From a virus (Duplodnaviria; Caudoviricetes), in the IMG/VR virus record IMGVR_UViG_3300021400_000262, positions 1-64,000 of that record: a stretch of DNA of 64,000 nucleotides. One strand, given 5' to 3'. How positions within the stretch are numbered: the stretch's first letter is position 1; every line of letters begins with the position of its first letter. This document shows, in pieces, positions 1 to 64,000 of the stretch. Below the pieces are notes generated by a model. That model was given only the letters and a program-made list of their open reading frames with translations, was not told the DNA's origin and searched no databases. The translations under genes were made by a program, and so were the position numbers.

Positions 1-75
1 ATTAGCCTGAAATCTTAATAAGAATTATTTTTTAATTCTTATAAATATATTATAATAAAAAATTTTTAAAAAATC

Positions 76-215
76 AATAAGAGAATTACTTTCCGCGACG
101 TTGGTGACCACATTAACCAATTTACTTTTTCACTTAGAGATATAAAATCTCAAGAGGTGGCGAGAACACAAGCACTTTCCTCCCCTATCGTTAGGCTTCC
201 CCTCATTCTCTTATT
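76..215 (-). ncRNA. candidate structured RNA downstream of tRNA-Ala
   Basis: Closed by an 11-bp terminal stem AATAAGAGAAT/ATTCTCTTATT; higher GC than its flanks; no ORF. Confidence 0.35.
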
Positions 216-220
216 GATAG

Positions 221-292
221 TGGACACGGTGGGATTTGAACCCAATCTTCTTCATTGCAAGTGAAGCGCATTCCCAATTATGCTACCGGCCC
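221..292 (-). tRNA. tRNA-Ala(TGC)
   Basis: Minus strand GGGCCGGTAGCATAATTGG...CTTCA-CT TGC AA-TGAAG...GGGTTCAAATCCC...GTCCA; G3:U70 Ala identity pair; imperfect acceptor stem. Confidence 0.85.
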
Positions 293-295
293 ATT

Positions 296-469
296 TTAAT
301 CTTCATCTATTATCGGTTCTAAAGTATATTCAATATTATCTATATATTCCAATGGTATTCCTACTGATTCGGCAATCTACTCTTGGATAAATAAATCATT
401 ATCATTATCTTCCCAAAAATAACAAGAACCATTAATAGAAATATTATATTTTATTTTAAAACCATTCAT
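296..469 (-). CDS. small acidic protein (57 aa, one TAG=Gln), resembles 668..847
   Basis: MNGFKIKYNISING...FIQE(TAG)IAESVGIPLEYIDNIEY; RBS present; ends TAA; absent from the ORF track. Confidence 0.7.
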
Positions 470-471
470 AT

Positions 472-663
472 TTATTCCTCTTTAAGAATTACATAATTAT
501 CTCCTGGAACAAGAGCACAGGCACCCCAAGTACCATAAACATATCCATTCTTTTCATCAACCATTTTAACAATACCTTCTGTGTCTTTATAATATGACTC
601 TCCAAACATATGATAAATATGAATCATATCTCCAACTTTAGGGAAATCTCTAACTTCTTTCAT
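472..663 (-). CDS. hypothetical protein (small beta-barrel-like)
   Basis: ORF track; start moved to MKEVRDF after GAGGAG RBS. Confidence 0.7.
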   Translation of the reverse strand: MKEVRDFPKVGDMIHIYHMFGESYYKDTEGIVKMVDEKNGYVYGTWGACALVPGDNYVILKEE

Positions 664-667
664 AATA

Positions 668-847
668 TTACTCCTCTTCTTCCTCAATCCAATATTCTAA
701 ATCATCAATATATTCTGGATCTATTTGCATATCATTCATGATTCTATCTCGAATTTCTAAATCATTGTTAGGATCATCATAATATGTAAAACTGCCTAAA
801 ATTGTAGCATGATAATAAATTTTAGCACCCTTTTCTTCTTCGAGCAT
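668..847 (-). CDS. small acidic hypothetical protein
   Basis: Start at MLEEEK after AAGGAG RBS. Confidence 0.7.
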   Translation of the reverse strand: MLEEEKGAKIYYHATILGSFTYYDDPNNDLEIRDRIMNDMQIDPEYIDDLEYWIEEEEE

Positions 848-975
848 TTTGAATCTCCTTAAACAATCCATTAACAAAATAATGAGTATATACAGAGCAA
901 TATCTACAATTTTCGCATTCATCTGGAGGTTTATTTGCCCATACACATTCTTTATTTGTTAATAAACAAATAACC

Positions 976-1200
976 TTATACTCTTTTGTTCCATGCTCTG
1001 ATGGCATTTTCTTTTGCTTTTTCTTCTTCCCTGTAAATAGTATCATTTTTATTTAAATATATTCGACACAAACATTCAGGATTTTTACACTCAATTACAA
1101 ATTCATAACATCCAAAATATCCATGCGAATCTCTCCACAGAGGACGTTTTTCTAATTCTACTTTTGATCCACAAAAAGGACATGGTTTTAATTTAATCAT
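976..1200 (-). CDS. Lar-like restriction alleviation family zinc-finger protein
   Basis: LKPCPFCG...C..C...AIRAWNKR signature. Confidence 0.7.
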   Translation of the reverse strand: MIKLKPCPFCGSKVELEKRPLWRDSHGYFGCYEFVIECKNPECLCRIYLNKNDTIYREEEKAKENAIRAWNKRV

Positions 1201-1760
1201 AATATTTTTAAAATAGCAGACTATTGCGAACTTGCGGTCTGCCAGCGCGGCACCTTTTTATACTGGGTCATGTATCCAGTTTAATCCGATGTGCAGTAAG
1301 CGAGAAATCCCACGCCGCAATCACATGCATCTGTTTAGGGTTGCATAGATGATCTTTAGAGTATCTTACGGATCTTCCCCCGCTCTATGAGGTGTCTCTC
1401 CTCAATGTCCCTAAGTAATTCAGCTTTATTTTCTTTTGGCTTTTAATGCTTGCCTACGGATTAACAAAACAAGACTTTTAACAGTTTCAATAATTATAGA
1501 AGATACAAAAACTTGTTCAAAAACTCTACTTCGTTGACTTTTGGTCAAAAAGTAATCAACCAGATTACTATTGCAGATAAAAGTCTTTTTTATTTTTTAC
1601 AATATAATTATAATAAAAATTTTTTAAAAAGTCAAAAAATTGTTGTACTTCCAGAGTGCATATAAAAACTCCTTTTTTATTTTCTATATATATTATATAA
1701 AAAAATTTTTAAAAAATCAAAAAAGAGGAAAGATTTAAAAATCTTTCCTCAAAATTAATA

Positions 1761-3224
1761 TTAATCAACTTCGTAATTCTTTCCATTGATGGTAATAATA
1801 CCATTCTTATTAGCCTTCAACTTATCTCCAGCATAAAGAATTTCACCATTTTTACCAGTAAAGATATATACATCATTACCATCATTAATATTTGTCTTAT
1901 TCTTTACGATTGATCCATTATTGTTTACAAGAATTTGCCCTACGGCAATATTTTTTCCGTAATAAACATCTCCGGAATTTAAAGTATATCCATTGCTATA
2001 GGTAGCATTAATGCCAGCATACTTACCATCAAAACCATTCGCGCAAAGAATTAAACCATTGTAGGCGAATTTCTTAATCTTAGTAACATAACCTGTTTCA
2101 GCTGCGCCGCTATTCTTGAAATAGAAGGAATACACTTCATCTTCTAATTCAATCTTTACGTTTCCGGTCTTACGAGAACCATCATTTATGCTGTCTGAGA
2201 AATAATATAAATCACTATAAGTTAATCCCTTTATATCATCTCCAGTCATTTCAATAAACTTTGTATCTCCAACCTTATTAATATAGTCGGTGCCATCAAA
2301 AGCAACTAATCCATCAAGCATACGTCCCATATTATCAAAGACATAACGCTTTCCATTAATCAGCTTAATTTGATTCTTTACAATCTTTCCGGCATTATCA
2401 GCATACCACCAAGAATATTCATCATTCTCATAATCTTCAGGAATATAATCCTCATCAGGAACGGCATAAATCCATCCCTTCTTAACAAGAGTACCGTTAG
2501 GATTAATATAGCTTAAATTACTAGCAGTAGCTACATCGACCCACTTATCAAGCATATGGCCGTCATTAGTATCAAACTTATATGTAGCACCATTAATAAC
2601 TTTCTTCTCACTAAGAGTCTTCTTTCCAGTAGAAGGATTAAAATAGAACCAATAATCCTTTAATTCATCATTATTTTCTACTGAAATTTGGCACCATCCA
2701 AACTTAATAGCGCCATCATTGGCATCTCCAGCAAAATATGTAGCATTTTTCCATGCTTCAGTATCATCTTCACCAGCAAGAGCTACACTATTAGCATCAA
2801 TCCAACCATATAACATCTTACCTTCAGAATCAAACACATATTTCTTACCGTTAATTTCCTTTAGATCAGAAGATGTGATAGTTCCCTTCTTGGTAACATA
2901 TGCCTTTCCATTGGCTCCAAAGTAATACCAATCATTTTCGCTTTGAATCCAATGATTTCTTACCATTGCTCCATTTACATCAAGGTAATAATAATCATTA
3001 TTGTCCTCGATGATAGCATCCGTCACCATTCTTCCTTCATAATCTACATAATACCAATCCTCACCGGACTTGGCCCAACTATCTGTAATAATGTTGTTAT
3101 TTTTGTCGAAATATCTCCATTCACCATTCTCAATGCCCCAGTAATTTGCGGCAAATGCCGTGGAGACAGTCATAATTACTGTGCTTGCGGCAATGAGAAA
3201 TAACTAAATAAACTTATTCTTCAT
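1761..3224 (-). CDS. secreted cell-wall-binding (choline/glucan-binding type) repeat protein, 487 aa
   Basis: Many WYY(F/V)..G.M repeats; with TAG=Gln the ORF extends to MKNKFI(TAG)LFLIAASTVIMTVSTAFA, a complete signal peptide behind an AAGGAG RBS. Confidence 0.85.
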
Positions 3225-3242
3225 TAATAAAAACTCCTTTAA

Positions 3243-3410
3243 TCATTCTTCTTCATATATATATAAAAGACAATATATAGCTGCATAAAGATTAACAACT
3301 TTCATATAAGTAATTGGATGGATAATTACCATAATTAAGAAAAAAATAAATAATATTAAATAATAAAAATTTATTTTTTTATAATTTTCTTTTATAAAAG
3401 TTAAAATCAT
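3243..3410 (-). CDS. small membrane protein (55 aa)
   Basis: Hydrophobic ORF MILTFIKENYKKINFYYLILFIFFLIMVII... with RBS, ends TGA. Confidence 0.55.
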   Translation of the reverse strand: MILTFIKENYKKINFYYLILFIFFLIMVIIHPITYMKVVNLYAAIYCLLYIYEEE

Positions 3411-3428
3411 ATTGCGCGCTCCTGTCTT

Positions 3429-4265
3429 TTATGACACCATACACTCCCGCAAAATGTTCGCACGAGCGGGATTCCGCAATTTTCTTAAAGCTTTAGCTTC
3501 AATTTGTCTAATGCGTTCTTTTGTTAAACCATATTCTTGTCCTATTTCTTCAAGAGTAAAAGCTTTATCGCTATCAATTCCAAAACGCTTTTTTATAATA
3601 CTTGCTTCTCTATTGGATAAAGTAGAAATAATATTATTAATTATATTTTTTTCATCTTGTTGAATATATGAGTGTTCTGGATTTACAAAACTATTATCTT
3701 CAATAAAAGATCCGACTGTTATATCTTCATCTCCATTATCATCTCCTATTGGAGCATCAAGACTAATAATATCTGTCATATAAGATAATAATTCTTTTAC
3801 TTTATCTTCTGGAAGTTTTAATTCAGTAGAAATTTCTTCTATTGTAGGTTCTTTATTTAATTTTAATGTTAATTGTCTAATTTGAGTTCTTGCTTTATTA
3901 ACATCTTCAATTATATGTGCAGGTATTCTAATCGTTCTGCCATTATCTGCTACCGCTCTAGATAAACATTGTTTTATCCACCAGGCCGCATATGTAGCAA
4001 AACGAAAACCTTTTGTATAATCAAATTTATCAACTGCTTTTAATAATCCAATATTTCCTTCCTGAATTAAATCCTAATAAGATAATCCACAACCTTGATA
4101 GTGCCGAGCTAAAGAAACAACCAATCTAAGATTAGACTAAACAATTTTTTCTTTAGCTTCTTTAGTTCCAATTTTAATATAATTAATTTCTTCTTCTTGT
4201 GTTAAAATAGGATAAGAATTAATTTCCTATAAATAAGATTTTAATGAATTATTTTCTTCTGTCAC
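3429..4265 (-). CDS. RNA polymerase sigma-70 family factor (RpoD/SigA-like, 278 aa, 3 TAG=Gln)
   Basis: GTG start; region 1.2 SLKSYL(Q)EI; region 2 V(Q)[15 protein letters not shown](Q)[33 protein letters not shown]; region 4 [23 protein letters not shown]. Confidence 0.93.
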
Positions 4266-4296
4266 ATTATAGTCCTCTTTTTATTTTTAATAGGAA

Positions 4297-4380
4297 CAGG
4301 CGCCGTAGGATTCGAACCCACGATGAGCTTTCGCTGTTGGTTTTGGAGACCAATGTAATCGACCACTCTACCAGACGCCT
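4297..4380 (-). tRNA. tRNA-Trp(CCA) with long variable arm
   Basis: AGGCGTC/GGCGCCT-G acceptor; TTGGT-CT CCA AA-ACCAA anticodon arm; AGC-GAAA-GCT variable arm; GTGGG-TTCGAAT-CCTAC T arm. Confidence 0.88.
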
Positions 4381-4447
4381 TTAAATAAAAGAAAAAATTT
4401 ATCTTATTTTTCTTTTATTATATCATAAAATTTTTTTTAAGTCAAAT

Positions 4448-4759
4448 TTATAGTCCCAATTTATTCATCATCTTTTCAATTCGATCTAATTCTTCTTGAC
4501 TTACTTCAGTAGCTTTCTGCGGAACCTGCGCCTCAAAGTCGATACCACCGTCAGTCATTACGACCGCAGGATCGGCTGCCGCAGAATCTCCAATATAAAC
4601 CTTCGGACAAGTCATGGAAATAGCGATCTGAACTCGTTCTCCACCATCATCTGCCCAGACATAAATCTTCTTATCAGCGACGCCCGCAAAATCTGAACCA
4701 AAAGCTTCTCGAATCTTATTTTCAACTTCTACTTTAGCAATACTACCCTTAGCTGCCAT
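4448..4759 (-). CDS. hypothetical protein
   Basis: ORF track, RBS, operon context. Confidence 0.75.
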   Translation of the reverse strand: MAAKGSIAKVEVENKIREAFGSDFAGVADKKIYVWADDGGERVQIAISMTCPKVYIGDSAAADPAVVMTDGGIDFEAQVPQKATEVSQEELDRIEKMMNKLGL

Positions 4760-5651
4760 TACTTTCTCCTATACATTTATAGCAAATTTTATTAGTACCA
4801 TTTTTCAAAAATGCCCTTCCGCATTTTTGACACCATTCAACTTTATTAACTGCACAATCTGGACAATAATATTCATTATCTACTGGAATTAACTCATATT
4901 CTTTAAACATTTTTTTGCAGCCATTACATTTATAATATAATGTATTCCAAGATGGAAGTTCAATATATTTAAATTGAGGCCAATCTTTTTGAGATAATAT
5001 TTTTAAAACTTTATTAAAAGTTTGTTCTGCAATTAAAGAATTAAAATATTCTATATAACTATGTTCATTAAAATAACCTACAGAAAGATTAACTCCAGCA
5101 ATTTCCCATTTTGGACATAAAATACTTATATCTGAAAAGATTCCATCTGAATAACAAAAACCAAATTGTTTAATATAATCAATAAAATTTTTGTTTTCAC
5201 AATGATAAAAAACTGCATCAAAATATCCAGCTCGATCTAATTCAATTATAAATTTTAAATCTTTTGGAGGATTTGGATAAGCTAAACTAAAATTAATTAC
5301 TCCAGTACCTCCATCTTCTTCACCATCGGTGAATAGAATATAAGGTCTATATCCTTCTTTAATAATTTTTATAATTAAATAAATTCCAACTTTATCATCA
5401 GCTCCTAAACCCTCTGGACTCCAAAAAGTTTCTCGTTTACTATCATAAAAAATTTGAGAAGGAGGGCTATCAAAAACTGTATCCATATGAGCAATTAATA
5501 AAATTGGAATATTTCCAGTAGCATAAATAAAATCATTAGTCTTTTTTACTTCATCATAATAATCTTCCAAGAAAGAAAATAAAACTTTTTTTAAATCTTT
5601 CTTTTTTAATTTAACTAATTCTGTAAAAAGTGTGTAATCTATTTCTTTCAT
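4749..5651 (-). CDS. M20/M28-like zinc peptidase fold protein with C-terminal Zn ribbons
   Basis: AHMDTV, GLGADD, TDGEEDG, ELDR, SD and NEH metal-binding motifs; CxxC pairs at the C-terminus. Confidence 0.75.
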   Translation of the reverse strand: MKEIDYTLFTELVKLKKKDLKKVLFSFLEDYYDEVKKTNDFIYATGNIPILLIAHMDTVFDSPPSQIFYDSKRETFWSPEGLGADDKVGIYLIIKIIKEGYRPYILFTDGEEDGGTGVINFSLAYPNPPKDLKFIIELDRAGYFDAVFYHCENKNFIDYIKQFGFCYSDGIFSDISILCPKWEIAGVNLSVGYFNEHSYIEYFNSLIAEQTFNKVLKILSQKDWPQFKYIELPSWNTLYYKCNGCKKMFKEYELIPVDNEYYCPDCAVNKVEWCQKCGRAFLKNGTNKICYKCIGESNGS

Positions 5652-5675
5652 ATAAAAATTATAGCAAAATTTTTT

Positions 5676-6455
5676 TTATAAATCAATTTTTTCTTCTTTA
5701 TATTTTCTTATCAAATCCGGATCGGCTAAGTTAAAAGTTAATTTACAAATATTACAAGGAGATCCTTTGAGGCATCTTTGCATACAGGTTGTACGAATAT
5801 TAGAAAGTTCTGAAGAAATCATACGATTAACACCATCGGCATTTAAGTTGGTAATAATTGTTTGTAAAGGTCCTCTCCATTCTTTTTGTTCAGCATATAT
5901 ACGATAAAGAGCTTGTTCTTTTTGCTTATCCGCATCTTCAAACTCTACAGCAGTAATATATTCTCCATAAATAGTTTCAAGATCTTCTGGACGAATCCAT
6001 GTTCCAAGAATACCATTTTCTCTTCTTAGACCATCAATAAAAGCTACATTTGGAACTGCTCGAACAGGAATTTCATATCTGATTACTTTATCTAATTGGA
6101 AAAATAATTCATTATCTAAACGAATATAACAAACTCCAAGATCTTTTAAAGCTTTTAATTCAAAAAAAGAAGTTACTGGATAACCAATATAGTATTCCAA
6201 ATTTTCTTTTGCGGCGCTGGCACAAGCGGTCGCAGAAGCGACTTCCGCAATAATTCTTTGATTAGTTAATTTCTTATATTGACCTAGTTTTTCAAAATCA
6301 ACTTCTTCTCCTGGTTTACAATTAATAATAATTGTTTTATTAGGATATTTTCTAATTAAATCAAGAATCATTTCATGATCTCGATATTCAACCTTTATTT
6401 CGTCAGCTTTATCAAGATATTCTCTATTCTATCTTGCACTTAAACAATATAACAT
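5676..6455 (-). CDS. hypothetical protein (259 aa, one TAG=Gln near N-terminus)
   Basis: Extends to MLYCLSAR(TAG)NREYLDKADEI behind a GAGGTG RBS. Confidence 0.75.
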
Positions 6456-6517
6456 AAAATTCACCTCACTGAAAAAAGAGCTGGAATTATTCATTCCAGC
6501 TCTAAGTAATTTTTATA

Positions 6518-6946
6518 TCACTCGGACACTCTGCGGTATCCCTTCACGACACGAGCTTTCTTACCATCTTCGCCGCCGATCTTCAGATCAGCCTTTTCAG
6601 CTTCTCCGATAGAAACCAGCTTATTAAGTCTATAAGTCACCTTAGAGACGGTTACATCCTCACCCTCAATCGCTGCCGCGATATCAGCAATAGTTGCAAA
6701 CTCATCAGTAAGGGCTGCCAGGACTGCCTCACACAGCTCGTCCTTCTCTTCCTTTTTCTTTGCGGCGGTTTCCTTCGCACGGACAGCCTTCTTATCCAGA
6801 AGGGCAATCTCGTTTTCCGCAAAAGTCTTAATGCAATCGGGAGTTACCTCAATTACAGAGCCATCCTTATCGGTGTACTCCATAATTCCCTCAGTAGCGT
6901 AGTTAATAAGTGCTTCGTAAATGTTTCTCTTAGTAAGCTTATCCAT
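6518..6946 (-). CDS. coiled-coil plus winged-helix protein, distant member of the MTKMTYA family
   Basis: C-terminal TIADIAAAI..VSKVTYRLNKLV..G wHTH-like pattern; own promoter. Confidence 0.65.
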   Translation of the reverse strand: MDKLTKRNIYEALINYATEGIMEYTDKDGSVIEVTPDCIKTFAENEIALLDKKAVRAKETAAKKKEEKDELCEAVLAALTDEFATIADIAAAIEGEDVTVSKVTYRLNKLVSIGEAEKADLKIGGEDGKKARVVKGYRRVSE

Positions 6947-7072
6947 AGTGTACCAACCTTTCAATTTTAAAAATTTGTTTTTGTTATTTATTTCTTTCTT
7001 TATCTTACATATACATTATATAAAAATTTTTTAAAAAAATCAATTTGAAGTTCTTTTTAAGAAATCTTATTA

Positions 7073-8668
7073 TTAATTCATAATACAAATTTCATACCTT
7101 TCTCTTAATTCATCATCCGCAGGAATTTCGGGGTAATAATTAAGAGCATTCTGGAAAAAGAGTGTCTTTAATCCTTTTTCAGTTATTTTATCTCTAGTAA
7201 TATAATAAATTGTATTATAACGCTTAGGATCTTCAGTTATAAAATGATAATAATCTTTTAAATCATAAAAGGTATCTTGACTTACCATTGCATAAATATC
7301 AGGATAATAAGCTGTACCATCATCTGTTGCAAGACAAATCATTACCTCACCAGTGTTATTTAGATGATATTCTTCTGTTACAATATCTAAATAACAAGAA
7401 TCATTAAAGCAATCTTCGCAAATTAATTCATCATCAACACAATATCCTTCATCGTCATTTAAATAATGACCACATTCATCGCATATTCTAGGAGCATAGC
7501 AATGATCGCAACTAAGACATCCTTCATGCTGGAAGCTAATCGTATTATAACCGCCATCGCCGCAAGCCATACATTCTGGTTCACCAGAATAATAGGGTCT
7601 AAAAGTACCCCCATTAAAAACGTTTTTATCTAATGTAAAAACGCCAAACTGGTTAATATTAAAATCATTATACATATAACCAGTGCGAGGATAAACCTCT
7701 AATGCATAATCATAAAGACCAGGATTAAATTCAACTGCTGTATCATATTTAATAATATCAGAATAGGTTCCGAATCCTATCCCCTCAGCAATTTCTTTTA
7801 ACCAATTTAAAACAGTCTTAGTTAAAAATTCATTCTTATAAGGATATCCCTTTACATTCAGAATAGCTTCTGGAGTTACAACAAACAGTTCTCTCCACTT
7901 TTTACTATTCCAAGCAAAATTACGATTAAAATGATAGTCGCTAGATGATTTTAAATAAGCTACAACAACCATAGGAGAATTCATCATTTCTACAGTTCCC
8001 TGACGATATTCTCCCCCATCTCCCCAGCTCATGCAAGAAGTCCAACCATTTGCATTATCACTCATAGTCATATAATCAAGAGGATGAATTGAAATGCAGA
8101 GTTCTCCTTCAAGTTTCTTCTGGTTCAGAACCTGCGAATGCCGCAAACAAAATTCATCAAAATCGGGAATATTATAAATTTCTGCCAGTTTACGAATAAT
8201 TTTCATGGGATGAGAATTTTTAAATACCTTAATAGGTTCTTTCATCTCAGGAAAATAAATTTCGCAATCATGCCAATCAAAATGGTTTTTTGCTAAAGTA
8301 GAATTTCCAATTAAATGATTAACAGCATAATAGCTTTCAATGTATTTTCCATCTTCTATACCATATTTTACGAAAGCATTCTGCCAAGCTTTAAGAAAAT
8401 TTTTTACATGTTCGCTAGTCTTTTTTCCCCATCTAGAAAAATTATCATTAATATCTTCATAAAGCTCATCGTAATCTTTATTATATTCAATATTTCTACT
8501 TAAAATGAGCTTATCTCCAAAAAATTTCTCAAGATATTTGCTCTTATTTTTATCCCAAAAACGAAGTATATACTCTACCGGAACGGTACGTTCTACCTCT
8601 GACTCAAGGCAAGCATCAATATAATATTTAATACCATCTAATTCTTCGGGAGTAATTTTTTCAATCAT
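7073..8668 (-). CDS. hypothetical protein with C-terminal CxxC Zn ribbons
   Basis: Long ORF; ISIHPLDYMTMS..W.SCM motif; multiple CxxC pairs. Confidence 0.8.
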   Translation of the reverse strand: MIEKITPEELDGIKYYIDACLESEVERTVPVEYILRFWDKNKSKYLEKFFGDKLILSRNIEYNKDYDELYEDINDNFSRWGKKTSEHVKNFLKAWQNAFVKYGIEDGKYIESYYAVNHLIGNSTLAKNHFDWHDCEIYFPEMKEPIKVFKNSHPMKIIRKLAEIYNIPDFDEFCLRHSQVLNQKKLEGELCISIHPLDYMTMSDNANGWTSCMSWGDGGEYRQGTVEMMNSPMVVVAYLKSSSDYHFNRNFAWNSKKWRELFVVTPEAILNVKGYPYKNEFLTKTVLNWLKEIAEGIGFGTYSDIIKYDTAVEFNPGLYDYALEVYPRTGYMYNDFNINQFGVFTLDKNVFNGGTFRPYYSGEPECMACGDGGYNTISFQHEGCLSCDHCYAPRICDECGHYLNDDEGYCVDDELICEDCFNDSCYLDIVTEEYHLNNTGEVMICLATDDGTAYYPDIYAMVSQDTFYDLKDYYHFITEDPKRYNTIYYITRDKITEKGLKTLFFQNALNYYPEIPADDELRERYEICIMN

Positions 8669-8741
8669 AAGAACACACCTCATTTTTTATTTTCTATATA
8701 TATTATAATAAAAATTTTTAAAAAAATCAATGGCGCCCTTT

Positions 8742-8933
8742 TTAGACGCCATTTTTATAATATACAGTTCCTTCAGTATTACATTTAACACATTTAAATC
8801 TAATGCTTCTGGTTCCAGGTACTTTTTTTCCTAAATCAAGACAATATGTTATAGGAAGATTACATTTACAAATAGCATAAATATGATCTTCTTTAAGAGG
8901 ATAAACATAAGTAGGTTCTACTTTTTTATACAT
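8742..8933 (-). CDS. small Zn-binding hypothetical protein
   Basis: ORF track; Cys pairs. Confidence 0.6.
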   Translation of the reverse strand: MYKKVEPTYVYPLKEDHIYAICKCNLPITYCLDLGKKVPGTRSIRFKCVKCNTEGTVYYKNGV

Positions 8934-9102
8934 AATCTTTAACCCTATTTTTAATATATTCTATATCTTCATCAGAAAGATCCCATGCAGAATCAACTGT
9001 AAAATTTGTTTCTCCTGCGGCGGCCCGTCTAGCGATCTCTTTGACTAGCTCTTCACGATCAAATTGATTAGCTACAAATCCAAATAAATCATTTTCTGTC
9101 AT
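8926..9102 (-). CDS. hypothetical protein
   Basis: Start at MTENDL after GGAGG RBS. Confidence 0.65.
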   Translation of the reverse strand: MTENDLFGFVANQFDREELVKEIARRAAAGETNFTVDSAWDLSDEDIEYIKNRVKDYV

Positions 9103-9106
9103 ATTT

Positions 9107-9655
9107 TTATCCCTCCACAACTTTGCAGCGAGTTAAAATAGTCTGTTTGCAATTATGATAAGTACGATGGTCTTTTACGGTTCCACGAATATTAAGGAAG
9201 CTATCCTCTTTAAGAGTACGAGAAGCAGTAGTCCATACATATACATTTCCATTTTCATCGGACATAATATGCATAGAACTTTTTCCATAAAAACCATCTA
9301 AAGGAATTACTTTATCAATATGAACTTCAAGTTCAAGTCTTTCACCAATTTCGCCCTGATATTCACTAGGAGTAGGATCATAAAGAAGGTTGTCAATAAC
9401 TTCGCTAATAGCGTCATCATTGTTTAAATCAGTTCCATTAGCAGAAATCTGATTCCAAAAAAGCTGAACAGGAAAAATATCTGCGGGAAGATCGGTAGGA
9501 ACTTCTACATTGGTTGCAAAATACCATCCCCAACGAGGATTATATTTAGATCCGCGCTCCTTTAACCATTCCTTAAAAGGATAGGTCTGTCCTTTTAAAA
9601 TCGTAATATAATCTCCTACAAAACCCAGCTTCTCTTTAGCGCTCATCTTCTGCAT
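9107..9655 (-). CDS. protein with C-terminal OB-fold-like domain
   Basis: Start MQKMSAK after AAGGAGG; GEIGERL...GTVKDH..Y...QT.LTRC pattern. Confidence 0.7.
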   Translation of the reverse strand: MQKMSAKEKLGFVGDYITILKGQTYPFKEWLKERGSKYNPRWGWYFATNVEVPTDLPADIFPVQLFWNQISANGTDLNNDDAISEVIDNLLYDPTPSEYQGEIGERLELEVHIDKVIPLDGFYGKSSMHIMSDENGNVYVWTTASRTLKEDSFLNIRGTVKDHRTYHNCKQTILTRCKVVEG

Positions 9656-9818
9656 CTTTATCCTCCTTAAAGGCACCGGCCGCAAGCATCTGATCAAGTT
9701 TATCGGCATCGTTAGTAGGTTTAATAAAAACCTTATGTCCGATCCAAATACTCATAAACTCATATGGATCTTCATCTTCTAAAAGATACTTTTCATAATC
9801 CTGTTCATTAGCAAGCAT
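9636..9818 (-). CDS. hypothetical protein
   Basis: ORF track with RBS. Confidence 0.6.
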   Translation of the reverse strand: MLANEQDYEKYLLEDEDPYEFMSIWIGHKVFIKPTNDADKLDQMLAAGAFKEDKDAEDER

Positions 9819-10065
9819 TTATATCACCCTTCCTTTTTCAAAAAAATGCATTAAAACAACTAGAAGAGCATAAATAATTGTCATTTTAAGAATCGGTTTT
9901 CCATGCGCTGCCATTATAGCAGTTATAATTACAACAATTAACCATATAACAAAGCAAATTAATCCAAAAGTATTTATTACCATATGCTCTTCTCCTTTCT
10001 TTATCTTATATATATATTATAAAAAAATTTTTTATAAAAATCAAAAGCGGTTAATTAACCGAAGG

Positions 10066-10332
10066 TTAATTATCCGCCTTTTCTCTTTCAAAAATAATAC
10101 AATATGTTTCTTCTCTTTCAAACTGACAATATTGAGTTTTTTCGCCTGTTTTAAAGTGATTTATATATTTAGAGCCTTTTGCAAATTCTTCCGCAAGAGT
10201 TGATGGAATATTAGATTTTTCTACATTTTTAATTACATATTGTTCTGTTTTTGGTTTTATTAATAATTCATCTAAATATTGACACAACAAACGAATACAG
10301 TCATGTCCTTCACTATAATCCCATGCAGACAT
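10066..10332 (-). CDS. hypothetical protein
   Basis: ORF track. Confidence 0.6.
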   Translation of the reverse strand: MSAWDYSEGHDCIRLLCQYLDELLIKPKTEQYVIKNVEKSNIPSTLAEEFAKGSKYINHFKTGEKTQYCQFEREETYCIIFEREKADN

Positions 10333-10371
10333 AATTTTTCTTTTACATTTCTAATTAAATATTGCTCTGTT

Positions 10372-10647
10372 TTAATTTTCTTCACAAATGACAATACCAC
10401 CGTGAATAATCACTCGCTTGCCATCTAAATCAAAAAAGACTTCATTCTCAGATTCAGATAAATCAAATTTTCCGGACCAAGATTTAATTTCTCCGCCGTT
10501 ATAATCATATACCGTTACGGTTCTATTAAGCCCTCCCGTGAAATCACTTCCGACTGTTTTTGTGAATCGAGAAAAAGATGCGCATCCAGTACAAAGGACA
10601 CCCAAAAGAGAGCCTGCCGCAATTACTTTCAATAAATTTCTTTTCAT
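10372..10647 (-). CDS. lipoprotein
   Basis: Signal peptide with lipobox-like LCTGC. Confidence 0.7.
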   Translation of the reverse strand: MKRNLLKVIAAGSLLGVLCTGCASFSRFTKTVGSDFTGGLNRTVTVYDYNGGEIKSWSGKFDLSESENEVFFDLDGKRVIIHGGIVICEEN

Positions 10648-10698
10648 AAATGCTTTTCCTTTATTTTCAAATAAAAATATGTTATAATAAAATTAAGA

Positions 10699-11184
10699 TT
10701 AAGATTGAACGTATAAAACTTTCCAGGAGGGACAAGTATGAATACTTTCTTTTATACATCCATTTTTTTCATCGTAACATTTGCAATTTTTTTTGCAAGT
10801 TTCTTCGATTCGTTTCGGATTTTTAACGGTTGTCATCATAACCATATTTCCTTGACGAACCTGTTTCTGTACTACTTTTTCTATTGGACACGAATTGGTT
10901 TCGAAATCACATTTTTCAGCTTCCGCACAAGTTGCACAGGTATTCATTCGGGAAGCACAAGAAGGGCATATAATGTGCGGCGACCCGTCTACGAGATCTA
11001 CAATACCGGACTCAAAAATGACATTGCCGCAAATTTCGCAAAATTTCATAGACTCTTGGAAAACATGTTTCGAACAAGAATCTACTTCTGGAATGACTTT
11101 TAGTTTCGATAGCGAACAGAATGATTCTGAACCTTGAGTAACCCTGAAGCCGCAGTCGCCGCAAATAGAATTAAATAAAGACAT
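10699..11184 (-). CDS. Cys-rich hypothetical protein
   Basis: Many CxxC pairs. Confidence 0.7.
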   Translation of the reverse strand: MSLFNSICGDCGFRVTQGSESFCSLSKLKVIPEVDSCSKHVFQESMKFCEICGNVIFESGIVDLVDGSPHIICPSCASRMNTCATCAEAEKCDFETNSCPIEKVVQKQVRQGNMVMMTTVKNPKRIEETCKKNCKCYDEKNGCIKESIHTCPSWKVLYVQS

Positions 11185-11495
11185 TATTCAAATTCTCCTT
11201 CTTCTTCTGGAAAATCAATTTTTCCTTTATGATTTTTAAGATAGTAAGATTCAATTTTTCTTTCATTGTGTCCTTCTGAAAACATATGAAACATTGCATC
11301 ATTAAGAGTTAAAGTTTCAGAAAGATTTACAATTGGCTTAAGAAAATCAAGAGAAATAATAGAGTTTTCTCCCCAATCTCGAGTGATTGCATCTATTGCT
11401 CCAGAATAAGACTTCGCAGCGACAAGTCCGCAAGTTTTAATTTCTTCATCTTTATATTCATTATAGTAAGAAATTTTAAAGATGTAATATGTCAT
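11184..11495 (-). CDS. hypothetical protein
   Basis: ORF track; own promoter at 11530-11557. Confidence 0.7.
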   Translation of the reverse strand: MTYYIFKISYYNEYKDEEIKTCGLVAAKSYSGAIDAITRDWGENSIISLDFLKPIVNLSETLTLNDAMFHMFSEGHNERKIESYYLKNHKGKIDFPEEEGEFE

Positions 11496-11635
11496 GATGA
11501 ATATCTCTCTTTCTATTTTTATATTATAATTATAATAAAAATTTTTAAAAAAATCAATTTGTAGGACAATGTAATTAAATGTAATTCAAATAAAATTTAA
11601 ATAAAAATAGAAAAGATAAAAATATGGGAGGTATT

Positions 11636-11779
11636 ATGAGTAAAGAAAAAGATAATTCTATTACAATAAGGATTCCGAATGAAATGAAAGAGAAATTATA
11701 GAAACTTTCTGAAGAAAATGAAGAATCTTTATCATAGATAATTCGTAAAGCTATAAAATAGTATTTAAGTTAGGAGTAA
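11636..11779 (+). CDS. ribbon-helix-helix (CopG/Arc-like) protein, 47 aa, 4 TAG=Gln
   Basis: MSKEKDNSITIRIPNEMKEKL(Q)KLSEENEESLS(Q)IIRKAIK(Q)YLS(Q)E; GGGAGG RBS. Confidence 0.8.
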
Positions 11780-11788
11780 ATTTTAACT

Positions 11789-11989
11789 ATGCAAAATTCC
11801 AATTCAAAATTAAAAATAATTTACTCTTTAAGGATTCATATCGCACTTTAGTCTCTTGGATTTTAGTATGAAACTGAAATGCGGAATCCTAAAAATCCAA
11901 ATTTAAATTGTTGGGTATACCAGAATACACCGGAATTTCAACTGGCACTCAAGAAGCTTATAGGGGAGGTTCCCACAAGTGGCAGTTGA
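11789..11989 (+). CDS. small hypothetical protein (66 aa, 2 TAG=Gln)
   Basis: MQNSNSKLKIIYSLRIHIAL(Q)SLGF(Q)YETEMRNPKNPNLNCWVY...; AGGAG RBS. Confidence 0.7.
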
Positions 11990-12356
11990 CTCTTTTGTTT
12001 TTAAGAAAAAATGGATTGAAAAAATTGCAGCTCTTCCGGTGGAGTAGCAAGATTAGATTATTGCGGAAATTGCTCGGTATGGGGTAGGACTTCCTTTGCA
12101 ACGAGATAATGATGTGTATATTAGTAGTTTGGTAAAAATGGTCACTGATGAAATTGATTTTTCAAAAGAAAAATATTCTGAAAAATTGGTTATGAGTTAG
12201 TTTGCTGGGCGTAAGAAAAAAGTTGACGACGAACAAATTTTGAAGCTTGCGCTTCAAGGGAAAAATTCAACTGAAATTGCGGAATTGCTTGGAATTAGTA
12301 AAAGTGCGGTTGATCATTCTGAGGGATGGAAGCAACGTAAGAAAGCTATTACTTAA
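11979..12356 (+). CDS. DUF6291-like N-terminal domain plus HTH, putative replication initiator (125 aa, 3 TAG=Gln)
   Basis: GTG start after GGGAGG; DSFVFKKKWIEKIAALPVE(Q)QD(Q)IIAEIARYG resembles the N-terminus of phage replisome organisers; C-terminal STEIAELLGISKSAV HTH. Confidence 0.7.
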
Positions 12357-12374
12357 AAAGAAAAAAAATGAAAT

Positions 12375-12640
12375 GAAATTTTGCAAAATTTTTACAAAAA
12401 TTGAAACTCGTTAATGCGGGGTTTTGCAAAAAATTTTGCAAAACTTGCAAGCGCGGCCGCAGAGTCTATTGTAAAAATCTATGGAAAAAGAATTACTTTT
12501 TTGCAATTTTGCATAAACTTTGCAAAATTTTTGCAAAAATCTTGCAATTGTACAAATCTATATATATATAATTTTGCAAAAAAATTTTGCAAAATATTTT
12601 GCAAAAATTTCTCGCTTCGCTTGAAATTTTTGCAAAGGGG
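12375..12640. repeat. TTTGCAAA palindromic iteron-like cluster (putative origin)
   Basis: More than a dozen TTGCAA-core palindromes in about 270 bp, directly after the putative initiator. Confidence 0.75.
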
Positions 12641-12760
12641 GAAACGCTTCGCGTTTCCGGGGTACGGGTTGGGGGTAAGGAACTTTTTTGAAAATAAAAT
12701 GAAATTTTGATATAATTAAAATAGAAAAAATGAAACGAAAATTTTAAGGAGGAAGATAGT

Positions 12761-12973
12761 ATGAAACAGTTAGGTAAACATATATATGAATGTAGTAGAA
12801 AAGAATATAATGCTCTTCCTTCTATTGGAAAGGATTGGTATATTGTAAATGGTTTATTAGTTAGAGAAGGATTAATTTGGGGAGAAATTAAAAAAAATTA
12901 TAGTATTGTACTTTGGGAGAAACGAGTAAGATACAGAAAAACAGAGAAGGAGAAGAATGGAGGGAAGGAATAA
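12761..12973 (+). CDS. hypothetical protein
   Basis: AAGGAGG RBS; TGATATAAT extended -10 upstream. Confidence 0.65.
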   Translation: MKQLGKHIYECSRKEYNALPSIGKDWYIVNGLLVREGLIWGEIKKNYSIVLWEKRVRYRKTEKEKNGGKE

Positions 12974-13192
12974 TAAGAAAAAATTTTTTTGAAAAATTTT
13001 TTTATTTTTTGGGATTAAATTATTTTAGGACAGAATATTGGGATGAATTATACGAGATGGGGAATTGAGGTGCCCCCGCCATGACCAGCCTCTATATGAG
13101 AAAACGGTCGTGTTCAGTTATCAAAGGGCATCTCAAAGAGGCAAGATTCCAGAAGAATCTTACCTCTTATTTAAAACTATAATCTGTTTTTA

Positions 13193-13549
13193 TCACAGAT
13201 TATTCTTTCTTAAAAACTCACTAATAGGATCTAAAACTTCAGGCTTGATCTTCTTAAATTCCTGACAAAGCTGATCAATAGCACCGACAAAGATCTCAGC
13301 ATCCTTTTCTGAAAACTCTGCGATCTGATCTCCGATCTCAGGATAATACTTCTTGACATAGTCAATGATCAATGATTCCAGAGCAAAAGCATCCTTTTGC
13401 TTCTTCTTTTGGAGTTCCGCTTCAGCCTTCTTCTTATCTCTCTCTAGGATAGCAGCGTTTAATACACCAGCAAAATCATCTGCGATCTCCTGCGGAGAGT
13501 GTTGGGTTAGAAGCTTCGCGATAGCCTCATCACTAAAATACTTGGACAT
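13193..13549 (-). CDS. hypothetical protein
   Basis: Own promoter and RBS. Confidence 0.75.
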   Translation of the reverse strand: MSKYFSDEAIAKLLTQHSPQEIADDFAGVLNAAILERDKKKAEAELQKKKQKDAFALESLIIDYVKKYYPEIGDQIAEFSEKDAEIFVGAIDQLCQEFKKIKPEVLDPISEFLRKNNL

Positions 13550-13651
13550 ATATATATGTACTCCTTTTCTTATTTTCTATATTTATATTATATAAAAAAT
13601 TTTTTGAAAAATCAACTCTATAGACACTTTTAGTTGAGAGATCCGCGCGTA

Positions 13652-13778
13652 GGAATAAATTATCTCGAAGAACGAGTGCGAAGCACGAAGTTCTGCAAGA
13701 GATAATTTATTCCGTCCCTACGGGACTAATTAAATCTTCGTTTTCGCACTTCGTGCTCAACTCGATTTAATTAGTCCC
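13652..13778. repeat. twin long hairpins with GAA triloops on opposite strands
   Basis: GGAATAAATTATCTC..GTGC-GAA-GCAC..GAGATAATTTATTCC and GGGACTAATTAAATC..GCAC-TTC-GTGC..GATTTAATTAGTCCC. Confidence 0.8.
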
Positions 13779-14438
13779 TATGGCCCCCCCGATTTGTTTT
13801 CCTTCTACTTACTATGAATTTTATTACTATATAAAAAATCTACTTTGTCCAAACAGGAAAAAATTTTCGTTCGGCGGTCCGCATTTATATATTAGGTGTT
13901 TCTGCGCCGCGGGCGTTATTATTGTTACCCCCTATTATTATAGTATAAAAAATTTATAAAGTCAATGGTTCTGCGCGACGACCGCCAGTTGCAATAGAAA
14001 GATCGGCATATGCGATCTCCGCCCGTTGCGGCCGCGCCGAGTTGTTTGAAAGGACTACCGAGCGGAGCGAGGAGACCCTATTTTCGGGAAAAATAAGAGC
14101 ATATGAGGGGGCCGCAGTTGCACTCGAAAAAAAGCCATATGGGGGTTTTTGCTGAAACTCGGCGCCTAACTGACGTCAGCGCGCCGTCAAACTTTAGTCC
14201 TTTAAAGCGTAACGCTTCAACGCGATGAGGCTCCGCCCGGGCGCAAAAATGAGGATTATTTATCCTCATCATCGCAAACATAATCATCATCTCGATCCCA
14301 AAAATAAGCGAAATCATCGCATTCATCAATGGGATCTGCATCAGGATACATTGTACAACATCCATCAGCACCAAAATAAGGGCAATCCCAAGCATTTGCA
14401 GGACAATAAATTTTTCCCATGTTATTTACCTCTCTTTC

Positions 14439-14690
14439 TTACCAAGTTGCAACGACAATCCAATTTTTAAGGCTACTTTTCCAGCCCTTATTCTGATATA
14501 AAACTCTGTGGTGCTGAGTATCAATACACCATTTCTGCATTTCTGCGGTTTCGGGATTAAATTTATCTCCATGCACGATAAAGAATCCTTCCGCAGTACA
14601 TTCAACTTTTGTAAAATTTTTTGGAATTACTGCTTGCACTTCTTCAAGGCTCATAGCCGCTAAAAAATCTTCCATGTCTCCGCTATACAT
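14439..14690 (-). CDS. hypothetical protein
   Basis: ORF track. Confidence 0.65.
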   Translation of the reverse strand: MYSGDMEDFLAAMSLEEVQAVIPKNFTKVECTAEGFFIVHGDKFNPETAEMQKWCIDTQHHRVLYQNKGWKSSLKNWIVVATW

Positions 14691-14692
14691 TT

Positions 14693-14941
14693 TTAACCCC
14701 CTAAATAAAGATTGATAAAATACAGATTTAAAATCACGCTTGCAAAATGCATCACAATTCCGTTGATGTGTCTATCGGAAGTGAAATCCTTGATAAGTCC
14801 AAAGACAGCAACAGCAAGCCCAAACCAAGCGACCGAAAGACCAAACCGCATAATTAATAAAACATTTATAACAGTGATAATAGCTCGAAGGTCATTCCAT
14901 TCAAACTCATAAGCTTTTTCAATCTTGAAAAAATCTCTCAT
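14693..14941 (-). CDS. small membrane protein
   Basis: Three hydrophobic segments. Confidence 0.7.
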   Translation of the reverse strand: MRDFFKIEKAYEFEWNDLRAIITVINVLLIMRFGLSVAWFGLAVAVFGLIKDFTSDRHINGIVMHFASVILNLYFINLYLGG

Positions 14942-15342
14942 TTTTATTTTTCCTCACACTTCTCTGTAAAAATACAAACTTCAGTATCTTCCGACCATTT
15001 TTCCCAAGCAATGTCAACGGCTTCATCTTCTGTTTTAGCTTCAATCTCTTCTTCAAGGTATTTTTCAATAATGATTTTGTATTTCATTTATTTATCCTCT
15101 TTTTCTTCCGTAATGAAATAATCTATTACGTTATGGCTTGATGCACGAAACATACTTTCCGCCTTAAGTTCTGCCTCATAATCAGTTTCAGCAACTACCT
15201 CGTATTCTATACACACAGTAACCAAGTACTTCTTCATTTTTTTTATCTCCTTTCTTTTTGTAATCTTATTATAACAAAAGATTTTTAATTTGTCAATAGT
15301 TTTTAAAAAAAATTTTTTCGCCCGGGCGCCAAGGGCATGAGG

Positions 15343-15987
15343 TCAGTTAGACCACACACCCTTTTCACAATTTGCATTTTTCGCCATACAAGCCTTAAAA
15401 ATTTCCTTCTCAATCAGCACATCCGCAAGCCCTGTGTGCGCTTCCTCAAAATCATTCTTTCCGCTAATGTATCTATAAAGGATTTCAGCGGTCAGCCGAG
15501 GCGAACCATTTTTTAAAGTATAACCATTTTCAGCGCAGAAAGCCTTGTAATCTTCATCATGCCCGAAGGTCTGTCTTGCCATCTTTAAGGTGTCCCAAAG
15601 TTCAACCCCATAAGGATAAAACCATCTGTCCGCAGACTTTGTAATGTATCTTTGTGAACGAGTACAAGACTTATAATCGAATCTCATGTTGTGCGCCATA
15701 ATTGCGCCAACCTTAAAAAATTTGCAATCCTTGCGAAGAACCTTCTTTACATTTTTAAACCAAGCCATTTTCCGCACACCATCCGCAACATCTTTCACAT
15801 ACTGCGGAATTTTATCAGCGAAAAATGCTTCTTTCATCAGTTCTTCATCACAGAACACATCTGCAACTACATAAGAACGAGTTTTCAGCACCTCACCTTC
15901 ATCATTGATTACCGCCCATCCGCAATCATAGACCATAGGGTCATCAAATCCATTAGTGGTTTCCGTATCAATAACAATATAATTCAT
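15343..15987 (-). CDS. DEDDh 3'-5' exonuclease
   Basis: IDTET (ExoI), AHNMRFD (ExoII), AHTGLADV (ExoIII). Confidence 0.88.
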   Translation of the reverse strand: MNYIVIDTETTNGFDDPMVYDCGWAVINDEGEVLKTRSYVVADVFCDEELMKEAFFADKIPQYVKDVADGVRKMAWFKNVKKVLRKDCKFFKVGAIMAHNMRFDYKSCTRSQRYITKSADRWFYPYGVELWDTLKMARQTFGHDEDYKAFCAENGYTLKNGSPRLTAEILYRYISGKNDFEEAHTGLADVLIEKEIFKACMAKNANCEKGVWSN

Positions 15988-16333
15988 GTTCTTAGTTTGA
16001 CCTCTCTTTCATTTGATAGCTTTATTATAACAGATTTTATATTTTTTGTCAATAGTTTATTTTGCTAAAACAAGAGCAATAATAAAAGTAATGACAAGAA
16101 TAAGAATACAAGATACTAAAGATACAGGATTCGGAAATATTTTATTTACAATAGCGAAAAGTAATACCAGCCACCACGCAATAGCCTTAAAGAAATACAA
16201 CATTTATTTTTCCCTCTCTTTCTTTTGGTAGCTTAATTATAACAGATTCCTATTAAAAAGTCAAGCTTTTTTGCAAAATTTTTGCAAAAAATCGCCCGGG
16301 CGCGCAAAAAAGCCCCACTTTAGGGGCTTTTTC

Positions 16334-16711
16334 TCAACTTTTTGGCGGTCTATGTTTCACCAAATTGATAGAATACTCATTTTTTCCCACTTTTAAGGTG
16401 ATTTCACGCTCTTTTTTAGCAATTTCTACGCAATAATCAGCATTTTCAGCTAAAAATTCCGCAATTTTTGCGATAATCTCAGCTTTTTCATCGTCAGGCT
16501 TGCGCTCACGCTTCGTAAAAGTATAAGTGCGCTTTCCAGTCTTGCGAGCGTCTTTTGTAGCCTTTTTCTGCTCTTCGGTCAAGTCCGCAGTCAACTCCTT
16601 CATTGACATTCTGTCAGTATCTGCATCGTCCATGATAACAGAGATAGCGTCCTCACGAGAGCAATCATACTTTGCCATGTATTCTGCAACTACCTTTTCA
16701 TCAATCTTCAT
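16334..16711 (-). CDS. hypothetical protein, paralog of 25385..25762
   Basis: Shared SREDAI..I..D...DRM and EREI motifs. Confidence 0.75.
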   Translation of the reverse strand: MKIDEKVVAEYMAKYDCSREDAISVIMDDADTDRMSMKELTADLTEEQKKATKDARKTGKRTYTFTKRERKPDDEKAEIIAKIAEFLAENADYCVEIAKKEREITLKVGKNEYSINLVKHRPPKS

Positions 16712-16820
16712 TTTGGTATCACCTCTCTTTCTGTATCTATACTATAACATAGAACGAAAAGAAAGTCAATAGTTTTTAATAGTTAATTTTTTGACAAAGC
16801 GCCCGGGCCAAAGTTGGGGC

Positions 16821-17294
16821 TTAACCCCAACCATTAACCTTGAAATAATGTCTTAATGCATCACAACACAATCTGTTTACTCGATTAACCCAAGATACAT
16901 GATTAACCATGTATTCCAAAGCCCACTTTGTAGCTTCTTCCTCTATTGGAAGATTAAAATAAGCATCGTTAATTTCTTTTGGGTCTTTTTCACAAAAACT
17001 TAAAAGTTTTCTAATAATTATCTCATTGTCAATTTCTTCTTCTGTAAAGTTTCTTAACGTATAGTGATGCCCAATCTCATGAAGAATACAGAAGGTAAAA
17101 TAGCTACTTCTCACATCAATGCCAAAAGTTTTGTCAATGTATTCGCAATGCGCTCTTGACAACCTATCCCAAAAGTAAGGAGTAAAAGATACCACGCTAT
17201 TGCTATACTCAAACCTCTCTCCGCAATAAGCGACAATTCCAAAATCTTTAAACAGCTTGTTAATCTTTCTTTCAAGAACCATCATTCCCTTCAT
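16821..17294 (-). CDS. HEXXH zinc metallopeptidase-like protein
   Basis: ILHEIGHH and downstream EEEA. Confidence 0.65.
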   Translation of the reverse strand: MKGMMVLERKINKLFKDFGIVAYCGERFEYSNSVVSFTPYFWDRLSRAHCEYIDKTFGIDVRSSYFTFCILHEIGHHYTLRNFTEEEIDNEIIIRKLLSFCEKDPKEINDAYFNLPIEEEATKWALEYMVNHVSWVNRVNRLCCDALRHYFKVNGWG

Positions 17295-17449
17295 TTCTTC
17301 TTACCTCTCTTTCTATTGAAGATTATAACACAAGATGGTTTATTTGTCAAGAGTTTTTTGAAAAAAGTTTGCGGCCCGGGCGACCCCCAAGGCAACTAGA
17401 CCTTGGGGGCGACCAAAGAGAGAAAGGAGATCGAAAAAAGTCAGTAAAA

Positions 17450-17541
17450 TGGGGGGATGGGACTTGCACCCATCTTCCCAAGAATTATGTAGGGGCTATT
17501 ATGCAAATTACCTACCACTTGGGCTTCACTATAAACCCCCC
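17450..17541 (-). ncRNA. tRNA-like element lacking D stem and anticodon
   Basis: GGGGGG/CCCCCC-A acceptor-like stem; ATGGG-TGCAAGT-CCCAT T arm; internal CCCAAG/CTTGGG and GTAGG/CCTAC helices. Confidence 0.45.
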
Positions 17542-17570
17542 AAAGGGGGAGGGGCAAAAGCCCCTCAACA

Positions 17571-17912
17571 TCACGCCTTGGAGAAGTAAGCCTTGCGCTT
17601 CACTTCCTCACGGACAAGCAGACCATCAAGCTGCATCTGCCGAACGAGAGCGGAAACCCTCTGATTAGAAAGCTCACTCACCGCAGGAACAGCCTTCATA
17701 ATCTCGGTGATGGTATACTTGCCATCCCCGATACCCTCAAGGATTGCATCCTTAAAACCAGCGTTTTCCTTCTGCGTAGCAGTAGGCTTCCGCTCACCGC
17801 TTGACTTCTTAGCGAGCTGTGCCTTGAGAGCAGTCAGCTTATCAGCAACCTCACCCTCACCAACAGCCTTGATAGCAACATCCAGAGCAACAGCATAAGT
17901 CATCTTCGTCAT
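17571..17912 (-). CDS. winged-helix protein, MTKMTYA family copy 1
   Basis: KPTATQKEN linker; TITEIM..SNQRVSALVRQM..G...R...KRKAYF wHTH. Confidence 0.8.
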   Translation of the reverse strand: MTKMTYAVALDVAIKAVGEGEVADKLTALKAQLAKKSSGERKPTATQKENAGFKDAILEGIGDGKYTITEIMKAVPAVSELSNQRVSALVRQMQLDGLLVREEVKRKAYFSKA

Positions 17913-18093
17913 AATTAGCACCTCTTTCTTTTTTTTTGATTGATTTGTTTTTCTTATCTTGTGCCTTTATTATAGCACCCTTTTTTGTTTCTGTCAAGTA
18001 GTTTCTAAGATTTTTTTTCTTTTCTAAGACCCTCTCATTTTGTTTACCTCTTTTCTTATCTTGTGCCTTTATTATAGCAGATGTTTAATTGTT

Positions 18094-18166
18094 TGTCAAG
18101 AGGTTTTTGAAAAATATTGAAAAGTTTTTTAAAGCTCTTACAACTGTTTCTCATCTCCTCTTGACA
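18094..18166 (-). ncRNA. closed-stem sRNA cassette A
   Basis: Own promoter; UGUCAAGAGG...CCUCUUGACA terminal stem; no ORF. Confidence 0.55.
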
Positions 18167-18195
18167 TTTACAATTATAACACCATTTAAGAAGTT

Positions 18196-18299
18196 TGTCA
18201 AGGGGTTTCGAAGAATTTTTAGTCCGACTATTTATTCCTCTCGGACGGAAGCTTCACCGCCCTCGGACGTTGGTACGTCACTTCCGTACCCCCTTGACA
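18196..18299 (-). ncRNA. closed-stem sRNA cassette B
   Basis: Own promoter; UGUCAAGGGG...CCCCUUGACA; internal ACGGAAG/CUUCCGU and GACGU/ACGUC helices. Confidence 0.6.
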
Positions 18300-18605
18300 C
18301 TTATAAGTATAGCAGATTTTGGGAAAATTACAAGCCGTAATATTACACAAATAATTGCGGAAAAAATTAGTGAAAGTGCCTATTGACAAAAATAGGGCGC
18401 GCCTGGACCATGCGCGCCCGGCCGCAAATAAAAAAAGGAGATTATTCAATCTCCCTCTTGGAAATAATAAAAATCATTTTTGATACATTCACTTGCGAAA
18501 AAGCAAAGTTCATTTTCATGACACAATTCACAATGCTGGCACAAGTGGCTGTGTTTAATAACTTCAATTAAGAAATCATTCAGCTCTTTTTCTTTTTCTT
18601 TCTTT

Positions 18606-18851
18606 TCAGCAGTCATAAGTAAATTCTCCTACATACGGATCGAATCCGCAATCATCATCAATGTTATCGGGTTCAAAATCATAGTCACAAAAATTTTCAT
18701 TATCATACTGCATCAGAAAAATTTTGCTTCCTTCATGCTGTGCGGACAGCTCTCGTGCTTCCTCAAGGCTCGTGCAAGGAACACCTGCGAAAGAACCATC
18801 TTCCTTAACTACTGCGTAAAGCTCATCGAACCAATCAAAATCTCTTGCCAT
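18606..18851 (-). CDS. acidic hypothetical protein
   Basis: ORF track; C-terminal GFDPY.G.FTYDC. Confidence 0.7.
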   Translation of the reverse strand: MARDFDWFDELYAVVKEDGSFAGVPCTSLEEARELSAQHEGSKIFLMQYDNENFCDYDFEPDNIDDDCGFDPYVGEFTYDC

Positions 18852-18856
18852 TTCTT

Positions 18857-19033
18857 TTATCTCCTCTCTGTTGGAATCTCAAATTCTTCGGGTGTAAGTC
18901 CAGCTGAACTTTCCATAATGTAATCACAGTAATTTCCAAAAGGACATTCAGCACATTTTGCCCATTCAGTATTTTCTCCGCACGCTTCTTTTAAAAGAGT
19001 CATAGCAGTAATTATCTTTTCTTTCCAATCCAT
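18857..19033 (-). CDS. small Cys-rich protein
   Basis: Start MDWKEK after RBS; C..CPF...C. Confidence 0.65.
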   Translation of the reverse strand: MDWKEKIITAMTLLKEACGENTEWAKCAECPFGNYCDYIMESSAGLTPEEFEIPTERR

Positions 19034-19135
19034 TGTATTTTCTCCTCTCTCTTGATGGTTTAAGTATACCATAGGTGAGATTATTTGTCAATACTTTTTT
19101 GAAAAATTTTTGCGGCGGCCCGGGCAAAAGGCGGT

Positions 19136-19375
19136 TTAATCCGCCTCTCCTTCCACCAGTCTACCGAACAGCGCGCAAGTATATTTCCATTTATCATCAT
19201 TTTCAGCGATGAATTCATAATCTTTTTTTGAGAGGGGGTCAGGAATTCCGCCCATGATCCAGATCCAAGTCGTCCAGATTTCTTCATCCCCTAATCCAAT
19301 AATGTATTCAGTCATCTTCTTGAGTATCTTTATCCGTATCTGAACTAACTCCTTGTGAGTTATAATTACACTCAT
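19136..19375 (-). CDS. hypothetical protein
   Basis: ORF track, RBS. Confidence 0.65.
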   Translation of the reverse strand: MSVIITHKELVQIRIKILKKMTEYIIGLGDEEIWTTWIWIMGGIPDPLSKKDYEFIAENDDKWKYTCALFGRLVEGEAD

Positions 19376-19554
19376 TTTAATTCCTCCTTCTGGATTTCAC
19401 GCTGAAGTAAAAACTTGCCAATTCTTCTTGCTTTTCTTCTGAATCTTTTTTCGAGCTTATTTCTTGAGGGAGTGTGATAAACAACGTGCCTACAATTTAA
19501 ATCCCAACAAGTTAAATCGAAAGTTGTCAGTCTTTTAAAATAATCTTTAGTCAT
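19372..19554 (-). CDS. basic hypothetical protein
   Basis: Start MTKDYF after RBS. Confidence 0.6.
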   Translation of the reverse strand: MTKDYFKRLTTFDLTCWDLNCRHVVYHTPSRNKLEKRFRRKARRIGKFLLQREIQKEELK

Positions 19555-19686
19555 TTCTTTATCTCTCCTTTCTTGACTAAAGTATAACACATTTCCTTTT
19601 GGTTGTCAAGCACTTTTTTGCCCCGGGCAGAATCTGCGGGGAGAAAGGAGTTAGCCCGCAGATTCTTAGAAGAAAGGAAAACAAAC

Positions 19687-19759
19687 TCCGCCGAACGAGA
19701 TTCGAACTCGCGACTTACTGATTAAAAGTCAGTTACTCTACCAACTGAGTTATCGGCGG
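19687..19759 (-). tRNA. tRNA-Lys(TTT)
   Basis: CCGCCGA/TCGGCGG-A acceptor; ACTGA-CT TTT AA-TCAGT anticodon arm; GCGAG-TTCGAAT-CTCGT T arm. Confidence 0.93.
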
Positions 19760-20208
19760 TTAAGCGGACATTAGAGGAGTCCGCACCCTTCGTTTACGCA
19801 AACTGGCTTTTTCGGTTTTTCTTAACATGATAAACCTGTGGTAGCTTACACCTTACGATTTTAAAAATCCGACTCTTTCACCCATTTTTTCTTTCTTGCT
19901 GAAAAGGCTTAGTGTAGAATAGCCGTCACTTGCCAAAGTCGTGAAGCGTTTTACGTCCTCTCTTTAACTGACAAAGTTATTATAACATGGTTTTACATTT
20001 TTGTCAAGTATCTTTTTCATTTTTTTTCGGGAAGCGGTGGGTGGCCAGCTCCACCGCTTGTTTTCAATCTGTCCGCCATAGGGCGTATCTATCCCTACCT
20101 ACCACATTTTTGTCATCGCGCGCAAGGTCTCGCGCTTTCATCTAAAGTCCCATACTTGATTACCTCTCTTTCATCTTGTGGCTTTATTATAACACTCTTT
20201 TGGAAGTT

Positions 20209-20295
20209 TGTCAAGGGGTTTTTCAAAAATTTTTGAAAAATCGTAATCTTGTCGAACCTATTCTTCGAGGAGAGTTTCACTCCGTCCCCCTGACA
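20209..20295 (-). ncRNA. closed-stem sRNA cassette C
   Basis: Own promoter; UGUCAGGGGG...CCCCUUGACA with a G-U pair. Confidence 0.55.
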
Positions 20296-20401
20296 TTTAT
20301 TATTCTATCATAGCTCCTTTAAAAAGTCAACTACTTTTTAAAAAAATCTTTTGTTAGTTTTTTAACAAGCTAGCCCGGGCCAAAAAGCGCCGAAGCGCTT
20401 T

Positions 20402-20653
20402 TTAATTTTCCCATACAGGATTTCCTTCTTCGTCTAAAACTGAAGAAATTTCTGCATTTGCTTTATGCCAAAGAGATTTATTAAACTGCTTTGTCATAGC
20501 CTCTTCTATTGGTTCCCAAGTTTGAGGAGCAACAAGTTTAGCAAAATTTTCTCCAACAGTTAAATGAGATTTTCCTTTACAAGCTTTTAAAAAATCTTCA
20601 TTTGAAATTGGCACATCAAACTGGACATTGTAACAAACAGTAATTTTCTTCAT
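20402..20653 (-). CDS. hypothetical protein
   Basis: ORF track, RBS. Confidence 0.7.
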   Translation of the reverse strand: MKKITVCYNVQFDVPISNEDFLKACKGKSHLTVGENFAKLVAPQTWEPIEEAMTKQFNKSLWHKANAEISSVLDEEGNPVWEN

Positions 20654-20677
20654 CGTTTTTTTATCCCCCTTTTTTAT

Positions 20678-20989
20678 TTAATGATTAAATCTAATGTAAT
20701 GTTTAAACCAATTTTCTCCGAAGTATTCAATAAATTCTTTTTCATACTCTGGATAATTTTCAAGAACAGAAAGCTTCATGATTGTATCATGGTCAAGAAT
20801 TGTCCCCCAATCATTAGCTTTTTCTTCGCAACCCTTTGTAAATACAAAGTTGGTTAAAAGGGTGTCCATTGTTTTAGCGTTCTGAATAACTTCCATTGCT
20901 TCAGAAAGCCAAACAATCTGAGAACAAAAAATAGGGATAATGTTAAAATCAGATACTCTGGTTCCGCTCATTTTCGGTTCAAATTTCAT
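20678..20989 (-). CDS. hypothetical protein
   Basis: ORF track, own promoter. Confidence 0.7.
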   Translation of the reverse strand: MKFEPKMSGTRVSDFNIIPIFCSQIVWLSEAMEVIQNAKTMDTLLTNFVFTKGCEEKANDWGTILDHDTIMKLSVLENYPEYEKEFIEYFGENWFKHYIRFNH

Positions 20990-21087
20990 TGTATTATCTC
21001 CTTTCGATGGTTTAAGTATACCACGTTAAAGGTTGTTTGTCAATAGTTTTTTTAAAAAGTTTGCGGCTGCCCGGGGCAAAAAGAGGA

Positions 21088-21345
21088 TTACTCTTCTTCT
21101 GCTCCATCGTATTCAAAATAGGGGGATTCTGTTACGGTTTCAGACCAATCCGCAAGGCTTTTATCCTGTAAGTCTCCGACCCAATTCCAGAAAATTTCTT
21201 TTGCTTCTTCCTTCGTTTTTGCTTTTACTCGAACACATCCTAAAAAGTCAACAGCAAAAGTTTTTTTCTTTCTCATTTCTTTTACAAGATTTGCACACGC
21301 TTCTTCTTCTTCTTTTGTTAAAAGGTATCCTTTAATTTCTGCCAT
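21088..21345 (-). CDS. hypothetical protein
   Basis: Start MAEIKG; own promoter. Confidence 0.7.
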   Translation of the reverse strand: MAEIKGYLLTKEEEEACANLVKEMRKKKTFAVDFLGCVRVKAKTKEEAKEIFWNWVGDLQDKSLADWSETVTESPYFEYDGAEEE

Positions 21346-21477
21346 TTCTTTTTCCCTTTCTTTTTTTTCTTTCTTTTGATAAATCAATTATAATATACTT
21401 TCTTCTATTTGTCAATACTTTTTTCAAAAAATTTTTGCCCGGGCAAAAGCCCCCGAAGGGGCAAGCCCTTGGGGGCA

Positions 21478-21816
21478 TCAGCCCCCAATAGCCTTGAAGT
21501 AGGTGATACGCTTCTCGACCACCTTCTCGACCTTGCCATCATCAGCAAGCTGATTAACAAGTGCCGAAGCCTTCTGACCGCTAATGTCAAAATGCTTTGC
21601 TACATCACCTGCACGCTGTGCGCCATTCTCTGCGATGAAAGCAAGGATGGTTTCTTTCAGCTCTGCATTTTCCTTCTGAGTCTTAGTGGGCTTATGCTCA
21701 CCGCTGTTACGCTTTGCGAGCTGAACCTTGAGAGCCTCAAGCTTCTCACGAACCTCATCAGTGATGTTGCCATTAAGAGCGTTGTCGATTGCTACTGCGT
21801 AAGTCATCTTCGTCAT
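21478..21816 (-). CDS. winged-helix protein, MTKMTYA family copy 2
   Basis: KPTKTQKEN; RAGDVAKHFDISGQKASALVNQL..GKV wHTH. Confidence 0.8.
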   Translation of the reverse strand: MTKMTYAVAIDNALNGNITDEVREKLEALKVQLAKRNSGEHKPTKTQKENAELKETILAFIAENGAQRAGDVAKHFDISGQKASALVNQLADDGKVEKVVEKRITYFKAIGG

Positions 21817-22099
21817 TGTGTTTACCATTCCTTTCATTTTTAAGATTTTGTTTTTTTTCTTATCTTGTGCCTTTATTATAGCACTTCTTTATTCAGTTGT
21901 CAAGCTTTTTTTTTAATTTTTTTTGAGAAGTTGGAAGTTTGACTTCTCACCTTGCTCGTACTCATAGCGCCCCATGACTTCCGAGCTTTGGCGCCAATGG
22001 TCTTGCGACCTTTCCTGTTTTAAGTTTCCTTCGGCGGGTCTCTCATGTTCTCACCTCTCTCTCATCTTGTACCCTTATTATAACAGATGCTTTGGAGTT

Positions 22100-22182
22100 T
22101 GTCAAGGGGTTTTTTCAAATTTCTTTGATTATTTTTTTTCGAGGGCCATTAGGTTCTTGACCTCTTACCTCTCCCCTTGACA
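22100..22182 (-). ncRNA. closed-stem sRNA cassette D
   Basis: Own promoter; UGUCAAGGGG...CCCCUUGACA. Confidence 0.55.
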
Positions 22183-22270
22183 GTTATTATAATACCACAG
22201 ACCACAGAAAAAGTCAACACTTTTTTAAAAGTTATTTTTTTAACAAGTGGCGCCCGGGCGAAAAGCAAGA

Positions 22271-22714
22271 TTACTCTTGCTTCACCTCAATAACGATAGT
22301 CTTACAACTCATTTTACCCCATCCATAACTATAATATTCACTACTATAAACATTTACTTTGAAACAATGGGAATGTAAATAATCTACAAACTCTTCCCAA
22401 GCATAATTTTCTCCAATAGCGCTATAGGAAAGAGTTCCATCAGCGTATTTAGCGCCATCGGGTTTAACAAATTTAAATAACTTGTTTCCGAGTCGATCTA
22501 TTTCAAACTGAATCTGTGTCGTATACTCAATTTTTTTACGACTATACGCACAAGCAGTAAGTGCCTCATCTAAAATAGTATCACAAAACTCAATACTTCT
22601 TGCAGCTGCCGCTTTATAATATTTTCTTGCAATTTCGTCTTTTTCTGCTTCTTCTTTTTCCCACAGAATATCTGCTTCTTTCCTAACCATTGCTAATTCA
22701 AGCGCACATTTCAT
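22271..22714 (-). CDS. hypothetical protein
   Basis: ORF track, own promoter. Confidence 0.75.
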   Translation of the reverse strand: MKCALELAMVRKEADILWEKEEAEKDEIARKYYKAAAARSIEFCDTILDEALTACAYSRKKIEYTTQIQFEIDRLGNKLFKFVKPDGAKYADGTLSYSAIGENYAWEEFVDYLHSHCFKVNVYSSEYYSYGWGKMSCKTIVIEVKQE

Positions 22715-22838
22715 TTTTTTTACCCTCTTTCTTTTTTATTTTTTCTATTCCTTACATTTATTATTATAGCAGATTAAAAATAAAAGTCAACTACTTTTTA
22801 AAAGTTATTTTTTTAACAAGCGGCGCCCGGGCGAATAT

Positions 22839-23405
22839 TTAAGCGAGAGAAGTCCCGCTTAAATATTCGTTTACAACTTTATTAAATGTTCTTGTTGGAA
22901 TATCCACTCCAAAAAATCTATCATTTTTGCAAAAAGCTTCGGGATGCTTTCTAATAAAGAAAGCTCTTGTTACAGATTCCGCTCCTTCCGCAGGAATTGC
23001 TCCACAATCAATTACTGAACAAATTTCTGCATGGTCTATTACAATTCCATGATTAGTGTAGTATTTAATTTCTTCTTTAAGTCTCTGTTCAGGCAGTCTG
23101 GTTGTAGTTCCAACCTTTGAACAAATTAATTTTTCAGCTTCATAAAACTTATACAAATAAACTAACTGCTTTCCACCTTGTAAAACTTTTTTAACTTTCT
23201 GAGTCACATGGTAAAAAGTCTTTTTTGCAGTTTCTAATAATTCTGAATACTTTTTAATGTAAGTCTTGATAGTAGAAACTGCATAATCTGTCCATTTTGC
23301 AATTTCTTCGGGTGTAAATCCGTAGTCATTAAGATATACAAGCTGAAGTCTTTTTAACTGAGTTTCTTCAAATTTCTGAAATACATCAATTTTCTTTGTT
23401 GCCAT
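22839..23405 (-). CDS. HTH plus GIY-YIG-like domain protein
   Basis: TPEEIAKWTDYAVSTIKTY HTH; VYLYKF...SKVGTT...EQRL pattern. Confidence 0.55.
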   Translation of the reverse strand: MATKKIDVFQKFEETQLKRLQLVYLNDYGFTPEEIAKWTDYAVSTIKTYIKKYSELLETAKKTFYHVTQKVKKVLQGGKQLVYLYKFYEAEKLICSKVGTTTRLPEQRLKEEIKYYTNHGIVIDHAEICSVIDCGAIPAEGAESVTRAFFIRKHPEAFCKNDRFFGVDIPTRTFNKVVNEYLSGTSLA

Positions 23406-23520
23406 TGTTTTTAGCCTTCCTTTCTGTTGATGGTTTAATTATAACAGAAGGATTAGAATTTGTCAATGACTTTTTTATAATTTTTGAAAATTTTTTGGCC
23501 CGGGCGAAACATGAAGACCT

Positions 23521-23703
23521 TTAAAATGTCTTCATGTATTCTTCAAATTTATCAAGAAATTTACTTTCTTCCCAATAGAATGGGTCTCCGCACTCACTGA
23601 AAAAATTATACATCAGCTGACCAAAGCGCCAATCAGGACACTTATCTTTCCAATAGGAGCCAATAGTTTCAAGGAAAAAATCAATTCTTTCAGGATCTCT
23701 CAT
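23521..23703 (-). CDS. small hypothetical phage protein
   Basis: MRDPERI...W...PDWRFGQL. Confidence 0.75.
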   Translation of the reverse strand: MRDPERIDFFLETIGSYWKDKCPDWRFGQLMYNFFSECGDPFYWEESKFLDKFEEYMKTF

Positions 23704-23705
23704 CT

Positions 23706-23960
23706 TTAGTACGCCTCTCTATAATAATATTTAATCATGTTTAAAATCTGTTCTGCGGTGATGTCAAAGTCCCCAAAATCAAAATCTGGATTGTTGTCAA
23801 TCTTAATCAGTCTCTTAAAATCTGTTTCGATTCTGTCCACTATATCACGAATCTTCTGATTTTTTCTTCTTTCCATGACACATTTAATTGCTTTGGTAGC
23901 TTCGATTAACTCTTCATCAGTCCAATCATTTAATCCTTCAAAATCCACATTAGTCATCAT
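23706..23960 (-). CDS. hypothetical protein
   Basis: ORF track. Confidence 0.7.
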   Translation of the reverse strand: MMTNVDFEGLNDWTDEELIEATKAIKCVMERRKNQKIRDIVDRIETDFKRLIKIDNNPDFDFGDFDITAEQILNMIKYYYREAY

Positions 23961-24099
23961 TTTTTTTATTCCTTTCTTTTTTTTTGTATCTTTATTATAA
24001 CAAAATATTTTTTATTTGTCAATAGTTATCTTTAAGAATTTTTTTGCCCGGGCAAAGCCCCAAGGCTCCCAAAGGAGCCAAGGGGCTTTTGTTTTGGAA

Positions 24100-24447
24100 T
24101 CAAGCGAGGCTGAAATAAGCCTTACGCTTGATTTCCTCACGCTTAAGGATTCCGTCCAACTGCATCTGACGCACAAGTGCGCTCACACGCTGATTGGAAA
24201 GCTCCCCAACCTCGGGGACAGTCTTCATGATTTCAGTGATGGTATAAGCCTTTCCAGACTCCATCCCATTCACAATAGCTTCCTTGAAGCCGACATTTTC
24301 CTTCTGAGTAGCGGTAGGCTTCCGCTCTCCAGAACTCTTCTTTGCAAGCTGAGTCTTAAGAGCCTTAAGCTTCTCAATCACTTCCTCATTGTCGATAGCG
24401 TTGATAGCGAAGTCAATAGCAGTTGCGTAGGTAAGCTTGTTAGTCAT
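24100..24447 (-). CDS. winged-helix protein, MTKMTYA family copy 3
   Basis: Near-identical to 17571..17912 over the C-terminal two thirds; start MTNKLTYA after RBS. Confidence 0.8.
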   Translation of the reverse strand: MTNKLTYATAIDFAINAIDNEEVIEKLKALKTQLAKKSSGERKPTATQKENVGFKEAIVNGMESGKAYTITEIMKTVPEVGELSNQRVSALVRQMQLDGILKREEIKRKAYFSLA

Positions 24448-24524
24448 AAATTTGCACCTCTTTCTTTTTTGATTGATTTGTTTTTGTTTCTTACAGTAGT
24501 TATTATAACCGATATTTAGTTGTT

Positions 24525-24633
24525 TGTCAAGAGGTTTTTTCAAGATTTTTATTTGTTGGGGAAGTGGAAGCTGTGCTTACCGCGGATGCACATTTCTCAC
24601 TTTCTGAACTTCATCTCTGTCATCCCCCTGACA
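24525..24633 (-). ncRNA. closed-stem sRNA cassette E
   Basis: Own promoter; UGUCAGGGGG...CCUCUUGACA with two G-U pairs; internal AAGUG/CACUU and UGUGC/GCACA helices. Confidence 0.55.
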
Positions 24634-24728
24634 GTTATTATAATACCACAGACCAGAAAGAAAGTCAACACTTTTTTTATTTTTTTTCTTGTTAGTTTTT
24701 TAACAAGCGGCCCGGGCAAAAGGGGTTT

Positions 24729-24959
24729 TCACCCCTCTGCCGAATAAATTACTTTCATGTCACAATCTGTAATAAATTTTAAAACCAAATCATTATGACA
24801 GAAAGGACATACAACCGCATCATAGTATTCCCCATGTCCTACCATTACATCCCGCAAATCTTCATCATTACAAGTAAACACAGTATGGCAATGCTTGCAA
24901 GTAATTTCATACTTAGGAAGGCTTTTTCTACAATAACCCTTTTTAATAATCTTAATCAT
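24729..24959 (-). CDS. Zn-ribbon protein
   Basis: CKHC...CPFC. Confidence 0.7.
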   Translation of the reverse strand: MIKIIKKGYCRKSLPKYEITCKHCHTVFTCNDEDLRDVMVGHGEYYDAVVCPFCHNDLVLKFITDCDMKVIYSAEG

Positions 24960-25077
24960 GTTTTTAGCTCCTTTCTTTTGTTAATGCTATTATAGCAAAC
25001 AAAGAAGAAAAAATCAATAGTTTTTTTAAGTTAAATTTTTAACAATTTCGCATCCGGGCAAAAAAGAAGACAAGGAT

Positions 25078-25281
25078 TCAATCCTTGTCTTCAAGTCCAG
25101 CTTCCAAGATAATTTCGCCAGTATTTAAATCAATAACTGTAGCTGTATCAAAGCCATAAATTTTCATAGCATTGATAATTTCCGCTTTTAATTCATCAAT
25201 AGTTCCGACCTTATCATACTTAAACTGCCCATCAAAAAGAATCGTTGCGTCAATACGAGTTTCATAAGTAAAACAAATCAT
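25078..25281 (-). CDS. hypothetical protein
   Basis: ORF track; IDLNTGEI motif. Confidence 0.65.
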   Translation of the reverse strand: MICFTYETRIDATILFDGQFKYDKVGTIDELKAEIINAMKIYGFDTATVIDLNTGEIILEAGLEDKD

Positions 25282-25384
25282 TTTTATTACCTCTCTTTCT
25301 TTTTTGTAAGTTCATTATAACTCGTTCCAAAAGAAAAGTCAAGTAGTTTTTAAAAAAATATTTGCGGCCCGGGCAATCCCCGCA

Positions 25385-25762
25385 TTAACTGCGGGGAGCG
25401 GAAAGCACAACCTTGTATTTTACATTATTGAATTTAAAAATCATTTCTCGTTCAATATTTGTTATCTCAATGTCAGTTCCGCCGACCGCTTCAACGGAAG
25501 CCCGCAAGTTTTCAATCAGATTTCTTTTGTCTGGATTTTCTTTCTTTGGTCTTTTGGAAGTATCAAATTTAAAAACTGTTTTCTTTCTATCTGCTTTTCG
25601 AGCTTCTTTTGCGTTCTGAATCTGCTCTTTACTCAAATCAGAATTGATTTCTGAGGCTGATGTCATTCGATCAATTCTTTCATCCTCGTTAATTAAATTG
25701 ATTGCATCTTCTCTACTGAGTCCTAAAATTTCCATGTGTTTCTTAATTAAACTCTCATTCAT
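25385..25762 (-). CDS. hypothetical protein, paralog of 16334..16711
   Basis: Shared motifs with 16334..16711. Confidence 0.75.
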   Translation of the reverse strand: MNESLIKKHMEILGLSREDAINLINEDERIDRMTSASEINSDLSKEQIQNAKEARKADRKKTVFKFDTSKRPKKENPDKRNLIENLRASVEAVGGTDIEITNIEREMIFKFNNVKYKVVLSAPRS

Positions 25763-25837
25763 TTATTATCCCCCTTTCTGTTTATTATTATACCACAATA
25801 AACAGAAATGTCAAGTGAAATTTTGCCCGGGCGCCCC

Positions 25838-26272
25838 TTAGAAAGCTCTAAGGGTTGCCAAAATGTTATTTGCATCGAAAGAATTTTTTCCCCATTCGAT
25901 TCTATTATTTAATTCATCATCGAAAAGGAAACCATTTTTATCTTTTACAACTGTGCTTTTCGGCGTTCCGTAGGAAACGATGTGAATTTCATCCCAAACC
26001 ACCGAAGGCAGATGCTTTTTCAGCCAATTCATTTTGCTCTCTGTGACTGCCTTGTTATATTCTTCTGTTCCACTTTTGGAAAGCCAAGAAACAATTCCAA
26101 AAGTGAAACCAATTTTCTGCATTTTATGAATTTGTCTTGCGAAAACCGAAAAGTTGATTAAAGGCTTCGCTTCATCGTAAGGGCGAGTATTGCCATTGAT
26201 TAAATCATTAAGCCAGTTTTTTACGCCATACAGATTAGCGATTGTTCCGTCCATGTCAAAATAGATAGTCAT
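25838..26272 (-). CDS. HAD-family 5'(3')-nucleotidase-like protein
   Basis: FDMDGTIA motif I; K..WL.KHLP; LFDD. Confidence 0.8.
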   Translation of the reverse strand: MTIYFDMDGTIANLYGVKNWLNDLINGNTRPYDEAKPLINFSVFARQIHKMQKIGFTFGIVSWLSKSGTEEYNKAVTESKMNWLKKHLPSVVWDEIHIVSYGTPKSTVVKDKNGFLFDDELNNRIEWGKNSFDANNILATLRAF

Positions 26273-26414
26273 TTGTTCTTTCCTCTCTCTTGTTTGTATA
26301 GACATTATAACCGATTATCGCTAATTTGTCAAGTAGTTTTTTATTTTTTGTAAATAAATTATAATAAAAATTTTTTAAAAAATCAAGTGCGGCCGCGCGC
26401 CCGGGCAAAAAAAT

Positions 26415-26446
26415 AAAGGGGAATCATCTTTTGAATGATTCCCCTA
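26415..26446 (-). terminator. intrinsic terminator
   Basis: GGGGAATCAT/ATGATTCCCC hairpin plus U-tract. Confidence 0.75.
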
Positions 26447-26593
26447 AATGAATTTCCGCAGTTCTTTTTTAAGAGCTTTGCGGTCATAATCTTTCTTGCT
26501 CTTATGTGTCCGAGTGCCAGTATTAAATGATACTAAGACACGCAGTTTTTTAGCTTCTTCTTTCTGAATTTTTTTACTTCTTTTATCTACCAT
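26444..26593 (-). CDS. small basic protein (49 aa) ending in TAG
   Basis: MVDKRSKKIQKEEAKKLRVLVSFNTGTRTHKSKKDYDRKALKKELRKFI; own promoter and RBS; terminator immediately after. Confidence 0.7.
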   Translation of the reverse strand: MVDKRSKKIQKEEAKKLRVLVSFNTGTRTHKSKKDYDRKALKKELRKFI

Positions 26594-26755
26594 GATTCTC
26601 TCCTTTCTTTTCTATTGGAATTATAGCATACAAAGAAATAATTGTCAAGTGTTTTTTATCCGGGTAAAAAAGGACTTTTTACTTTTCCTAAGCCCTTCAC
26701 AAATCTTTACACTAAGTGAAAAACCTGTACTTTTCAAAAGTCCCTCTGTGTACCT

Positions 26756-27049
26756 TTATTGATTATGCTTTTTTGATAAGCTTAATTTAATAATTTCGTC
26801 ATCAGTAACTGAATGAGTGTGATTGTCAAAAAAGACCATACTTACAACGTCTCCTTCGCCATATGTATCACTTTCATAAAACCAGATATGTCCTCTCACA
26901 TCCTCGATAGTAAGCGTTTCATTCTGCTTATGTAATACAGTTCCTTGCATATTGTAAGTAGATTCAAGGTATCCTGCCCATCCCATGATGGTAAAAAGAG
27001 ATAATATCGCAACGATTCCCCACAGTATCCGCTCAACTTTTCGTACCAT
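26756..27049 (-). CDS. membrane-anchored small OB-like protein
   Basis: N-terminal TM segment; start MVRKVER. Confidence 0.65.
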   Translation of the reverse strand: MVRKVERILWGIVAILSLFTIMGWAGYLESTYNMQGTVLHKQNETLTIEDVRGHIWFYESDTYGEGDVVSMVFFDNHTHSVTDDEIIKLSLSKKHNQ

Positions 27050-27119
27050 TTTTTTGTCCCCTTTCATCGTTTCCTTTATTATAACATATCTTTTTCTTTT
27101 TGTCAACTACTTTTTAATC

Positions 27120-27581
27120 TTATTTTGCAAGATTGGCAAGGCTCTTTTCATTGCAGAACGTGGCTTTCTGAAACTTAATCTGATAAGAAGTACCGTTAAT
27201 TTCAAGGTCGCCTGCTTCAGTAAAGGGAACGTTGTCTTTTTCCCAGACCTGCCCGAACTTTTCGGTAATAAGCTTTTCAAAGATTTCCCCATTATTGTAC
27301 TTGCTTTCCTGTACCTGCTCATTAAAGAACTTTTCAGAACAAAGGATAGAAGCATAAGGCATAAGGGCGATTTTCTGATCAGCATTGGGGCAGAAACGGA
27401 GCGCATAGCCTGCGCCACGGCTTGCCTTATCCAGAGTGCAAACAAAAGGCATCATTGCTTTATCAGTGAAAGCCATATATACGTTATGATGATAAGTGAA
27501 TCCCCAGATATACTGATGAGTGTATGCATTGGCGTTGTAGCGGTTAATCATGTTGAAAAAAAGTGCGGTGTTGGTAGTCAT
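27120..27581 (-). CDS. hypothetical protein (PD-(D/E)XK-like C-terminus), related to 28093..28563
   Basis: N.GE.FE....E.FG..W.KD...GD....YQIK. Confidence 0.7.
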   Translation of the reverse strand: MTTNTALFFNMINRYNANAYTHQYIWGFTYHHNVYMAFTDKAMMPFVCTLDKASRGAGYALRFCPNADQKIALMPYASILCSEKFFNEQVQESKYNNGEIFEKLITEKFGQVWEKDNVPFTEAGDLEINGTSYQIKFQKATFCNEKSLANLAK

Positions 27582-27710
27582 CTTTGTGTTCCCCTTTCTT
27601 TATCTTACACTGAGATTATACCATACCGCACCGGAGCTGTCAAGCACTTTTTAAAAGTTATTTTTTTAACAAAATCACGATTTTTCAAAATGGACGAAAT
27701 AGCGTTAGTG

Positions 27711-27802
27711 CTTTAACGCGCTAAAGTGCCAATTCTGGGAAAAAGCGCTTTAGTACTTTAGCGCGCGAAAGCGTTTAAAAAATTTGCTTTAGCACGTTAA
27801 AG
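27711..27802. repeat. three 16-bp CTTTA-N6-TAAAG palindromes
   Basis: CTTTAACGCGCTAAAG, CTTTAGCGCGCGAAAG, CTTTAGCACGTTAAAG; related copies at 14192 and 14215. Confidence 0.75.
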
Positions 27803-27861
27803 CGAAAAACCGGCCGCTTGGACTGCGAGCGGCCGGCCCGCAATAAAAAAAAGATTTGGGA

Positions 27862-28023
27862 TCAGTCCCAAATCTCAGGGTCAAGTGCCATAGTCCAGTT
27901 GTAAAGCAGTTCCACAGCCTTTTCAGTATGCCACTTCTCGCAAGCCGTAGCAAAGCGGATAGTGTACTTATGCTCAAATCCCCACTTGTTGATAACCTCG
28001 GTAAGCATCTCATCTCTCGTCAT
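27862..28023 (-). CDS. small protein, (W/Y)GFEH family
   Basis: MTRDEMLTEVINKWGFEHKYTIRFA; own promoter and RBS; not in the track. Confidence 0.65.
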   Translation of the reverse strand: MTRDEMLTEVINKWGFEHKYTIRFATACEKWHTEKAVELLYNWTMALDPEIWD

Positions 28024-28092
28024 TGTTTTTTATCTCCTTTCCTTTTCTGTACTTAGAGTATAACATACTCTGTCCGGCTTGTCAATACTTTT

Positions 28093-28563
28093 TTAAAGAT
28101 TATTTTCAAACCATGCAATCATTTTTCCGCTTGTCGCTTTGCATCTTACAACATTTCTTTCATTTAATGCGGTGAACGTGTAAAGGAATCTTTTAAACTC
28201 TGTCTTGTTCATGATGTAAAGAGTTGCCATGTTCTCAATAACAATAGTATAAATCCATGTAGTGCTATGAGCAGTTTTAAAGTATCTATCAACAGTTTCT
28301 TCAAAAGTATCCGCAAGCTGCATGTTTACAAGAGTAAACTTACTGGATTTTACACTTGCCTTAATTTCCGGAATGTCGCTGTTAACATCGTAAGAAGTGT
28401 TAGCATCCTTTTTCGGCTCAAATCCTAAAACTGACTTTGCGATGATTTCCGCAAACTCACCGCCATTGCACCACTTATGCCCGCCATCAAAGCTATAGTT
28501 AGAACCCTTGTGAGTGGTATCAAAAATGTAGTTAATTTTGACTTCAGCGGTGATTTTCTTCAT
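28093..28563 (-). CDS. hypothetical protein, related to 27120..27581
   Basis: NGGEFAE...LG...KD....SD.....SVK. Confidence 0.7.
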   Translation of the reverse strand: MKKITAEVKINYIFDTTHKGSNYSFDGGHKWCNGGEFAEIIAKSVLGFEPKKDANTSYDVNSDIPEIKASVKSSKFTLVNMQLADTFEETVDRYFKTAHSTTWIYTIVIENMATLYIMNKTEFKRFLYTFTALNERNVVRCKATSGKMIAWFENNL

Positions 28564-28738
28564 TATTGTGTTCCCCTTTCCTTATCTCTGACTTAATTAT
28601 AAGGGATAATCCGGGAAAATGCAATACTGGAAAATTGCACAAATTTTCGCTGAAAAAATTGTTAAAACTGCTACTTGACAAAATTCCGGCCGGGTCGCTA
28701 GTGCGCGGCCGGCTTAAAAAAAGAAGATGGGGAGCTTT

Positions 28739-28909
28739 TTACTCCTCATCCTCAAATTCGAAAGCCAGTCCGAATTCTTCATGGCTCTCGACGATGGTCC
28801 GCAGGGTTTCATCGCTGGCCCCCCGCTCCATCAGTTCCGCAAACTGGATTACTGCGGGATGCTCGAAGCCGTAAAGGTGAATCATTCTGTTCAGATACTC
28901 TTCTTTCAT
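28739..28909 (-). CDS. small protein, (W/Y)GFEH family
   Basis: MKEEYLNRMIHLYGFEHPAVIQFA; own promoter and RBS. Confidence 0.65.
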   Translation of the reverse strand: MKEEYLNRMIHLYGFEHPAVIQFAELMERGASDETLRTIVESHEEFGLAFEFEDEE

Positions 28910-28963
28910 TTTTTTAGCTCCTTTCTTTTGGTATCTTTAGTATAGCATGAACCGGGCTTTTTG

Positions 28964-29245
28964 TCAATTCCTTTTTTTAATTTCTTTTTCCCAATCACAG
29001 CGATACCCAAAAATAAAACTTCTTCTTTTTTTGAAATACTTCCGATAGAGATAGCTAAAAAGATTGATAAAAGCGACCTGAATAGGAGTTTCTTCCTTGT
29101 TCTGAATAAGAAGCCTTACTGCATCTGGTGCGCATCCATAATTTAAAGCTGACTTAGGATTGCGAATTGCTCGAGGACTGTAAAAATAATAATAATGATA
29201 AGTATCGTTAAAATCAATCGTTGTAAGTTCATAGTATCCGCTCAT
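28964..29245 (-). CDS. hypothetical protein
   Basis: ORF track, own promoter. Confidence 0.6.
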   Translation of the reverse strand: MSGYYELTTIDFNDTYHYYYFYSPRAIRNPKSALNYGCAPDAVRLLIQNKEETPIQVAFINLFSYLYRKYFKKRRSFIFGYRCDWEKEIKKRN

Positions 29246-29327
29246 GTTCTTTACCTCTCTTTCTATTGGTATTATAGCAAAGTTTTAATTATTTGTCAAT
29301 CAGTATTTTTGCCCGGACAAAAAGAGC

Positions 29328-29762
29328 TTAAAGCTCGTGAAGGACTGTAAAAATCATGCTTTCATTAAAAGCCTTTCCTTTCCAGTTATTGCGATTCTTT
29401 TCTTCATCATCAAACAGGATTCCAGTCCCAAGCGTTTCTTTCGGAGTTCCATAAGCAACGATGCTGATGTTATCCCAATGAACAGAAGGAAGATGCTTTG
29501 CAAGCCAAGCCTTTTTCGTTGCGATTACTTCTGCGTTATACTCTGCGCTCCCATCCTTAGAAAGCCAGCTAATAACATTGATTTTGTGTCCTTCTCTTTG
29601 TAATCTGTTAAGGATTCTTGCCAGTGCGGAAAGCCGAACCAACGGCTTTGCTTCTGCGTAAGGTCTGACGCTCTCGTTAATGAGGTCCTCAAGCCAGTTC
29701 TTTACTCCGTAAAGGTCGGCAATCGTTCCATCCATGTCGAAGTTGATGTTAAGTCTTTCCAT
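29328..29762 (-). CDS. HAD-family 5'(3')-nucleotidase-like protein, paralog of 25838..26272
   Basis: FDMDGTIADLYGVKNWL...KHLPSV.WD...LFDD. Confidence 0.8.
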   Translation of the reverse strand: MERLNINFDMDGTIADLYGVKNWLEDLINESVRPYAEAKPLVRLSALARILNRLQREGHKINVISWLSKDGSAEYNAEVIATKKAWLAKHLPSVHWDNISIVAYGTPKETLGTGILFDDEEKNRNNWKGKAFNESMIFTVLHEL

Positions 29763-29822
29763 TCTGTGCGCCTTTCTTTCTCTCTCTTTCTGACTATAGT
29801 ATAGCAGATACTGGCTTATTTG

Positions 29823-30023
29823 TCAATCATTTTTTGATAAAATTTCTACAATTTTTTTAAAAGTCTCTTTAGCTTTTTCCTCATCTCTTCCAAAATCAAT
29901 AGATTCTGATTCATTTTTAAAATATACAATAGCAATCCAGTTAGTAGAATTTTTCTGGTGTAGTGTAATGCTTTTTACATTATTAAGAGTTACAACTTTG
30001 TTTTCAGTAGCAATAATTTTCAT
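29823..30023 (-). CDS. hypothetical protein
   Basis: ORF track, own promoter. Confidence 0.65.
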   Translation of the reverse strand: MKIIATENKVVTLNNVKSITLHQKNSTNWIAIVYFKNESESIDFGRDEEKAKETFKKIVEILSKND

Positions 30024-30806
30024 TTTTACTTTCCTCTCTCTCTTGTTTGTACCTTAATTATAACAAATGCTTTCCGGTTTGTCAATACTTTTTTTACAGC
30101 CAAGCGCCATGTTCAACTTCAACCACAACACCATCCACAACATCGACGCACAGAACGCCACCGTCAGAAGCTTCACCCTCGTAAGACTGAACGCCGTATT
30201 CATCAGACACAAGCTCAAAATCATCACGAACTGCAATCACATCTGCCCACATCATTCCACGCCGTACCATCATTTTTGTTTACCTCTCTTTCTTTTTTGT
30301 ATCTTTATTATAACAGATACATCCCGGTTTGTCAATACTTTTTTTCTTTTTTTTTTGCGGGGCCCGTTCCCCCGCCCGTATTTGACGGCTTGGGAGGCTC
30401 TGCGCTTGGCCTCCTTACATTATGTATTATAAGCGATAACCCGGAGAATTACAATAGTCAAAATGCACAAAATTTGGGAAAAAGATTTGTGCAGTTTTTT
30501 AGCAACTTTTGCTTGACAAAAAAGCTGAGGCATGGTATAATGGAAAAACCGCCCGGGATGCCCAAGCGCGGGCGGGCGTAAATAAAAAAGAGGGCGTTAG
30601 CCCTCAATCAGGAAGCTCCTCTACCTTGGTGAGCTTGATAGTATCATCAGAGAGCCTCTCGGCAAGCTCGCGCTCATTGACGCTCTCGCTGTAGGTGAAC
30701 CCCTCGTAAATTGCTTCCCATTCAATCCAGAACCTCATTGTTTTTTCTCCTTTCGTCTGTCTTCTCTTAGATTATAAGCGATAACTTCAGTTTTGTCAAG
30801 AATTTT

Positions 30807-31022
30807 TTAAAACTCTTCATCGGCAGGGACTTCCTCGATACCCCAGTCGAGGTCAACGTGGTCAACCATCCGCCAGTACTCCTTGGCTTCTTCAGCTGCC
30901 TTGTACTCGGCATTGACTTTTGCGGCGTAGCTTTCAGCCTTTTCTCTAGTGGTGAAGAAATGCTCCGTTACGCGGTCATCCTCAAATCTGTTCATAACCT
31001 TTACCTTGTAGATGTTCGTCAT
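30807..31022 (-). CDS. hypothetical protein
   Basis: Start MTNIYK after RBS. Confidence 0.7.
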   Translation of the reverse strand: MTNIYKVKVMNRFEDDRVTEHFFTTREKAESYAAKVNAEYKAAEEAKEYWRMVDHVDLDWGIEEVPADEEF

Positions 31023-31302
31023 TGTTTTTCTCCTTTCTTTCAGGCTCTTCCCTGTGTCTATAATATACCACATCCGGAAGCAAATTGCAAGCTTTTTCGT
31101 TTTTAATCTGCGATAAATTTTACGATTTTTCCATGCTTGCGGATAGCGTTCATTTTCTCAACTCTGGAAAGACCATTGAACCAAACCACCAAACCATCCT
31201 CGAACCAGTACCAACCTCTCTTCATCTTTTTATCTCCTTTCTATCTCTTCCTTACATTAAAGATTATAAGCGATAATTCCGGTTTTGTCAAGAGTTTTTT
31301 TA

Positions 31303-31527
31303 TTAATCTTCTGCGTCAATTGCGATGCGAAGAGCTGACAGGATGCGCAGAGCGTTATCAGAAGCGTCCTCGTAGTCACAGTCCATAGCCATGTCCCAAA
31401 GCTTCTCATCGATGCGCTCGTACTCATCTTCCATGTCAGCTGCCTTCATCAGACGGTTGCAGCAGTAAGCGAGTGCATCCATGTAATTCTCTTCCTTAAG
31501 CATTGCCTTGCAGATTCTCTTGAACAT
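31303..31527 (-). CDS. hypothetical protein
   Basis: ORF track, own promoter. Confidence 0.7.
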   Translation of the reverse strand: MFKRICKAMLKEENYMDALAYCCNRLMKAADMEDEYERIDEKLWDMAMDCDYEDASDNALRILSALRIAIDAED

Positions 31528-32114
31528 TTTTTTATCTCCTTTCTTTCCTCTTCCTTACATTACCTATTATAGCAGATTACCCGGGAATTGCAAGAGTTTT
31601 GGGAAAATTTACTCATGAAATTTTGCACAAAATTCCGCTTAAAAAATTGTTGAAATTGCCTATTGACAAAAATTCCGGCGCTCAGGATCGTGCGCCGGCG
31701 GCCGCAATTAAAAAAAAAGAGGAGTTTTAGTCCTCTTTCTGCATCTGGTCAATCTCTTCTGGAGTGATTCCAGCCTCTTCAAGCACATCCTCAAAGCTTC
31801 CGTATCTGATTGCCATTTCCAGTTCGTAAGTCATTTTTTTATCTCCTTTCTTTTGGTATCTTTAGTATAGCAGATTCCAGTTTATTTGTCAATAGTTTTT
31901 AAAAACTAAAATGCGGTAAATTATCAGAATACAGTAAAGACCAAACTTCATGACTTTCTTCAGCAGTTAAATTTTTTACAAGAGCATCCCTCTCTGTAAA
32001 AAGCTGATGCAGTTCCTCATCATTCTTGCGAAGAGCTTCTACGATTTCATTGATAGTCATTTTGTTTTCTCCTTTCTTCCTGTATCTTTACTATAGCAGA
32101 TTTTATTTGTTTTG

Positions 32115-32363
32115 TCAAGACCAAAGTTTAATCATGATTTTTTCTTTTAAAGTTTTTTCTTTTCTTCTGAAGCCAGAACCGTTCGTTTCAATCATTCCAT
32201 TTTTTGCCATTTCCTCAGCAACCTTGTCAATTTCTTCCGCTTCAAACTGAGCGAACCATGAATCTTTTAACTCCCACCAGTGCCACGAATGCCAGTTTAA
32301 ATCATTTTTCTGTAATAAGGAATAGATTCTCATAGCTACTTCAAATTTCTGTTCGTTTTTCAT
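32115..32363 (-). CDS. small winged-helix-like protein
   Basis: Start MKNEQK after RBS; EEMAKNGMIE..G pattern. Confidence 0.6.
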   Translation of the reverse strand: MKNEQKFEVAMRIYSLLQKNDLNWHSWHWWELKDSWFAQFEAEEIDKVAEEMAKNGMIETNGSGFRRKEKTLKEKIMIKLWS

Positions 32364-32451
32364 TTTCTGTTCTCCTCTCTTGTTTGTACCTTTATTATAG
32401 CCGATGTTTCCCAGTTTGTCAAGCGTTTTTTTTGGTATTTCAAGAAGTAAA

Positions 32452-32688
32452 TTACTTCTTGAAACGCCATTCCTTATAAGACACTGTCCATTCTTCGTAC
32501 TCGCTATCATCGTAAACATCAGTACCGCTTGTAAAAGTTTTTGTACCTTCACGAGTTTCGAACATATCAGGATACTTTTTTATAGTGCTGTAAGACACAG
32601 GAGCGTAGAAATAGAAATCTGTCCAATCAGTACCCTTGCCACTTCTTTTTGCCTCTTCCACTTTTGCTCTTGTTTCTGCTCTCATCAT
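32452..32688 (-). CDS. hypothetical protein
   Basis: ORF track. Confidence 0.7.
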   Translation of the reverse strand: MMRAETRAKVEEAKRSGKGTDWTDFYFYAPVSYSTIKKYPDMFETREGTKTFTSGTDVYDDSEYEEWTVSYKEWRFKK

Positions 32689-32771
32689 TTTCTTTTTCTC
32701 CTCTCTCTTGGTATCTTTAGTATACTATAGACCGGGCAAAAAGTCAATAGTTTTTAAAAAAAGTTTTCAGA

Positions 32772-32966
32772 TTAACTGAAAACTTTTTTCTGACACGCGG
32801 GACAAATTCCGCTAATTAACTGTTCTCTTTTTGTGGGCGATAAATCAGGCAACACATCCTGAATTAACCCCATTCCATTATACCAGAGGAAGAAACCTTC
32901 TTCATTTTCAACAGACACTTTGTGTTCCTGTTCGCAAAAAGGACAAGTGATTAAAATGTCAACCAT
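32772..32966 (-). CDS. Zn-finger protein
   Basis: CPFC...IQD..P.LS...RE.LISG.CP.C. Confidence 0.7.
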   Translation of the reverse strand: MVDILITCPFCEQEHKVSVENEEGFFLWYNGMGLIQDVLPDLSPTKREQLISGICPACQKKVFS

Positions 32967-33144
32967 TGTTCTGCTCCTTTCCCTGATAAGGCTTCATAAA
33001 TCTATCTGTCTGTGAGTCCTCTTCGAAACAAGCCTTGTAAGTTCCACCAAACTTAGCGACTACATTCTTTACCTGCTCAAGTGTGGTAAACGTGTTCTTT
33101 GTCTTGTTGTCCTTGGCTGTCCATTCGTAGTATACTCTCGTCAT
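32959..33144 (-). CDS. hypothetical protein
   Basis: ORF track. Confidence 0.65.
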   Translation of the reverse strand: MTRVYYEWTAKDNKTKNTFTTLEQVKNVVAKFGGTYKACFEEDSQTDRFMKPYQGKEQNNG

Positions 33145-33564
33145 TGCTTTTACCTCTCTTTTCTTTTTCTATTATTATTATAATAAATTTTTTTTTATTT
33201 GTCAATAGTTTTTTTTAGATTGCCGCAAGTGCCTGCTCAAGCGCACGCTCTTCTGCGACAAGCTCGCTGTCAAGGTCGTAGTCCTTGCTGTCCCATCCAT
33301 CCTTCATCGCAAGGAAGAATCTTCTGCGTTCTACTGCTTCAAGTCTTTTCTTCAGCTCTTCTCTCTTCGTCATTGTCTTATCCTCTCTTTCTTTCTCTCT
33401 CTCTTTCTTACGTCTATAGTATAGCGTCTTTCCGGGATTTTGTCAAGCCGTCAAATTGCACAAGCTTTCGCAGTCTTTTTTGTGCAAGGTGCCTATTGCT
33501 AAAAATTCGCGCCGTGGCAGCCACCGACGGCGCGGCGGGTTTTGTCTGGTTATAGATAAAGGGT

Positions 33565-33879
33565 TTAGCAGTACGCTAAACCCATCGTGCGCCAGCCCAG
33601 CACGCTAATCTGATTGCATGCCCTGCCGACCTCAAGAGCTTCTCTCTTGGTCGCTACCCTGTGGCTCTTGTCGATGTAGTACACACCCTCGCTGTACCAC
33701 ACGCCACAGTTACCCTCGTACTCTTTGATGTAATGCATGGCTTTGCGTGCGCTCTTGGTCTCCTTACCCTCAGTGGCTACCTGCCAACCGCTCTTATAGG
33801 TGATGCTTACGAAGCGCTTGAGCGTCAGTCCATCGTTGTTCTTCAGTGCCTTGAGTGTTGCTGTGGTGATGTTCTTCAT
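33565..33879 (-). CDS. hypothetical protein
   Basis: ORF track, own promoter. Confidence 0.7.
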   Translation of the reverse strand: MKNITTATLKALKNNDGLTLKRFVSITYKSGWQVATEGKETKSARKAMHYIKEYEGNCGVWYSEGVYYIDKSHRVATKREALEVGRACNQISVLGWRTMGLAYC

Positions 33880-34556
33880 TGTGTGTCCCTCTCTTTCTTA
33901 CGTCTATAGTATAGCACTGAAGCCCGGTTTTGTCAAGAGTTTTTTTAAATTCTTTCACTCTTCAGAATCTCTGCGCAGCAGTTCATCAGCGTGCAGTTTA
34001 CAGACAGTCTGTCGGTCTCCCAGTCTTCCACGATCTCATCAGTGTCAAGATAGTGAATGGTTACTCTGACCTTGTAGTTTTCCATCTTGTCATTGCAGGT
34101 AGCTTTCTTGAAGAAGTTGAACATTGTTTTTATCTCCTTTTCTCTTGGTCTGTATCTCTCTCTTGCTTACATCCATAGTATAGCACCTGCCCGGTTATTT
34201 GTCAAGCGTTTTTGCAAAAAATTTTTTATTTTTTTTAGGATTATTTTCTCTTAATCGGTGCATTATCATTTTGCACGAAAGTTTTTGCATCCTTGCAGTT
34301 ACGCAAATACGGCTCGTCGCGCTAGACAACGAGCCGCTGTTTAGGGGGTGCGCCAGTAGGCCTTCACGAGAGACCCAAAGAAAGGCGACAATAGAGGGGC
34401 GGTGTATTTTGGGAAAAAAATTTTTTCGACTGAGCAAAATGGTTTTGCCTGGCTAATTCTCCTACCAAGTATTTTTACATTTTCGAAGAACAAACCTCTC
34501 CTTTTCCCGTCATGCAAAAAATTCTAATTTCAGGAAAAATCAAAAAAGGAGTCTCT

Positions 34557-34838
34557 TTAATCCATTACCAAATCATAAAAATAATGCCACACAAAACCAC
34601 TTGAATCAATGTAAGTTCCTAAATAATTATCTATATTTACTCCACCTACTGGCCATCCAGTTCCAATACAATGAATTTCCCAATGACAATTTTTTATTTT
34701 TCCCAAATTATCATCGACCACAGCCCATAATACTGGCCATCCTCTTTGCTCTTTAATATCTAAAAATTTAATAATAGGATTAGTAATAAAAGTTGTATTT
34801 CCTTCTACTCCAAGAGGGTACTTATAAATAACAGCCAT
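34557..34838 (-). CDS. hypothetical protein
   Basis: ORF track. Confidence 0.75.
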   Translation of the reverse strand: MAVIYKYPLGVEGNTTFITNPIIKFLDIKEQRGWPVLWAVVDDNLGKIKNCHWEIHCIGTGWPVGGVNIDNYLGTYIDSSGFVWHYFYDLVMD

Positions 34839-35260
34839 TAAACTCTATAAACCTCCAATAACTTCCCTTTTTCTTTAGCATAATTCATAGTATAATAGGT
34901 GCCGCCGCCTGGTTCTCCGTCCCAGACAGCAAGAACACCTTCAGATCTATCAACAACAATTTCATCTCGAACTAAGTAGCAATTATAATAATATTTTCCA
35001 CTCAACCAAACCAAAAGAGAGCAAGAATCAACAAGCTCTTGTTCAACAGTTGTTAATTTTTTTCTATAAGGATAAACACAAATATAATTTATTCCCAAAT
35101 CTTTAGCGGCCTGGGCGGCAATTTGATCCACTCCCTGTGCCATACCCGTGATAACCTCACTGGGTCTAATTTCTTTAAACTTCTTAATAAACCATTCATA
35201 AATTTCTTGCTCATGACCGACGATCCTCCCAGGTCTGTGCCCTGTTACAGCTAATCTCAA
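34838..35260 (-). CDS. SLOG superfamily (YpsA/DUF1273-like) protein
   Basis: AVTGHRP, ITGMAQGVD, AVWDG..GGT..T..YA. Confidence 0.85.
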   Translation of the reverse strand: MRLAVTGHRPGRIVGHEQEIYEWFIKKFKEIRPSEVITGMAQGVDQIAAQAAKDLGINYICVYPYRKKLTTVEQELVDSCSLLVWLSGKYYYNCYLVRDEIVVDRSEGVLAVWDGEPGGGTYYTMNYAKEKGKLLEVYRV

Positions 35261-35525
35261 AATTTAACACTTCCTTTATTTTCTGAATATCTGGATTAAA
35301 ACATTTTTTAAAATTTGGGCGCGGAATACTTTTCAAGCATCCAGCGGAACCATCCTTGTTATAATAGAAGTTGCGGCAATACAAACAACCAAAATTATCA
35401 GTAATTAATTGTAAAAGAGTTGCGGCCGGGCCTCTCTAAGATTTCTTAAGTTTGGATGACATCATTGTCCAGGCGCCGCAAGCAACTCCTAGCCAATAAG
35501 CAAATATAAATTCTAAAAAAGACAT
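35211..35525 (-). CDS. membrane-anchored hypothetical protein (one TAG=Gln)
   Basis: MSFLEFIFAYWLGVACGAW...KKS(TAG)RGP; RBS; ends TGA. Confidence 0.55.
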
Positions 35526-35559
35526 AATCTTCCTCTTTTATTTTTTTCTTTATATAATA

Positions 35560-35625
35560 ATTATAATAAAAAATTTTTAAAAAATCAATAAAAATTTGAC
35601 TTTTTTTTGAAAAAATGGTACATAG
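35560..35625. promoter_or_regulatory. divergent promoters at the strand switch
   Basis: Minus TTGATT-N17-TATAAT and plus TTGACT...GGTACAT back to back. Confidence 0.6.
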
Positions 35626-35655
35626 AACAGGAAGTTAATCTTAGGAGGTAAATAG

Positions 35656-36720
35656 ATGAAATTAGATTATACTATTGAATCTCCAGAAGAAAGAAACGAA
35701 TTAGTAAAAAAGATTCTTGCGGAAACGCCAGATCCAACTCCAGCTTATTTAGAGATTTTAGCCAATTATCTTGTTTTTTGTATGGAAAAGCAAGAAAAGA
35801 AAGAAAGAAAAATTGTAACTGAGAATAGACAAAAAACAATTAGTGATCATGAGTTTTCTTTTGAAGGGTTAGTTTCTCAATTAGAAAATGGCGAAGATGG
35901 TATATACGGATTAATTAATGAAGATAAATAGCAAATTTTTAAACCTAAAGTTAGTATTACAAAAAAAGATTTAAAAGAAATTCCCGAATTAAGATAGATA
36001 GGACAAGCCATTGAAATGTGGGAGAAAAAATCTAAAACCGCCACAGGAAGAGATGCTTATATTATAAGACAAGCAATTATAGAATTAAGAAAAGACCAAT
36101 ATGAAGTAAAAAAATCTTATCGTCGCCCTATACGATTTACTAAAATTTCTCATACTACTTTTCCCAATCGTTTAGAAGAGTCTTTTACATTAAATGATGA
36201 AAATTATGTTATTCCTTCTGGAGTTTCTTTATGCGATCCAAAAATATGTTCTTATATATTATGTAATTATTCCAAATTAAAAGAAGATGGATGGGGACAT
36301 TTTGATGGAGATCTTTATTATTTAATGGAATCTTTTGATGATTGCGCCGACCGTGCTTTAAAAAATTATCCTGTTTATGAAGAAATTGTTACTTGTAAAA
36401 TAGATGGCATGTAGAATGCGGAAATCCAAAAAATTTTAGAAGAGAAATTTAATATAAAGCATAGTTTAGAATATATATCTAGTCTTTGGCGAAAAAAAAT
36501 ACCTGGTTTAATAGCTTCTACTGCGGAAGATGACATTTTAGAATGGTACTTTTTTAATGTCAAAAAAGGTAAATATAAAAAATGTAGCCGATGTGGTCAA
36601 ATTAAATTAGCTCATAACAAATATTTTAGTAAAAATAAGACAAGTAAAGATGGCTTTTATAGTATCTGTAAAAATTGTCGAAATGCAAAGACCAAAGAAA
36701 AAAAGGTCAAAAAAGATTAA
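35656..36720 (+). CDS. hypothetical protein with C-terminal Zn finger (354 aa, TAG=Gln)
   Basis: Track fragments 35656 and 36016 are one frame; KKCSRCG...SICKNC. Confidence 0.8.
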
Positions 36721-36760
36721 TTTTTATTAGAATGTTTTTATATAAAGGAGAGGTTTAATT

Positions 36761-37921
36761 ATGGCTGTAGAACAACAAAAATTTTGTGAAAAATGCCATC
36801 GAACCATATCTATTAAAGAATTTTATCGTTCAAATAATGAAGAAAAATATCCTGATGGTTATTTAAATCAATGTAAAAAATGCATGACTATGTTTGTTGA
36901 TAACTGGAATCCGCAAACATATTTATGGATTTTGCAAGAGGCAGATGTGCCTTATATTCCAGAAGAATGGGATAAATTACTTGCTTCTTATGGAAAAGAT
37001 AAAACAAAAGTCACTGGAATGACAATTATTGGTAGATATTTCTCTAAAATGCGTTTAAAACAATTTAAAGATTTTAGATGGAATGATACTGAAAGATTAC
37101 AAGAATTAGCTGATAAAAAAACAGAAGAGGCAATGAAGCGTCAAGGATATGGCGCAGTAGATATTGCTACTGTTATTAATGATAGAAAAATTGTTGTCCC
37201 AGAAGGCGGTTTTGTTGAACCAGAACCTCCAGAACCAACAAGAAACTTGGCTGATGATGGATATTTTGATGATAAAGATGAAGATATTGATTTAACTGCG
37301 GAAGACCGCACTATGTTAAAAATAAAATGGGGAAAATCCTATAAACCAGAAGAATGGGTAAGACTTGAGTAGTTATATCAAGAAATGTGTGAATCATATG
37401 ATATCCAAGGAGCTGGCCATGAAGATATTTTAAAATTAGTTTGCAAGACTTCATTAAAAGCAAATTAGTTAATTGATATGGGTGATGTTGATGGCGCTTA
37501 GAAAATGTTAAAAATGTATGATTAGCTTATGAAAAGTGGAAAATTCACCGCTGCTCAAAATAAAGCTAATGAAGATGGAGTCCTTAATTCTATTTCAGAA
37601 TTAGTTATGATTTGTGAAAAAGAAGGATTTATCGAACGCTATTATACAGATGGACCTAAAGATAGAGTTGATGAAACAATAAAAGATATGAAAGATTATA
37701 CTAGATCTCTTGTTGTTGAAGAAATGAATTTAGGTAATTTAATTGAAAACGCTGTTAAAGAAATGGCTATGCAAGAAGCTAAAGAAGAAGATGAAGATGT
37801 TGAAGATGAATTAAGTTTAGAAGAAATTGAAGCCTTAAAAGATCAAGATTATCTTGAATTCAACGATTTTGTTGACGCTGAACATGAAGATGATGAAGAT
37901 TTATTTAAGGAGGATGAGTAA
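36761..37921 (+). CDS. Zn-finger protein, terminase small subunit candidate (386 aa, TAG=Gln)
   Basis: Fragments 36761 and 37529 in frame; immediately upstream of the large terminase. Confidence 0.7.
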
Positions 37922-37923
37922 AA

Positions 37924-39660
37924 ATGGCATTAAAAGATTTACTTGACCTCTCTAAACAAAGAAAAAAGATTGGTGTTTCTGAAGAGCGTATTCATCAAAT
38001 AATTCCAGAAGCAAGAAAGTATATTGCCTTTTGGAGAGAATATCCAGATTTATTTGTCGATTTTCTTCTTAAAATGGGGAACCCGCAAGATTTTAAATTC
38101 TATTTTTATTAGAGAGTGTTTTTGCGGGTGGCGATGCGACACCAGTACGTATACGCGGTATTCCCCCGTGCATATTCTAAGTCTTTTCTTTCTATGATGA
38201 TCCTGATGATTCGTTGTATTTTATATCCTAGATGCAAATTATTTGTTACTTCTGGAGGAAAAGAATAGGCTGCTGGAATTATGAAAGAAAAAGTTTAGGA
38301 AATATGTAATCTTATTCCAGCTTTTGAAAAAGAAATTAACTGGGGACGAGGAGTAACTCTTGAAGGTAAAGATTATGCGAAATATGTCTTTAAAGGTGGA
38401 TCTTATTTCGATAATATTGCGGCCAGGGAGAGCTCCCGTGGTAAGCGCCGACATGCGGGTGTAATCGAGGAGTGCGTAGGTGTCGATGGATAGATCTTAA
38501 ATGAAGTTATTGTGCCTACAATGAATATTTCTCGTATGTGTATGGATGGTACTTCTCATCCAGAAGAATAGTTAAATAAATCTCAGTTATTTATTACTAC
38601 CGCTGGATATAAAAATACTTATGCATATGATAAATTAATACAGTTTTTAGTTTGGCAAATTGTCCGACCAGAAAAAGCTATGATTATGGGTGGTACTTAT
38701 AGAGTACCTGTTTTAGTAAAACTTCTTGATAAAAATTTCGTACAAGACCTCCGCATGGATGGTACATTTAATGAATCTTCTTTTTAGCGTGAATATGAAT
38801 CTAAATGGTCTGGTACTGTTGAAGATGCTTTCTTTAATTCTGAATCCTTTGATAGAAACCGAATATTAAAACAACCTGAATATGAAGCTTCTGGTAGAAT
38901 AAGTAAAAATAGCTTTTATATTCTTTCAATGGATGTGGGTCGAAAAGGATGCGACTCAGTTGTATGCGTCTTTAAGGTGACGCCGCAAGCACAAGGCGTT
39001 TCTTTAAAATAGCTAATTAATATTTATACTTTTAGTGACGATCATTTTGAAGATTAGTGTATAAAAGTTAAAAAACTTTTTTATAAATATAAAGCAAAAA
39101 GACTCGTGGTTGATGCTAACGGTCTTGGTATTGGTTTTCTTGATTATCTTGTAAAATCTTAGATTGATCCAGATACCAATGAAATATATCCAGATTTTGG
39201 TGTTTATAATGATGAAGAAGATTATTATAAAAAATATCGAACTTAGAATTGCGAACAAGATGCAATTTATTAGATTAAAGCTAATGCTCCAATAAATAAT
39301 GAAGCTCATGCTAATGCTCAAACTTAGCTTTCTTCTGGAAAAGTAAAATTTTTACAAGATGAGCGTGTTGCAAAAACTAAATTATTAGGTACTGTAAAAG
39401 GTAATAATATGACTCCAGAAGAAAGGGCAGAATATTTAAAACCATTTACTTTAACTTCCATATTAAAAGAGGAAATGATGAACCTTCGTGAGGAAAATGA
39501 AGGTGTTAATATCATTTTGAAGTAGGCTAATAAAGGTATTAGAAAAGATAAATTTTCTGCTTTTGAATATGGTCTATATTATATAAAACAAGAAGAAGAT
39601 AATAAGAAAAAGAAAAAGCGTTTTAATGCTAAGGATTGGAAGTTCTTTAGTAGCATATAA
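37924..39660 (+). CDS. terL: terminase large subunit (578 aa, TAG=Gln)
   Basis: FY(Q)RVFLR, FPRAYSKS Walker A variant, RGKRRHAGVIEE Walker B, F(Q)REYES, LSMDVGR nuclease, KDKFSA. Confidence 0.92.
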
Positions 39661-39681
39661 AGATGAAAGGAGGTTGACCTT

Positions 39682-40038
39682 ATGGATGCAAGCAGAGGCG
39701 AAATGAAGATACATGAAATTCTAGAATAGTCTGGATTGAAGTATGTAATGGAATATAGTATCGAAGGATTAAATAGCTCCAATGGAAAACCTCTTCGTTT
39801 TGATTTTGCTATTTTTGACGATGATGGGAATTTAGATTTTTTAATAGAATATCAAGGAAAACAACATTATGAACCTAGTGCAAAATTTGGTGGAAAAAGA
39901 GGATTTTATTAGCAGCAATATAATGATAATAAAAAACGTAGATTTTGTGCTTTAAATGATGTTAAATTAATAGAAATTCCATATACAGAAGAAAATCTTA
40001 TTACTTATGATTATATAATGCATAAAGCAGGATATTAA
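39682..40038 (+). CDS. Vsr/DUF559-like PD-(D/E)XK endonuclease (118 aa, TAG=Gln)
   Basis: SRGE..I...LRFDF...IEYQGKQH...D..K..FC..LIEIPY. Confidence 0.8.
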
Positions 40039-40057
40039 TTTTTTAGGAGGCTGAATA

Positions 40058-41728
40058 GTGAAAAATAGATAGGAAAAAATTCGCTCCAAAGGATTTAATA
40101 TCACTAATACTAGATAGAGTAATGAAGGGCCATTAGATTATAATTCTATTAAAATAGGCATGAAAACTTTAGAAGATGCTGTTTTAAATTTAGGCTCTTT
40201 ACGCAAGATTGGTAACAGAGGGTATGGAGATAAAGTAAAAGTTTTACAAGCCATTAACGATCATAACCTTCCTTTGTTAAGAAGCATTTCTGAATTTTTC
40301 TATAATACAAGTGGTATTTATTCTCGTACTTGTGATTATGCAGCATATTTATATCGGTATGATTGGTATGTTGTTCCAGAAATTTTTGATAAAGAAAGTA
40401 AAACAGAAAAGATTGTTAAAGAATTTAGTGACATATTAACATATCTAGATAATTCTCATGTAAAAAAATTATGTGGAGATATAGCTTTAGATGTTATAAA
40501 ATATGGAGCTTATTATGGATATATTATTCCATCTTCTTCTGGACTAGTTCTGCAATAGTTGCCAATTAACTATTGCCGATCAAGATTTAGTATTGGAGAT
40601 ATACCAGTAGTAGAGTTCAATATGGCCTTCTTTGATGAGTGTTTTAGGGATGTTAATTATCGTATGAAAATACTTAAAATGTTCCCTGATGAGTTTAAAA
40701 AAGGTTATATACTTTACAAACAAAATAAATTAACCCCAGAATATATCGGAGATGATTATTATTGGGGCGGAAGAATTAATCGAGAGCATGATTTTTTAAG
40801 TTGTCGTGCGGGCGGGTGGTACCCGCTTGAACCAGGCAATACGGTGAAATTTTGCTTCAAGAATGGTGACTAGCCACTTTTCATTAATGCGATTCCTAAT
40901 ATCATAGACCTTGACGCAGGTCAAGACCTGGATCGCCGCAAACAAATGCAAGATTTAATGAAAATTGTTATTCAAAAATTACCGCTTGATAAAAATGGGG
41001 ATTTAATTTTTGATGTAGATGAAGCAAGAGATATTCATAATAATGCTGTTGAAATGTTACAACATGCTATTGGAGTTGATGTTTTAACAACATTCGCTGA
41101 TGTAGATATCAAAGATGTTGCAGATAAAAATTCTACAACATCAGATGATGATCTTGAAAGAATGGAAAGAACTGTTTATAATAGTTTTGGTGTTTCAAGG
41201 AACTTATTTAATACAGATGGTAATTTATCTTTGGAAAAATCTATTCTTGATGATGAATCTACATTAAAAACATTATTATTATAGTTTGGGACTTTTTTTG
41301 ATAAGGTTACTAAAGCTTTAAGTAAGAATAAAAAGAAATATAATTTTAGACTTTATATGTTGGAAACAACTTAGTATAATTATAAAGAGTTATCTAAAAT
41401 GTATAAAGAACAAGAGCAAATGGGTAAATCAAAAATGTTAGCACAAGTTGCTCTTGGACATTCACAAAGTGCGATTATACATACCGCATATTTTGAAAAT
41501 GAAATTCTTCATTTAAGTGAGTTAATGATTCCTCCTTTAATGAGTTCTACTTTAAATGCTGATGCAATTTTGGGTAAAAAAGATTAGAATAATGATTCAA
41601 AAACTCAAAATTCTTCAGAAGGAAATGTTAAAACTTAGAAGCTTTCTTCTGGTGAAGTTGGTAGACCTCAAAAAGAAGAAGGACAGAAAAGTGAAAAAAC
41701 AATCGCTAATCAAGAATCTATGAGTTAA
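40058..41728 (+). CDS. portal protein (556 aa, TAG=Gln)
   Basis: Four track fragments share one frame; size and position between terminase and protease. Confidence 0.8.
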
Positions 41729-41737
41729 GGGGGAAAC

Positions 41738-43252
41738 ATGAAACATACAAGTGTAAAATTAAACACACCAAGTGAATTCATTAAATTAACTCCTATTAAC
41801 CCCTTGGTTTCTAAATGCGAAATTAAAGTTTGTTATGTTAGTGATGAACCAAATCGTAATAGAAGCGTTATTACTAAAGAAGTAGCTAAGAAAATAGCTA
41901 ATACAATTCCAGGAACTCCAATCGTTGGTTATTATAATCAATATAAAGGTGATTTTGAAGAACACAATCGTACAATTTCAATAAAAAATAACGAAATCAT
42001 TATTGAAGATGCAACAAGACCTTATGGCTTTGTTGATTTTAATGCAAAATGTTGGTTTCAATGGTTTCGTGATGACGATGGTGTTGATAGAGAGTATTTA
42101 ATGACCGAAGGTTGGCTTTGGACAGGTCAATATCCAGAAGCACAAAGGGTTATTGATAAAGGTAATAATTAGTCTATGGAATTAGATAAAAATTTATTAA
42201 ACGCTTGGTGGACAAAAGATAATAATGGTAAACCAATGTTTTTCATTATTAATGAGGCAGTAATGTCTAAGCTCTGTATTTTAGGTGAAGAAGAAGAACC
42301 TTGCTTCGAAGGAGCTAGTATTTCAAGTGTTTAGTTCTCATTAACAAAAGATTTTAATTATTAGCTTTAGAGAATGAAGGATCAATTAACAGAGTTATTA
42401 AATAATAAAGGAGGAGCGCAAGTGTTTACTACATACGCAGTAACAGTTGGAGATGCTCTTTGGACTGCATTATATAGTCATTTAAAGACAGCTTATCAAG
42501 ATGTTTATTCTATTGCTGGTATCTTTGAAGACGATAATCAGAAATATGCAGTCCTTAAAGATAATTCAGCTGAGAATAAATATGTTCGCTTGAACTTCTC
42601 ATTCTCCGAGTCAGACGGATTTTCTGCTGAAGAGAATGTAAATGAAGTTGAGTATACTCCTGCAGAAGAACCTCAGTTTTCTCTTTCTGAAGTAGAAGCT
42701 TTTGAGCTTACTTTTAAGAAGGATGAGGATCCAGAAGATGGAGAAAAGGACAAAAAAGATAAATCTGAAGGAAATAATCCTGATAATCCTACAGAAGATC
42801 AAAAAGAAAAAGAGGAAGAAGAAGATGATAAAAAGAAAACTTCTTATTCTTTAGAAGAATATAATGATCTTCTAACAAAATATACTGATTTAGAAACTAA
42901 ATATAATACTTTAGTTGAAGAAAAAGTACAATTAGAATCTGAGCTTCAGCCGCTTAGAGAATTTAAACTTGCGGCAGATCGCAAGGCTAAAGAAGAAATG
43001 ATTAATAATTTCTACTGGCTTGATGATGAGGCTAAGAAAGATGTTCGTGAGAACATTGATACATATTCTTTAGATGATATTGAATCAAAACTTTCAATTC
43101 TTAGTGTTCGCAATAAGGTGAATTTTAACCTTGAAGATGATAGTACTCCCAAGGGGCCAATAACTTACAACCTTCATGCAGATGATTTTGGTGATGAATC
43201 TGTTCCTGCTTGGGTAAAAGCCGTCTTAGATACTGCGAAGACTTTAAACTAA
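41738..43252 (+). CDS. prohead protease-scaffold fusion (504 aa, TAG=Gln)
   Basis: NRNRS..., TPIVG, H, N(Q)SME, LCILG..EPCFEGA; acidic coiled-coil C-terminus. Confidence 0.8.
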
Positions 43253-43272
43253 TTAAGGAGGAATGACAGATT

Positions 43273-44229
43273 ATGTTTAAAGACTTTTTAAATAGCCATA
43301 TTCCTGCAGCTTATAAGTCTCAGGCTGGCTATGTAGAGTTTGGATATGGTCAGGTTGAGCCAAACCACCTTTCTGCTCAAAGAACAGGTCAAATCTATGC
43401 TCAGTTACCTGCCGCACCAAGCATCACAATGCTTGAACAAGGTCAGTTTGTTAAATATGATTATGCCGCTAATAGTAATGGTATTGGCGAAGTTAATTTC
43501 ACTGGCAAGGGCGAATGGATGCTTGTATATAATGAAATTAAATTATACCGCGATCATCCCGATGGAACAAAGCAATGGGATTGCGAATTTGTTATGTTAA
43601 AGGATGATTATCAGGCTCGTGTTTATACACCTTATGACTGGGAACTTCCAGAAGTTGAATATCATAATGGTCTTCGTTTAAATGGCGTTGATGAATTTGG
43701 AAAGACTTCTAAAACTATTACTCATGCAGTTACTCTTAATGCTGATATGAAAACTGTTGATATTGCTGGAGTTCGTTATGCTGTTGAAGCTAGTGAGCCA
43801 AATGCGAATGGTGTTGTAACCTATACTCTTCATTATGGTAATAAAGATTATACTTCTACAACTGGAACTTTCGAGAATATTCCTGTTGAATATACATATG
43901 ATGATGTAACTAAGGATGTTCCGGATATTTATGAATGGAATTTCACAAATGATCCTTGGAAGAAACTTGGTACTTATAAGGAAAAGATGATGAGACCTGG
44001 TACTGCTATGGTTCCTCGCGTCTTTAAGACTAATGTTGGTGATATTTTCACTACTAATACAATTAAAGATACTACTGTAACTGTTGGAAACATTCTTGTT
44101 CCTGGCACTACAAATGGTATCCTTGAAGTTAAAGCTGAACCCGTTGCCACTGATATGCAATGGCAAGTTGTCAAGGTATATACTATGCCTGATGGACAAA
44201 AGGGTGCTAAGATTATGAGAATTGCGTAA
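43273..44229 (+). CDS. virion structural (capsid decoration-like) protein
   Basis: Position between scaffold and capsid; no TAG. Confidence 0.6.
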   Translation: MFKDFLNSHIPAAYKSQAGYVEFGYGQVEPNHLSAQRTGQIYAQLPAAPSITMLEQGQFVKYDYAANSNGIGEVNFTGKGEWMLVYNEIKLYRDHPDGTKQWDCEFVMLKDDYQARVYTPYDWELPEVEYHNGLRLNGVDEFGKTSKTITHAVTLNADMKTVDIAGVRYAVEASEPNANGVVTYTLHYGNKDYTSTTGTFENIPVEYTYDDVTKDVPDIYEWNFTNDPWKKLGTYKEKMMRPGTAMVPRVFKTNVGDIFTTNTIKDTTVTVGNILVPGTTNGILEVKAEPVATDMQWQVVKVYTMPDGQKGAKIMRIA

Positions 44230-44248
44230 GAAAGGGGGATAAAAGAGA

Positions 44249-45361
44249 ATGTTAGATAGAACTAATTTAGTTGCTTTAATGAAGCAAGTAGCAAAAGCAG
44301 ATCCAGCAGCTCCTATTTCTTATAGCTTTAGTGGTCAAAATCTTAGCTATGAAGCTATGCAAGAGACTCTTCGTAAAGAGTTAAATGAACTTGCTGGAAC
44401 CTATGCTCTTTATAGAGAGAATAAAAATCTTATTTTCTCTATGATTGAAGAAACAATGGATGAAATTCTTCCTAAAAAGGTGACTCAGCAGTATGAGCAA
44501 TTTGCTGAAGTTAAGACTTTTGCACAAGGTGATAAGCCTGTATTCCGCAGACCTCTTAATACTAGAGCAAGAGCTAAACAGTTTATTACTCGTGTTGGTC
44601 TTGCTGGTATGTATGAAGTATTTAAGCTTGGTCCTGCTGAGAAAGAAAGCTTTGAAGTTCGTACAAGCGCAATCGGAGGCGCTGCTCAAATTGGATTCGA
44701 AGAGTTCCTTGATGGTCGTGTTGACTTCGCTGAACTTACTAGAATTATCATGGAAGGTATGGATGAATTAATTTATAAAGAAGTTGCTCATGCATTAAAG
44801 GCTTCTGTTAATCAACTTCCTCCTGCTAATAGAGTCGTTTCTAATGGTTTTGACGAAAAAGCTTTTGATAGATTAATTACTATTGCCGCAGCTTATGGCA
44901 CTCCAGTTATTTATTGCACTTATGAATTTGCTGTAAATATGATTCCTAATGAAGCTTGGAGATACACTGAAGATATGAAGACCGAGCTTTGGAACACTGG
45001 TCGCCTTGCTAATTATAAAGGAAAGCAAGTTATTATCCTTGATCAGGGATTTGAAGATGAGACCAATACTCGTAAGGTAATTGATCCTGGTTATGCTTGG
45101 ATTATTCCTACTGGTGCTGATGGTAAGCCTGTAAAGATTGCTTTCGAGGGTGGCACTATTGTTGATGAATTCAATAATTATGATCGTTCTAGAGAGATTC
45201 AGGTTTATAAAAAGGTTGGCGTTGTTTGCATGCTTGCTAATAATGTTTGTTGCTATGTTGACACCGCTCTTCTTGGTCAGATGCTTACTTGGAATCTTGA
45301 TGGTATTACTGGTAAGGTTGCTACTTATGATGGCCGCCCAAGTGGTACACTGGGAAACTAA
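44249..45361 (+). CDS. major capsid protein
   Basis: 370 aa; position; high-expression codon bias; no TAG. Confidence 0.8.
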   Translation: MLDRTNLVALMKQVAKADPAAPISYSFSGQNLSYEAMQETLRKELNELAGTYALYRENKNLIFSMIEETMDEILPKKVTQQYEQFAEVKTFAQGDKPVFRRPLNTRARAKQFITRVGLAGMYEVFKLGPAEKESFEVRTSAIGGAAQIGFEEFLDGRVDFAELTRIIMEGMDELIYKEVAHALKASVNQLPPANRVVSNGFDEKAFDRLITIAAAYGTPVIYCTYEFAVNMIPNEAWRYTEDMKTELWNTGRLANYKGKQVIILDQGFEDETNTRKVIDPGYAWIIPTGADGKPVKIAFEGGTIVDEFNNYDRSREIQVYKKVGVVCMLANNVCCYVDTALLGQMLTWNLDGITGKVATYDGRPSGTLGN

Positions 45362-45768
45362 TTGAAGTAACAGTAGCTAAATTAGCGGCTGCCCCTAATG
45401 ACGAAAATAAAGAGGCATCTTAGGCAAATTAGGAAGCTGTTACAATCACCAAAATAGGCAGTAATATTATTATAACTGGTGATTTAGATACTTTAAATAC
45501 TTTTAATTCAACAAATCCTTCTCAAGGTGAACATAAATGGGTTGGAATTGATATCGACACTGGATTAGATTCTATAGTTGGAGCAACTTGGAATGGATAT
45601 CCTTTAACACAAGATGATGTTGATGAAGCTGCATCAGTTGGACTTGGCGCAGGACATATTATTTTCTGGGCTAAAGCTGATGTAATTGCTACAACTCCTG
45701 CTAATATTACCATTGGTAAAGAAGGTTGCGAAGATATTGTATTAACAGTATCTTTTGAAAATGTTTAA
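45352..45768 (+). CDS. -1 frameshift extension of major capsid (beta-rich domain, 2 TAG=Gln)
   Basis: G GGA AAC slippery heptamer at the capsid stop; open -1 frame of 139 codons with no own start or RBS. Confidence 0.75.
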
Positions 45769-45787
45769 TAAATAAAATTTTTCTTGA

Positions 45788-45830
45788 TAAGGGGAAGGGG
45801 GAATTCCCCTTCCCCTTATTTTTATTTTTT
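45788..45830 (+). terminator. intrinsic terminator
   Basis: AAGGGGAAGGGG/CCCCTTCCCCTT plus T-tract. Confidence 0.8.
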
Positions 45831-45849
45831 GAGATAAAGGAGATAGTAT

Positions 45850-46422
45850 ATGTTAAATAAAGCAGAGATGTGTAAGGTAAAAAATAGAAGCACTAGTGTG
45901 GTGGTTTATAAAATTCCAGAAACTAATCTTCGCAGAGAATTTGCTCCTGGTGAAACAAAAAGAATTCCATCCGATGAGTTTGAAAAATTAACTTATCAAC
46001 CGGGTGGAAAAGAACTTCTTGCAAATTTTCTTCAAATTGAAGATGAAGAAATTACTACGGAATTGAATATTCCTAGAGAGCCAGAATATGATATGTCTGA
46101 AGATCAAATTAGAGATTTGCTTTTAACTGGTTCTTTAAATGCTTTTCTTGATGCATTAGATTTTGCTCCTCTTGGAGTTATTGATTTAATTAAGTCTTTA
46201 GCTGTATCATTACCTTTAACAGACTATAATAAGAGACAGGCACTTAAAGAGAAAACTGGTTTTGATATTGATAAAGCTCTTATGCATATTGAAGAAGAAA
46301 AGGCTGAAGAAAATGTACCTGCGGCAGCGCCTCAGCGAAGAGTTCAGCCCGTTAAAGAGAACGCAGAACCGGCTCGCCGCACCACTCCTAAATATAAAGT
46401 GACAAGTAAGACAGAAAATTAA
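45850..46422 (+). CDS. hypothetical virion-module protein
   Basis: ORF track, RBS. Confidence 0.75.
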   Translation: MLNKAEMCKVKNRSTSVVVYKIPETNLRREFAPGETKRIPSDEFEKLTYQPGGKELLANFLQIEDEEITTELNIPREPEYDMSEDQIRDLLLTGSLNAFLDALDFAPLGVIDLIKSLAVSLPLTDYNKRQALKEKTGFDIDKALMHIEEEKAEENVPAAAPQRRVQPVKENAEPARRTTPKYKVTSKTEN

Positions 46423-46433
46423 AAGGAGTTATA

Positions 46434-47096
46434 ATGGCTGAAACATATATTACAGACGAAGAACAAATTACTGCGACTGGAACTATGTTTGCGACTATAT
46501 ATAACCGTTTTCTTGGTAAAATTACTGATGATATGTATATGGAATTAACTCCAGAAGATACCATTAAAGATTTATAGAATCTCTTGGTTGATGCTATACC
46601 TGGCTTTGAATTTCCTCGGGTTAATTTATTTGATTACCAATTAAAGACCGAGATTATTAATGAAGCTGATGCGCAGCCTGGAGATTTTATTTTAGCTGTT
46701 CTTTGGGGTGAATTACCGGAAGATGGGGAATAGGAATCTCCAAAAGTCCTTGTTGAGAGATCTGCTTTTTATGCAGAATTGACGACAGAAGAAGTCAATA
46801 TCCTAGCATTATTAATGAAATAGGCTTGGATTGAACGTCAAGTAGCTTCTATTGAAAACATCAGAATGAAATATTCTGGTCCTGACTTTAAAATGACTTC
46901 ACAAGCGAATCATTTATAGAAGTTACTATCTCTATTGTCTGAAGCACAGCGAGAGTCTTTCCATATGCAAAGATTGTATAAACGTAGAAAAATATCTAAG
47001 AAAGATGGCAGATATAAATCTAATTGGACAGTGTTAAGGTAGCATAGTACATTGCGGCCTCCTGTTACTTTTTATAGTGAGGAGGATAATTGGTAA
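46434..47096 (+). CDS. putative head-tail adaptor (220 aa, TAG=Gln)
   Basis: MAETYITDE...IYNRFLGKITDD...SQANHL(Q)KL; missed by the track; function from position. Confidence 0.65.
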
Positions 47097-47401
47097 TGTA
47101 TTCAGATCGTTTTAATATTCATTTTCCAAAAGAAGTTATCTCACAAGATATCTAGCGTTTATCTAATTAGATATGGAAATGCATTCCAATGCGTGAAAAT
47201 AATGAGGACTGGAAAAAACAATTAGATACAGTCGAGTTAGAAATTGTTGGATTAAATGAAATTTTTATGTCTCAACATTTTCTTCAATTATTAAGTAAAT
47301 TAGAGGGATTGCGAATACAAGAAACGAGCTTTGAGTTTTATAGAAAAACTATCTTTGAAAGTTTAAGTCTATTATAGGAGCTAAATCTCAATGACGGATA
47401 A
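47096..47401 (+). CDS. hypothetical protein (101 aa, TAG=Gln)
   Basis: TAATG overlap; in frame with track ORF 47189. Confidence 0.7.
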
Positions 47402-48650
47402 TAAGTCAAAAAAGGATTATCGCAATACCTCTTTATTTTTATTAGGAAAAAGACTAGGATTAAACTATAATTCTTTTGATAAAGAGTCTAAACAAGATGT
47501 TAGAAATGATAATCTTGGAGTTTTTGGCGCTAGAGTTGGATTGAATTATTAGTAGAATCTTAGTAATGCTGAAGATTCTGAATCAACAATAGATTCTATT
47601 GTTGATCCTAATGTAACTGGCGTTAATAACCAAAGAGCCATTTTAGGCTACAATGGGGGAACGTCATAGCAAGATCGCATGATATTTGATAAAAGGAGAA
47701 CTTTAGATAGAGTTTTAAAATATTCTTATCAATCTACACCTATACGAAAAGTATAGTGTGATGATGATTTAGATAATACTTTGTATCCAAATATTCATGC
47801 TTTAGATGAGCATCCTTTTTGTTGGGCTTTAATAAATCCTGACAAAAATAAAATGAATTATGATGATAAAATAATATCTGTACATTATGAGGAAAATTAT
47901 CATCCAGGAGATGTGTTTGAGTGGATAGGTACTAATACTTATTGGTTAATTTATTTATAGGATCTTGACGAAAAAGCGTATTTCCGTGGAGAAATAAGAA
48001 GATGTTCTTATTAGATTACTTGGGAAGATGAAAATGGCTAGCATACAAGTTATGCTGCGATAAGAGGTCCTGTAGAGACAAAAATTGATTATATTTAGAA
48101 ACATTAGATTTCTGTTGATAATCCAAATCATAGTTTAAATATTTTAATGCCAAGAACCAAAGATACTGTTTCTTATTTTTAGAGATATAGTAAATTTTAT
48201 TTACAAGATGAAACTGAAGGAGCGCCATTGATTTGTTGGCGTGTTGAAGCGGTTGATTGGATTTCTACTCCAGGCATATTGGAAATAAATGCTACAGAAT
48301 ATTATTCCAATAAAGATGAAGATGATTTAGAGAATAAGATTGCGGGCGCGCTGATTGCGGCGCCGATTGATCCCAACCCTGAACCCGATGAGGACCAGCC
48401 GCAAATAACAGGAGATACTTTTATAAAACCAAAAGTTGTATATGAGTATCGTTATGAAGGGGCTGAAGGTGATTCTTACTCTTGGAAAATAGATGTTAAG
48501 AATAATAATACACCAGAATTAATCTCTATGAGAGTAAATCCAAATGATCCTTATCATATAAAGTTAATTTGGAATTCATCTTTTAGTGGATAGTTTATTT
48601 TATCCTATGGTCCAACGACTAAAACTATTGTTGTTGAATCGTTGTTTTAA
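47391..48650 (+). CDS. putative head-closure/neck protein (419 aa, TAG=Gln)
   Basis: In frame with track ORF 48228; function from position. Confidence 0.6.
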
Positions 48651-48678
48651 TATAGATTGGTGATAAAGGAGATAAAAA

Positions 48679-49263
48679 ATGATTATTGATAAGACTTTAA
48701 AACCAAAGTCAGCTTTTCTCTCTGTAGAAAAGGATATGGGAATTATCATTAATAAGCTTCTGCAAAGTGATAGATTAAAAAGATTATTATATTATACCAC
48801 TCCAGATGCTATTGAAAAACAAAATCTAACTTCTGCTCAAGCAGCTGAGTTAATTAATAAGAATATAAAAAATGTACCTAAACTTTATGTTGATAATAGT
48901 GTACTAAATTATATAATTATTAATTTTGATAATTTTACTTCAAATAGAACAAATCCAGAATTTAGAGATAATATTATTGAATTTGATATTATTTGTCATT
49001 TTGATTAGTGGCAACTTAATGATTTTAAATTAAGACCATATAGGATTGCCGCAGAAATTGACTCTCTTTTGGATGACACTCATTTAACAGGTATTGGTAA
49101 ATTAGAATTTCTTGGTGCAAATCAAATTATTCTTACTGATGAATATGCTGGTTTATGTTTAATGTATCAAGCTATTCATGGTGAAGAAGATAAGAAGTTT
49201 ATGCCAAATCCTGCTGACGAAGAAAAGTTTATCGAAGATTATAAAAATAGTTTTGGAGGATAA
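48679..49263 (+). CDS. putative tail terminator/neck protein (194 aa, TAG=Gln)
   Basis: Fragments 48679 and 49069 in frame. Confidence 0.65.
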
Positions 49264-49267
49264 ATAA

Positions 49268-49993
49268 ATGGATATCCAACTAGCGTTAATGACTGGCATT
49301 GATATACCAATTCCATAGTGCTAGTTAGTTATTCATTAGCCTCGAATAAGAGATATTTCTTTTATTGGAAATGAGGAATTTTTTAAAGGTGTATAGTGTC
49401 TTTCTTTAAATAAATCTATGTTTGCAAAGGACAAAACTGATTTAGACAAAGTAAGTAATTTTCAAATATTTATGACAATAATGAGCGAAAAGGAAACAGC
49501 TGATAAAAAAGAAGCTGTAAAGCAATTATTGCTACTTACTTTTCCAGATTATAAGGTATCTTTTACACCTAGATCATTAATTTTTTTAGGCAAAGATAAT
49601 CAATCAATATCTATTGATGAAACTAACTTTGATTTTTTGCAAGAGATGGTAAGAATTATATTTTGTTCAAAAAATGGGCCAATGGATTAGCAAACATTTA
49701 ATCCAAGTGGAGAAAAAGCTAAAGAAATTGCTCAAAAATTAATGCGTGGTCGTGAAAGAGTTGCAGAATAGAAAGGTTCTGCAATATCAGACGTATTTGG
49801 ATAGTATATGTCTGTTTTATCTGTGGGTTTGCATATACCTTTAACAGTATTTAATGATTATACAATGTATTAGTTATATGATGAAATGGACAGATTTGCT
49901 TTATACGTTAATTGGGATATAGATATTCGATCCAGATTGGCTGGCGGCAAGCCCGATTCCGAGCCAGAGAATTGGATGAAAAATATCCATTAA
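49268..49993 (+). CDS. hypothetical tail-module protein (241 aa, TAG=Gln)
   Basis: In frame with track ORF 49418. Confidence 0.7.
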
Positions 49994-50016
49994 AATATCA
50001 AGGAGGAATATACACT

Positions 50017-51030
50017 ATGAAATTTGGTGTTCGCGAGATTTGTGATGTTGTTTTAAAAGCAAAAGCAACTCAGAAAGTCGGTAAAAAGATTTTTTACAAA
50101 AATGAACCAGTCATTTATTTTGATACACTAAAGACTTCTAGTTTAGAGGGTGCCGCCACTCAAGTATATGCTACTGGTGGACGCGGTAATGCTCGTCTTA
50201 TTTCTTGGGAAGGTGAACGTACAGTAACCTTCACAATGGAAGATGCATTAATCTCTCCAGAAGGATTTATGATTCTATCTGGTGCTGGACTTATTGAAGC
50301 TTCTGCAAACAATACTATTAAGCAACATCTTACTGAAAGAGTTGACCAGTCTAAGGTTATTGTTGATAACGAGGCTGCTCCAACAAAGTTTACTATTAGA
50401 GTAAGTGAAAAGCCTTATCTTCCAGATGGAAAAGGTGATAACTTTGCTTATGTAATGTTTGTTAAAAATGATGAAATTGTTTCTGAGCCTTATATTCCTG
50501 TTCATTATGAGTCTCAGGATGAAATTCTTCGTAAGACTGATGAAGATGGTGCTAGCTATTATGAGATTGTAATTGAGCCTCATGATGACTATTATACTCA
50601 AGCAGTTGATGAGCAAGAAGCTGGATATATTTTAGCTAATGTTTATGGTAAGTATGATTATGATAGTGTAATTGTTGACTATTATACTGAAAGAGCTGCG
50701 GCTGCTCAACAGATTGAAATTACTGCTGATAAATTTGGTGGTAACTATTATCTTGAAGCTTCTACTTTATTCCGTGATCAAAACGGCGTAGATATGCCTG
50801 CAGAGTTTATTATTCCTAACTGCAAGATTCAGTCTAATTTCACATTTACTATGGCTTCTACTGGTGATCCAAGTACATTCACATTTACTATGGATGCATT
50901 CCCAGATTATACAAGATTTGACCATAGTAAGAAAGTTCTTGCTGCAATTCAAATTATTGAAGAGGGTGGAAGTATGGATCTTCACAGACTCCAGACCGCA
51001 CACACTCCAGAGCATGAACTTACATTCTGA
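50017..51030 (+). CDS. major tail (tube) protein
   Basis: Start MKFGVRE after AAGGAGG; TM..GDPSTFTFTMD pattern; no TAG; terminator follows. Confidence 0.7.
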   Translation: MKFGVREICDVVLKAKATQKVGKKIFYKNEPVIYFDTLKTSSLEGAATQVYATGGRGNARLISWEGERTVTFTMEDALISPEGFMILSGAGLIEASANNTIKQHLTERVDQSKVIVDNEAAPTKFTIRVSEKPYLPDGKGDNFAYVMFVKNDEIVSEPYIPVHYESQDEILRKTDEDGASYYEIVIEPHDDYYTQAVDEQEAGYILANVYGKYDYDSVIVDYYTERAAAAQQIEITADKFGGNYYLEASTLFRDQNGVDMPAEFIIPNCKIQSNFTFTMASTGDPSTFTFTMDAFPDYTRFDHSKKVLAAIQIIEEGGSMDLHRLQTAHTPEHELTF

Positions 51031-51105
51031 TTTAAAACAATGTAATTTTAAAGGGGGAAGACAATTAATTGTCTTCCCCTTATTTTGCGTTAAAGGAGAA
51101 AATAT

Positions 51106-52401
51106 ATGACACCAGGAAGTGTTTTTAAAAGAAATATTTTAGATCCATATCCAAAAACAAAACCATTCTGGGAACCATATGCTGAATTAAATAAGGTTAC
51201 AATTCCAGATTTAGCTGCAATAAAAAAATATTAGTTATCAAAAATTGAAATGTTTGAATAGGCTTCATTAGAAGGTTTAAAGAAAAAATCTGATCGAATT
51301 AATAAATTATTTTTATCTGGAGATATTAATAGTTTAAAAAATGAAAAAGGGCAGTTAAATGATAAAACAATAGATAAAGTCATTAATGATATTGTGGGTC
51401 GTTTTAATAGTATGCGTTTTGTTGGATATGATAAAGAAAAACATGAATATAATTATTAGTATATGTCAGATTTTGCAAAATAGTTGATAGAACATATTAA
51501 TAATATTAATAGTGTTTTAAGTTCTGATAATATGATTCCATCTTCTTATATAGATAAATTAAATTCTTTAATAGACAGTTGTAAAATGGGATCTTTAGGT
51601 GTTCCTGCAATTAGAGAATGGATGTCGCAATTATCTAATTTTTAGGGAGCTTTAATTGAAGATTTAGCTGTATAGTGGTTAAGAGAAAGTGATATTCCAG
51701 AAGATGTTACTGTATTAAATACTGGTTCTGTTAGATTGTCTGGAACTAATAGAAAAAATAGACATAATGGTTAGTTAATTCAAGATTTAATGATGTTATA
51801 GATTGATTCAGATGATTTATATGATATAGAAGTGAGATATAAACCTGCCGGTGGAGAAAAATATATTACTTCAACATTAGGATAGTTATTAAAAGATATT
51901 GAAAAAGCAAATGGAACTTCTAAATAGATTGCCATTGATGATGATACTTATGATGTAATTTAGAGTTTGTCTGTTATGAATATTTAGGCAAAATCTGGTA
52001 AAAAATAGTTACCATGGAATAAAAATGCTAGTACTAGTGTTTCTATTGCGGAATTTCAAGATGATGATTTGGTTCTATCAGCACGAAGAACTTTTGAATT
52101 ATTACACTCTTTAGATCAAGAAGGAGGACCCGATTCCGATAATACTTGGATTCTTTCTACACATAGAAATTATAATTTATTAGCTGATTATGGTTTAGCA
52201 ACTGTATTAATAAAAGTTTTACATTTAGATGGAGCAGAAGGTAACTAGTTTTTAATTACTCCAAGTGGTTTTACTTTATATAGTACACGTTTAAGATATA
52301 TGATGTAGCAATATAAAAGTTATATTCGTATTATTGATGATATTAATATTAAAAATAGTTTGTCTAATAAATATATTATAGGTATGCAAGGACTTAAATA
52401 A
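51106..52401 (+). CDS. hypothetical protein (431 aa, many TAG=Gln)
   Basis: AAGGAG RBS; open only if TAG is read; absent from the track. Confidence 0.7.
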
Positions 52402-52468
52402 TTTGACTTTTTTAAAAATTTTTATTATATATATAATATATATAAGTTGAGCAAAAGGAGTTTTTAAT

Positions 52469-52993
52469 ATGGCTAAAGTGACTTTTACAAAACTTGCTCT
52501 TAAAAAGAAAGAGGAAGTTAGAAATATTAAAATTAATGGTAATGATATTGAAGTAAAACAATATCTTCCAGTAAATGATAAATTAAATTTAATTGCGCGA
52601 GTTATTAGTGGAGCACATGATGAAAATAATTTTCCTAATCCAATAAAAATTGAAGTAATTGGTTCTATAGAAATTATTATGGCATATACTAATATTACTT
52701 TTACTGATAAGCAAAAAGAAGATATTGCTAAATTATATGATATTTTAGATAGTAATGAAGTAATTGATCAGGTTATTGCGGCGATTCCAGAAGATGAGTA
52801 TAATTTTTTAATTGAAGGAATTGATGAGACTGTTAATGCTGTTTATGCTTATTAGAATTCAGCTCTTGGTATTCTTGATACAATATCTCAAGATTATAGC
52901 AATTTAAATCTTGATGCTACTGAAATTCAAAAGAAACTTGCTGATAAAGATAACCTTTCTCTTGTCCGAGATGTATTAACCAAATTAGGATAA
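52469..52993 (+). CDS. putative tail assembly chaperone (174 aa, one TAG=Gln)
   Basis: Directly upstream of the tape measure; own promoter and terminator. Confidence 0.55.
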
Positions 52994-53121
52994 TTTTATT
53001 TAAAGTTTATTTAAATAAAATAGGAGTTAAGCGGAGTAGAGTTTTTAACTCTACTCCGCTATTTTTTTATTTGCGCAAATAAAAAAACGATAATATGGAG
53101 AGAAAGGAGAGCAAATAAAGA

Positions 53122-56100
53122 ATGGCTAAACAACTTAATATTGATCTTAGTTTTAATGCGGATACTTCTAAAGCTAAAGCTTAGATAGCAGATTTGCAAA
53201 AAAGCTTAGATCAATTAATATCATCAACTATTAAAAATAATAATTAGCTTGGCATTGATAAAGAAATTAAACAAGCTATTGATGATGCAACCAAATTAAA
53301 AGTTGCTCTTCAAGCAGCTACTGATGCTGATACAGGAAAATTAAATTTAGCTAAATTTTCTGAAAGTTTAAAAAATAGTTAGATGTCTCTTTAGGCATAT
53401 GCATAGCACTTAAAGGCTCTTGGACCAGAAGGAGAATAGAGCTTTTTAAAATTATCTAAAGCTATTGTTTCTGCTGAGACGCCTATGAGATAGACAAACA
53501 CATTATTAAATAATATGTTTGTTACTTTAAAAAATACTGCTAAATGGCAAATTTCTTCTAGTATTTTACATGGATTATAGGCAGGATTATCAGGGGCTTT
53601 TTCTTATGCTAAAGAATTAGATACCTCTTTAAATAATATTAGAATTGTTACGGGATATGGTGTAGATGAAATGGCAAGATTTGCTGAATAGGCAAATAAA
53701 GCGGCTTAGGCATTAAGTACAACTACAACATCATATACCGATGCTGCATTAATTTATTATCAATAGGGTTTAAGTGATGAAGAAGTGCTTGGCAGAACAG
53801 AAACAACTATTAAATTAGCAAATGTTTCTCGTCAAAGTGCTGAAGAAGTTTCAGATCAATTAACTTCTATTTGGAATAACTTTTATGATGGAAGTAAAAG
53901 TCTAGAATATTATGCAGATGTAATTACTGCATTAGGTGCGGCGACCGCATCAAGTTCAGAAGAAATTTCTACTGGTCTTGAAAAATTTGCAGCTGTATCT
54001 AAAACTGTTGGTTTATCATATGAGTATGCAACTGCGGCCTTGGCTACAATTACAGCAACGACTCGTCAAAGTGCTGATACTGTTGGTACAGGTTTAAGAA
54101 CATTATTCACTCGTTTAGAAGGTTTAAAACTTGGTGAAACACTTGAAGATGGCGTTGATTTAAATAAATATTCTGCGGCATTATCAGCTGTAGGAGTATA
54201 GATTTTGGATACATCTGGTGAATTGCGTAATATGGATGATATCCTTGAAGATCTTGGCGAAAAATGGCAACAATTAGGTCGAGATCAAAAAATGGCATTG
54301 GCATAGACTGTTGGTGGTGTACGTCAATATACCAATTTAATTGCATTAATGGATAATTGGGACTTTATGCAAGAAAACTTAATTACTGCAAGAGGTTCTG
54401 AAGGTACATTACAACAATAGGCTGATATTTATGCTCAATCATGGGAAGCTGCTTAGAAGCGAGTGCGCGCAGCAGCACAATAGGTTTATAAAGATTTAAT
54501 TGATGAAAAATTTTTTATTAGATTAAGTGATTTTTTAACTGGTGCTATAAATGGAGTTGATAATTTTATAAATGCCATTGGTGGTATTCCTGGGGCAATA
54601 GCTGGGGTTGGAGTTGTTTTAACGACAGTTTTTGGAAAGCAATTATCAGAGTCTGTTAATTCTGCAATGTATGAATTTTCTAGATTTACTGGTAAAGCAG
54701 AAGATGTTGCTAATAAGACTCGTTTATAGGCAATGGATGCTGTAAATAGTTATTATGATACAACTGGAGCTTCTGGTGGAACGAATGATTCAGTAGCAAG
54801 TGCTTTATTAAGACAAGAAATAAATGATAATTATGAATTATAGAAAATTACTTCTTAGCTGACAGAAGAACAAAGGGCTTTTGCATAGGCAATATTAGAT
54901 TCAGCCGAAGCTTATGATAAATTAGCTATAGAGGCTGAAAAGACTTAGAAAGAAGCATCAAATGATTTAGGCGTTGCAAGAGGACAGTTGAGAGGTTCTT
55001 TAGGTGCTTCTGTTTCTGTATCTGGAGAAAGTGCAGCTTAGATTTCTAAAAATGGTTAGGTAATGTTAACTGATTTAGAAGAGACTTTAGCAGACTAGTT
55101 TAATGAAATGACTAATGGAGCTTATAAATTTTATACTAGTAGTTTAAAAGAAGCTGATGATGCTGCTAAAGAATTAGTTGTTGCTAAAAATGAATTAATA
55201 AATATTACTAATAAAGAGAATGTTTCTGAAGAAGAAATTAAATAGAAAAGAGAAGAAGTTGCTTAGAAAACACAAATTTTAACAGATAAAACAAAAGTTC
55301 TATAGTAGGCTAAAGATGGTTTGAAAGAAAGCGAATTAACATTATCTGGTTCTTCACAAGAGTTAATTGCTTATTTAAAAGATTAGGGATTAATGACAGA
55401 TGAAAATAAAGATAAAGTTTTAGCTTTTATTAAAGCCTTAGAAGGTTCAGAATCATCAACAGAAGAATTTATTCGTAAAACAAAAGTTGCATTTGAAAAT
55501 TAGAATAGCATTCCTGATGAATTAGAAAAAATAAGAACAGGATTTCAAAATATTGGAACGGGAGCTGTAGGAAGTTTAAAAAGTATTTCTCAATTAGCTA
55601 TGGGATTTACTTCTCTCAAAGGGGCAATGGATGCTCTTAATAATACAGATTTAACATTTTTTGAGAAATTTTCTAGAGTTTCAATGGGATTATCTATTGG
55701 AATTTCGTAGCTTGCAGCTGGATTTCCAACTTTAGTAAAAGGTTTGACAGGAATCGGCATTGGAATTATGAAATTAATTCCTGCCGCAAATGGAGCTGGC
55801 GCAGCATTATCAGCAGCTTTCGGTACTGCAGTAGGACCTATTGCAATTGCAGCTGAAGCAATAATCGCTGTTGGTCTTGCTATATGGGGGTTAAAAGCTG
55901 CTTGGGAAAACTTTACTCCAGAAGGCAAATTAGCTGTTGCTGAAAAAGAAGCTAAAAATGCTAAAGATGCTTATGATAAAGCAAAAGCTGCTCTTGATAG
56001 TTTTAAATCTGGATATGATAATTGGTCTTCTTTATATGAAAAAACTTAGAAATTAAAAAAAGGAACAGATGAATATACAAATTCTATTTTAGAAGCAAAT

Positions 56101-59100
56101 AAGGCTGCGCAAGATTTAATTGATAAATATGATTTAATAGCTGGTACAGATTATGAACTTGATGAAAATGGAGTAATACGTTTTAAATCTTCAGCTGAAA
56201 ATAAATAGAGAAAAGAAACTAATGAAACTTTTATTGAAAAAGCTAATAAAGATATTAATGAAAGAAATGAAAAAATTCATTTTAGAAGTGGTGAAATTGC
56301 TCAAAACTATGCTACTAGAACAGATTATGCTATTTATAATGGAAATGATATCGAAAATTTTGCTAGATAGTTGTCTTCTGGTTCTTTGACTGAAAGAGAT
56401 ATTTTATCATAGATAGCAACTTATGGTTTGGATAGAGAATCTTCTAATAATTTAATTAGTTCAATAAGAGATCTTGCTATAGAAATTTCTAATACAGAAA
56501 AAGCAAATAAAATTGATTTTTAGCAAGCTAGAATTGCTGATGCTAGAATTTCACTAGGAGAAAATTATTCTGCTGGAATGGAACCTTTATTAAATAAATT
56601 TTTAAAGGATTCTCCTCGTGGAGGCCGTGGTGGAAGTATAGATGGCGAAGAAATATACGGTGATGCTCATCATATTGCAAAAATATATAATGATACATTA
56701 AATTCTATTAATTCAAATGATATTGATGATTCTACTAAAAAACAATTAGCATATGCTTTAGCTGAAGCTTAGTTAAGTGGAAGTGAAAGAGTAGATCTTT
56801 CTGGAATTGATACTTCTAATTGGACAGAGACTTTTATAAAAAAGACCTTTGGAGAAAATGCTGAAAAAATTCAAGCTGCTGTTGATAGAAAAGCTAAAGA
56901 AATTGATACTTCAGTTTTTGAAAATAAAATTGCGGATGTCCATAAAATTTTAAATAAATTAAAAGATGACGCTGTTCTAGAACCTAAAGATTTCGAAGCT
57001 TTAAATTAGGCAAGTGATCTTACATCAGATTATTTTATAGAAATGGCTGATGGGACTCATAAATTAATTGGCGATGCTAAAGAGTTTTATAATCTCGTTC
57101 ATGGAGAACAAGTAGATAATATAAAAAAAGAAATTTCTCGATTAAGTGAAGAATCAAAAGAAATAAAAGATAGAAGAAATCTTTTAGTTGATGAAGAAAC
57201 TGGAGAAACTAGATATTTAGGTAGTGAAAAAGGAGAAAATCTTTTATTTAGTAATGCTTGGGGTAGTGCTAATGCGTATAGTTTAGAGACATATAATCCG
57301 ACTGTATTAGAGGATTAGTTAAATTTATTAAAATCTTTTGATGATTTTGACTAGAGTAAAATTACCGAATGGGAAAAAGATGGTCTTTACAATAGAGATG
57401 AAATGCAAGCAGTCGCAGATGCTTTAAGTTAGTATCGAGAACAAATTGTCTCTAGTAACGAAAAGACAAAAGAAATTGATTAGTCTATAGAAAAATTAAG
57501 TAATACAGCATTATTTGAATCAAAAACTTTTAATGAATTAGATAATAATTTAGCTGATCTTGCATAGAGAACTTCTGGTAATATAGAATTAACAAAAGGT
57601 TATTAGGTTGCTTTTGATAATATTATAAAAACAGAATTATCTTCTATTGGAGTTTCAGAAGATGTTTTTGATTAGCATGTTAAAACCATAAAAAGAAATG
57701 CTGATGCAATAAAAGATGATGAAAATGCTGTTAAAAGATTGGCTTTGGCTAATTTAAGAGTCTAGTAGGGAATTAAATCTTTAGGATAGAATATTAATAC
57801 TTATACAGAAAATTTAGTAGATAGTAAAAAAGATACTTTAGAATATGCTGAATCTATGAATGGTGTAAAAGATACAATGTCATAGATTCTTGGTATTTCT
57901 AAAGAAGACATATCTAATGATTTTATTTTAAAGAATTTAGAAGATATAAAACTTGCAGCAGAAGATGATGAAGAAGCATTAGAACGATTAAGAGAAAAAG
58001 CAAATAGAGAAGTTGTTGCTAAAATTAAAATAGAAGATGAAGATTTAAAATCTTAGCTTGATTTAATTTTAAATGATTTAGAAGCAGAAGATTTACGAGA
58101 TATTGAACTTGGAATGTCAATTAATGAAAATGAAGTTTTAACAAATTATGTAAATCTATTAAATAGAATGTCTGAAGAAGCTGCTGGTGCAGGAGAAGAT
58201 ATTTCTAGTGCATTACAAGATGCAATGGATAGCATTAACTTTGATCCAGAAATTGATTATGATACCATTTCGGTTGGAGATGAAGATTTAACTGAATCTG
58301 CAACAGATGGATATGTAGAAATTCCAAGTATACATACTTCAGCAGATGGAACAATAGAATCTACAACAACAAGAATACCTCTTTCAACTTATTAGCAAGC
58401 TCAGGCAAATGGATTAACAGAAATAAGAGTTCCAAGAATTAATGGAAAGAAAACAGTATCTAAAGGCGGAGTAAATTCTAATGCTAGCACAAGCAATAAA
58501 AGTGGTAAAGGTGGCGGCGGAGGCGGAAGTGCGCCAAAACCAGCTAAAAAGCAAAAAACTACTGATCCTAATACTGGTATAAAAGATATTGATCGCTATA
58601 TCAAAATAAATTAGCAATTAGATGAAAAAGAACATGAAAATACTATGGCTGACGCTAGATTAAAAGCTACTAGCGGAAGAAGTGCCATTAAAATAATGGA
58701 AGAATAGCTCGGTATTTTAAAACAGCAAAAAGTTTTATATGATGAATTAGCAAAAGAAGCTAAACAATATCGAGAAGATGATTTAAAAAAATTACAAAGT
58801 GATTTCGCTGATTTAAATTTTGAAATAGATCCAAATCAAGAAGGTATGCTTTTAAACTATGAAGCTTTATTAAAAGCTGAAACTGAGGCTTATAATAAAG
58901 TTTAGGAAGAGTGGAATAAAAAAATTATTGAAGCTGAAAAAGCATACAATGATGAATTTGTCCGATTAGGTACGGCTGCTACAGAGGAAGCTTTAAAACC
59001 TTGGAAAGATGCTTTAGATAAAGTTAAAGAAGAATCTGAAGAACCATTAGAAAAAGCTGCACAACGTTATGAATTATTTAAAAAAGATACTGACAAATAT

Positions 59101-61743
59101 AATGATTCTGTTGAGCAAGAAAGAAAAGCCAATGAAGAAGCAATACAAAAAGCAAATGAAAAATATTCAAAAGAACTTGAAATAATTGCTAAAGGTGTAG
59201 AATTAAAAATTAAAGTTGATGATGCTGATTTACAATATCTTGAATTTTTATTAGAACAAATTGGAGAAGGCGCAGATCGAGCTTTAGATAGAATGTCTAA
59301 TTTTAGCTGGCAATTAGAAGATAATATGAACAAAATTGATAAATATCAAGAAGGTTTAGATAAAGTTCTTGAACATGCTGGATTAGATTATTAGGATTTA
59401 TTAAATGGTGATATTGATGGTATTGGAACTTTTAATGAAGAAGATTTATCTAAAGTTGAAGAATATCGTGATGGTTTAATTGCTTGCGGAGAGCAGCTTT
59501 TAGAATTACGCAAAACTATTCTTGAAGAAGTTAGTGCTGCCTTTGATGAATTTAATTCTGATTTAGATAGAGCTATTGATAGAGTAGATCATCTAAGAAG
59601 ATTTACTGAAACTTATAAAAATATTCTTGATATAGTTGGTAAGGATGTTGTCGATCCAACAGGAAGAACTACTAATATGCTTGCGCGAACCGCTTTTACG
59701 TAGGCACAAGCAAATGCAAATGCTCTTCAAACCCAGCTCGATATGCAACTTTCTGCGATTGATGATTATAATCGTACTATTGCAAATCTACAATCTGATA
59801 ATAGATATGGTGAACATGATGATACTATTAAAGAATTTAAGAATCAATTAAAAGAAGCTGAAGACGCATATGCGGCGACCCAAGAAGAATGGTTGGGAGC
59901 ATGGGAAGAAACAGTCCAGGCTGCCGCAGATATTTATGAAGCTACAATGTTATAGATTATTGAAGATTTTGGTAAATCTATTTCCGGTTTAGCTGGTTCT
60001 TTAGAAGAATTAGATACTAGATTTAATAGAGCAAAGAGTCTTGCCGATACTTATGTTGATGATTATGAAAAGATTTATCAATTAAGTAAATTAAATCGTG
60101 ATATAAATAATTCTATAGATGATACTGATAATATTCGTAGCAAATAGAGATTAAGAGATTTACAAGAACAAATTAATGATCTTCAAGCCAGTGATAATCA
60201 AATGAGTGAATATGAGATTGAAAACCTTCGTAGAAGATACGAGCTGGAATTAGCATATCTTCAACTTGAAGAAGCCAGAGATGCTAAGAGCCAAGTTCGT
60301 ATGGTCCGTGATAACGAAGGCAACTGGGGATATATTTATACAGCTGATGAAACCGCGGTAGAAGAAGCTGAATAGAATTATGAAGATAAGCTTTATGCTA
60401 TGCAAAAAGCTAATACCGAATATATAGAATCTCTTGAATCAGAAATTCTTCAACTTGAACAAGAGTGGTCTGATGCTTTAGCTGGAATAAGAGTACAAGA
60501 TTATGCCAGCTATGAAGAATACCAAGAAGCCATCGACCGCACAAATGACTATTATACTCAAAAGTTAGACCAAACATATGAGTAGATGGGTATTGCTATT
60601 GACAATAATAAGGTTCTTTATGATGAAGATTGGGCTGCTTATTCTGCTGCTACTGGATATAAGATTTCTGAAGATGAACGTTTTATTGACGATTTTAAAG
60701 AAACAACTTTAAGTCTTACTACTGGATATTAGACCATTGAAGATGCCTAGAATGCTTTTAGAGATGCTACTTTAAATGTTACCAATGATATGGTTTAGGC
60801 TTTTCAAGATTGGGAAAGAGATACTAATACTGCTTTAGAATTAGGCGGAACAGATATTTAGAATTATGCTGAAGATGTGAATGAAGCTATTAATGGTGAT
60901 GGCGGAATTGTTGATCAAACTGAAGATGCTGTCGAAGCTGCTGAAACAATGTCTGATGAGTATTAGGATGCATTTACTGAAATTATTGACTATGCTGGAA
61001 CTTTTTGCTCAGATTTTGATGATATTATTCAAAGAGTTATAGATGATTGTAATGAAGCTGTTGATGCTATTAGAAGATTAGTTGAAGAAATGGATAGAGA
61101 AAATGAGAGAAATAACAATAATAATGAAGATACTTACGCAAATTGGGAAGCCTAGCTTGATGAAGCAGGAAATCTTTCTGGTTGGAAAGCAAAAGATAGA
61201 AATGGTAATTATATAACTGGTTCAGGTAAAAAATTATATTGGGGTGGTAATGAATAGATTTCTGGTTATACTACTACTTATGATTTTGATGCTAATGGAA
61301 ACTTAATTATAGATGGCAAAAATGCTGTTGGTTCTGGTTTTGCTGGTAGCACTCTTTCAGAAGAAGAAAAAAGAAAACTTCTGAAAAAAGCTGCGCATGC
61401 AGATACTGGAATGTATACAGGAAACTGGGGATCTCCAGAAGGAAGGCTTGCTGTGTTGCATGAAAAAGAACTTGTTCTTAATAAAGATGATACCTCTAAT
61501 TTCTTATCTGCTATTGGTATGATTAGAGATATTTCTAGCATGATTGATTTAAATTCAGTAACAAGTTCTAATTTAATGGCTTCTATGTTTGGAATTAAAG
61601 GAGTTTCTACTGGAACAGATACTCTTGAACAAGAAGTCACTATTCATGCAGAATTTCCTAATGTTTAGAATCATTCTGAAATAGAGGAAGCCTTTGATAA
61701 TCTTATTAATAAAGCTTCACAATATGCTAATCGTAAAATTTGA
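53122..61743 (+). CDS. tail tape measure protein (2873 aa, TAG=Gln)
   Basis: Eight plus-strand track fragments share one frame; TP901-type core (IYYQ(Q)G, TIKLANV, YYADV..ALGA.TA, GTGLRTLFTRL); C-terminal G.YTG...AVLHEKELVL. Confidence 0.9.
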
Positions 61744-61769
61744 CTTTGTTTTTTTTTAATGATATAATT

Positions 61770-61810
61770 ATGGGGATAAAAATAATAGTTTTATCCCCAT
61801 TTTTTTATTT
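61770..61810 (+). terminator. intrinsic terminator
   Basis: ATGGGGATAAAA/TTTTATCCCCAT plus T-tract. Confidence 0.75.
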
Positions 61811-61888
61811 TATTGGACAATATTGAGAAAATAATCTAAATTATTTTTGATATATTTATAGATAATGGAGAGAAAGGAGGAACAAGCC

Positions 61889-64000
61889 TTGGGAGATAAA
61901 AGCGAACAATTATTTCAAGGAATAGAAATAATTGCAAAAGGGCTTATATCTGATTTAAAATTTAATAAAACCTCAGTATGTACTATTAAAGATACAAAAG
62001 AAGCTTCGCAAGGTAAATATTATGTTACTGATGGAACAAGTTATTTTTATGCATATTCAGAAAATACTGATTATGTAAAAGAATAGCAAGTATATGTAAT
62101 GATTCCTAATGGCGATTATAATAATTAGAAAATTATTACTGGTAAATATTTAGCGAATGAAAACGAATCATATACTTATTCAGCTCCTTTTAATTCTTTT
62201 GTAGATATAACTGGAAATCTTTATAATAGTGCTATTGATGAAGTCCCAAAGTTAGATTCTTCTTTAATTGCGAATGGGGAAATTAAAGAAATTCTTTTAT
62301 GGGAAAATAAAGATTCATTAAAAGGATATACTACTTTAGGTGTTAAAGCAGATTTTAAATCTTTATTAAAAGAGTTTAATACAGTTGAAGGTACTTATGG
62401 ATTAAGAATCGCTATTCGTTTTATTGATTCTACCAATAGAGCTAATTCACAAGTAAGAGTTATTACTTTTACGAATGAAGATATGTATGGTAATCCGTAT
62501 AATTTTGAAACTTATTATACTCAAGAAAAATTATTTACAATAGCCGATAAAGATAAAATTATTGATAGAATTTAGGTATACTTCTTTTAGGATAAAAACT
62601 TTAGAGCTTCAAATGGAGTCAATATTCCTGTAGCTACATTACCGAATCTTTTTATTAAGAATGTTTTTGTTGCTTTAGGATATGATTTAAATGGCTTTGG
62701 AGAAGATTAGGTTTTATTATATAGTTTAAATTCTGATACTTATGATGCATCTTATAGCTCTTTTGAAAATAAGAAAACTATGAATATAAGATGGATTCAT
62801 AAAATAGATGATAATAATTTTGAATGTTATGCTGAAGAAAATGAAGAATTTTCAAATTCTTTAATCATACACTGGTATAAATATAATCTTTCAACTGGCG
62901 TTATAGATCCTCTTGCGGGTAATTTTTGGTAGGAAATACCAGAAGCAAAGAATAAATTTAAATATTCTATTTTTCCGAATACTATAGAAAGTAATGAATA
63001 GTATAAAGTAATTATTGAATCAATTCCTGATAATAATATTGATGATGCAGAGTTAAATAATCTTGAAAATTTAGTTTAGGAAAAATATAGTGTTTTAAAT
63101 GATTATACTGCTAGATATGGGAATTCTAATAACGAGATTGAAATGCAGTTATTAGAAAATGCTCGATAGGAATATGATGCTGCTGTTGAAGATTATGATT
63201 TTTAGAAAGCTTAGTTGTTTGCGGAAACCCAGTATTTTGAAAGTAATGTTTTAACTTTTACTAATGAATCTTTAGTTGCTAATTATGCAAGTATAGATTT
63301 AATTAATGGTCTTTCAATAGAATGTGATTTAAATGGTCAGAAGGGAATTTATAATATATATAATTCTCATAATGAATTAACTAATTCTAGTGAAGGCAAT
63401 AAAATGAGATTAATGACTGCGGTTTATAATTCTATTATAACTGGTCAAGAATCTCTTGATACTGCGGAAAAGATTTCTTGGAGATTCCCTTTAACTAAGA
63501 CAATGATTCAAACTCCAGTCGATGGCAAAGAATATAATACTGCCAATGGAGATGAATACTTTGAGGCTGCGGATGGTAGTTATTGTATTATCACGCGTGA
63601 TGGTACGAAAGCTACTGGGGACATAGGATCGTCTTTCCCGAACGCCGCGAGTCAATATTTTAGAATTAAACCTTATTATGTTGAAGGTGCTACTGATAAT
63701 ATAATTACTTGTTATGTAACCAAGAACAGAACTACTTATACAGCTTCAACTTCTCTTACCTTTGGAAATCAAGGAAATAGTGGAACAGATTTTACTTTTT
63801 TCCTTTAGTGGGAAGAAGGAAGTAATTGTATTTATGAGAATGATGAAGATCCAATTTAGATTTTTGCTCATTTATACGATGAAGAAAATAATGAAATTGC
63901 TCTACGAAATGTTACTTTTGAATGGGTTAATCCTGATACGAAGTTTAGAGATTTTATTATTAATGAAAGTCCAATTACTTTCTGCAATTCTACTGGAAGC
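61889..64000 (+). CDS. large tail/baseplate protein, 3' truncated by the window (TAG=Gln)
   Basis: TTG start after AAAGGAGG; fragments 61865 and 63215 in frame. Confidence 0.7.

Follow-up and report, generated by a model that had tools for sequence, protein, structure and literature searches.

What can be the function of an invariant, GC-only 8-bp palindrome that recurs at the boundaries of small transcription units in the early region of a large, uncultured rumen phage? The question arises from a window of 64,000 nucleotides (the whole stretch of DNA that was analysed), which is the first part of the 110,034-bp record of a TAG-recoded phage; the genome is 61% complete. A first-pass annotation had proposed that the word, GCCCGGGC, is either an integron-like crossover core for the shuffling of cassettes or the operator of a phage regulator. 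As argued below, its most probable role is to dock a dimeric DNA-binding protein, and not to serve as a cut-and-paste point.

The host of this phage is of the Firmicutes type. A megablast search of the sequence against 50,697 phage records gave no nucleotide match, and RNA runs contained only small shares of the sequence. Between 13.9 and 35 kb the genes lie on the minus strand, and some 57 small ORFs, few of them with Pfam hits, are found on a single strand between 13 and 35.6 kb. Compared to the related genome G001, of which the late module is 85% identical, the content of the early region is a patchwork. The stretch 14235-26406 and its neighbours would represent an early, hyperplastic block that depends on host RNA polymerase, in a TAG-recoded phage of gut Clostridia. 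Two sub-arrays can be distinguished:

14235..26406, minus strand: motif-bearing sub-array, about 16 early transcription units, putatively terminated and each with GCCCGGGC at its boundary
26600..34230, minus strand: second sub-array with about 21 consensus promoters, most of which lack a hairpin and none of which has the 8-mer

The first-pass count of about 16 exact copies plus variants was accurate: 16 exact copies are present, against 0.13 on average and never more than 2 in dinucleotide shuffles, and one-mismatch variants (18416, 19621, 21069 and 29311) occupy four more junctions of the same type. Since all copies in the entire record fall within 14235-26406, the late module is free of the motif, as had been noticed. 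The exact copies, to which no strand is assigned, are:

14235..14242: terminal copy, after the last hairpin, no promoter beyond
15320..15327: -35 box at 15296, 23 nt downstream
16294..16301: canonical terminator before, promoter at 16264 after
16801..16808: end point of G001 homology
17374..17381: preceding hairpin without T run
19118..19125: exact copy
20373..20380: head of a type-B promoter module
21437..21444: exact copy
22252..22259: edge of direct repeat 22175-22262
22825..22832: edge of direct repeat 22750-22835
23498..23505: G001 homology stops exactly at the motif
24046..24053: orthologous site in G001 decayed to GTCCGGGC
24710..24717: strain-level replacement block begins 4 nt off
25367..25374: extra G001 cassette at this point, flanked by a repeat of about 45 bp
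25825..25832: -35 box only 11 nt away
26399..26406: first copy along transcription, adjoined by GCGGCCGC

Read on the minus strand, a stable hairpin, in most cases accompanied by a short T run, lies 0-9 nt upstream of every copy, and a TTGACA-17-TATAAT promoter follows 15 of the 16 at 11-66 nt (21-42 nt for 13 of them). The proposed placement between a cassette end and the next -35 box, with the copy at 14235 as the exception, therefore stands, with the hairpin added and with a range of distances wider than the suggested 15-40 bp. The G001 ortholog that is one base off has not lost its junction, which implies that single GCCCGGGC sites are dispensable.

The units themselves are self-contained, as had been claimed. 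An UP-like AT tract is followed by a consensus promoter, an AGGAG ribosome-binding site and an ORF or, as RNA-type cassette content, tRNA-Lys (19687-19759); non-adjacent paralogues also occur (three copies of fam0 and two each of fam1, fam2 and fam3). On the minus strand between 13965 and 34205, 41 promoters were found at a maximum of one mismatch, most of them with a TG extended -10, upstream A/T tracts and AGGAG before ATG. Promoters extend beyond the motif array: about 46 are spread over the same interval, and those at 26.6-34.2 kb are without the 8-mer. In the second sub-array, 10 promoters (9 at one mismatch or less) have a CCGG, CCCGG or CCGGGC core inside the 17-nt spacer. For the window, a CCGG core between -35 and -10 is present in 9 of 48 promoters (0.6 expected, P 1e-8), and at a given promoter it is almost mutually exclusive with an upstream palindrome.

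Comparison with other phages indicates what is conserved at these junctions. Among 401 orientable copies, the 3' end of a hairpin is located 0-6 nt from the motif in 85%, and the mean MFE is -12.3 kcal/mol for the upstream 45 nt versus -4.0 downstream. The hairpins show no sequence relationship to one another, and the 8-mer is the sole common element; the 8-mer stays invariant throughout 152 distinct sequence classes of downstream spacers, and the extended repeats around the common core differ from lineage to lineage. Its flanks are dyad-symmetric (A at -1 in 3%, T at +1 in 3%, and -2 and +2 as mirror images). The promoter association in relatives is inflated because their loci were retrieved with a pattern that demands both motif and promoter. 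In other large phages the same slot is occupied by a second palindrome, GGCCGGCC, whose median distance to the -35 box is 30 nt. The flanks of GGCCGGCC are symmetric as well (C at -2 in 65%, G at +2 in 64%), a symmetric exchange at positions 2 and 7 converts one word into the other, and their usage is nearly exclusive (512:19 versus 18:293). The remaining 14 GC-only palindromes occur at background level only, as does GGCCGGCC in 27 relatives of the window phage. Spacing between motif and promoter is loose; a helical phasing relative to the -35 box (raw amplitude 0.23) gave p ~0.04 over the 152 distinct spacers, which is marginal and does not establish phasing. When genomes were scanned for the motif on host chromosomes, the only true arrays were on phage-like MAG contigs.

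The spacer cores vary together with the palindrome. They occur in 36 of 202 promoters of motif-bearing genomes of the clade (window 9/48, G001 8/41, G002 5/50, G012 9/35, G021 5/28) versus 1 of 201 in four motif-less sister genomes; the distant, motif-bearing G003 and G005 have none. Because the sisters, of which the portal is 59-61% identical, have kept the same promoter arrays, the 8-mer must be a layer that can be separated from the working of promoter and terminator themselves. Symmetric flanks, a second palindrome related by symmetric substitution, and a spacer CCGG that co-varies with the 8-mer make an operator the favoured reading. The operator half of the first-pass proposal has thereby gained in substance, although no regulator was found, and such a regulator need not be encoded by the phage.

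The claim of an undescribed system was too strong, since the architecture is that of the published promoter-early stem-loop (PeSL) cassettes of the hyperplastic regions of T4-type phages (Arbiol et al. 2010, PMC2839356; Comeau et al. 2014, PMC4122927), and only the palindrome layer is new. No description of the motif was found among the matches listed in the literature on GCCCGGGC and phage. In both systems an early region is full of small ORFans, and the intergenic composite consists of an AT-rich tract, a sigma-70 promoter, a GC-rich stem-loop terminator or attenuator (here the hairpin before every motif copy, with a presumed terminator role), a Shine-Dalgarno sequence and a start codon. Either system also has repeats of about 100 bp, and recombination between them, with the crossover falling in the promoter module, removes, adds or exchanges whole units; a GC-rich symmetric element may occur upstream of or within the promoter in each case. 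PeSL cassettes belong to T4-like myoviruses of Gram-negative hosts, whereas the Firmicutes-type host, the TAG recoding and the lack of a nucleotide match to phage records place the window phage in an unrelated lineage, so that the likeness is one of working and not of descent. Furthermore, the GC element of the window is a loop-less perfect 8-bp palindrome apart from the variable hairpin. Phages that have diverged deeply carry this palindrome unchanged, and it exists in two exclusive specificity types.

Other known systems are less similar. Stoperators of Cluster A mycobacteriophages are asymmetric, oriented, distributed genome-wide and bound by the immunity repressor of a temperate phage, and Cluster O mycobacteriophages have 17-bp dyad repeats. 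These resemble the array in that dozens of short protein-binding words (binding being putative here) are located at gene boundaries of one phage genome; unlike stoperators, the word in the window is palindromic, confined to the early array and without known repressor. Morons of lambdoid phages are solitary insertions without conserved flanks, whereas the units of the window are arrayed by the dozens in one orientation with conserved junctions. Morons and these units are alike in being single genes with their own promoter and terminator (discussed in PMC2839356).

An alternative function that has to be considered is that of a terminator part or GC clamp, in which the GC duplex after the hairpin slows the polymerase or keeps melting from extending beyond the AT-rich UP tract, and no specific protein is involved. 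The tight coupling to hairpins, the restriction of the motif in the window to the hairpin-bearing sub-array, and a terminal copy that has a hairpin and lacks a promoter are in line with this. A clamp would not need an invariant palindromic word, yet both words are palindromes with symmetric flanks. Moreover, 62% of the copies have two T or fewer in the 8 nt before the motif, which would leave a GC-rich RNA-DNA hybrid at the point of release and disfavour intrinsic termination. No motif accompanies the canonical terminators at about 27876 and 31740, and sister genomes do without it. We consider this explanation unlikely.

Recombination does reshape the array. Whole motif-bounded units differ between G001 and the window, and in strains from sheep-gut runs, compared as assembled contigs with joints having a side under 30 nt set aside as repeat artefacts, a precise 573-bp deletion has removed one unit (the orf147 unit). 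The sequences involved are:

22175..22262, no strand assigned: first copy of the repeated promoter module; natural strains have lost the orf147 unit through its recombination with copy 2
22750..22835, no strand assigned: repeated promoter module copy 2, the partner of copy 1 in a repeat of about 88 bp

A dedicated recombinase or transposase that cuts at GCCCGGGC, as an integron-like or target-site-duplication core, and moves whole units would account for this turnover, for the G001 homology that ends exactly at the 23498 motif, for the 44 of 187 homology blocks that end within 3 nt of a motif, and for the strain replacement block that begins 4 nt from the 24710 motif. The only crossover that could be placed is, however, a 10-nt identity at the -35 boxes of the two modules, outside the 8-mer and about 40 nt from it. 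The G001-specific cassette is bordered on both sides by a direct repeat of about 45 bp that comprises the whole hairpin, the motif and cgcaa, and not by 8 bp. The block ends are one-sided (44 versus 0), as would follow if conservation of the promoter module simply stopped at the motif, beside a fast-evolving hairpin. No recombinase or integrase domain was detected among 20 array proteins and 10 others scanned in this 61% complete genome, and no attC-like structure was found. Integrons share with the array a linear row of small gene units with a hairpin-containing boundary after each, but their cassettes are promoterless and read from a common Pc, and attC sites are imperfect palindromes of 57-141 nt that IntI recombines as folded single strands. 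With a consensus promoter inside every unit, no attC-like structure found and no dedicated recombinase among the proteins scanned, the array does not appear to be integron-like. The mechanism seen in unit turnover is homologous recombination between repeated promoter modules; the gain and loss of units foreseen by the first-pass annotation is real, the one breakpoint that could be placed is not at the 8-mer, and a dedicated crossover at GCCCGGGC is improbable.

About equally improbable is a target of the restriction-modification type, recognized by a phage or host enzyme, either a methyltransferase or an endonuclease that nicks or cuts rarely. If correct, sites at the junctions would permit epigenetic control, or recombination could be initiated there by programmed breaks. 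The two GC palindromes of 8 bp have CCGG at their centre and form two discrete specificity types; both are known restriction specificities (SrfI and FseI). Their occurrence is patchy across phage lineages, as expected of a mobile or host-linked determinant. Phages normally avoid restriction sites rather than enrich them, CCGG is not depleted in the rest of this genome, and neither a methyltransferase nor a nuclease was seen to accompany the motif. The least probable explanation is that the motif merely travels along, without a function of its own, as the conserved 5' edge of a promoter module that is spread by duplication and horizontal transfer, for although homology blocks start at the motif, promoter modules are repeated and recombining, and distant phages have cassette genes in common, a neutral edge would decay like its surroundings instead of remaining invariant against 152 spacer classes, at the core of lineage-specific repeats, with symmetric flanks and a second palindromic form.

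We return to the protein-bound operator. The reading that we prefer, with a probability of roughly 0.55, is an array of PeSL-like junctions in which GCCCGGGC serves as a dyad-symmetric double-stranded site for a putative dimeric protein that insulates or co-regulates the units. The joint runs from the unit-ending hairpin through the AT-rich UP-like tract to the near-consensus sigma-70 promoter of the next unit, and GCCCGGGC would be an extra layer read by a sequence-specific protein of phage or host. Docked between hairpin and UP tract, such a protein could stop read-through polymerase, or modulate or shut off the adjoining early promoter; the CCGG core in the spacer of the second promoter class would be a classical operator.

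In the search for a reader, contrast of gene contents yielded a single, imperfectly associated candidate, fam16; fam0 was considered as well:

27120..27581, minus strand: fam16, 153-aa protein of orphan fold encoded beside the array; in very distant phages, arrays of either palindrome type contain it
21478..21816, minus strand: fam0 winged-helix paralogue (others at 17571-17912 and 24100-24447), candidate DNA-binding protein that tracks clade and not motif

An obligate partnership of fam16 was rejected: it is missing from G012 and from the motif-rich, complete G004, its presence in G021 is marginal, G011 has it despite being devoid of any such palindrome, and its tree follows palindrome type only partly. 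It has no sequence hit in Pfam or PDB. The guess from an E..D..(Q/S)xK pattern that it is a PD-(D/E)xK nuclease was dropped, as its AF2 model (pLDDT 97) has no nuclease-like structural neighbour (Foldseek E above 0.3, best VIA Z 3.2). The fam0 protein was discarded as reader since it occurs in motif-less genomes too and has no match in G003 or G005. Tentatively, and with considerable doubt, one may go further and regard the palindromes as the cis half of a phage punctuation system, in which a fast-evolving dimeric reader, with fam16 as one candidate, acts at unit boundaries and at the second promoter class to insulate and jointly switch dozens of early units, and changes its specificity symmetrically from GCCCGGGC to GGCCGGCC. 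After such a flip, co-infecting rumen phages would differ in regulatory dialects that are incompatible with each other.

Large uncultured phages of gut and rumen devote 10-20% of their genome to arrays of this kind, in which almost no encoded protein has a known function. A conserved, symmetric and type-switchable boundary mark would offer a handle on how host takeover is organized in such phages, a test bed for transcriptional insulation between strong Firmicutes promoters, and a marker by which the flow of cassettes among unrelated phages can be traced. The occurrence of PeSL-style modular shuffling outside T4-like phages widens a mechanism that was so far documented in one lineage.

The number of copies of the GC-only 8-bp palindrome GCCCGGGC (the motif) that the first-pass annotation had put at about 16 was confirmed by a count of 16 in the window, at exactly the coordinates reported, where dinucleotide shuffles gave 0.13 on average and never more than 2. 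No further copy is present in the whole 110,034-bp IMG/VR source record, of which the window forms the initial 64 kb and which is 61% complete by CheckV. Promoters of the type TTGACA-17-TATAAT number about 41 at no more than one mismatch, all on the minus strand between 13965 and 34205, and 46 in the array when two mismatches are allowed. In minus-strand reading, each copy of the motif is preceded at 0–9 nt by a stable hairpin, and the proposed position upstream of a -35 box, from which the terminal copy at 14235 had been excepted, holds for the other 15 copies, at 11–66 nt from that box (13 of the 15 at 21–42 nt). Promoters between 26.6 and 34.2 kb mostly follow directly after the preceding gene, without hairpin and without 8-mer. 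The products of the array units are tiny proteins, including a winged-helix family (fam0, three copies), NT5C-like nucleotidases, a SLOG/DprA-like protein and many ORFans. Type-B promoter modules lead into short TGTCAAGGGGAG-type leaders, located immediately ahead of a second promoter and fam0 winged-helix genes; these leaders may constitute a small-RNA or attenuator layer. In the loci L204, L205 and L206, a separate family of GC-only hairpins was seen in which both arms are the same palindrome (GGCGCGCC, 9–12 nt, GGCGCGCC), followed by TTGTGCAA-type boxes ahead of some promoters.

Features of the array and its surroundings in the window
18416, 19621, 21069 and 29311: one-mismatch variants of GCCCGGGC at equivalent junctions
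19687-19759: tRNA-Lys(UUU) in place of a protein gene, in one array unit (19630-20370); the nearest relative, G001, has a fam0 unit at the matching position
17997, 18099 and 18201 (within 17960-18210): tandem consensus promoters about 102 bp apart
17960-18210, 20160-20340, 22060-22230 and 24500-24680: promoter/leader regions of this tandem or type-B kind
26389-26406: transcriptionally first copy of the motif, with GCGGCCGC, another 8-bp GC palindrome, immediately before it on the plus strand
30513-30541, plus strand: lone perfect consensus promoter opposing the array
30550-30605: GC-rich hairpin cluster with the variants TCCCGGGC and GCCCGCGC, adjoining the opposing promoter
about 13900-13916, and 14165-14200: GC-rich elements akin to GGCGCGCC-arm hairpins, at the distal end of the array
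13900-26500: sub-array with the motif, in which CCGG outside the motif and its variants occurs twice, where about 14 are expected; in the late region CCGG is at expectation

When TAG is read as Gln, late open reading frames extend up to 2,874 amino acids, and the minus-strand early genes do not require recoding. In the late module, terminase and portal come after an initial sigma-like gene. The choline-binding endolysin, the extended -10 promoters and the strong AGGAG ribosome-binding sites are indicative of a host of Firmicutes type. When bacterial genomes were scanned, no sign of use of the motif by host chromosomes was found; the true arrays were all on phage-like contigs that had been binned into Acutalibacteraceae or 'Eubacterium' MAGs, which is a weak hint as to the host. 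The portal genes of several palindrome-bearing phages (G003, G028, G029, G030 and G032; portal loci L212 and L484-L488) lack in-frame TAG, and thus arrays and palindromes are not tied to TAG recoding.

Scanning of viral contigs with a pattern of motif plus promoter yielded at least 117 stretches from dozens of contigs of 20–240 kb. Because a promoter was part of the search pattern, ascertainment accounts for some of the association with promoters in relatives, but not for the hairpin and flank statistics. Complete genomes likewise hold their copies within a single block (18 in G002, 51 in G004 and 31 in G005). For the 401 orientable copies among the matches listed, the hairpin ends (3') 0–6 nt from the motif in 85%, and the mean fold of the 45 nt upstream is -12.3 kcal/mol versus -4.0 downstream. 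In 62%, the 8 nt preceding the motif contain no more than two T, and a large number of the hairpins therefore do not qualify as canonical intrinsic terminators. Among the matches listed the flanks are dyad-symmetric, with A at -1 in 3%, T at +1 in 3%, and -2 and +2 as mirror images. The extended repeats around the invariant core are lineage-specific.

Four results point to the palindrome as the site of a putative dimeric DNA-binding protein. The first is the symmetry of the flanks. Secondly, four sister phages (G006, G011, G018 and G020), with portals 59–61% identical to that of the window, possess the same dense promoter arrays with 0–1 copies of the motif and no equivalent palindrome, which makes the 8-mer a separable layer; the motif does occur in phages with portals only 28–31% identical (G003, G005). 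Thirdly, a second word, GGCCGGCC, at background level in 27 relatives, forms arrays in other viral contigs of 125–181 kb. It occupies the same slot, downstream of a hairpin and at a median distance of 30 nt from the -35 box, and has its own symmetric flanks (C at -2 in 65%, G at +2 in 64%). Both words have CCGG at the centre, and the difference between them is a symmetric one, at positions 2 and 7. The census in both sets of retrieved loci covered all 16 GC-only 8-bp palindromes.

Palindrome census in the two sets of retrieved loci
Loci retrieved with GCCCGGGC: GCCCGGGC 512; GGCCGGCC 19; any other palindrome at most 46
Loci retrieved with GGCCGGCC: GCCCGGGC 18; GGCCGGCC 293; any other palindrome at most 46

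The fourth result is the occurrence of CCGG, CCCGG or CCGGGC within the 17-nt spacer of nine promoters of the window, all at 27.6–34.2 kb, where 0.6 are expected (P 1e-8).

Spacer-core promoters without upstream 8-mer
27643, 28085, 28967, 30085, 30335, 31291, 32747, 33446, 33936 and 34205, minus strand: ten promoters with CCGG, CCCGG or CCGGGC in the 17-nt spacer between -35 and -10

This class also exists in G001, G002, G012 and G021 (36 of 202 promoters when pooled with the window), as compared to 1 of 201 in the four motif-less sisters, and is absent from the motif-bearing G003 and G005. Spacer and upstream placements almost never occur together at one promoter. The palindrome layer consists of two exclusive symmetric word types and a spacer-embedded class, of which no published description was found in the searchable literature.

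Besides an operator of a phage regulator, a crossover core for cassette shuffling had been proposed, with gain or loss of units at motif breakpoints in relatives. The turnover of units was borne out. G001 is collinear with the window and 85% identical in the late module, whereas the early array is a patchwork in which whole motif-bounded units are gained, lost or replaced. One G001-specific cassette is flanked by a direct repeat of about 45 bp, consisting of the same hairpin, the motif and cgcaa, and homology between the two genomes stops exactly at the motif at 23498. Homology blocks to other phages number 187. At the hairpin-facing edge of the motif, 44 of them terminate to within 3 nt (null 0.9%); no block ends there coming from the opposite side, and only 6 run across the motif. 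The motif therefore is the sharp 5' edge of a conserved promoter-to-gene module, an edge that could simply reflect functional conservation beside a fast-evolving hairpin. Direct evidence at population level came from contigs of four ruminant-gut runs, all distinct from the run marked as the possible source: the orf147 unit is precisely deleted (573 bp; 22208 to 22782, 255-nt flanks), promoter modules are swapped (16029/22160 and 22207/16255), and a gene 3' end together with a hairpin has undergone a 134-to-139-nt replacement that begins 4 nt away from the motif at 24710. The breakpoint part of the proposal is not supported by the deletion, which joins two direct repeats of about 88 bp, each ending at the motif, with the crossover within a 10-nt identity at the -35 boxes; this does not correspond to site-specific recombination at a core of 8 bp.

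In a search for the putative reader protein, comparison of the open reading frames of the motif-bearing G000, G001, G002, G003 and G005 with those of four motif-less complete genomes left only one real family, fam16 (27120-27581, minus strand), for which over 1,000 unannotated homologues exist. The AF2 model (153 aa; pLDDT 97, pTM 0.90) has no structural neighbour in the PDB (Foldseek E >0.3; best VIA Z 3.2), so that a guess that this protein is a nuclease is unsupported; N96, G98, E102, D125 and K136 are invariant. Profile searches detected fam16 in most GCCCGGGC genomes and in each of the four complete GGCCGGCC genomes tested. They did not find it in G004 (51 motif copies) or G012, but did so in the palindrome-free G011, and its tree tracks palindrome type only partly. 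The family is thus often resident in the arrays and is the sole candidate for the reader, with an imperfect association. It was also seen in early arrays of very distant phages. The distribution of fam0 follows clade instead of motif, and this family was rejected as the reader.

The PeSLs (promoter-early stem-loop cassettes) of T4-type phages are conserved composite promoter/stem-loop elements of about 100 bp; they lie in hyperplastic regions and recombine within their AT-rich or promoter part (PMC2839356; PMC4122927). The deletion between the 88-bp repeats of the window, with its crossover in the promoter part, is the behaviour described for these elements. In motif-less relatives (L204 = G006, L206 = G011, L207 = G018) many -35 hexamers are embedded in a GGGG...CCCC inverted repeat, as in ggggg TTGACA aaaccccc, which recalls the poly-G/poly-C stem-loops of T4-type PeSLs. 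In its architecture, the array of the window is an early hyperplastic region of the PeSL-like type, and the lineage that carries it is not related to T4.

Follow-up and report, generated by a model that had tools for sequence, protein, structure and literature searches.

Stable RNAs closed by a helix between their 5′ and 3′ termini are familiar from phi29 pRNA and 6S RNA, and large Gram-positive phages of the SPO1/SP82 type have multi-promoter early or 'host-takeover' regions. The locus described here resembles those regions, with dozens of very short genes, each with a near-consensus host promoter, and interspersed non-coding RNA elements. However, we found no description, for these phages or elsewhere in the literature, of a start-site arm that pairs with the next −35 box, and no paper on the cassette family itself.

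The closest known kinds are the PeSL (promoter-early stem-loop) cassettes of T4-type phages and 5′-terminal stabiliser stems. PeSL cassettes (Arbiol et al. 2010, PMC2839356) likewise combine repeated strong sigma-70-type early promoters with a stem, which overlaps the −35 box in some subclasses, and they cluster where the early region is plastic and its genes are small, with the sequence between repeats exchanged among close relatives. Unlike the present cassettes, their stems are local hairpins, terminators or attenuators, whereas the arms here are 53–89 nt apart (42–193 nt family-wide); their cargo is a protein-coding ORFan rather than a non-coding folded RNA, and a U-tract is absent here; and their hosts are enterobacteria rather than Clostridia-type. 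Here, moreover, there is a second promoter upstream, and the 5′ arm lies where its transcripts are predicted to start.

Some mRNAs, that of Bacillus subtilis phage SP82 among them, are stabilised by a stem-loop at the 5′ terminus or by an SD-like 5′ element (reviewed in PMC7509114 and PMC3997798). Like the ompA hairpin, the aprE and ermC leaders and the SP82 polypurine element, our cassettes have a helix within 0–2 nt of the predicted 5′ end and a purine-rich, SD-like 5′ arm (AAGAGG, AAGGGG or AGGAGG), and in related phages minimal versions stand at the start of ordinary mRNAs. They differ in that the stem is long-range around a variable structured domain, its 3′ strand is also the next −35 box, and stabilisation is a prediction. 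Y RNAs and YrlA, of which phage-encoded examples exist (Chen et al. 2014, PMC4201824), are also closed by paired 5′ and 3′ ends, and the canonical tRNA T-arm of YrlA recurs in some related-phage cargo; however, the cassettes lack the GNCGAAN0-1G Ro-binding motif, an Rfam match and a terminator, the window's units have no D-arm, and the 110-kb phage record has no Ro60/TROVE gene.

Five cassettes in an early region

The window is the whole stretch of DNA analysed, the first 64,000 nt of the 110-kb IMG/VR record IMGVR_UViG_3300021400_000262. Allowing at most one mismatch, CCYCTTGACA occurs there at 18 sites, versus 4.4 ± 2.2 in shuffled sequences, and none of 100 shuffles reaches 18. Ten of the sites form five inverted pairs, at exactly the positions of the five units in the original prediction, and the whole record holds no further inverted pair of such arms. 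All five cassettes (U1–U5) are on the minus strand, as are the genes and promoters around them, in the early region of a large gut-type phage:

17571–17912, minus strand: winged-helix paralog 1, 113 aa
18071–18099, minus strand: U1 downstream promoter, 12/12 consensus; followed by a promoter at 17969–17997 and the winged-helix 1 gene
18094–18166, minus strand: cassette U1; 5′ arm TGTCAAGAGG at 18157–18166, 53-nt A/T-rich interior, 3′ arm CCTCTTGACA at 18094–18103
18173–18201, minus strand: promoter TTGACA-17-TATAAT (12/12), downstream of U2 and upstream of U1
18196–18299, minus strand: cassette U2; TGTCAAGGGG, 84 nt, CCCCTTGACA
18306–18333, minus strand: U2 upstream promoter; TTGTAA, 16 nt, TATACT, with the arm starting 6 nt past the −10
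19687–19759, minus strand: tRNA-Lys(UUU), with U3 and then two more promoters upstream of it
20186–20214, minus strand: U3 downstream promoter, 12/12
20209–20295, minus strand: cassette U3; TGTCAGGGGG, 67 nt, CCCCTTGACA; one G·U
20302–20330, minus strand: U3 upstream promoter, TTGACT-17-TAGAAT, TG-extended
21478–21816, minus strand: winged-helix paralog 2, 112 aa, taking as start the codon that has a ribosome-binding site
22077–22105, minus strand: U4 downstream promoter, 12/12
22100–22182, minus strand: cassette U4; TGTCAAGGGG, 63 nt, CCCCTTGACA
22189–22217, minus strand: U4 upstream promoter, TTGACT-17-TATTAT, TG-extended
24100–24447, minus strand: winged-helix paralog 3, 115 aa
24502–24530, minus strand: U5 downstream promoter, 12/12; directly before the winged-helix 3 gene, which it drives
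24525–24633, minus strand: cassette U5; TGTCAGGGGG, 89 nt, CCTCTTGACA; two G·U
24640–24668, minus strand: U5 upstream promoter, TTGACT-17-TATTAT, TG-extended

Read along the minus strand, each unit comprises a sigma-70-type promoter, 6 nt, TGTCARGRGG, 53–89 nt and CCYCTTGACA. The original prediction had each unit start with UGUCA(A/G)G(A/G)GG just after a −10 and end in a CC(U/C)CUUGACA that doubles as the next −35, and both hold in all five: the −10 hexamers (TATAAT, TATACT, TAGAAT, TATTAT and TATTAT for U1 to U5) lie 6 nt before the arm, and the 3′ arm supplies the −35 of a promoter that matches the consensus at 12/12 positions, with a spacer of 17 nt. The interiors, expected to differ and to span 50–90 nt, are indeed mutually unrelated, and the last third of each, at the 3′ end, is A-rich and UP-like. 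U2 and U1 are in tandem, such that the U2 3′ arm is the −35 of the U1 promoter; the arm pair is of A-U type in U1 and of G-C type in U2 and U4. In minus-strand RNA the closing stem is within the minimum-free-energy fold for all five units (U1, z = −4.4).

As anticipated, four of the five units lie upstream of winged-helix paralogs (U1 and U2, U4, and U5, before three paralogs); the exception, U3, precedes a non-coding stretch and the tRNA-Lys gene. The U4 downstream promoter drives a conserved non-coding stretch of ~150 nt, which is followed by a promoter at 21875–21903 and the winged-helix 2 gene, whose product is modelled (pLDDT 91.7) as three N-terminal helices plus a winged helix.

Arm covariation and cargo exchange across the family

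Hundreds of related units occur in other uncultured phages. Our non-redundant, oriented set comprises 127 cassettes; its 76 sources are mostly 100–240 kb uncultured phage contigs, together with contigs in gut and rumen Clostridia MAGs. None of the cassettes matches an Rfam family, even at E ≤ 5, and no sequence relatives were found among 50,697 GenBank phage records. Because the pattern by which most cassettes were retrieved required both arms, the counts are biased; the control with tandem junctions below and the relatives found via protein are free of this bias. The 5′ arm begins 5–6 nt past the −10 in 121 of the 127; the −10 matches at least 5/6 positions in 114 upstream promoters (97 are TG-extended) and in 122 downstream promoters. 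The minimum-free-energy fold contains the closing stem in 112/127 cassettes (102/127 with 60 nt of downstream context), and the stem is sometimes lengthened by complementary bases of the interior, GAA...TTC for example. At the collected loci, a clear 5′ partner is lacking for about 30% of CCYC-TTGACA promoters. Minimal versions, TGTCAAGGGG-AAAA-CCTTGACA, occur at predicted mRNA starts, and because no −10 follows them, their TTGACA is a stem strand only.

The stem covariation first noticed in the window (A-U versus G-C) extends to the family: arm pair 8/3 is A-T in 55 cassettes, G-C in 54 and mismatched in 17 (G·U 7, A·C 10; Fisher p = 1e-17). Only this position truly covaries; the others are invariant and therefore uninformative on pairing, and the arms are nearly invariant across phages whose winged-helix proteins share only 20–40% identity. 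The further claim, that G-U is tolerated only on the transcribed strand, fails family-wide, as G·U and A·C are about equally frequent and there is thus no RNA-specific wobble signature. One cargo family is found with both arm types, and loci L094 and L120 have near-identical winged-helix proteins and opposite arm types; arm type does not follow the protein, and neither protein specificity nor simple descent explains the covariation.

At 25 tandem junctions, the 3′ arm fits the 5′ arm of its own cassette in 23 cases and the nearer 5′ arm of the next cassette, 28–29 nt away, in only 13 (p = 0.004). A stem in the RNA that is transcribed from the upstream promoter accounts for this pattern better than a site in DNA does. 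In relative G001, both arms are absent from the position orthologous to U1; at U2, arms and promoters are kept and the cargo is swapped for a tRNA T-arm-like RNA. Joint loss of both arms, together with partner-specific covariation, points to selection on complementarity itself.

Cargo is exchanged between close relatives while arms and promoters stay put, and more than 100 cargo families are found between identical arms. They are many unrelated folded RNAs, some tRNA-like with a canonical T-arm or 3′ ACCA; interiors are more stably folded than shuffled sequences (mean z = −0.9, p = 1e-15), and sense and antisense do not differ in this. Two aligned families show compensatory pairs, and cargo families are kept across distant phages with such pairs and conserved loops. 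The U4 cargo is a member of the 'AGAGGTAAnAGG...CCTCGAAAA' family, and that of U5 is common to L009 and L123. Antisense cargo had been suggested, but antisense matches in the phage's own genome are confined to A/T-rich low-complexity runs. The proposed conserved scaffold with variable cargo is real and widespread, recurring as promoter, terminal 10-bp stem and next promoter; it is a conserved arrangement by which small folded RNAs are packaged and can be exchanged. The proposed linkage to winged-helix paralogs is also general, the next gene belonging to one very large viral winged-helix family in 72 of 120 cassettes; this synteny hints at a possible physical partnership.

Candidate roles of the paired arms

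We lean towards the view that each cassette is an early-transcribed RNA module closed by a helix of its 5′ and 3′ arms; its start site, pairing in vivo, stabilisation, 3′-end formation and any function in trans are predicted from sequence. Host sigma-70/sigma-A polymerase would start at the upstream promoter, essentially on the first base of the 5′ arm, and once the next −35 region had been copied, the first 10 nt of the RNA would pair with those last 10 nt. This would close the interior (about 50–125 nt) into a compact domain with its 5′-triphosphate end buried in the helix. In Firmicutes-type hosts a 5′-terminal stem should hinder 5′-end-dependent decay (RppH, RNase J1, RNase Y), and the helix would also stop 3′ exonucleases; with decay blocked at both ends, the cassette should be long-lived, whether as a small RNA or as a leader domain. 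The 3′ arm would have two uses, as one strand of the helix and, through all but 4 of its nucleotides, as the −35 box of the strong promoter that follows. Cargo would probably be exchanged through recombination where promoters and arms are conserved.

A possible, though less probable, alternative is that the cassettes are cis-acting leaders only: structured 5′ ends of long mRNAs of the downstream, usually winged-helix, gene, with stacked promoters, never separate RNAs, the stem insulating and stabilising and the cargo functionless. No terminator was found 3′ of the 3′ arm, and transcription therefore probably continues through the next promoter and into the gene beyond; the prevalence of one downstream gene family, the minimal hairpins of the same sequence heading ordinary mRNAs, and the next promoter's need for the A-rich UP-like tract fit this as well. 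Yet U3 precedes no protein gene, cargo families are conserved in distant phages and some cargo is tRNA-like, and because the downstream promoter also matches the consensus perfectly, most mRNA would be without the leader.

It is unlikely that the arms are two inverted DNA sites for a protein, such as the adjacent winged-helix protein, by which one repressor shuts both promoters, possibly by looping. Tight synteny with a DNA-binding-type family, arms at classic operator positions (+1 and −35) and their near-invariance despite divergent proteins are compatible with such sites; a weak 10.5–11-bp spacing periodicity before de-duplication (p = 0.01) loses significance once homologues are collapsed (p = 0.14), and spacing ranges from 52 to 133 bp. 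Independent half-sites are not expected to covary, let alone with the arm across the cargo in preference to a closer one, and opposite arm types alongside near-identical proteins, stems reaching into the interior and promoterless minimal hairpins also count against such sites. A compact palindrome is the usual target of predicted dimeric winged-helix proteins, and the region has other candidates of this kind, such as GCCCGGGC.

Quite unlikely, too, is that the arms are mainly recombination handles, with promoter-plus-stem repeats existing for modular shuffling and pairing a by-product. PeSL repeats are published as shuffling genes in plastic early regions (PMC2839356), and the cargo swaps and diversity seen here are of that kind. 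However, direct promoter repeats already supply homology, an inverted −35 copy exactly at the start site is unneeded, and the evidence for selection on complementarity is against a by-product.

Very improbable are the two earlier suggestions that the RNA is a 6S-like sigma decoy or that its 5′ arm invades the next −35 as a promoter-occluding R-loop: the helix does carry the consensus −35 sequence and the 5′ arm is complementary to the non-template strand there, but nothing supports the R-loop, for which we know of no driver at an unmelted −35 over 10 nt, and a 10-bp A-form helix is an implausible mimic of a −35 DNA box; sigma region 4 reads B-form DNA rather than A-form RNA. The Rfam 6S families are unmatched even at E ≤ 5, and the units, at 73–109 nt with a 10-bp helix, contrast with the ~180-nt helix and open-promoter-like bubble of 6S RNA.

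Five units in a minus-strand early region

This analysis covers the first 64 kb (the window) of a 110-kb IMG/VR virus record whose completeness is estimated at ~61%. The genes in the window include those for three tRNAs, a virion structural protein, and an endolysin-like protein that has choline-binding repeats, a content that fits a large phage of a Gram-positive (Clostridia-type) host. From ~34.3 kb down to 15 kb all of the genes are very short and lie on the minus strand, and nearly every gene in this early region has a near-perfect sigma-70-type promoter of its own. There are ~45 early promoters in 15-34 kb, and the 19 promoters with a 12/12 consensus between 15 and 28 kb are all on the minus strand. 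Because genes and promoters here share this orientation, the cassettes are to be read on the minus strand. All five units of the original prediction were recovered at their exact coordinates, as ten CCYCTTGACA-like sites forming five inverted pairs:

18094-18166, minus strand: cassette U1
18196-18299, minus strand: cassette U2
20209-20295, minus strand: cassette U3
22100-22182, minus strand: cassette U4
24525-24633, minus strand: cassette U5
17571-17912, 21478-21816 and 24100-24447, minus strand: winged-helix paralogs

With up to one mismatch, CCYCTTGACA occurs 18 times in the window versus 4.4 ± 2.2 times in shuffles, and TGTCARGRGG-N(40-110)-CCYCTTGACA has no match beyond the five anywhere in the 110-kb record. 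Each unit consists of an upstream promoter, 6 nt, a 5′ arm, an interior (the cargo) of 53-89 nt, and a 3′ arm, the TTGACA of which is in every case the −35 box of a 12/12 consensus promoter with a 17-nt spacer. The minimum-free-energy folds of the minus strand contain the 10-bp closing stem in all five units (z −2.5 to −4.4); U5 lacks it when folded as the plus strand. As had been predicted, four of the units lie upstream of winged-helix paralogs (U1 and U2 together, U4, and U5), and U3 precedes non-coding DNA followed by a tRNA-Lys gene.

Relatives of the cassettes and their cargo

Using the winged-helix protein as a query, we identified three viral contigs (71%, 38%, and 36% identity), on which the same arms form 6, 3, and 2 cassettes. 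The arm pattern matched more than 115 stretches in IMG/VR, mostly on contigs of 20-240 kb. Since chance matches are expected in very large collections, we applied a promoter-geometry filter: the 5′ arm had to be preceded at 4-8 nt by a −10-like hexamer and the 3′ arm followed at 16-18 nt by a −10, and the flanking promoters set the orientation of each cassette. After filtering, 127 non-redundant cassettes remained; they come from 76 sources, and 34 of these sources carry at least two. The same pattern gave at least 120 matches in bacterial genomes, only 14 of them with the phage promoter geometry, and the bare pattern is thus unspecific without its promoter context. These 14 are on gut or rumen metagenome-assembled genome (MAG) contigs, mostly labelled Clostridia (Eubacteriales, Ruminococcus, Ruminococcaceae); the remainder (106 of 120, without the geometry) are chance or unrelated matches, many of them IS/MITE-like repeats. 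Among 50,697 GenBank phage records, no relative was found by megablast of the 8-kb region or by tblastn of the winged-helix protein.

The architecture is real, non-random, and widely conserved. Upstream promoters have a −10 matching in at least five of six positions in 114 of the 127 cassettes and are TG-extended in 97, and the 5′ arm begins 5-6 nt past the −10 in 121, which is the start site expected from promoter geometry. Downstream promoters have a −10 of similar quality (at least 5/6) in 122 of 127, with a spacer that is nearly always 17 nt. Interiors are 42-193 nt long (median, 71). Purines make up 71% of their initial 12 nt, and their final 20 nt form an A-rich UP-like tract with 79% A+T; between these ends are one to three hairpins. 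In 25-27 cassettes the next cassette follows directly, as U1 follows U2. Variant arms such as TCTCTTGACA and CCACTTGACA are rare, and ~30% of the CCYC-TTGACA promoters in the collected loci have no clear 5′ partner.

The interiors form about 120 sequence clusters, mostly singletons, and are more stably folded than dinucleotide-shuffled sequences (mean z = −0.9, p = 1e-15). Two cargo families could be aligned and both have compensatory changes, one being a hairpin with an invariant loop AACUCGGUAAC and the other a canonical tRNA T-arm GGGUUCGAAUCCC flanked by two covarying hairpins. The T-arm-like GGGTTCGAATCCC is limited to the cargo of some relatives. One related locus, L022, has a ~100-nt cargo (11287-11411) with a tRNA-like fold, comprising an acceptor stem with G3.U70, a canonical T-arm, and a 3′ ACCA, and a relative of it is present in L127 (minus strand, near rc 8689). 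G3.U70 is the alanine identity pair, as in tmRNA; neither ARAGORN nor Rfam recognises any of these tRNA-like cargoes as a tRNA. ARAGORN and Rfam RF00005 called no tRNA in the window cassettes or in the cassettes of 10 related loci; the tRNAs found were tRNA-Ala, tRNA-Trp, and tRNA-Lys only, all outside cassettes. With no cloverleaf called inside cassettes by either tool, we set aside a tRNA or tmRNA identity. Rfam searches at the gathering threshold (window), at E ≤ 1 (three relatives), and at E ≤ 5 (17.8-24.8 kb) returned only tRNAs and chance-level matches. The suggestion that the cargoes are antisense RNAs found no support within the phage's own 110-kb genome, where blastn-short of the five gave only A/T-rich low-complexity matches. 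The production of discrete small RNAs with functions of their own is possible, at somewhat less than even odds.

Probable pairing of the arms on the transcript

As the arms are almost invariant, there is a single informative pair, 5′ position 8 with 3′ position 3, which is A-T in 55 cassettes, G-C in 54, G.T in 7, and A.C in 10 (Fisher p = 1e-17); no covariation was found at the other arm positions. Relatedness alone could yield such covariation, and we therefore sought controls. Both arm types, A-T and G-C, occur within single cargo families (L120 and L045 versus L094; L116 versus L122, L032, and L040; L012 versus L023), requiring at least three double switches. The winged-helix proteins of L094 and L120 are near-identical although their arm types are opposite, so arm type is not a paralog-specific operator code. 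At 25 tandem junctions we compared the 3′ arm with both neighbouring 5′ arms: the one in its own cassette, at a distance of 50-130 nt, is a match in 23, and the one on its other side, only 28-29 nt away, in 13, which is chance level (p = 0.004); of these two partners, only the former is on the RNA begun at the cassette's own promoter.

Both arms can also be missing together: in the relative G001, the position orthologous to U1 is taken by an ordinary leader, AAAGGCAC..., and GTCC-TTGACA. Minimal hairpins of the form TGTCAAGGGG-AAAA-CCTTGACA or similar (L117, rc 3335; L130, 6599; L101, 7099) head protein-coding mRNAs right after a −10 and have no −10 behind them; in these, TTGACA is a stem strand only. 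The stem is lengthened by 2-5 pairs (e.g., GAA...TTC) in 22 of the 127 cassettes, with a mean extension of 0.61 compared to 0.41 ± 0.06 in re-paired controls. Helical phasing of the arm spacing is weak and not significant once homologues are collapsed (p = 0.14). Taken together, the cargo families, proteins, junctions, joint loss, minimal hairpins, stem extension, and spacing lead us to favour selection for pairing of the cargo-flanking arms on the transcript of the upstream promoter, and on these comparisons an RNA-level stem under selection is likely.

Several observations limit this conclusion, among them the CCYC-TTGACA promoters without a clear 5′ partner mentioned above. G-U pairs had been predicted to be tolerated only on the transcribed strand, but across the family there are 7 G.U and 10 A.C pairs with no wobble asymmetry, and with the two equally frequent the argument from the three G.U pairs of the window does not generalize. 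The z-scores of sense and antisense interiors are equal, making the thermodynamic strand test uninformative. A G is present at 5′ position 6 in 20 of 127 cassettes, facing the fixed first T of TTGACA, an asymmetry that promoter constraint can explain. The DNA-level reading of the inverted TTGACA copies as divergent promoters is dismissed, since no plus-strand −10 is present 16-18 nt beyond them in any of the five units.

In the most likely mechanism, host polymerase would begin the transcript at the 5′ arm, and copying of the next −35 would allow a terminal 10-bp helix to close the cassette and bury the 5′-triphosphate end. The polymerase probably reads on past the 3′ arm, because no terminator follows the cassette, and trimming back to the helix would give a stable cassette-length RNA; alternatively, the cassette may persist as a stable leader domain. 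If the stem forms on the RNA, ten bases would double as a −35 box and as the closing strand of the previous promoter's RNA, and promoter-RNA-promoter units would be stackable without terminators. We consider an RNA-level stem under selection combined with discrete functional small RNAs to be the headline explanation, at slightly better than even odds. A broader proposal is speculative and rather unlikely: a modular platform for exchangeable phage small RNAs, made at high level right after infection and held closed by a helix that has the next promoter as its 3′ strand. Its trans-acting cargoes (including the tRNA-like ones) would contribute to host takeover or anti-defence by serving as decoys or cofactors, perhaps with the winged-helix paralogs, in a diversifying RNA-plus-protein arsenal swapped by recombination at the arms.

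Known systems, the winged-helix family, and other early elements

The architecture is apparently new to the literature, as no account of the element emerged from literature searches on the arm sequences and on tandem-promoter or tRNA-like RNAs of phages. Of published elements, the closest is the PeSL cassette of T4-type phages, in which strong early promoters are joined to stem-loops, possibly overlapping the −35, and which is concentrated in plastic early regions and mediates modular shuffling (PMC2839356). Shared features are the repeated strong sigma-70-type early promoters, the plastic early region, and the promoter-plus-stem logic. Exchange of the sequence between repeats may be shared as well, as in one orthologous pair (G001 keeps arms and promoters at the U2 position, and its cargo is unrelated). 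Unlike PeSL, which is defined by a local terminator hairpin, the arms here are 53-89 nt apart and enclose a cargo that is non-coding, the 5′ arm is at the start site of another promoter, and AAC rather than a U-tract follows the 3′ arm. A minus-strand terminator scan found no intrinsic terminator at the arms, and we reject that identity given the 53-89-nt loops and the tails starting AAC.

The cassettes also resemble 5′-terminal stabilisers in having a helix within a few nt of the predicted RNA 5′ end (6 nt past the −10 in all five units), and the 5′ arm is Shine-Dalgarno-like (AAGAGG, AAGGGG, or AGGAGG). In Escherichia coli and Bacillus subtilis, 5′-terminal stem-loops and Shine-Dalgarno-like 5′ elements stabilise mRNAs, including an mRNA of phage SP82 (PMC3997798, PMC7509114). 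Y RNA and YrlA likewise have a terminal helix, and a T-arm is shared with the cargo of some relatives; Ro-binding RNAs of this kind carry GNCGAAN0-1G near the 5′ end (PMC4201824). The five 5′ ends here read UGUCA(A/G)G(A/G)GG, with G-N-C-G-A-A in none of them, tRNA-like T and D stem-loops are absent from the five units, and PF05731 (Ro60/Rsr, TROVE) has no match in the 110-kb, ~61% complete record, although controls matched. With the Ro-binding motif, a Ro60 gene in this record, and an Rfam match all lacking, a Y RNA or YrlA identity is not supported. The proposed likeness to 6S RNA failed as well: there is no Rfam 6S match at the gathering threshold or at E ≤ 5, and a 10-bp helix closes the units, which are 73-109 nt long, in contrast to the ~180-nt helix with a central bubble of 6S.

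Some bacterial MAG matches are 20-25-bp, often iterated terminal inverted repeats, TGTCAAGGGGACGGTTC...CCGTCCCCTTGACA, sharing their first ten bases with the cassettes (L133, L134, L136, L140, L146, L155, L165, and many other loci, mostly Clostridia and Syntrophomonas); each places an outward-facing TTGACA at the tip of what is likely an IS or MITE. These are long inverted repeats without promoter geometry, unlike the cassettes. An IS/MITE with TGTCAAGGGGACGG... terminal repeats (≥20 bp) is excluded as the cassettes' identity, because their pairing extends to at most 15 bp and ends at 10 bp in 97 of 127, and they are flanked by a −10 and a promoter spacer instead of target-site duplications.

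The three winged-helix paralogs are ~113 aa with weak MarR/TrmB/HTH_24 matches. A partnership between these proteins and the cassettes had been proposed, and the strong synteny makes one, through binding of the arms or the RNA, a possibility: of 120 cassettes, 72 are followed by a member of one ~115-aa winged-helix family as the nearest downstream ORF that has a ribosome-binding site, the family being characterised by an MTK... start, a KPTKTQxENE-like motif, and a C-terminal winged helix. An AlphaFold model (pLDDT, 91.7) has three N-terminal helices preceding the winged helix, and the domains closest to it in structure are of the MarR, SmtB, and Z-alpha types, a resemblance that is generic. 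A Z-alpha identity was rejected, the rmsd of 1.2 Å being judged generic and the key Asn and Tyr not conserved in an alignment by eye with the ADAR1 Z-alpha sequence. At 90% identity the family comprises at least 6,486 clusters, its known sources are essentially all viral, and its members are named only 'hypothetical' or 'predicted transcriptional regulator'.

The cassettes define a large uncatalogued set of putative phage non-coding RNAs, with more than 100 cargo families on more than 70 uncultured phage contigs and no Rfam match, tied to a viral winged-helix family and predicted to be expressed, like it, from the strongest early promoters. Such promoters are the usual place of host-takeover and anti-defence functions. 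The arms provide a simple sequence handle for mining these RNAs from viromes, and the design could be reused as a stabilising, insulating part in Gram-positive expression systems.

Two sets of promoters in the window share further sequence:

77, 1635, 1720, 7043, 8730, 10044, 11557, 13615, 26386 and 35588, minus strand: second-class promoters with TTGATTtttttaaaaatttttatTATAAT
17969-17997, 18071-18099, 20186-20214, 21875-21903 and 22077-22105, minus strand: early promoters with the initial transcribed sequence AAAGGCACAAGATAAGAAAA or a close variant

The second class is distinct from the early TTGACA promoters and is marked by a palindromic A/T spacer, TTGATTtttttaaaaatttttatTATAAT, that hardly varies; its members may form a set with different timing (middle?), and the U3 interior resembles this spacer in its 3′ part. 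Several early promoters have the conserved initial sequence in common, many others start with TGTAAGGAAGAGG, and the 5′ arm seems to be a variant of such purine-rich leaders. A further repeat, GCCCGGGC, usually inside TTTGCCCGGGCAAA, has 16 copies in the 110-kb record, all within 12 kb of the window (14235-26399), each between the terminator hairpin of a gene and the UP region of the next promoter; it is similar to the G/C portion of the stem in PeSL-type cassettes, or to a palindrome bound by protein. After U4, a perfect promoter drives a gene-free stretch of ~150 nt (21905-22076, minus strand) reaching to the next promoter; the stretch is kept in G001, with a corresponding stretch at L006 3745-3925. 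Its terminal hairpin has a compensatory change relative to G001 (GAGAAGT/ACTTCTC versus GGGAAGT/ACTTCCC), and a further non-coding RNA is the probable product. Another gene-free transcript of this kind is predicted after U3, at about 20010-20185.
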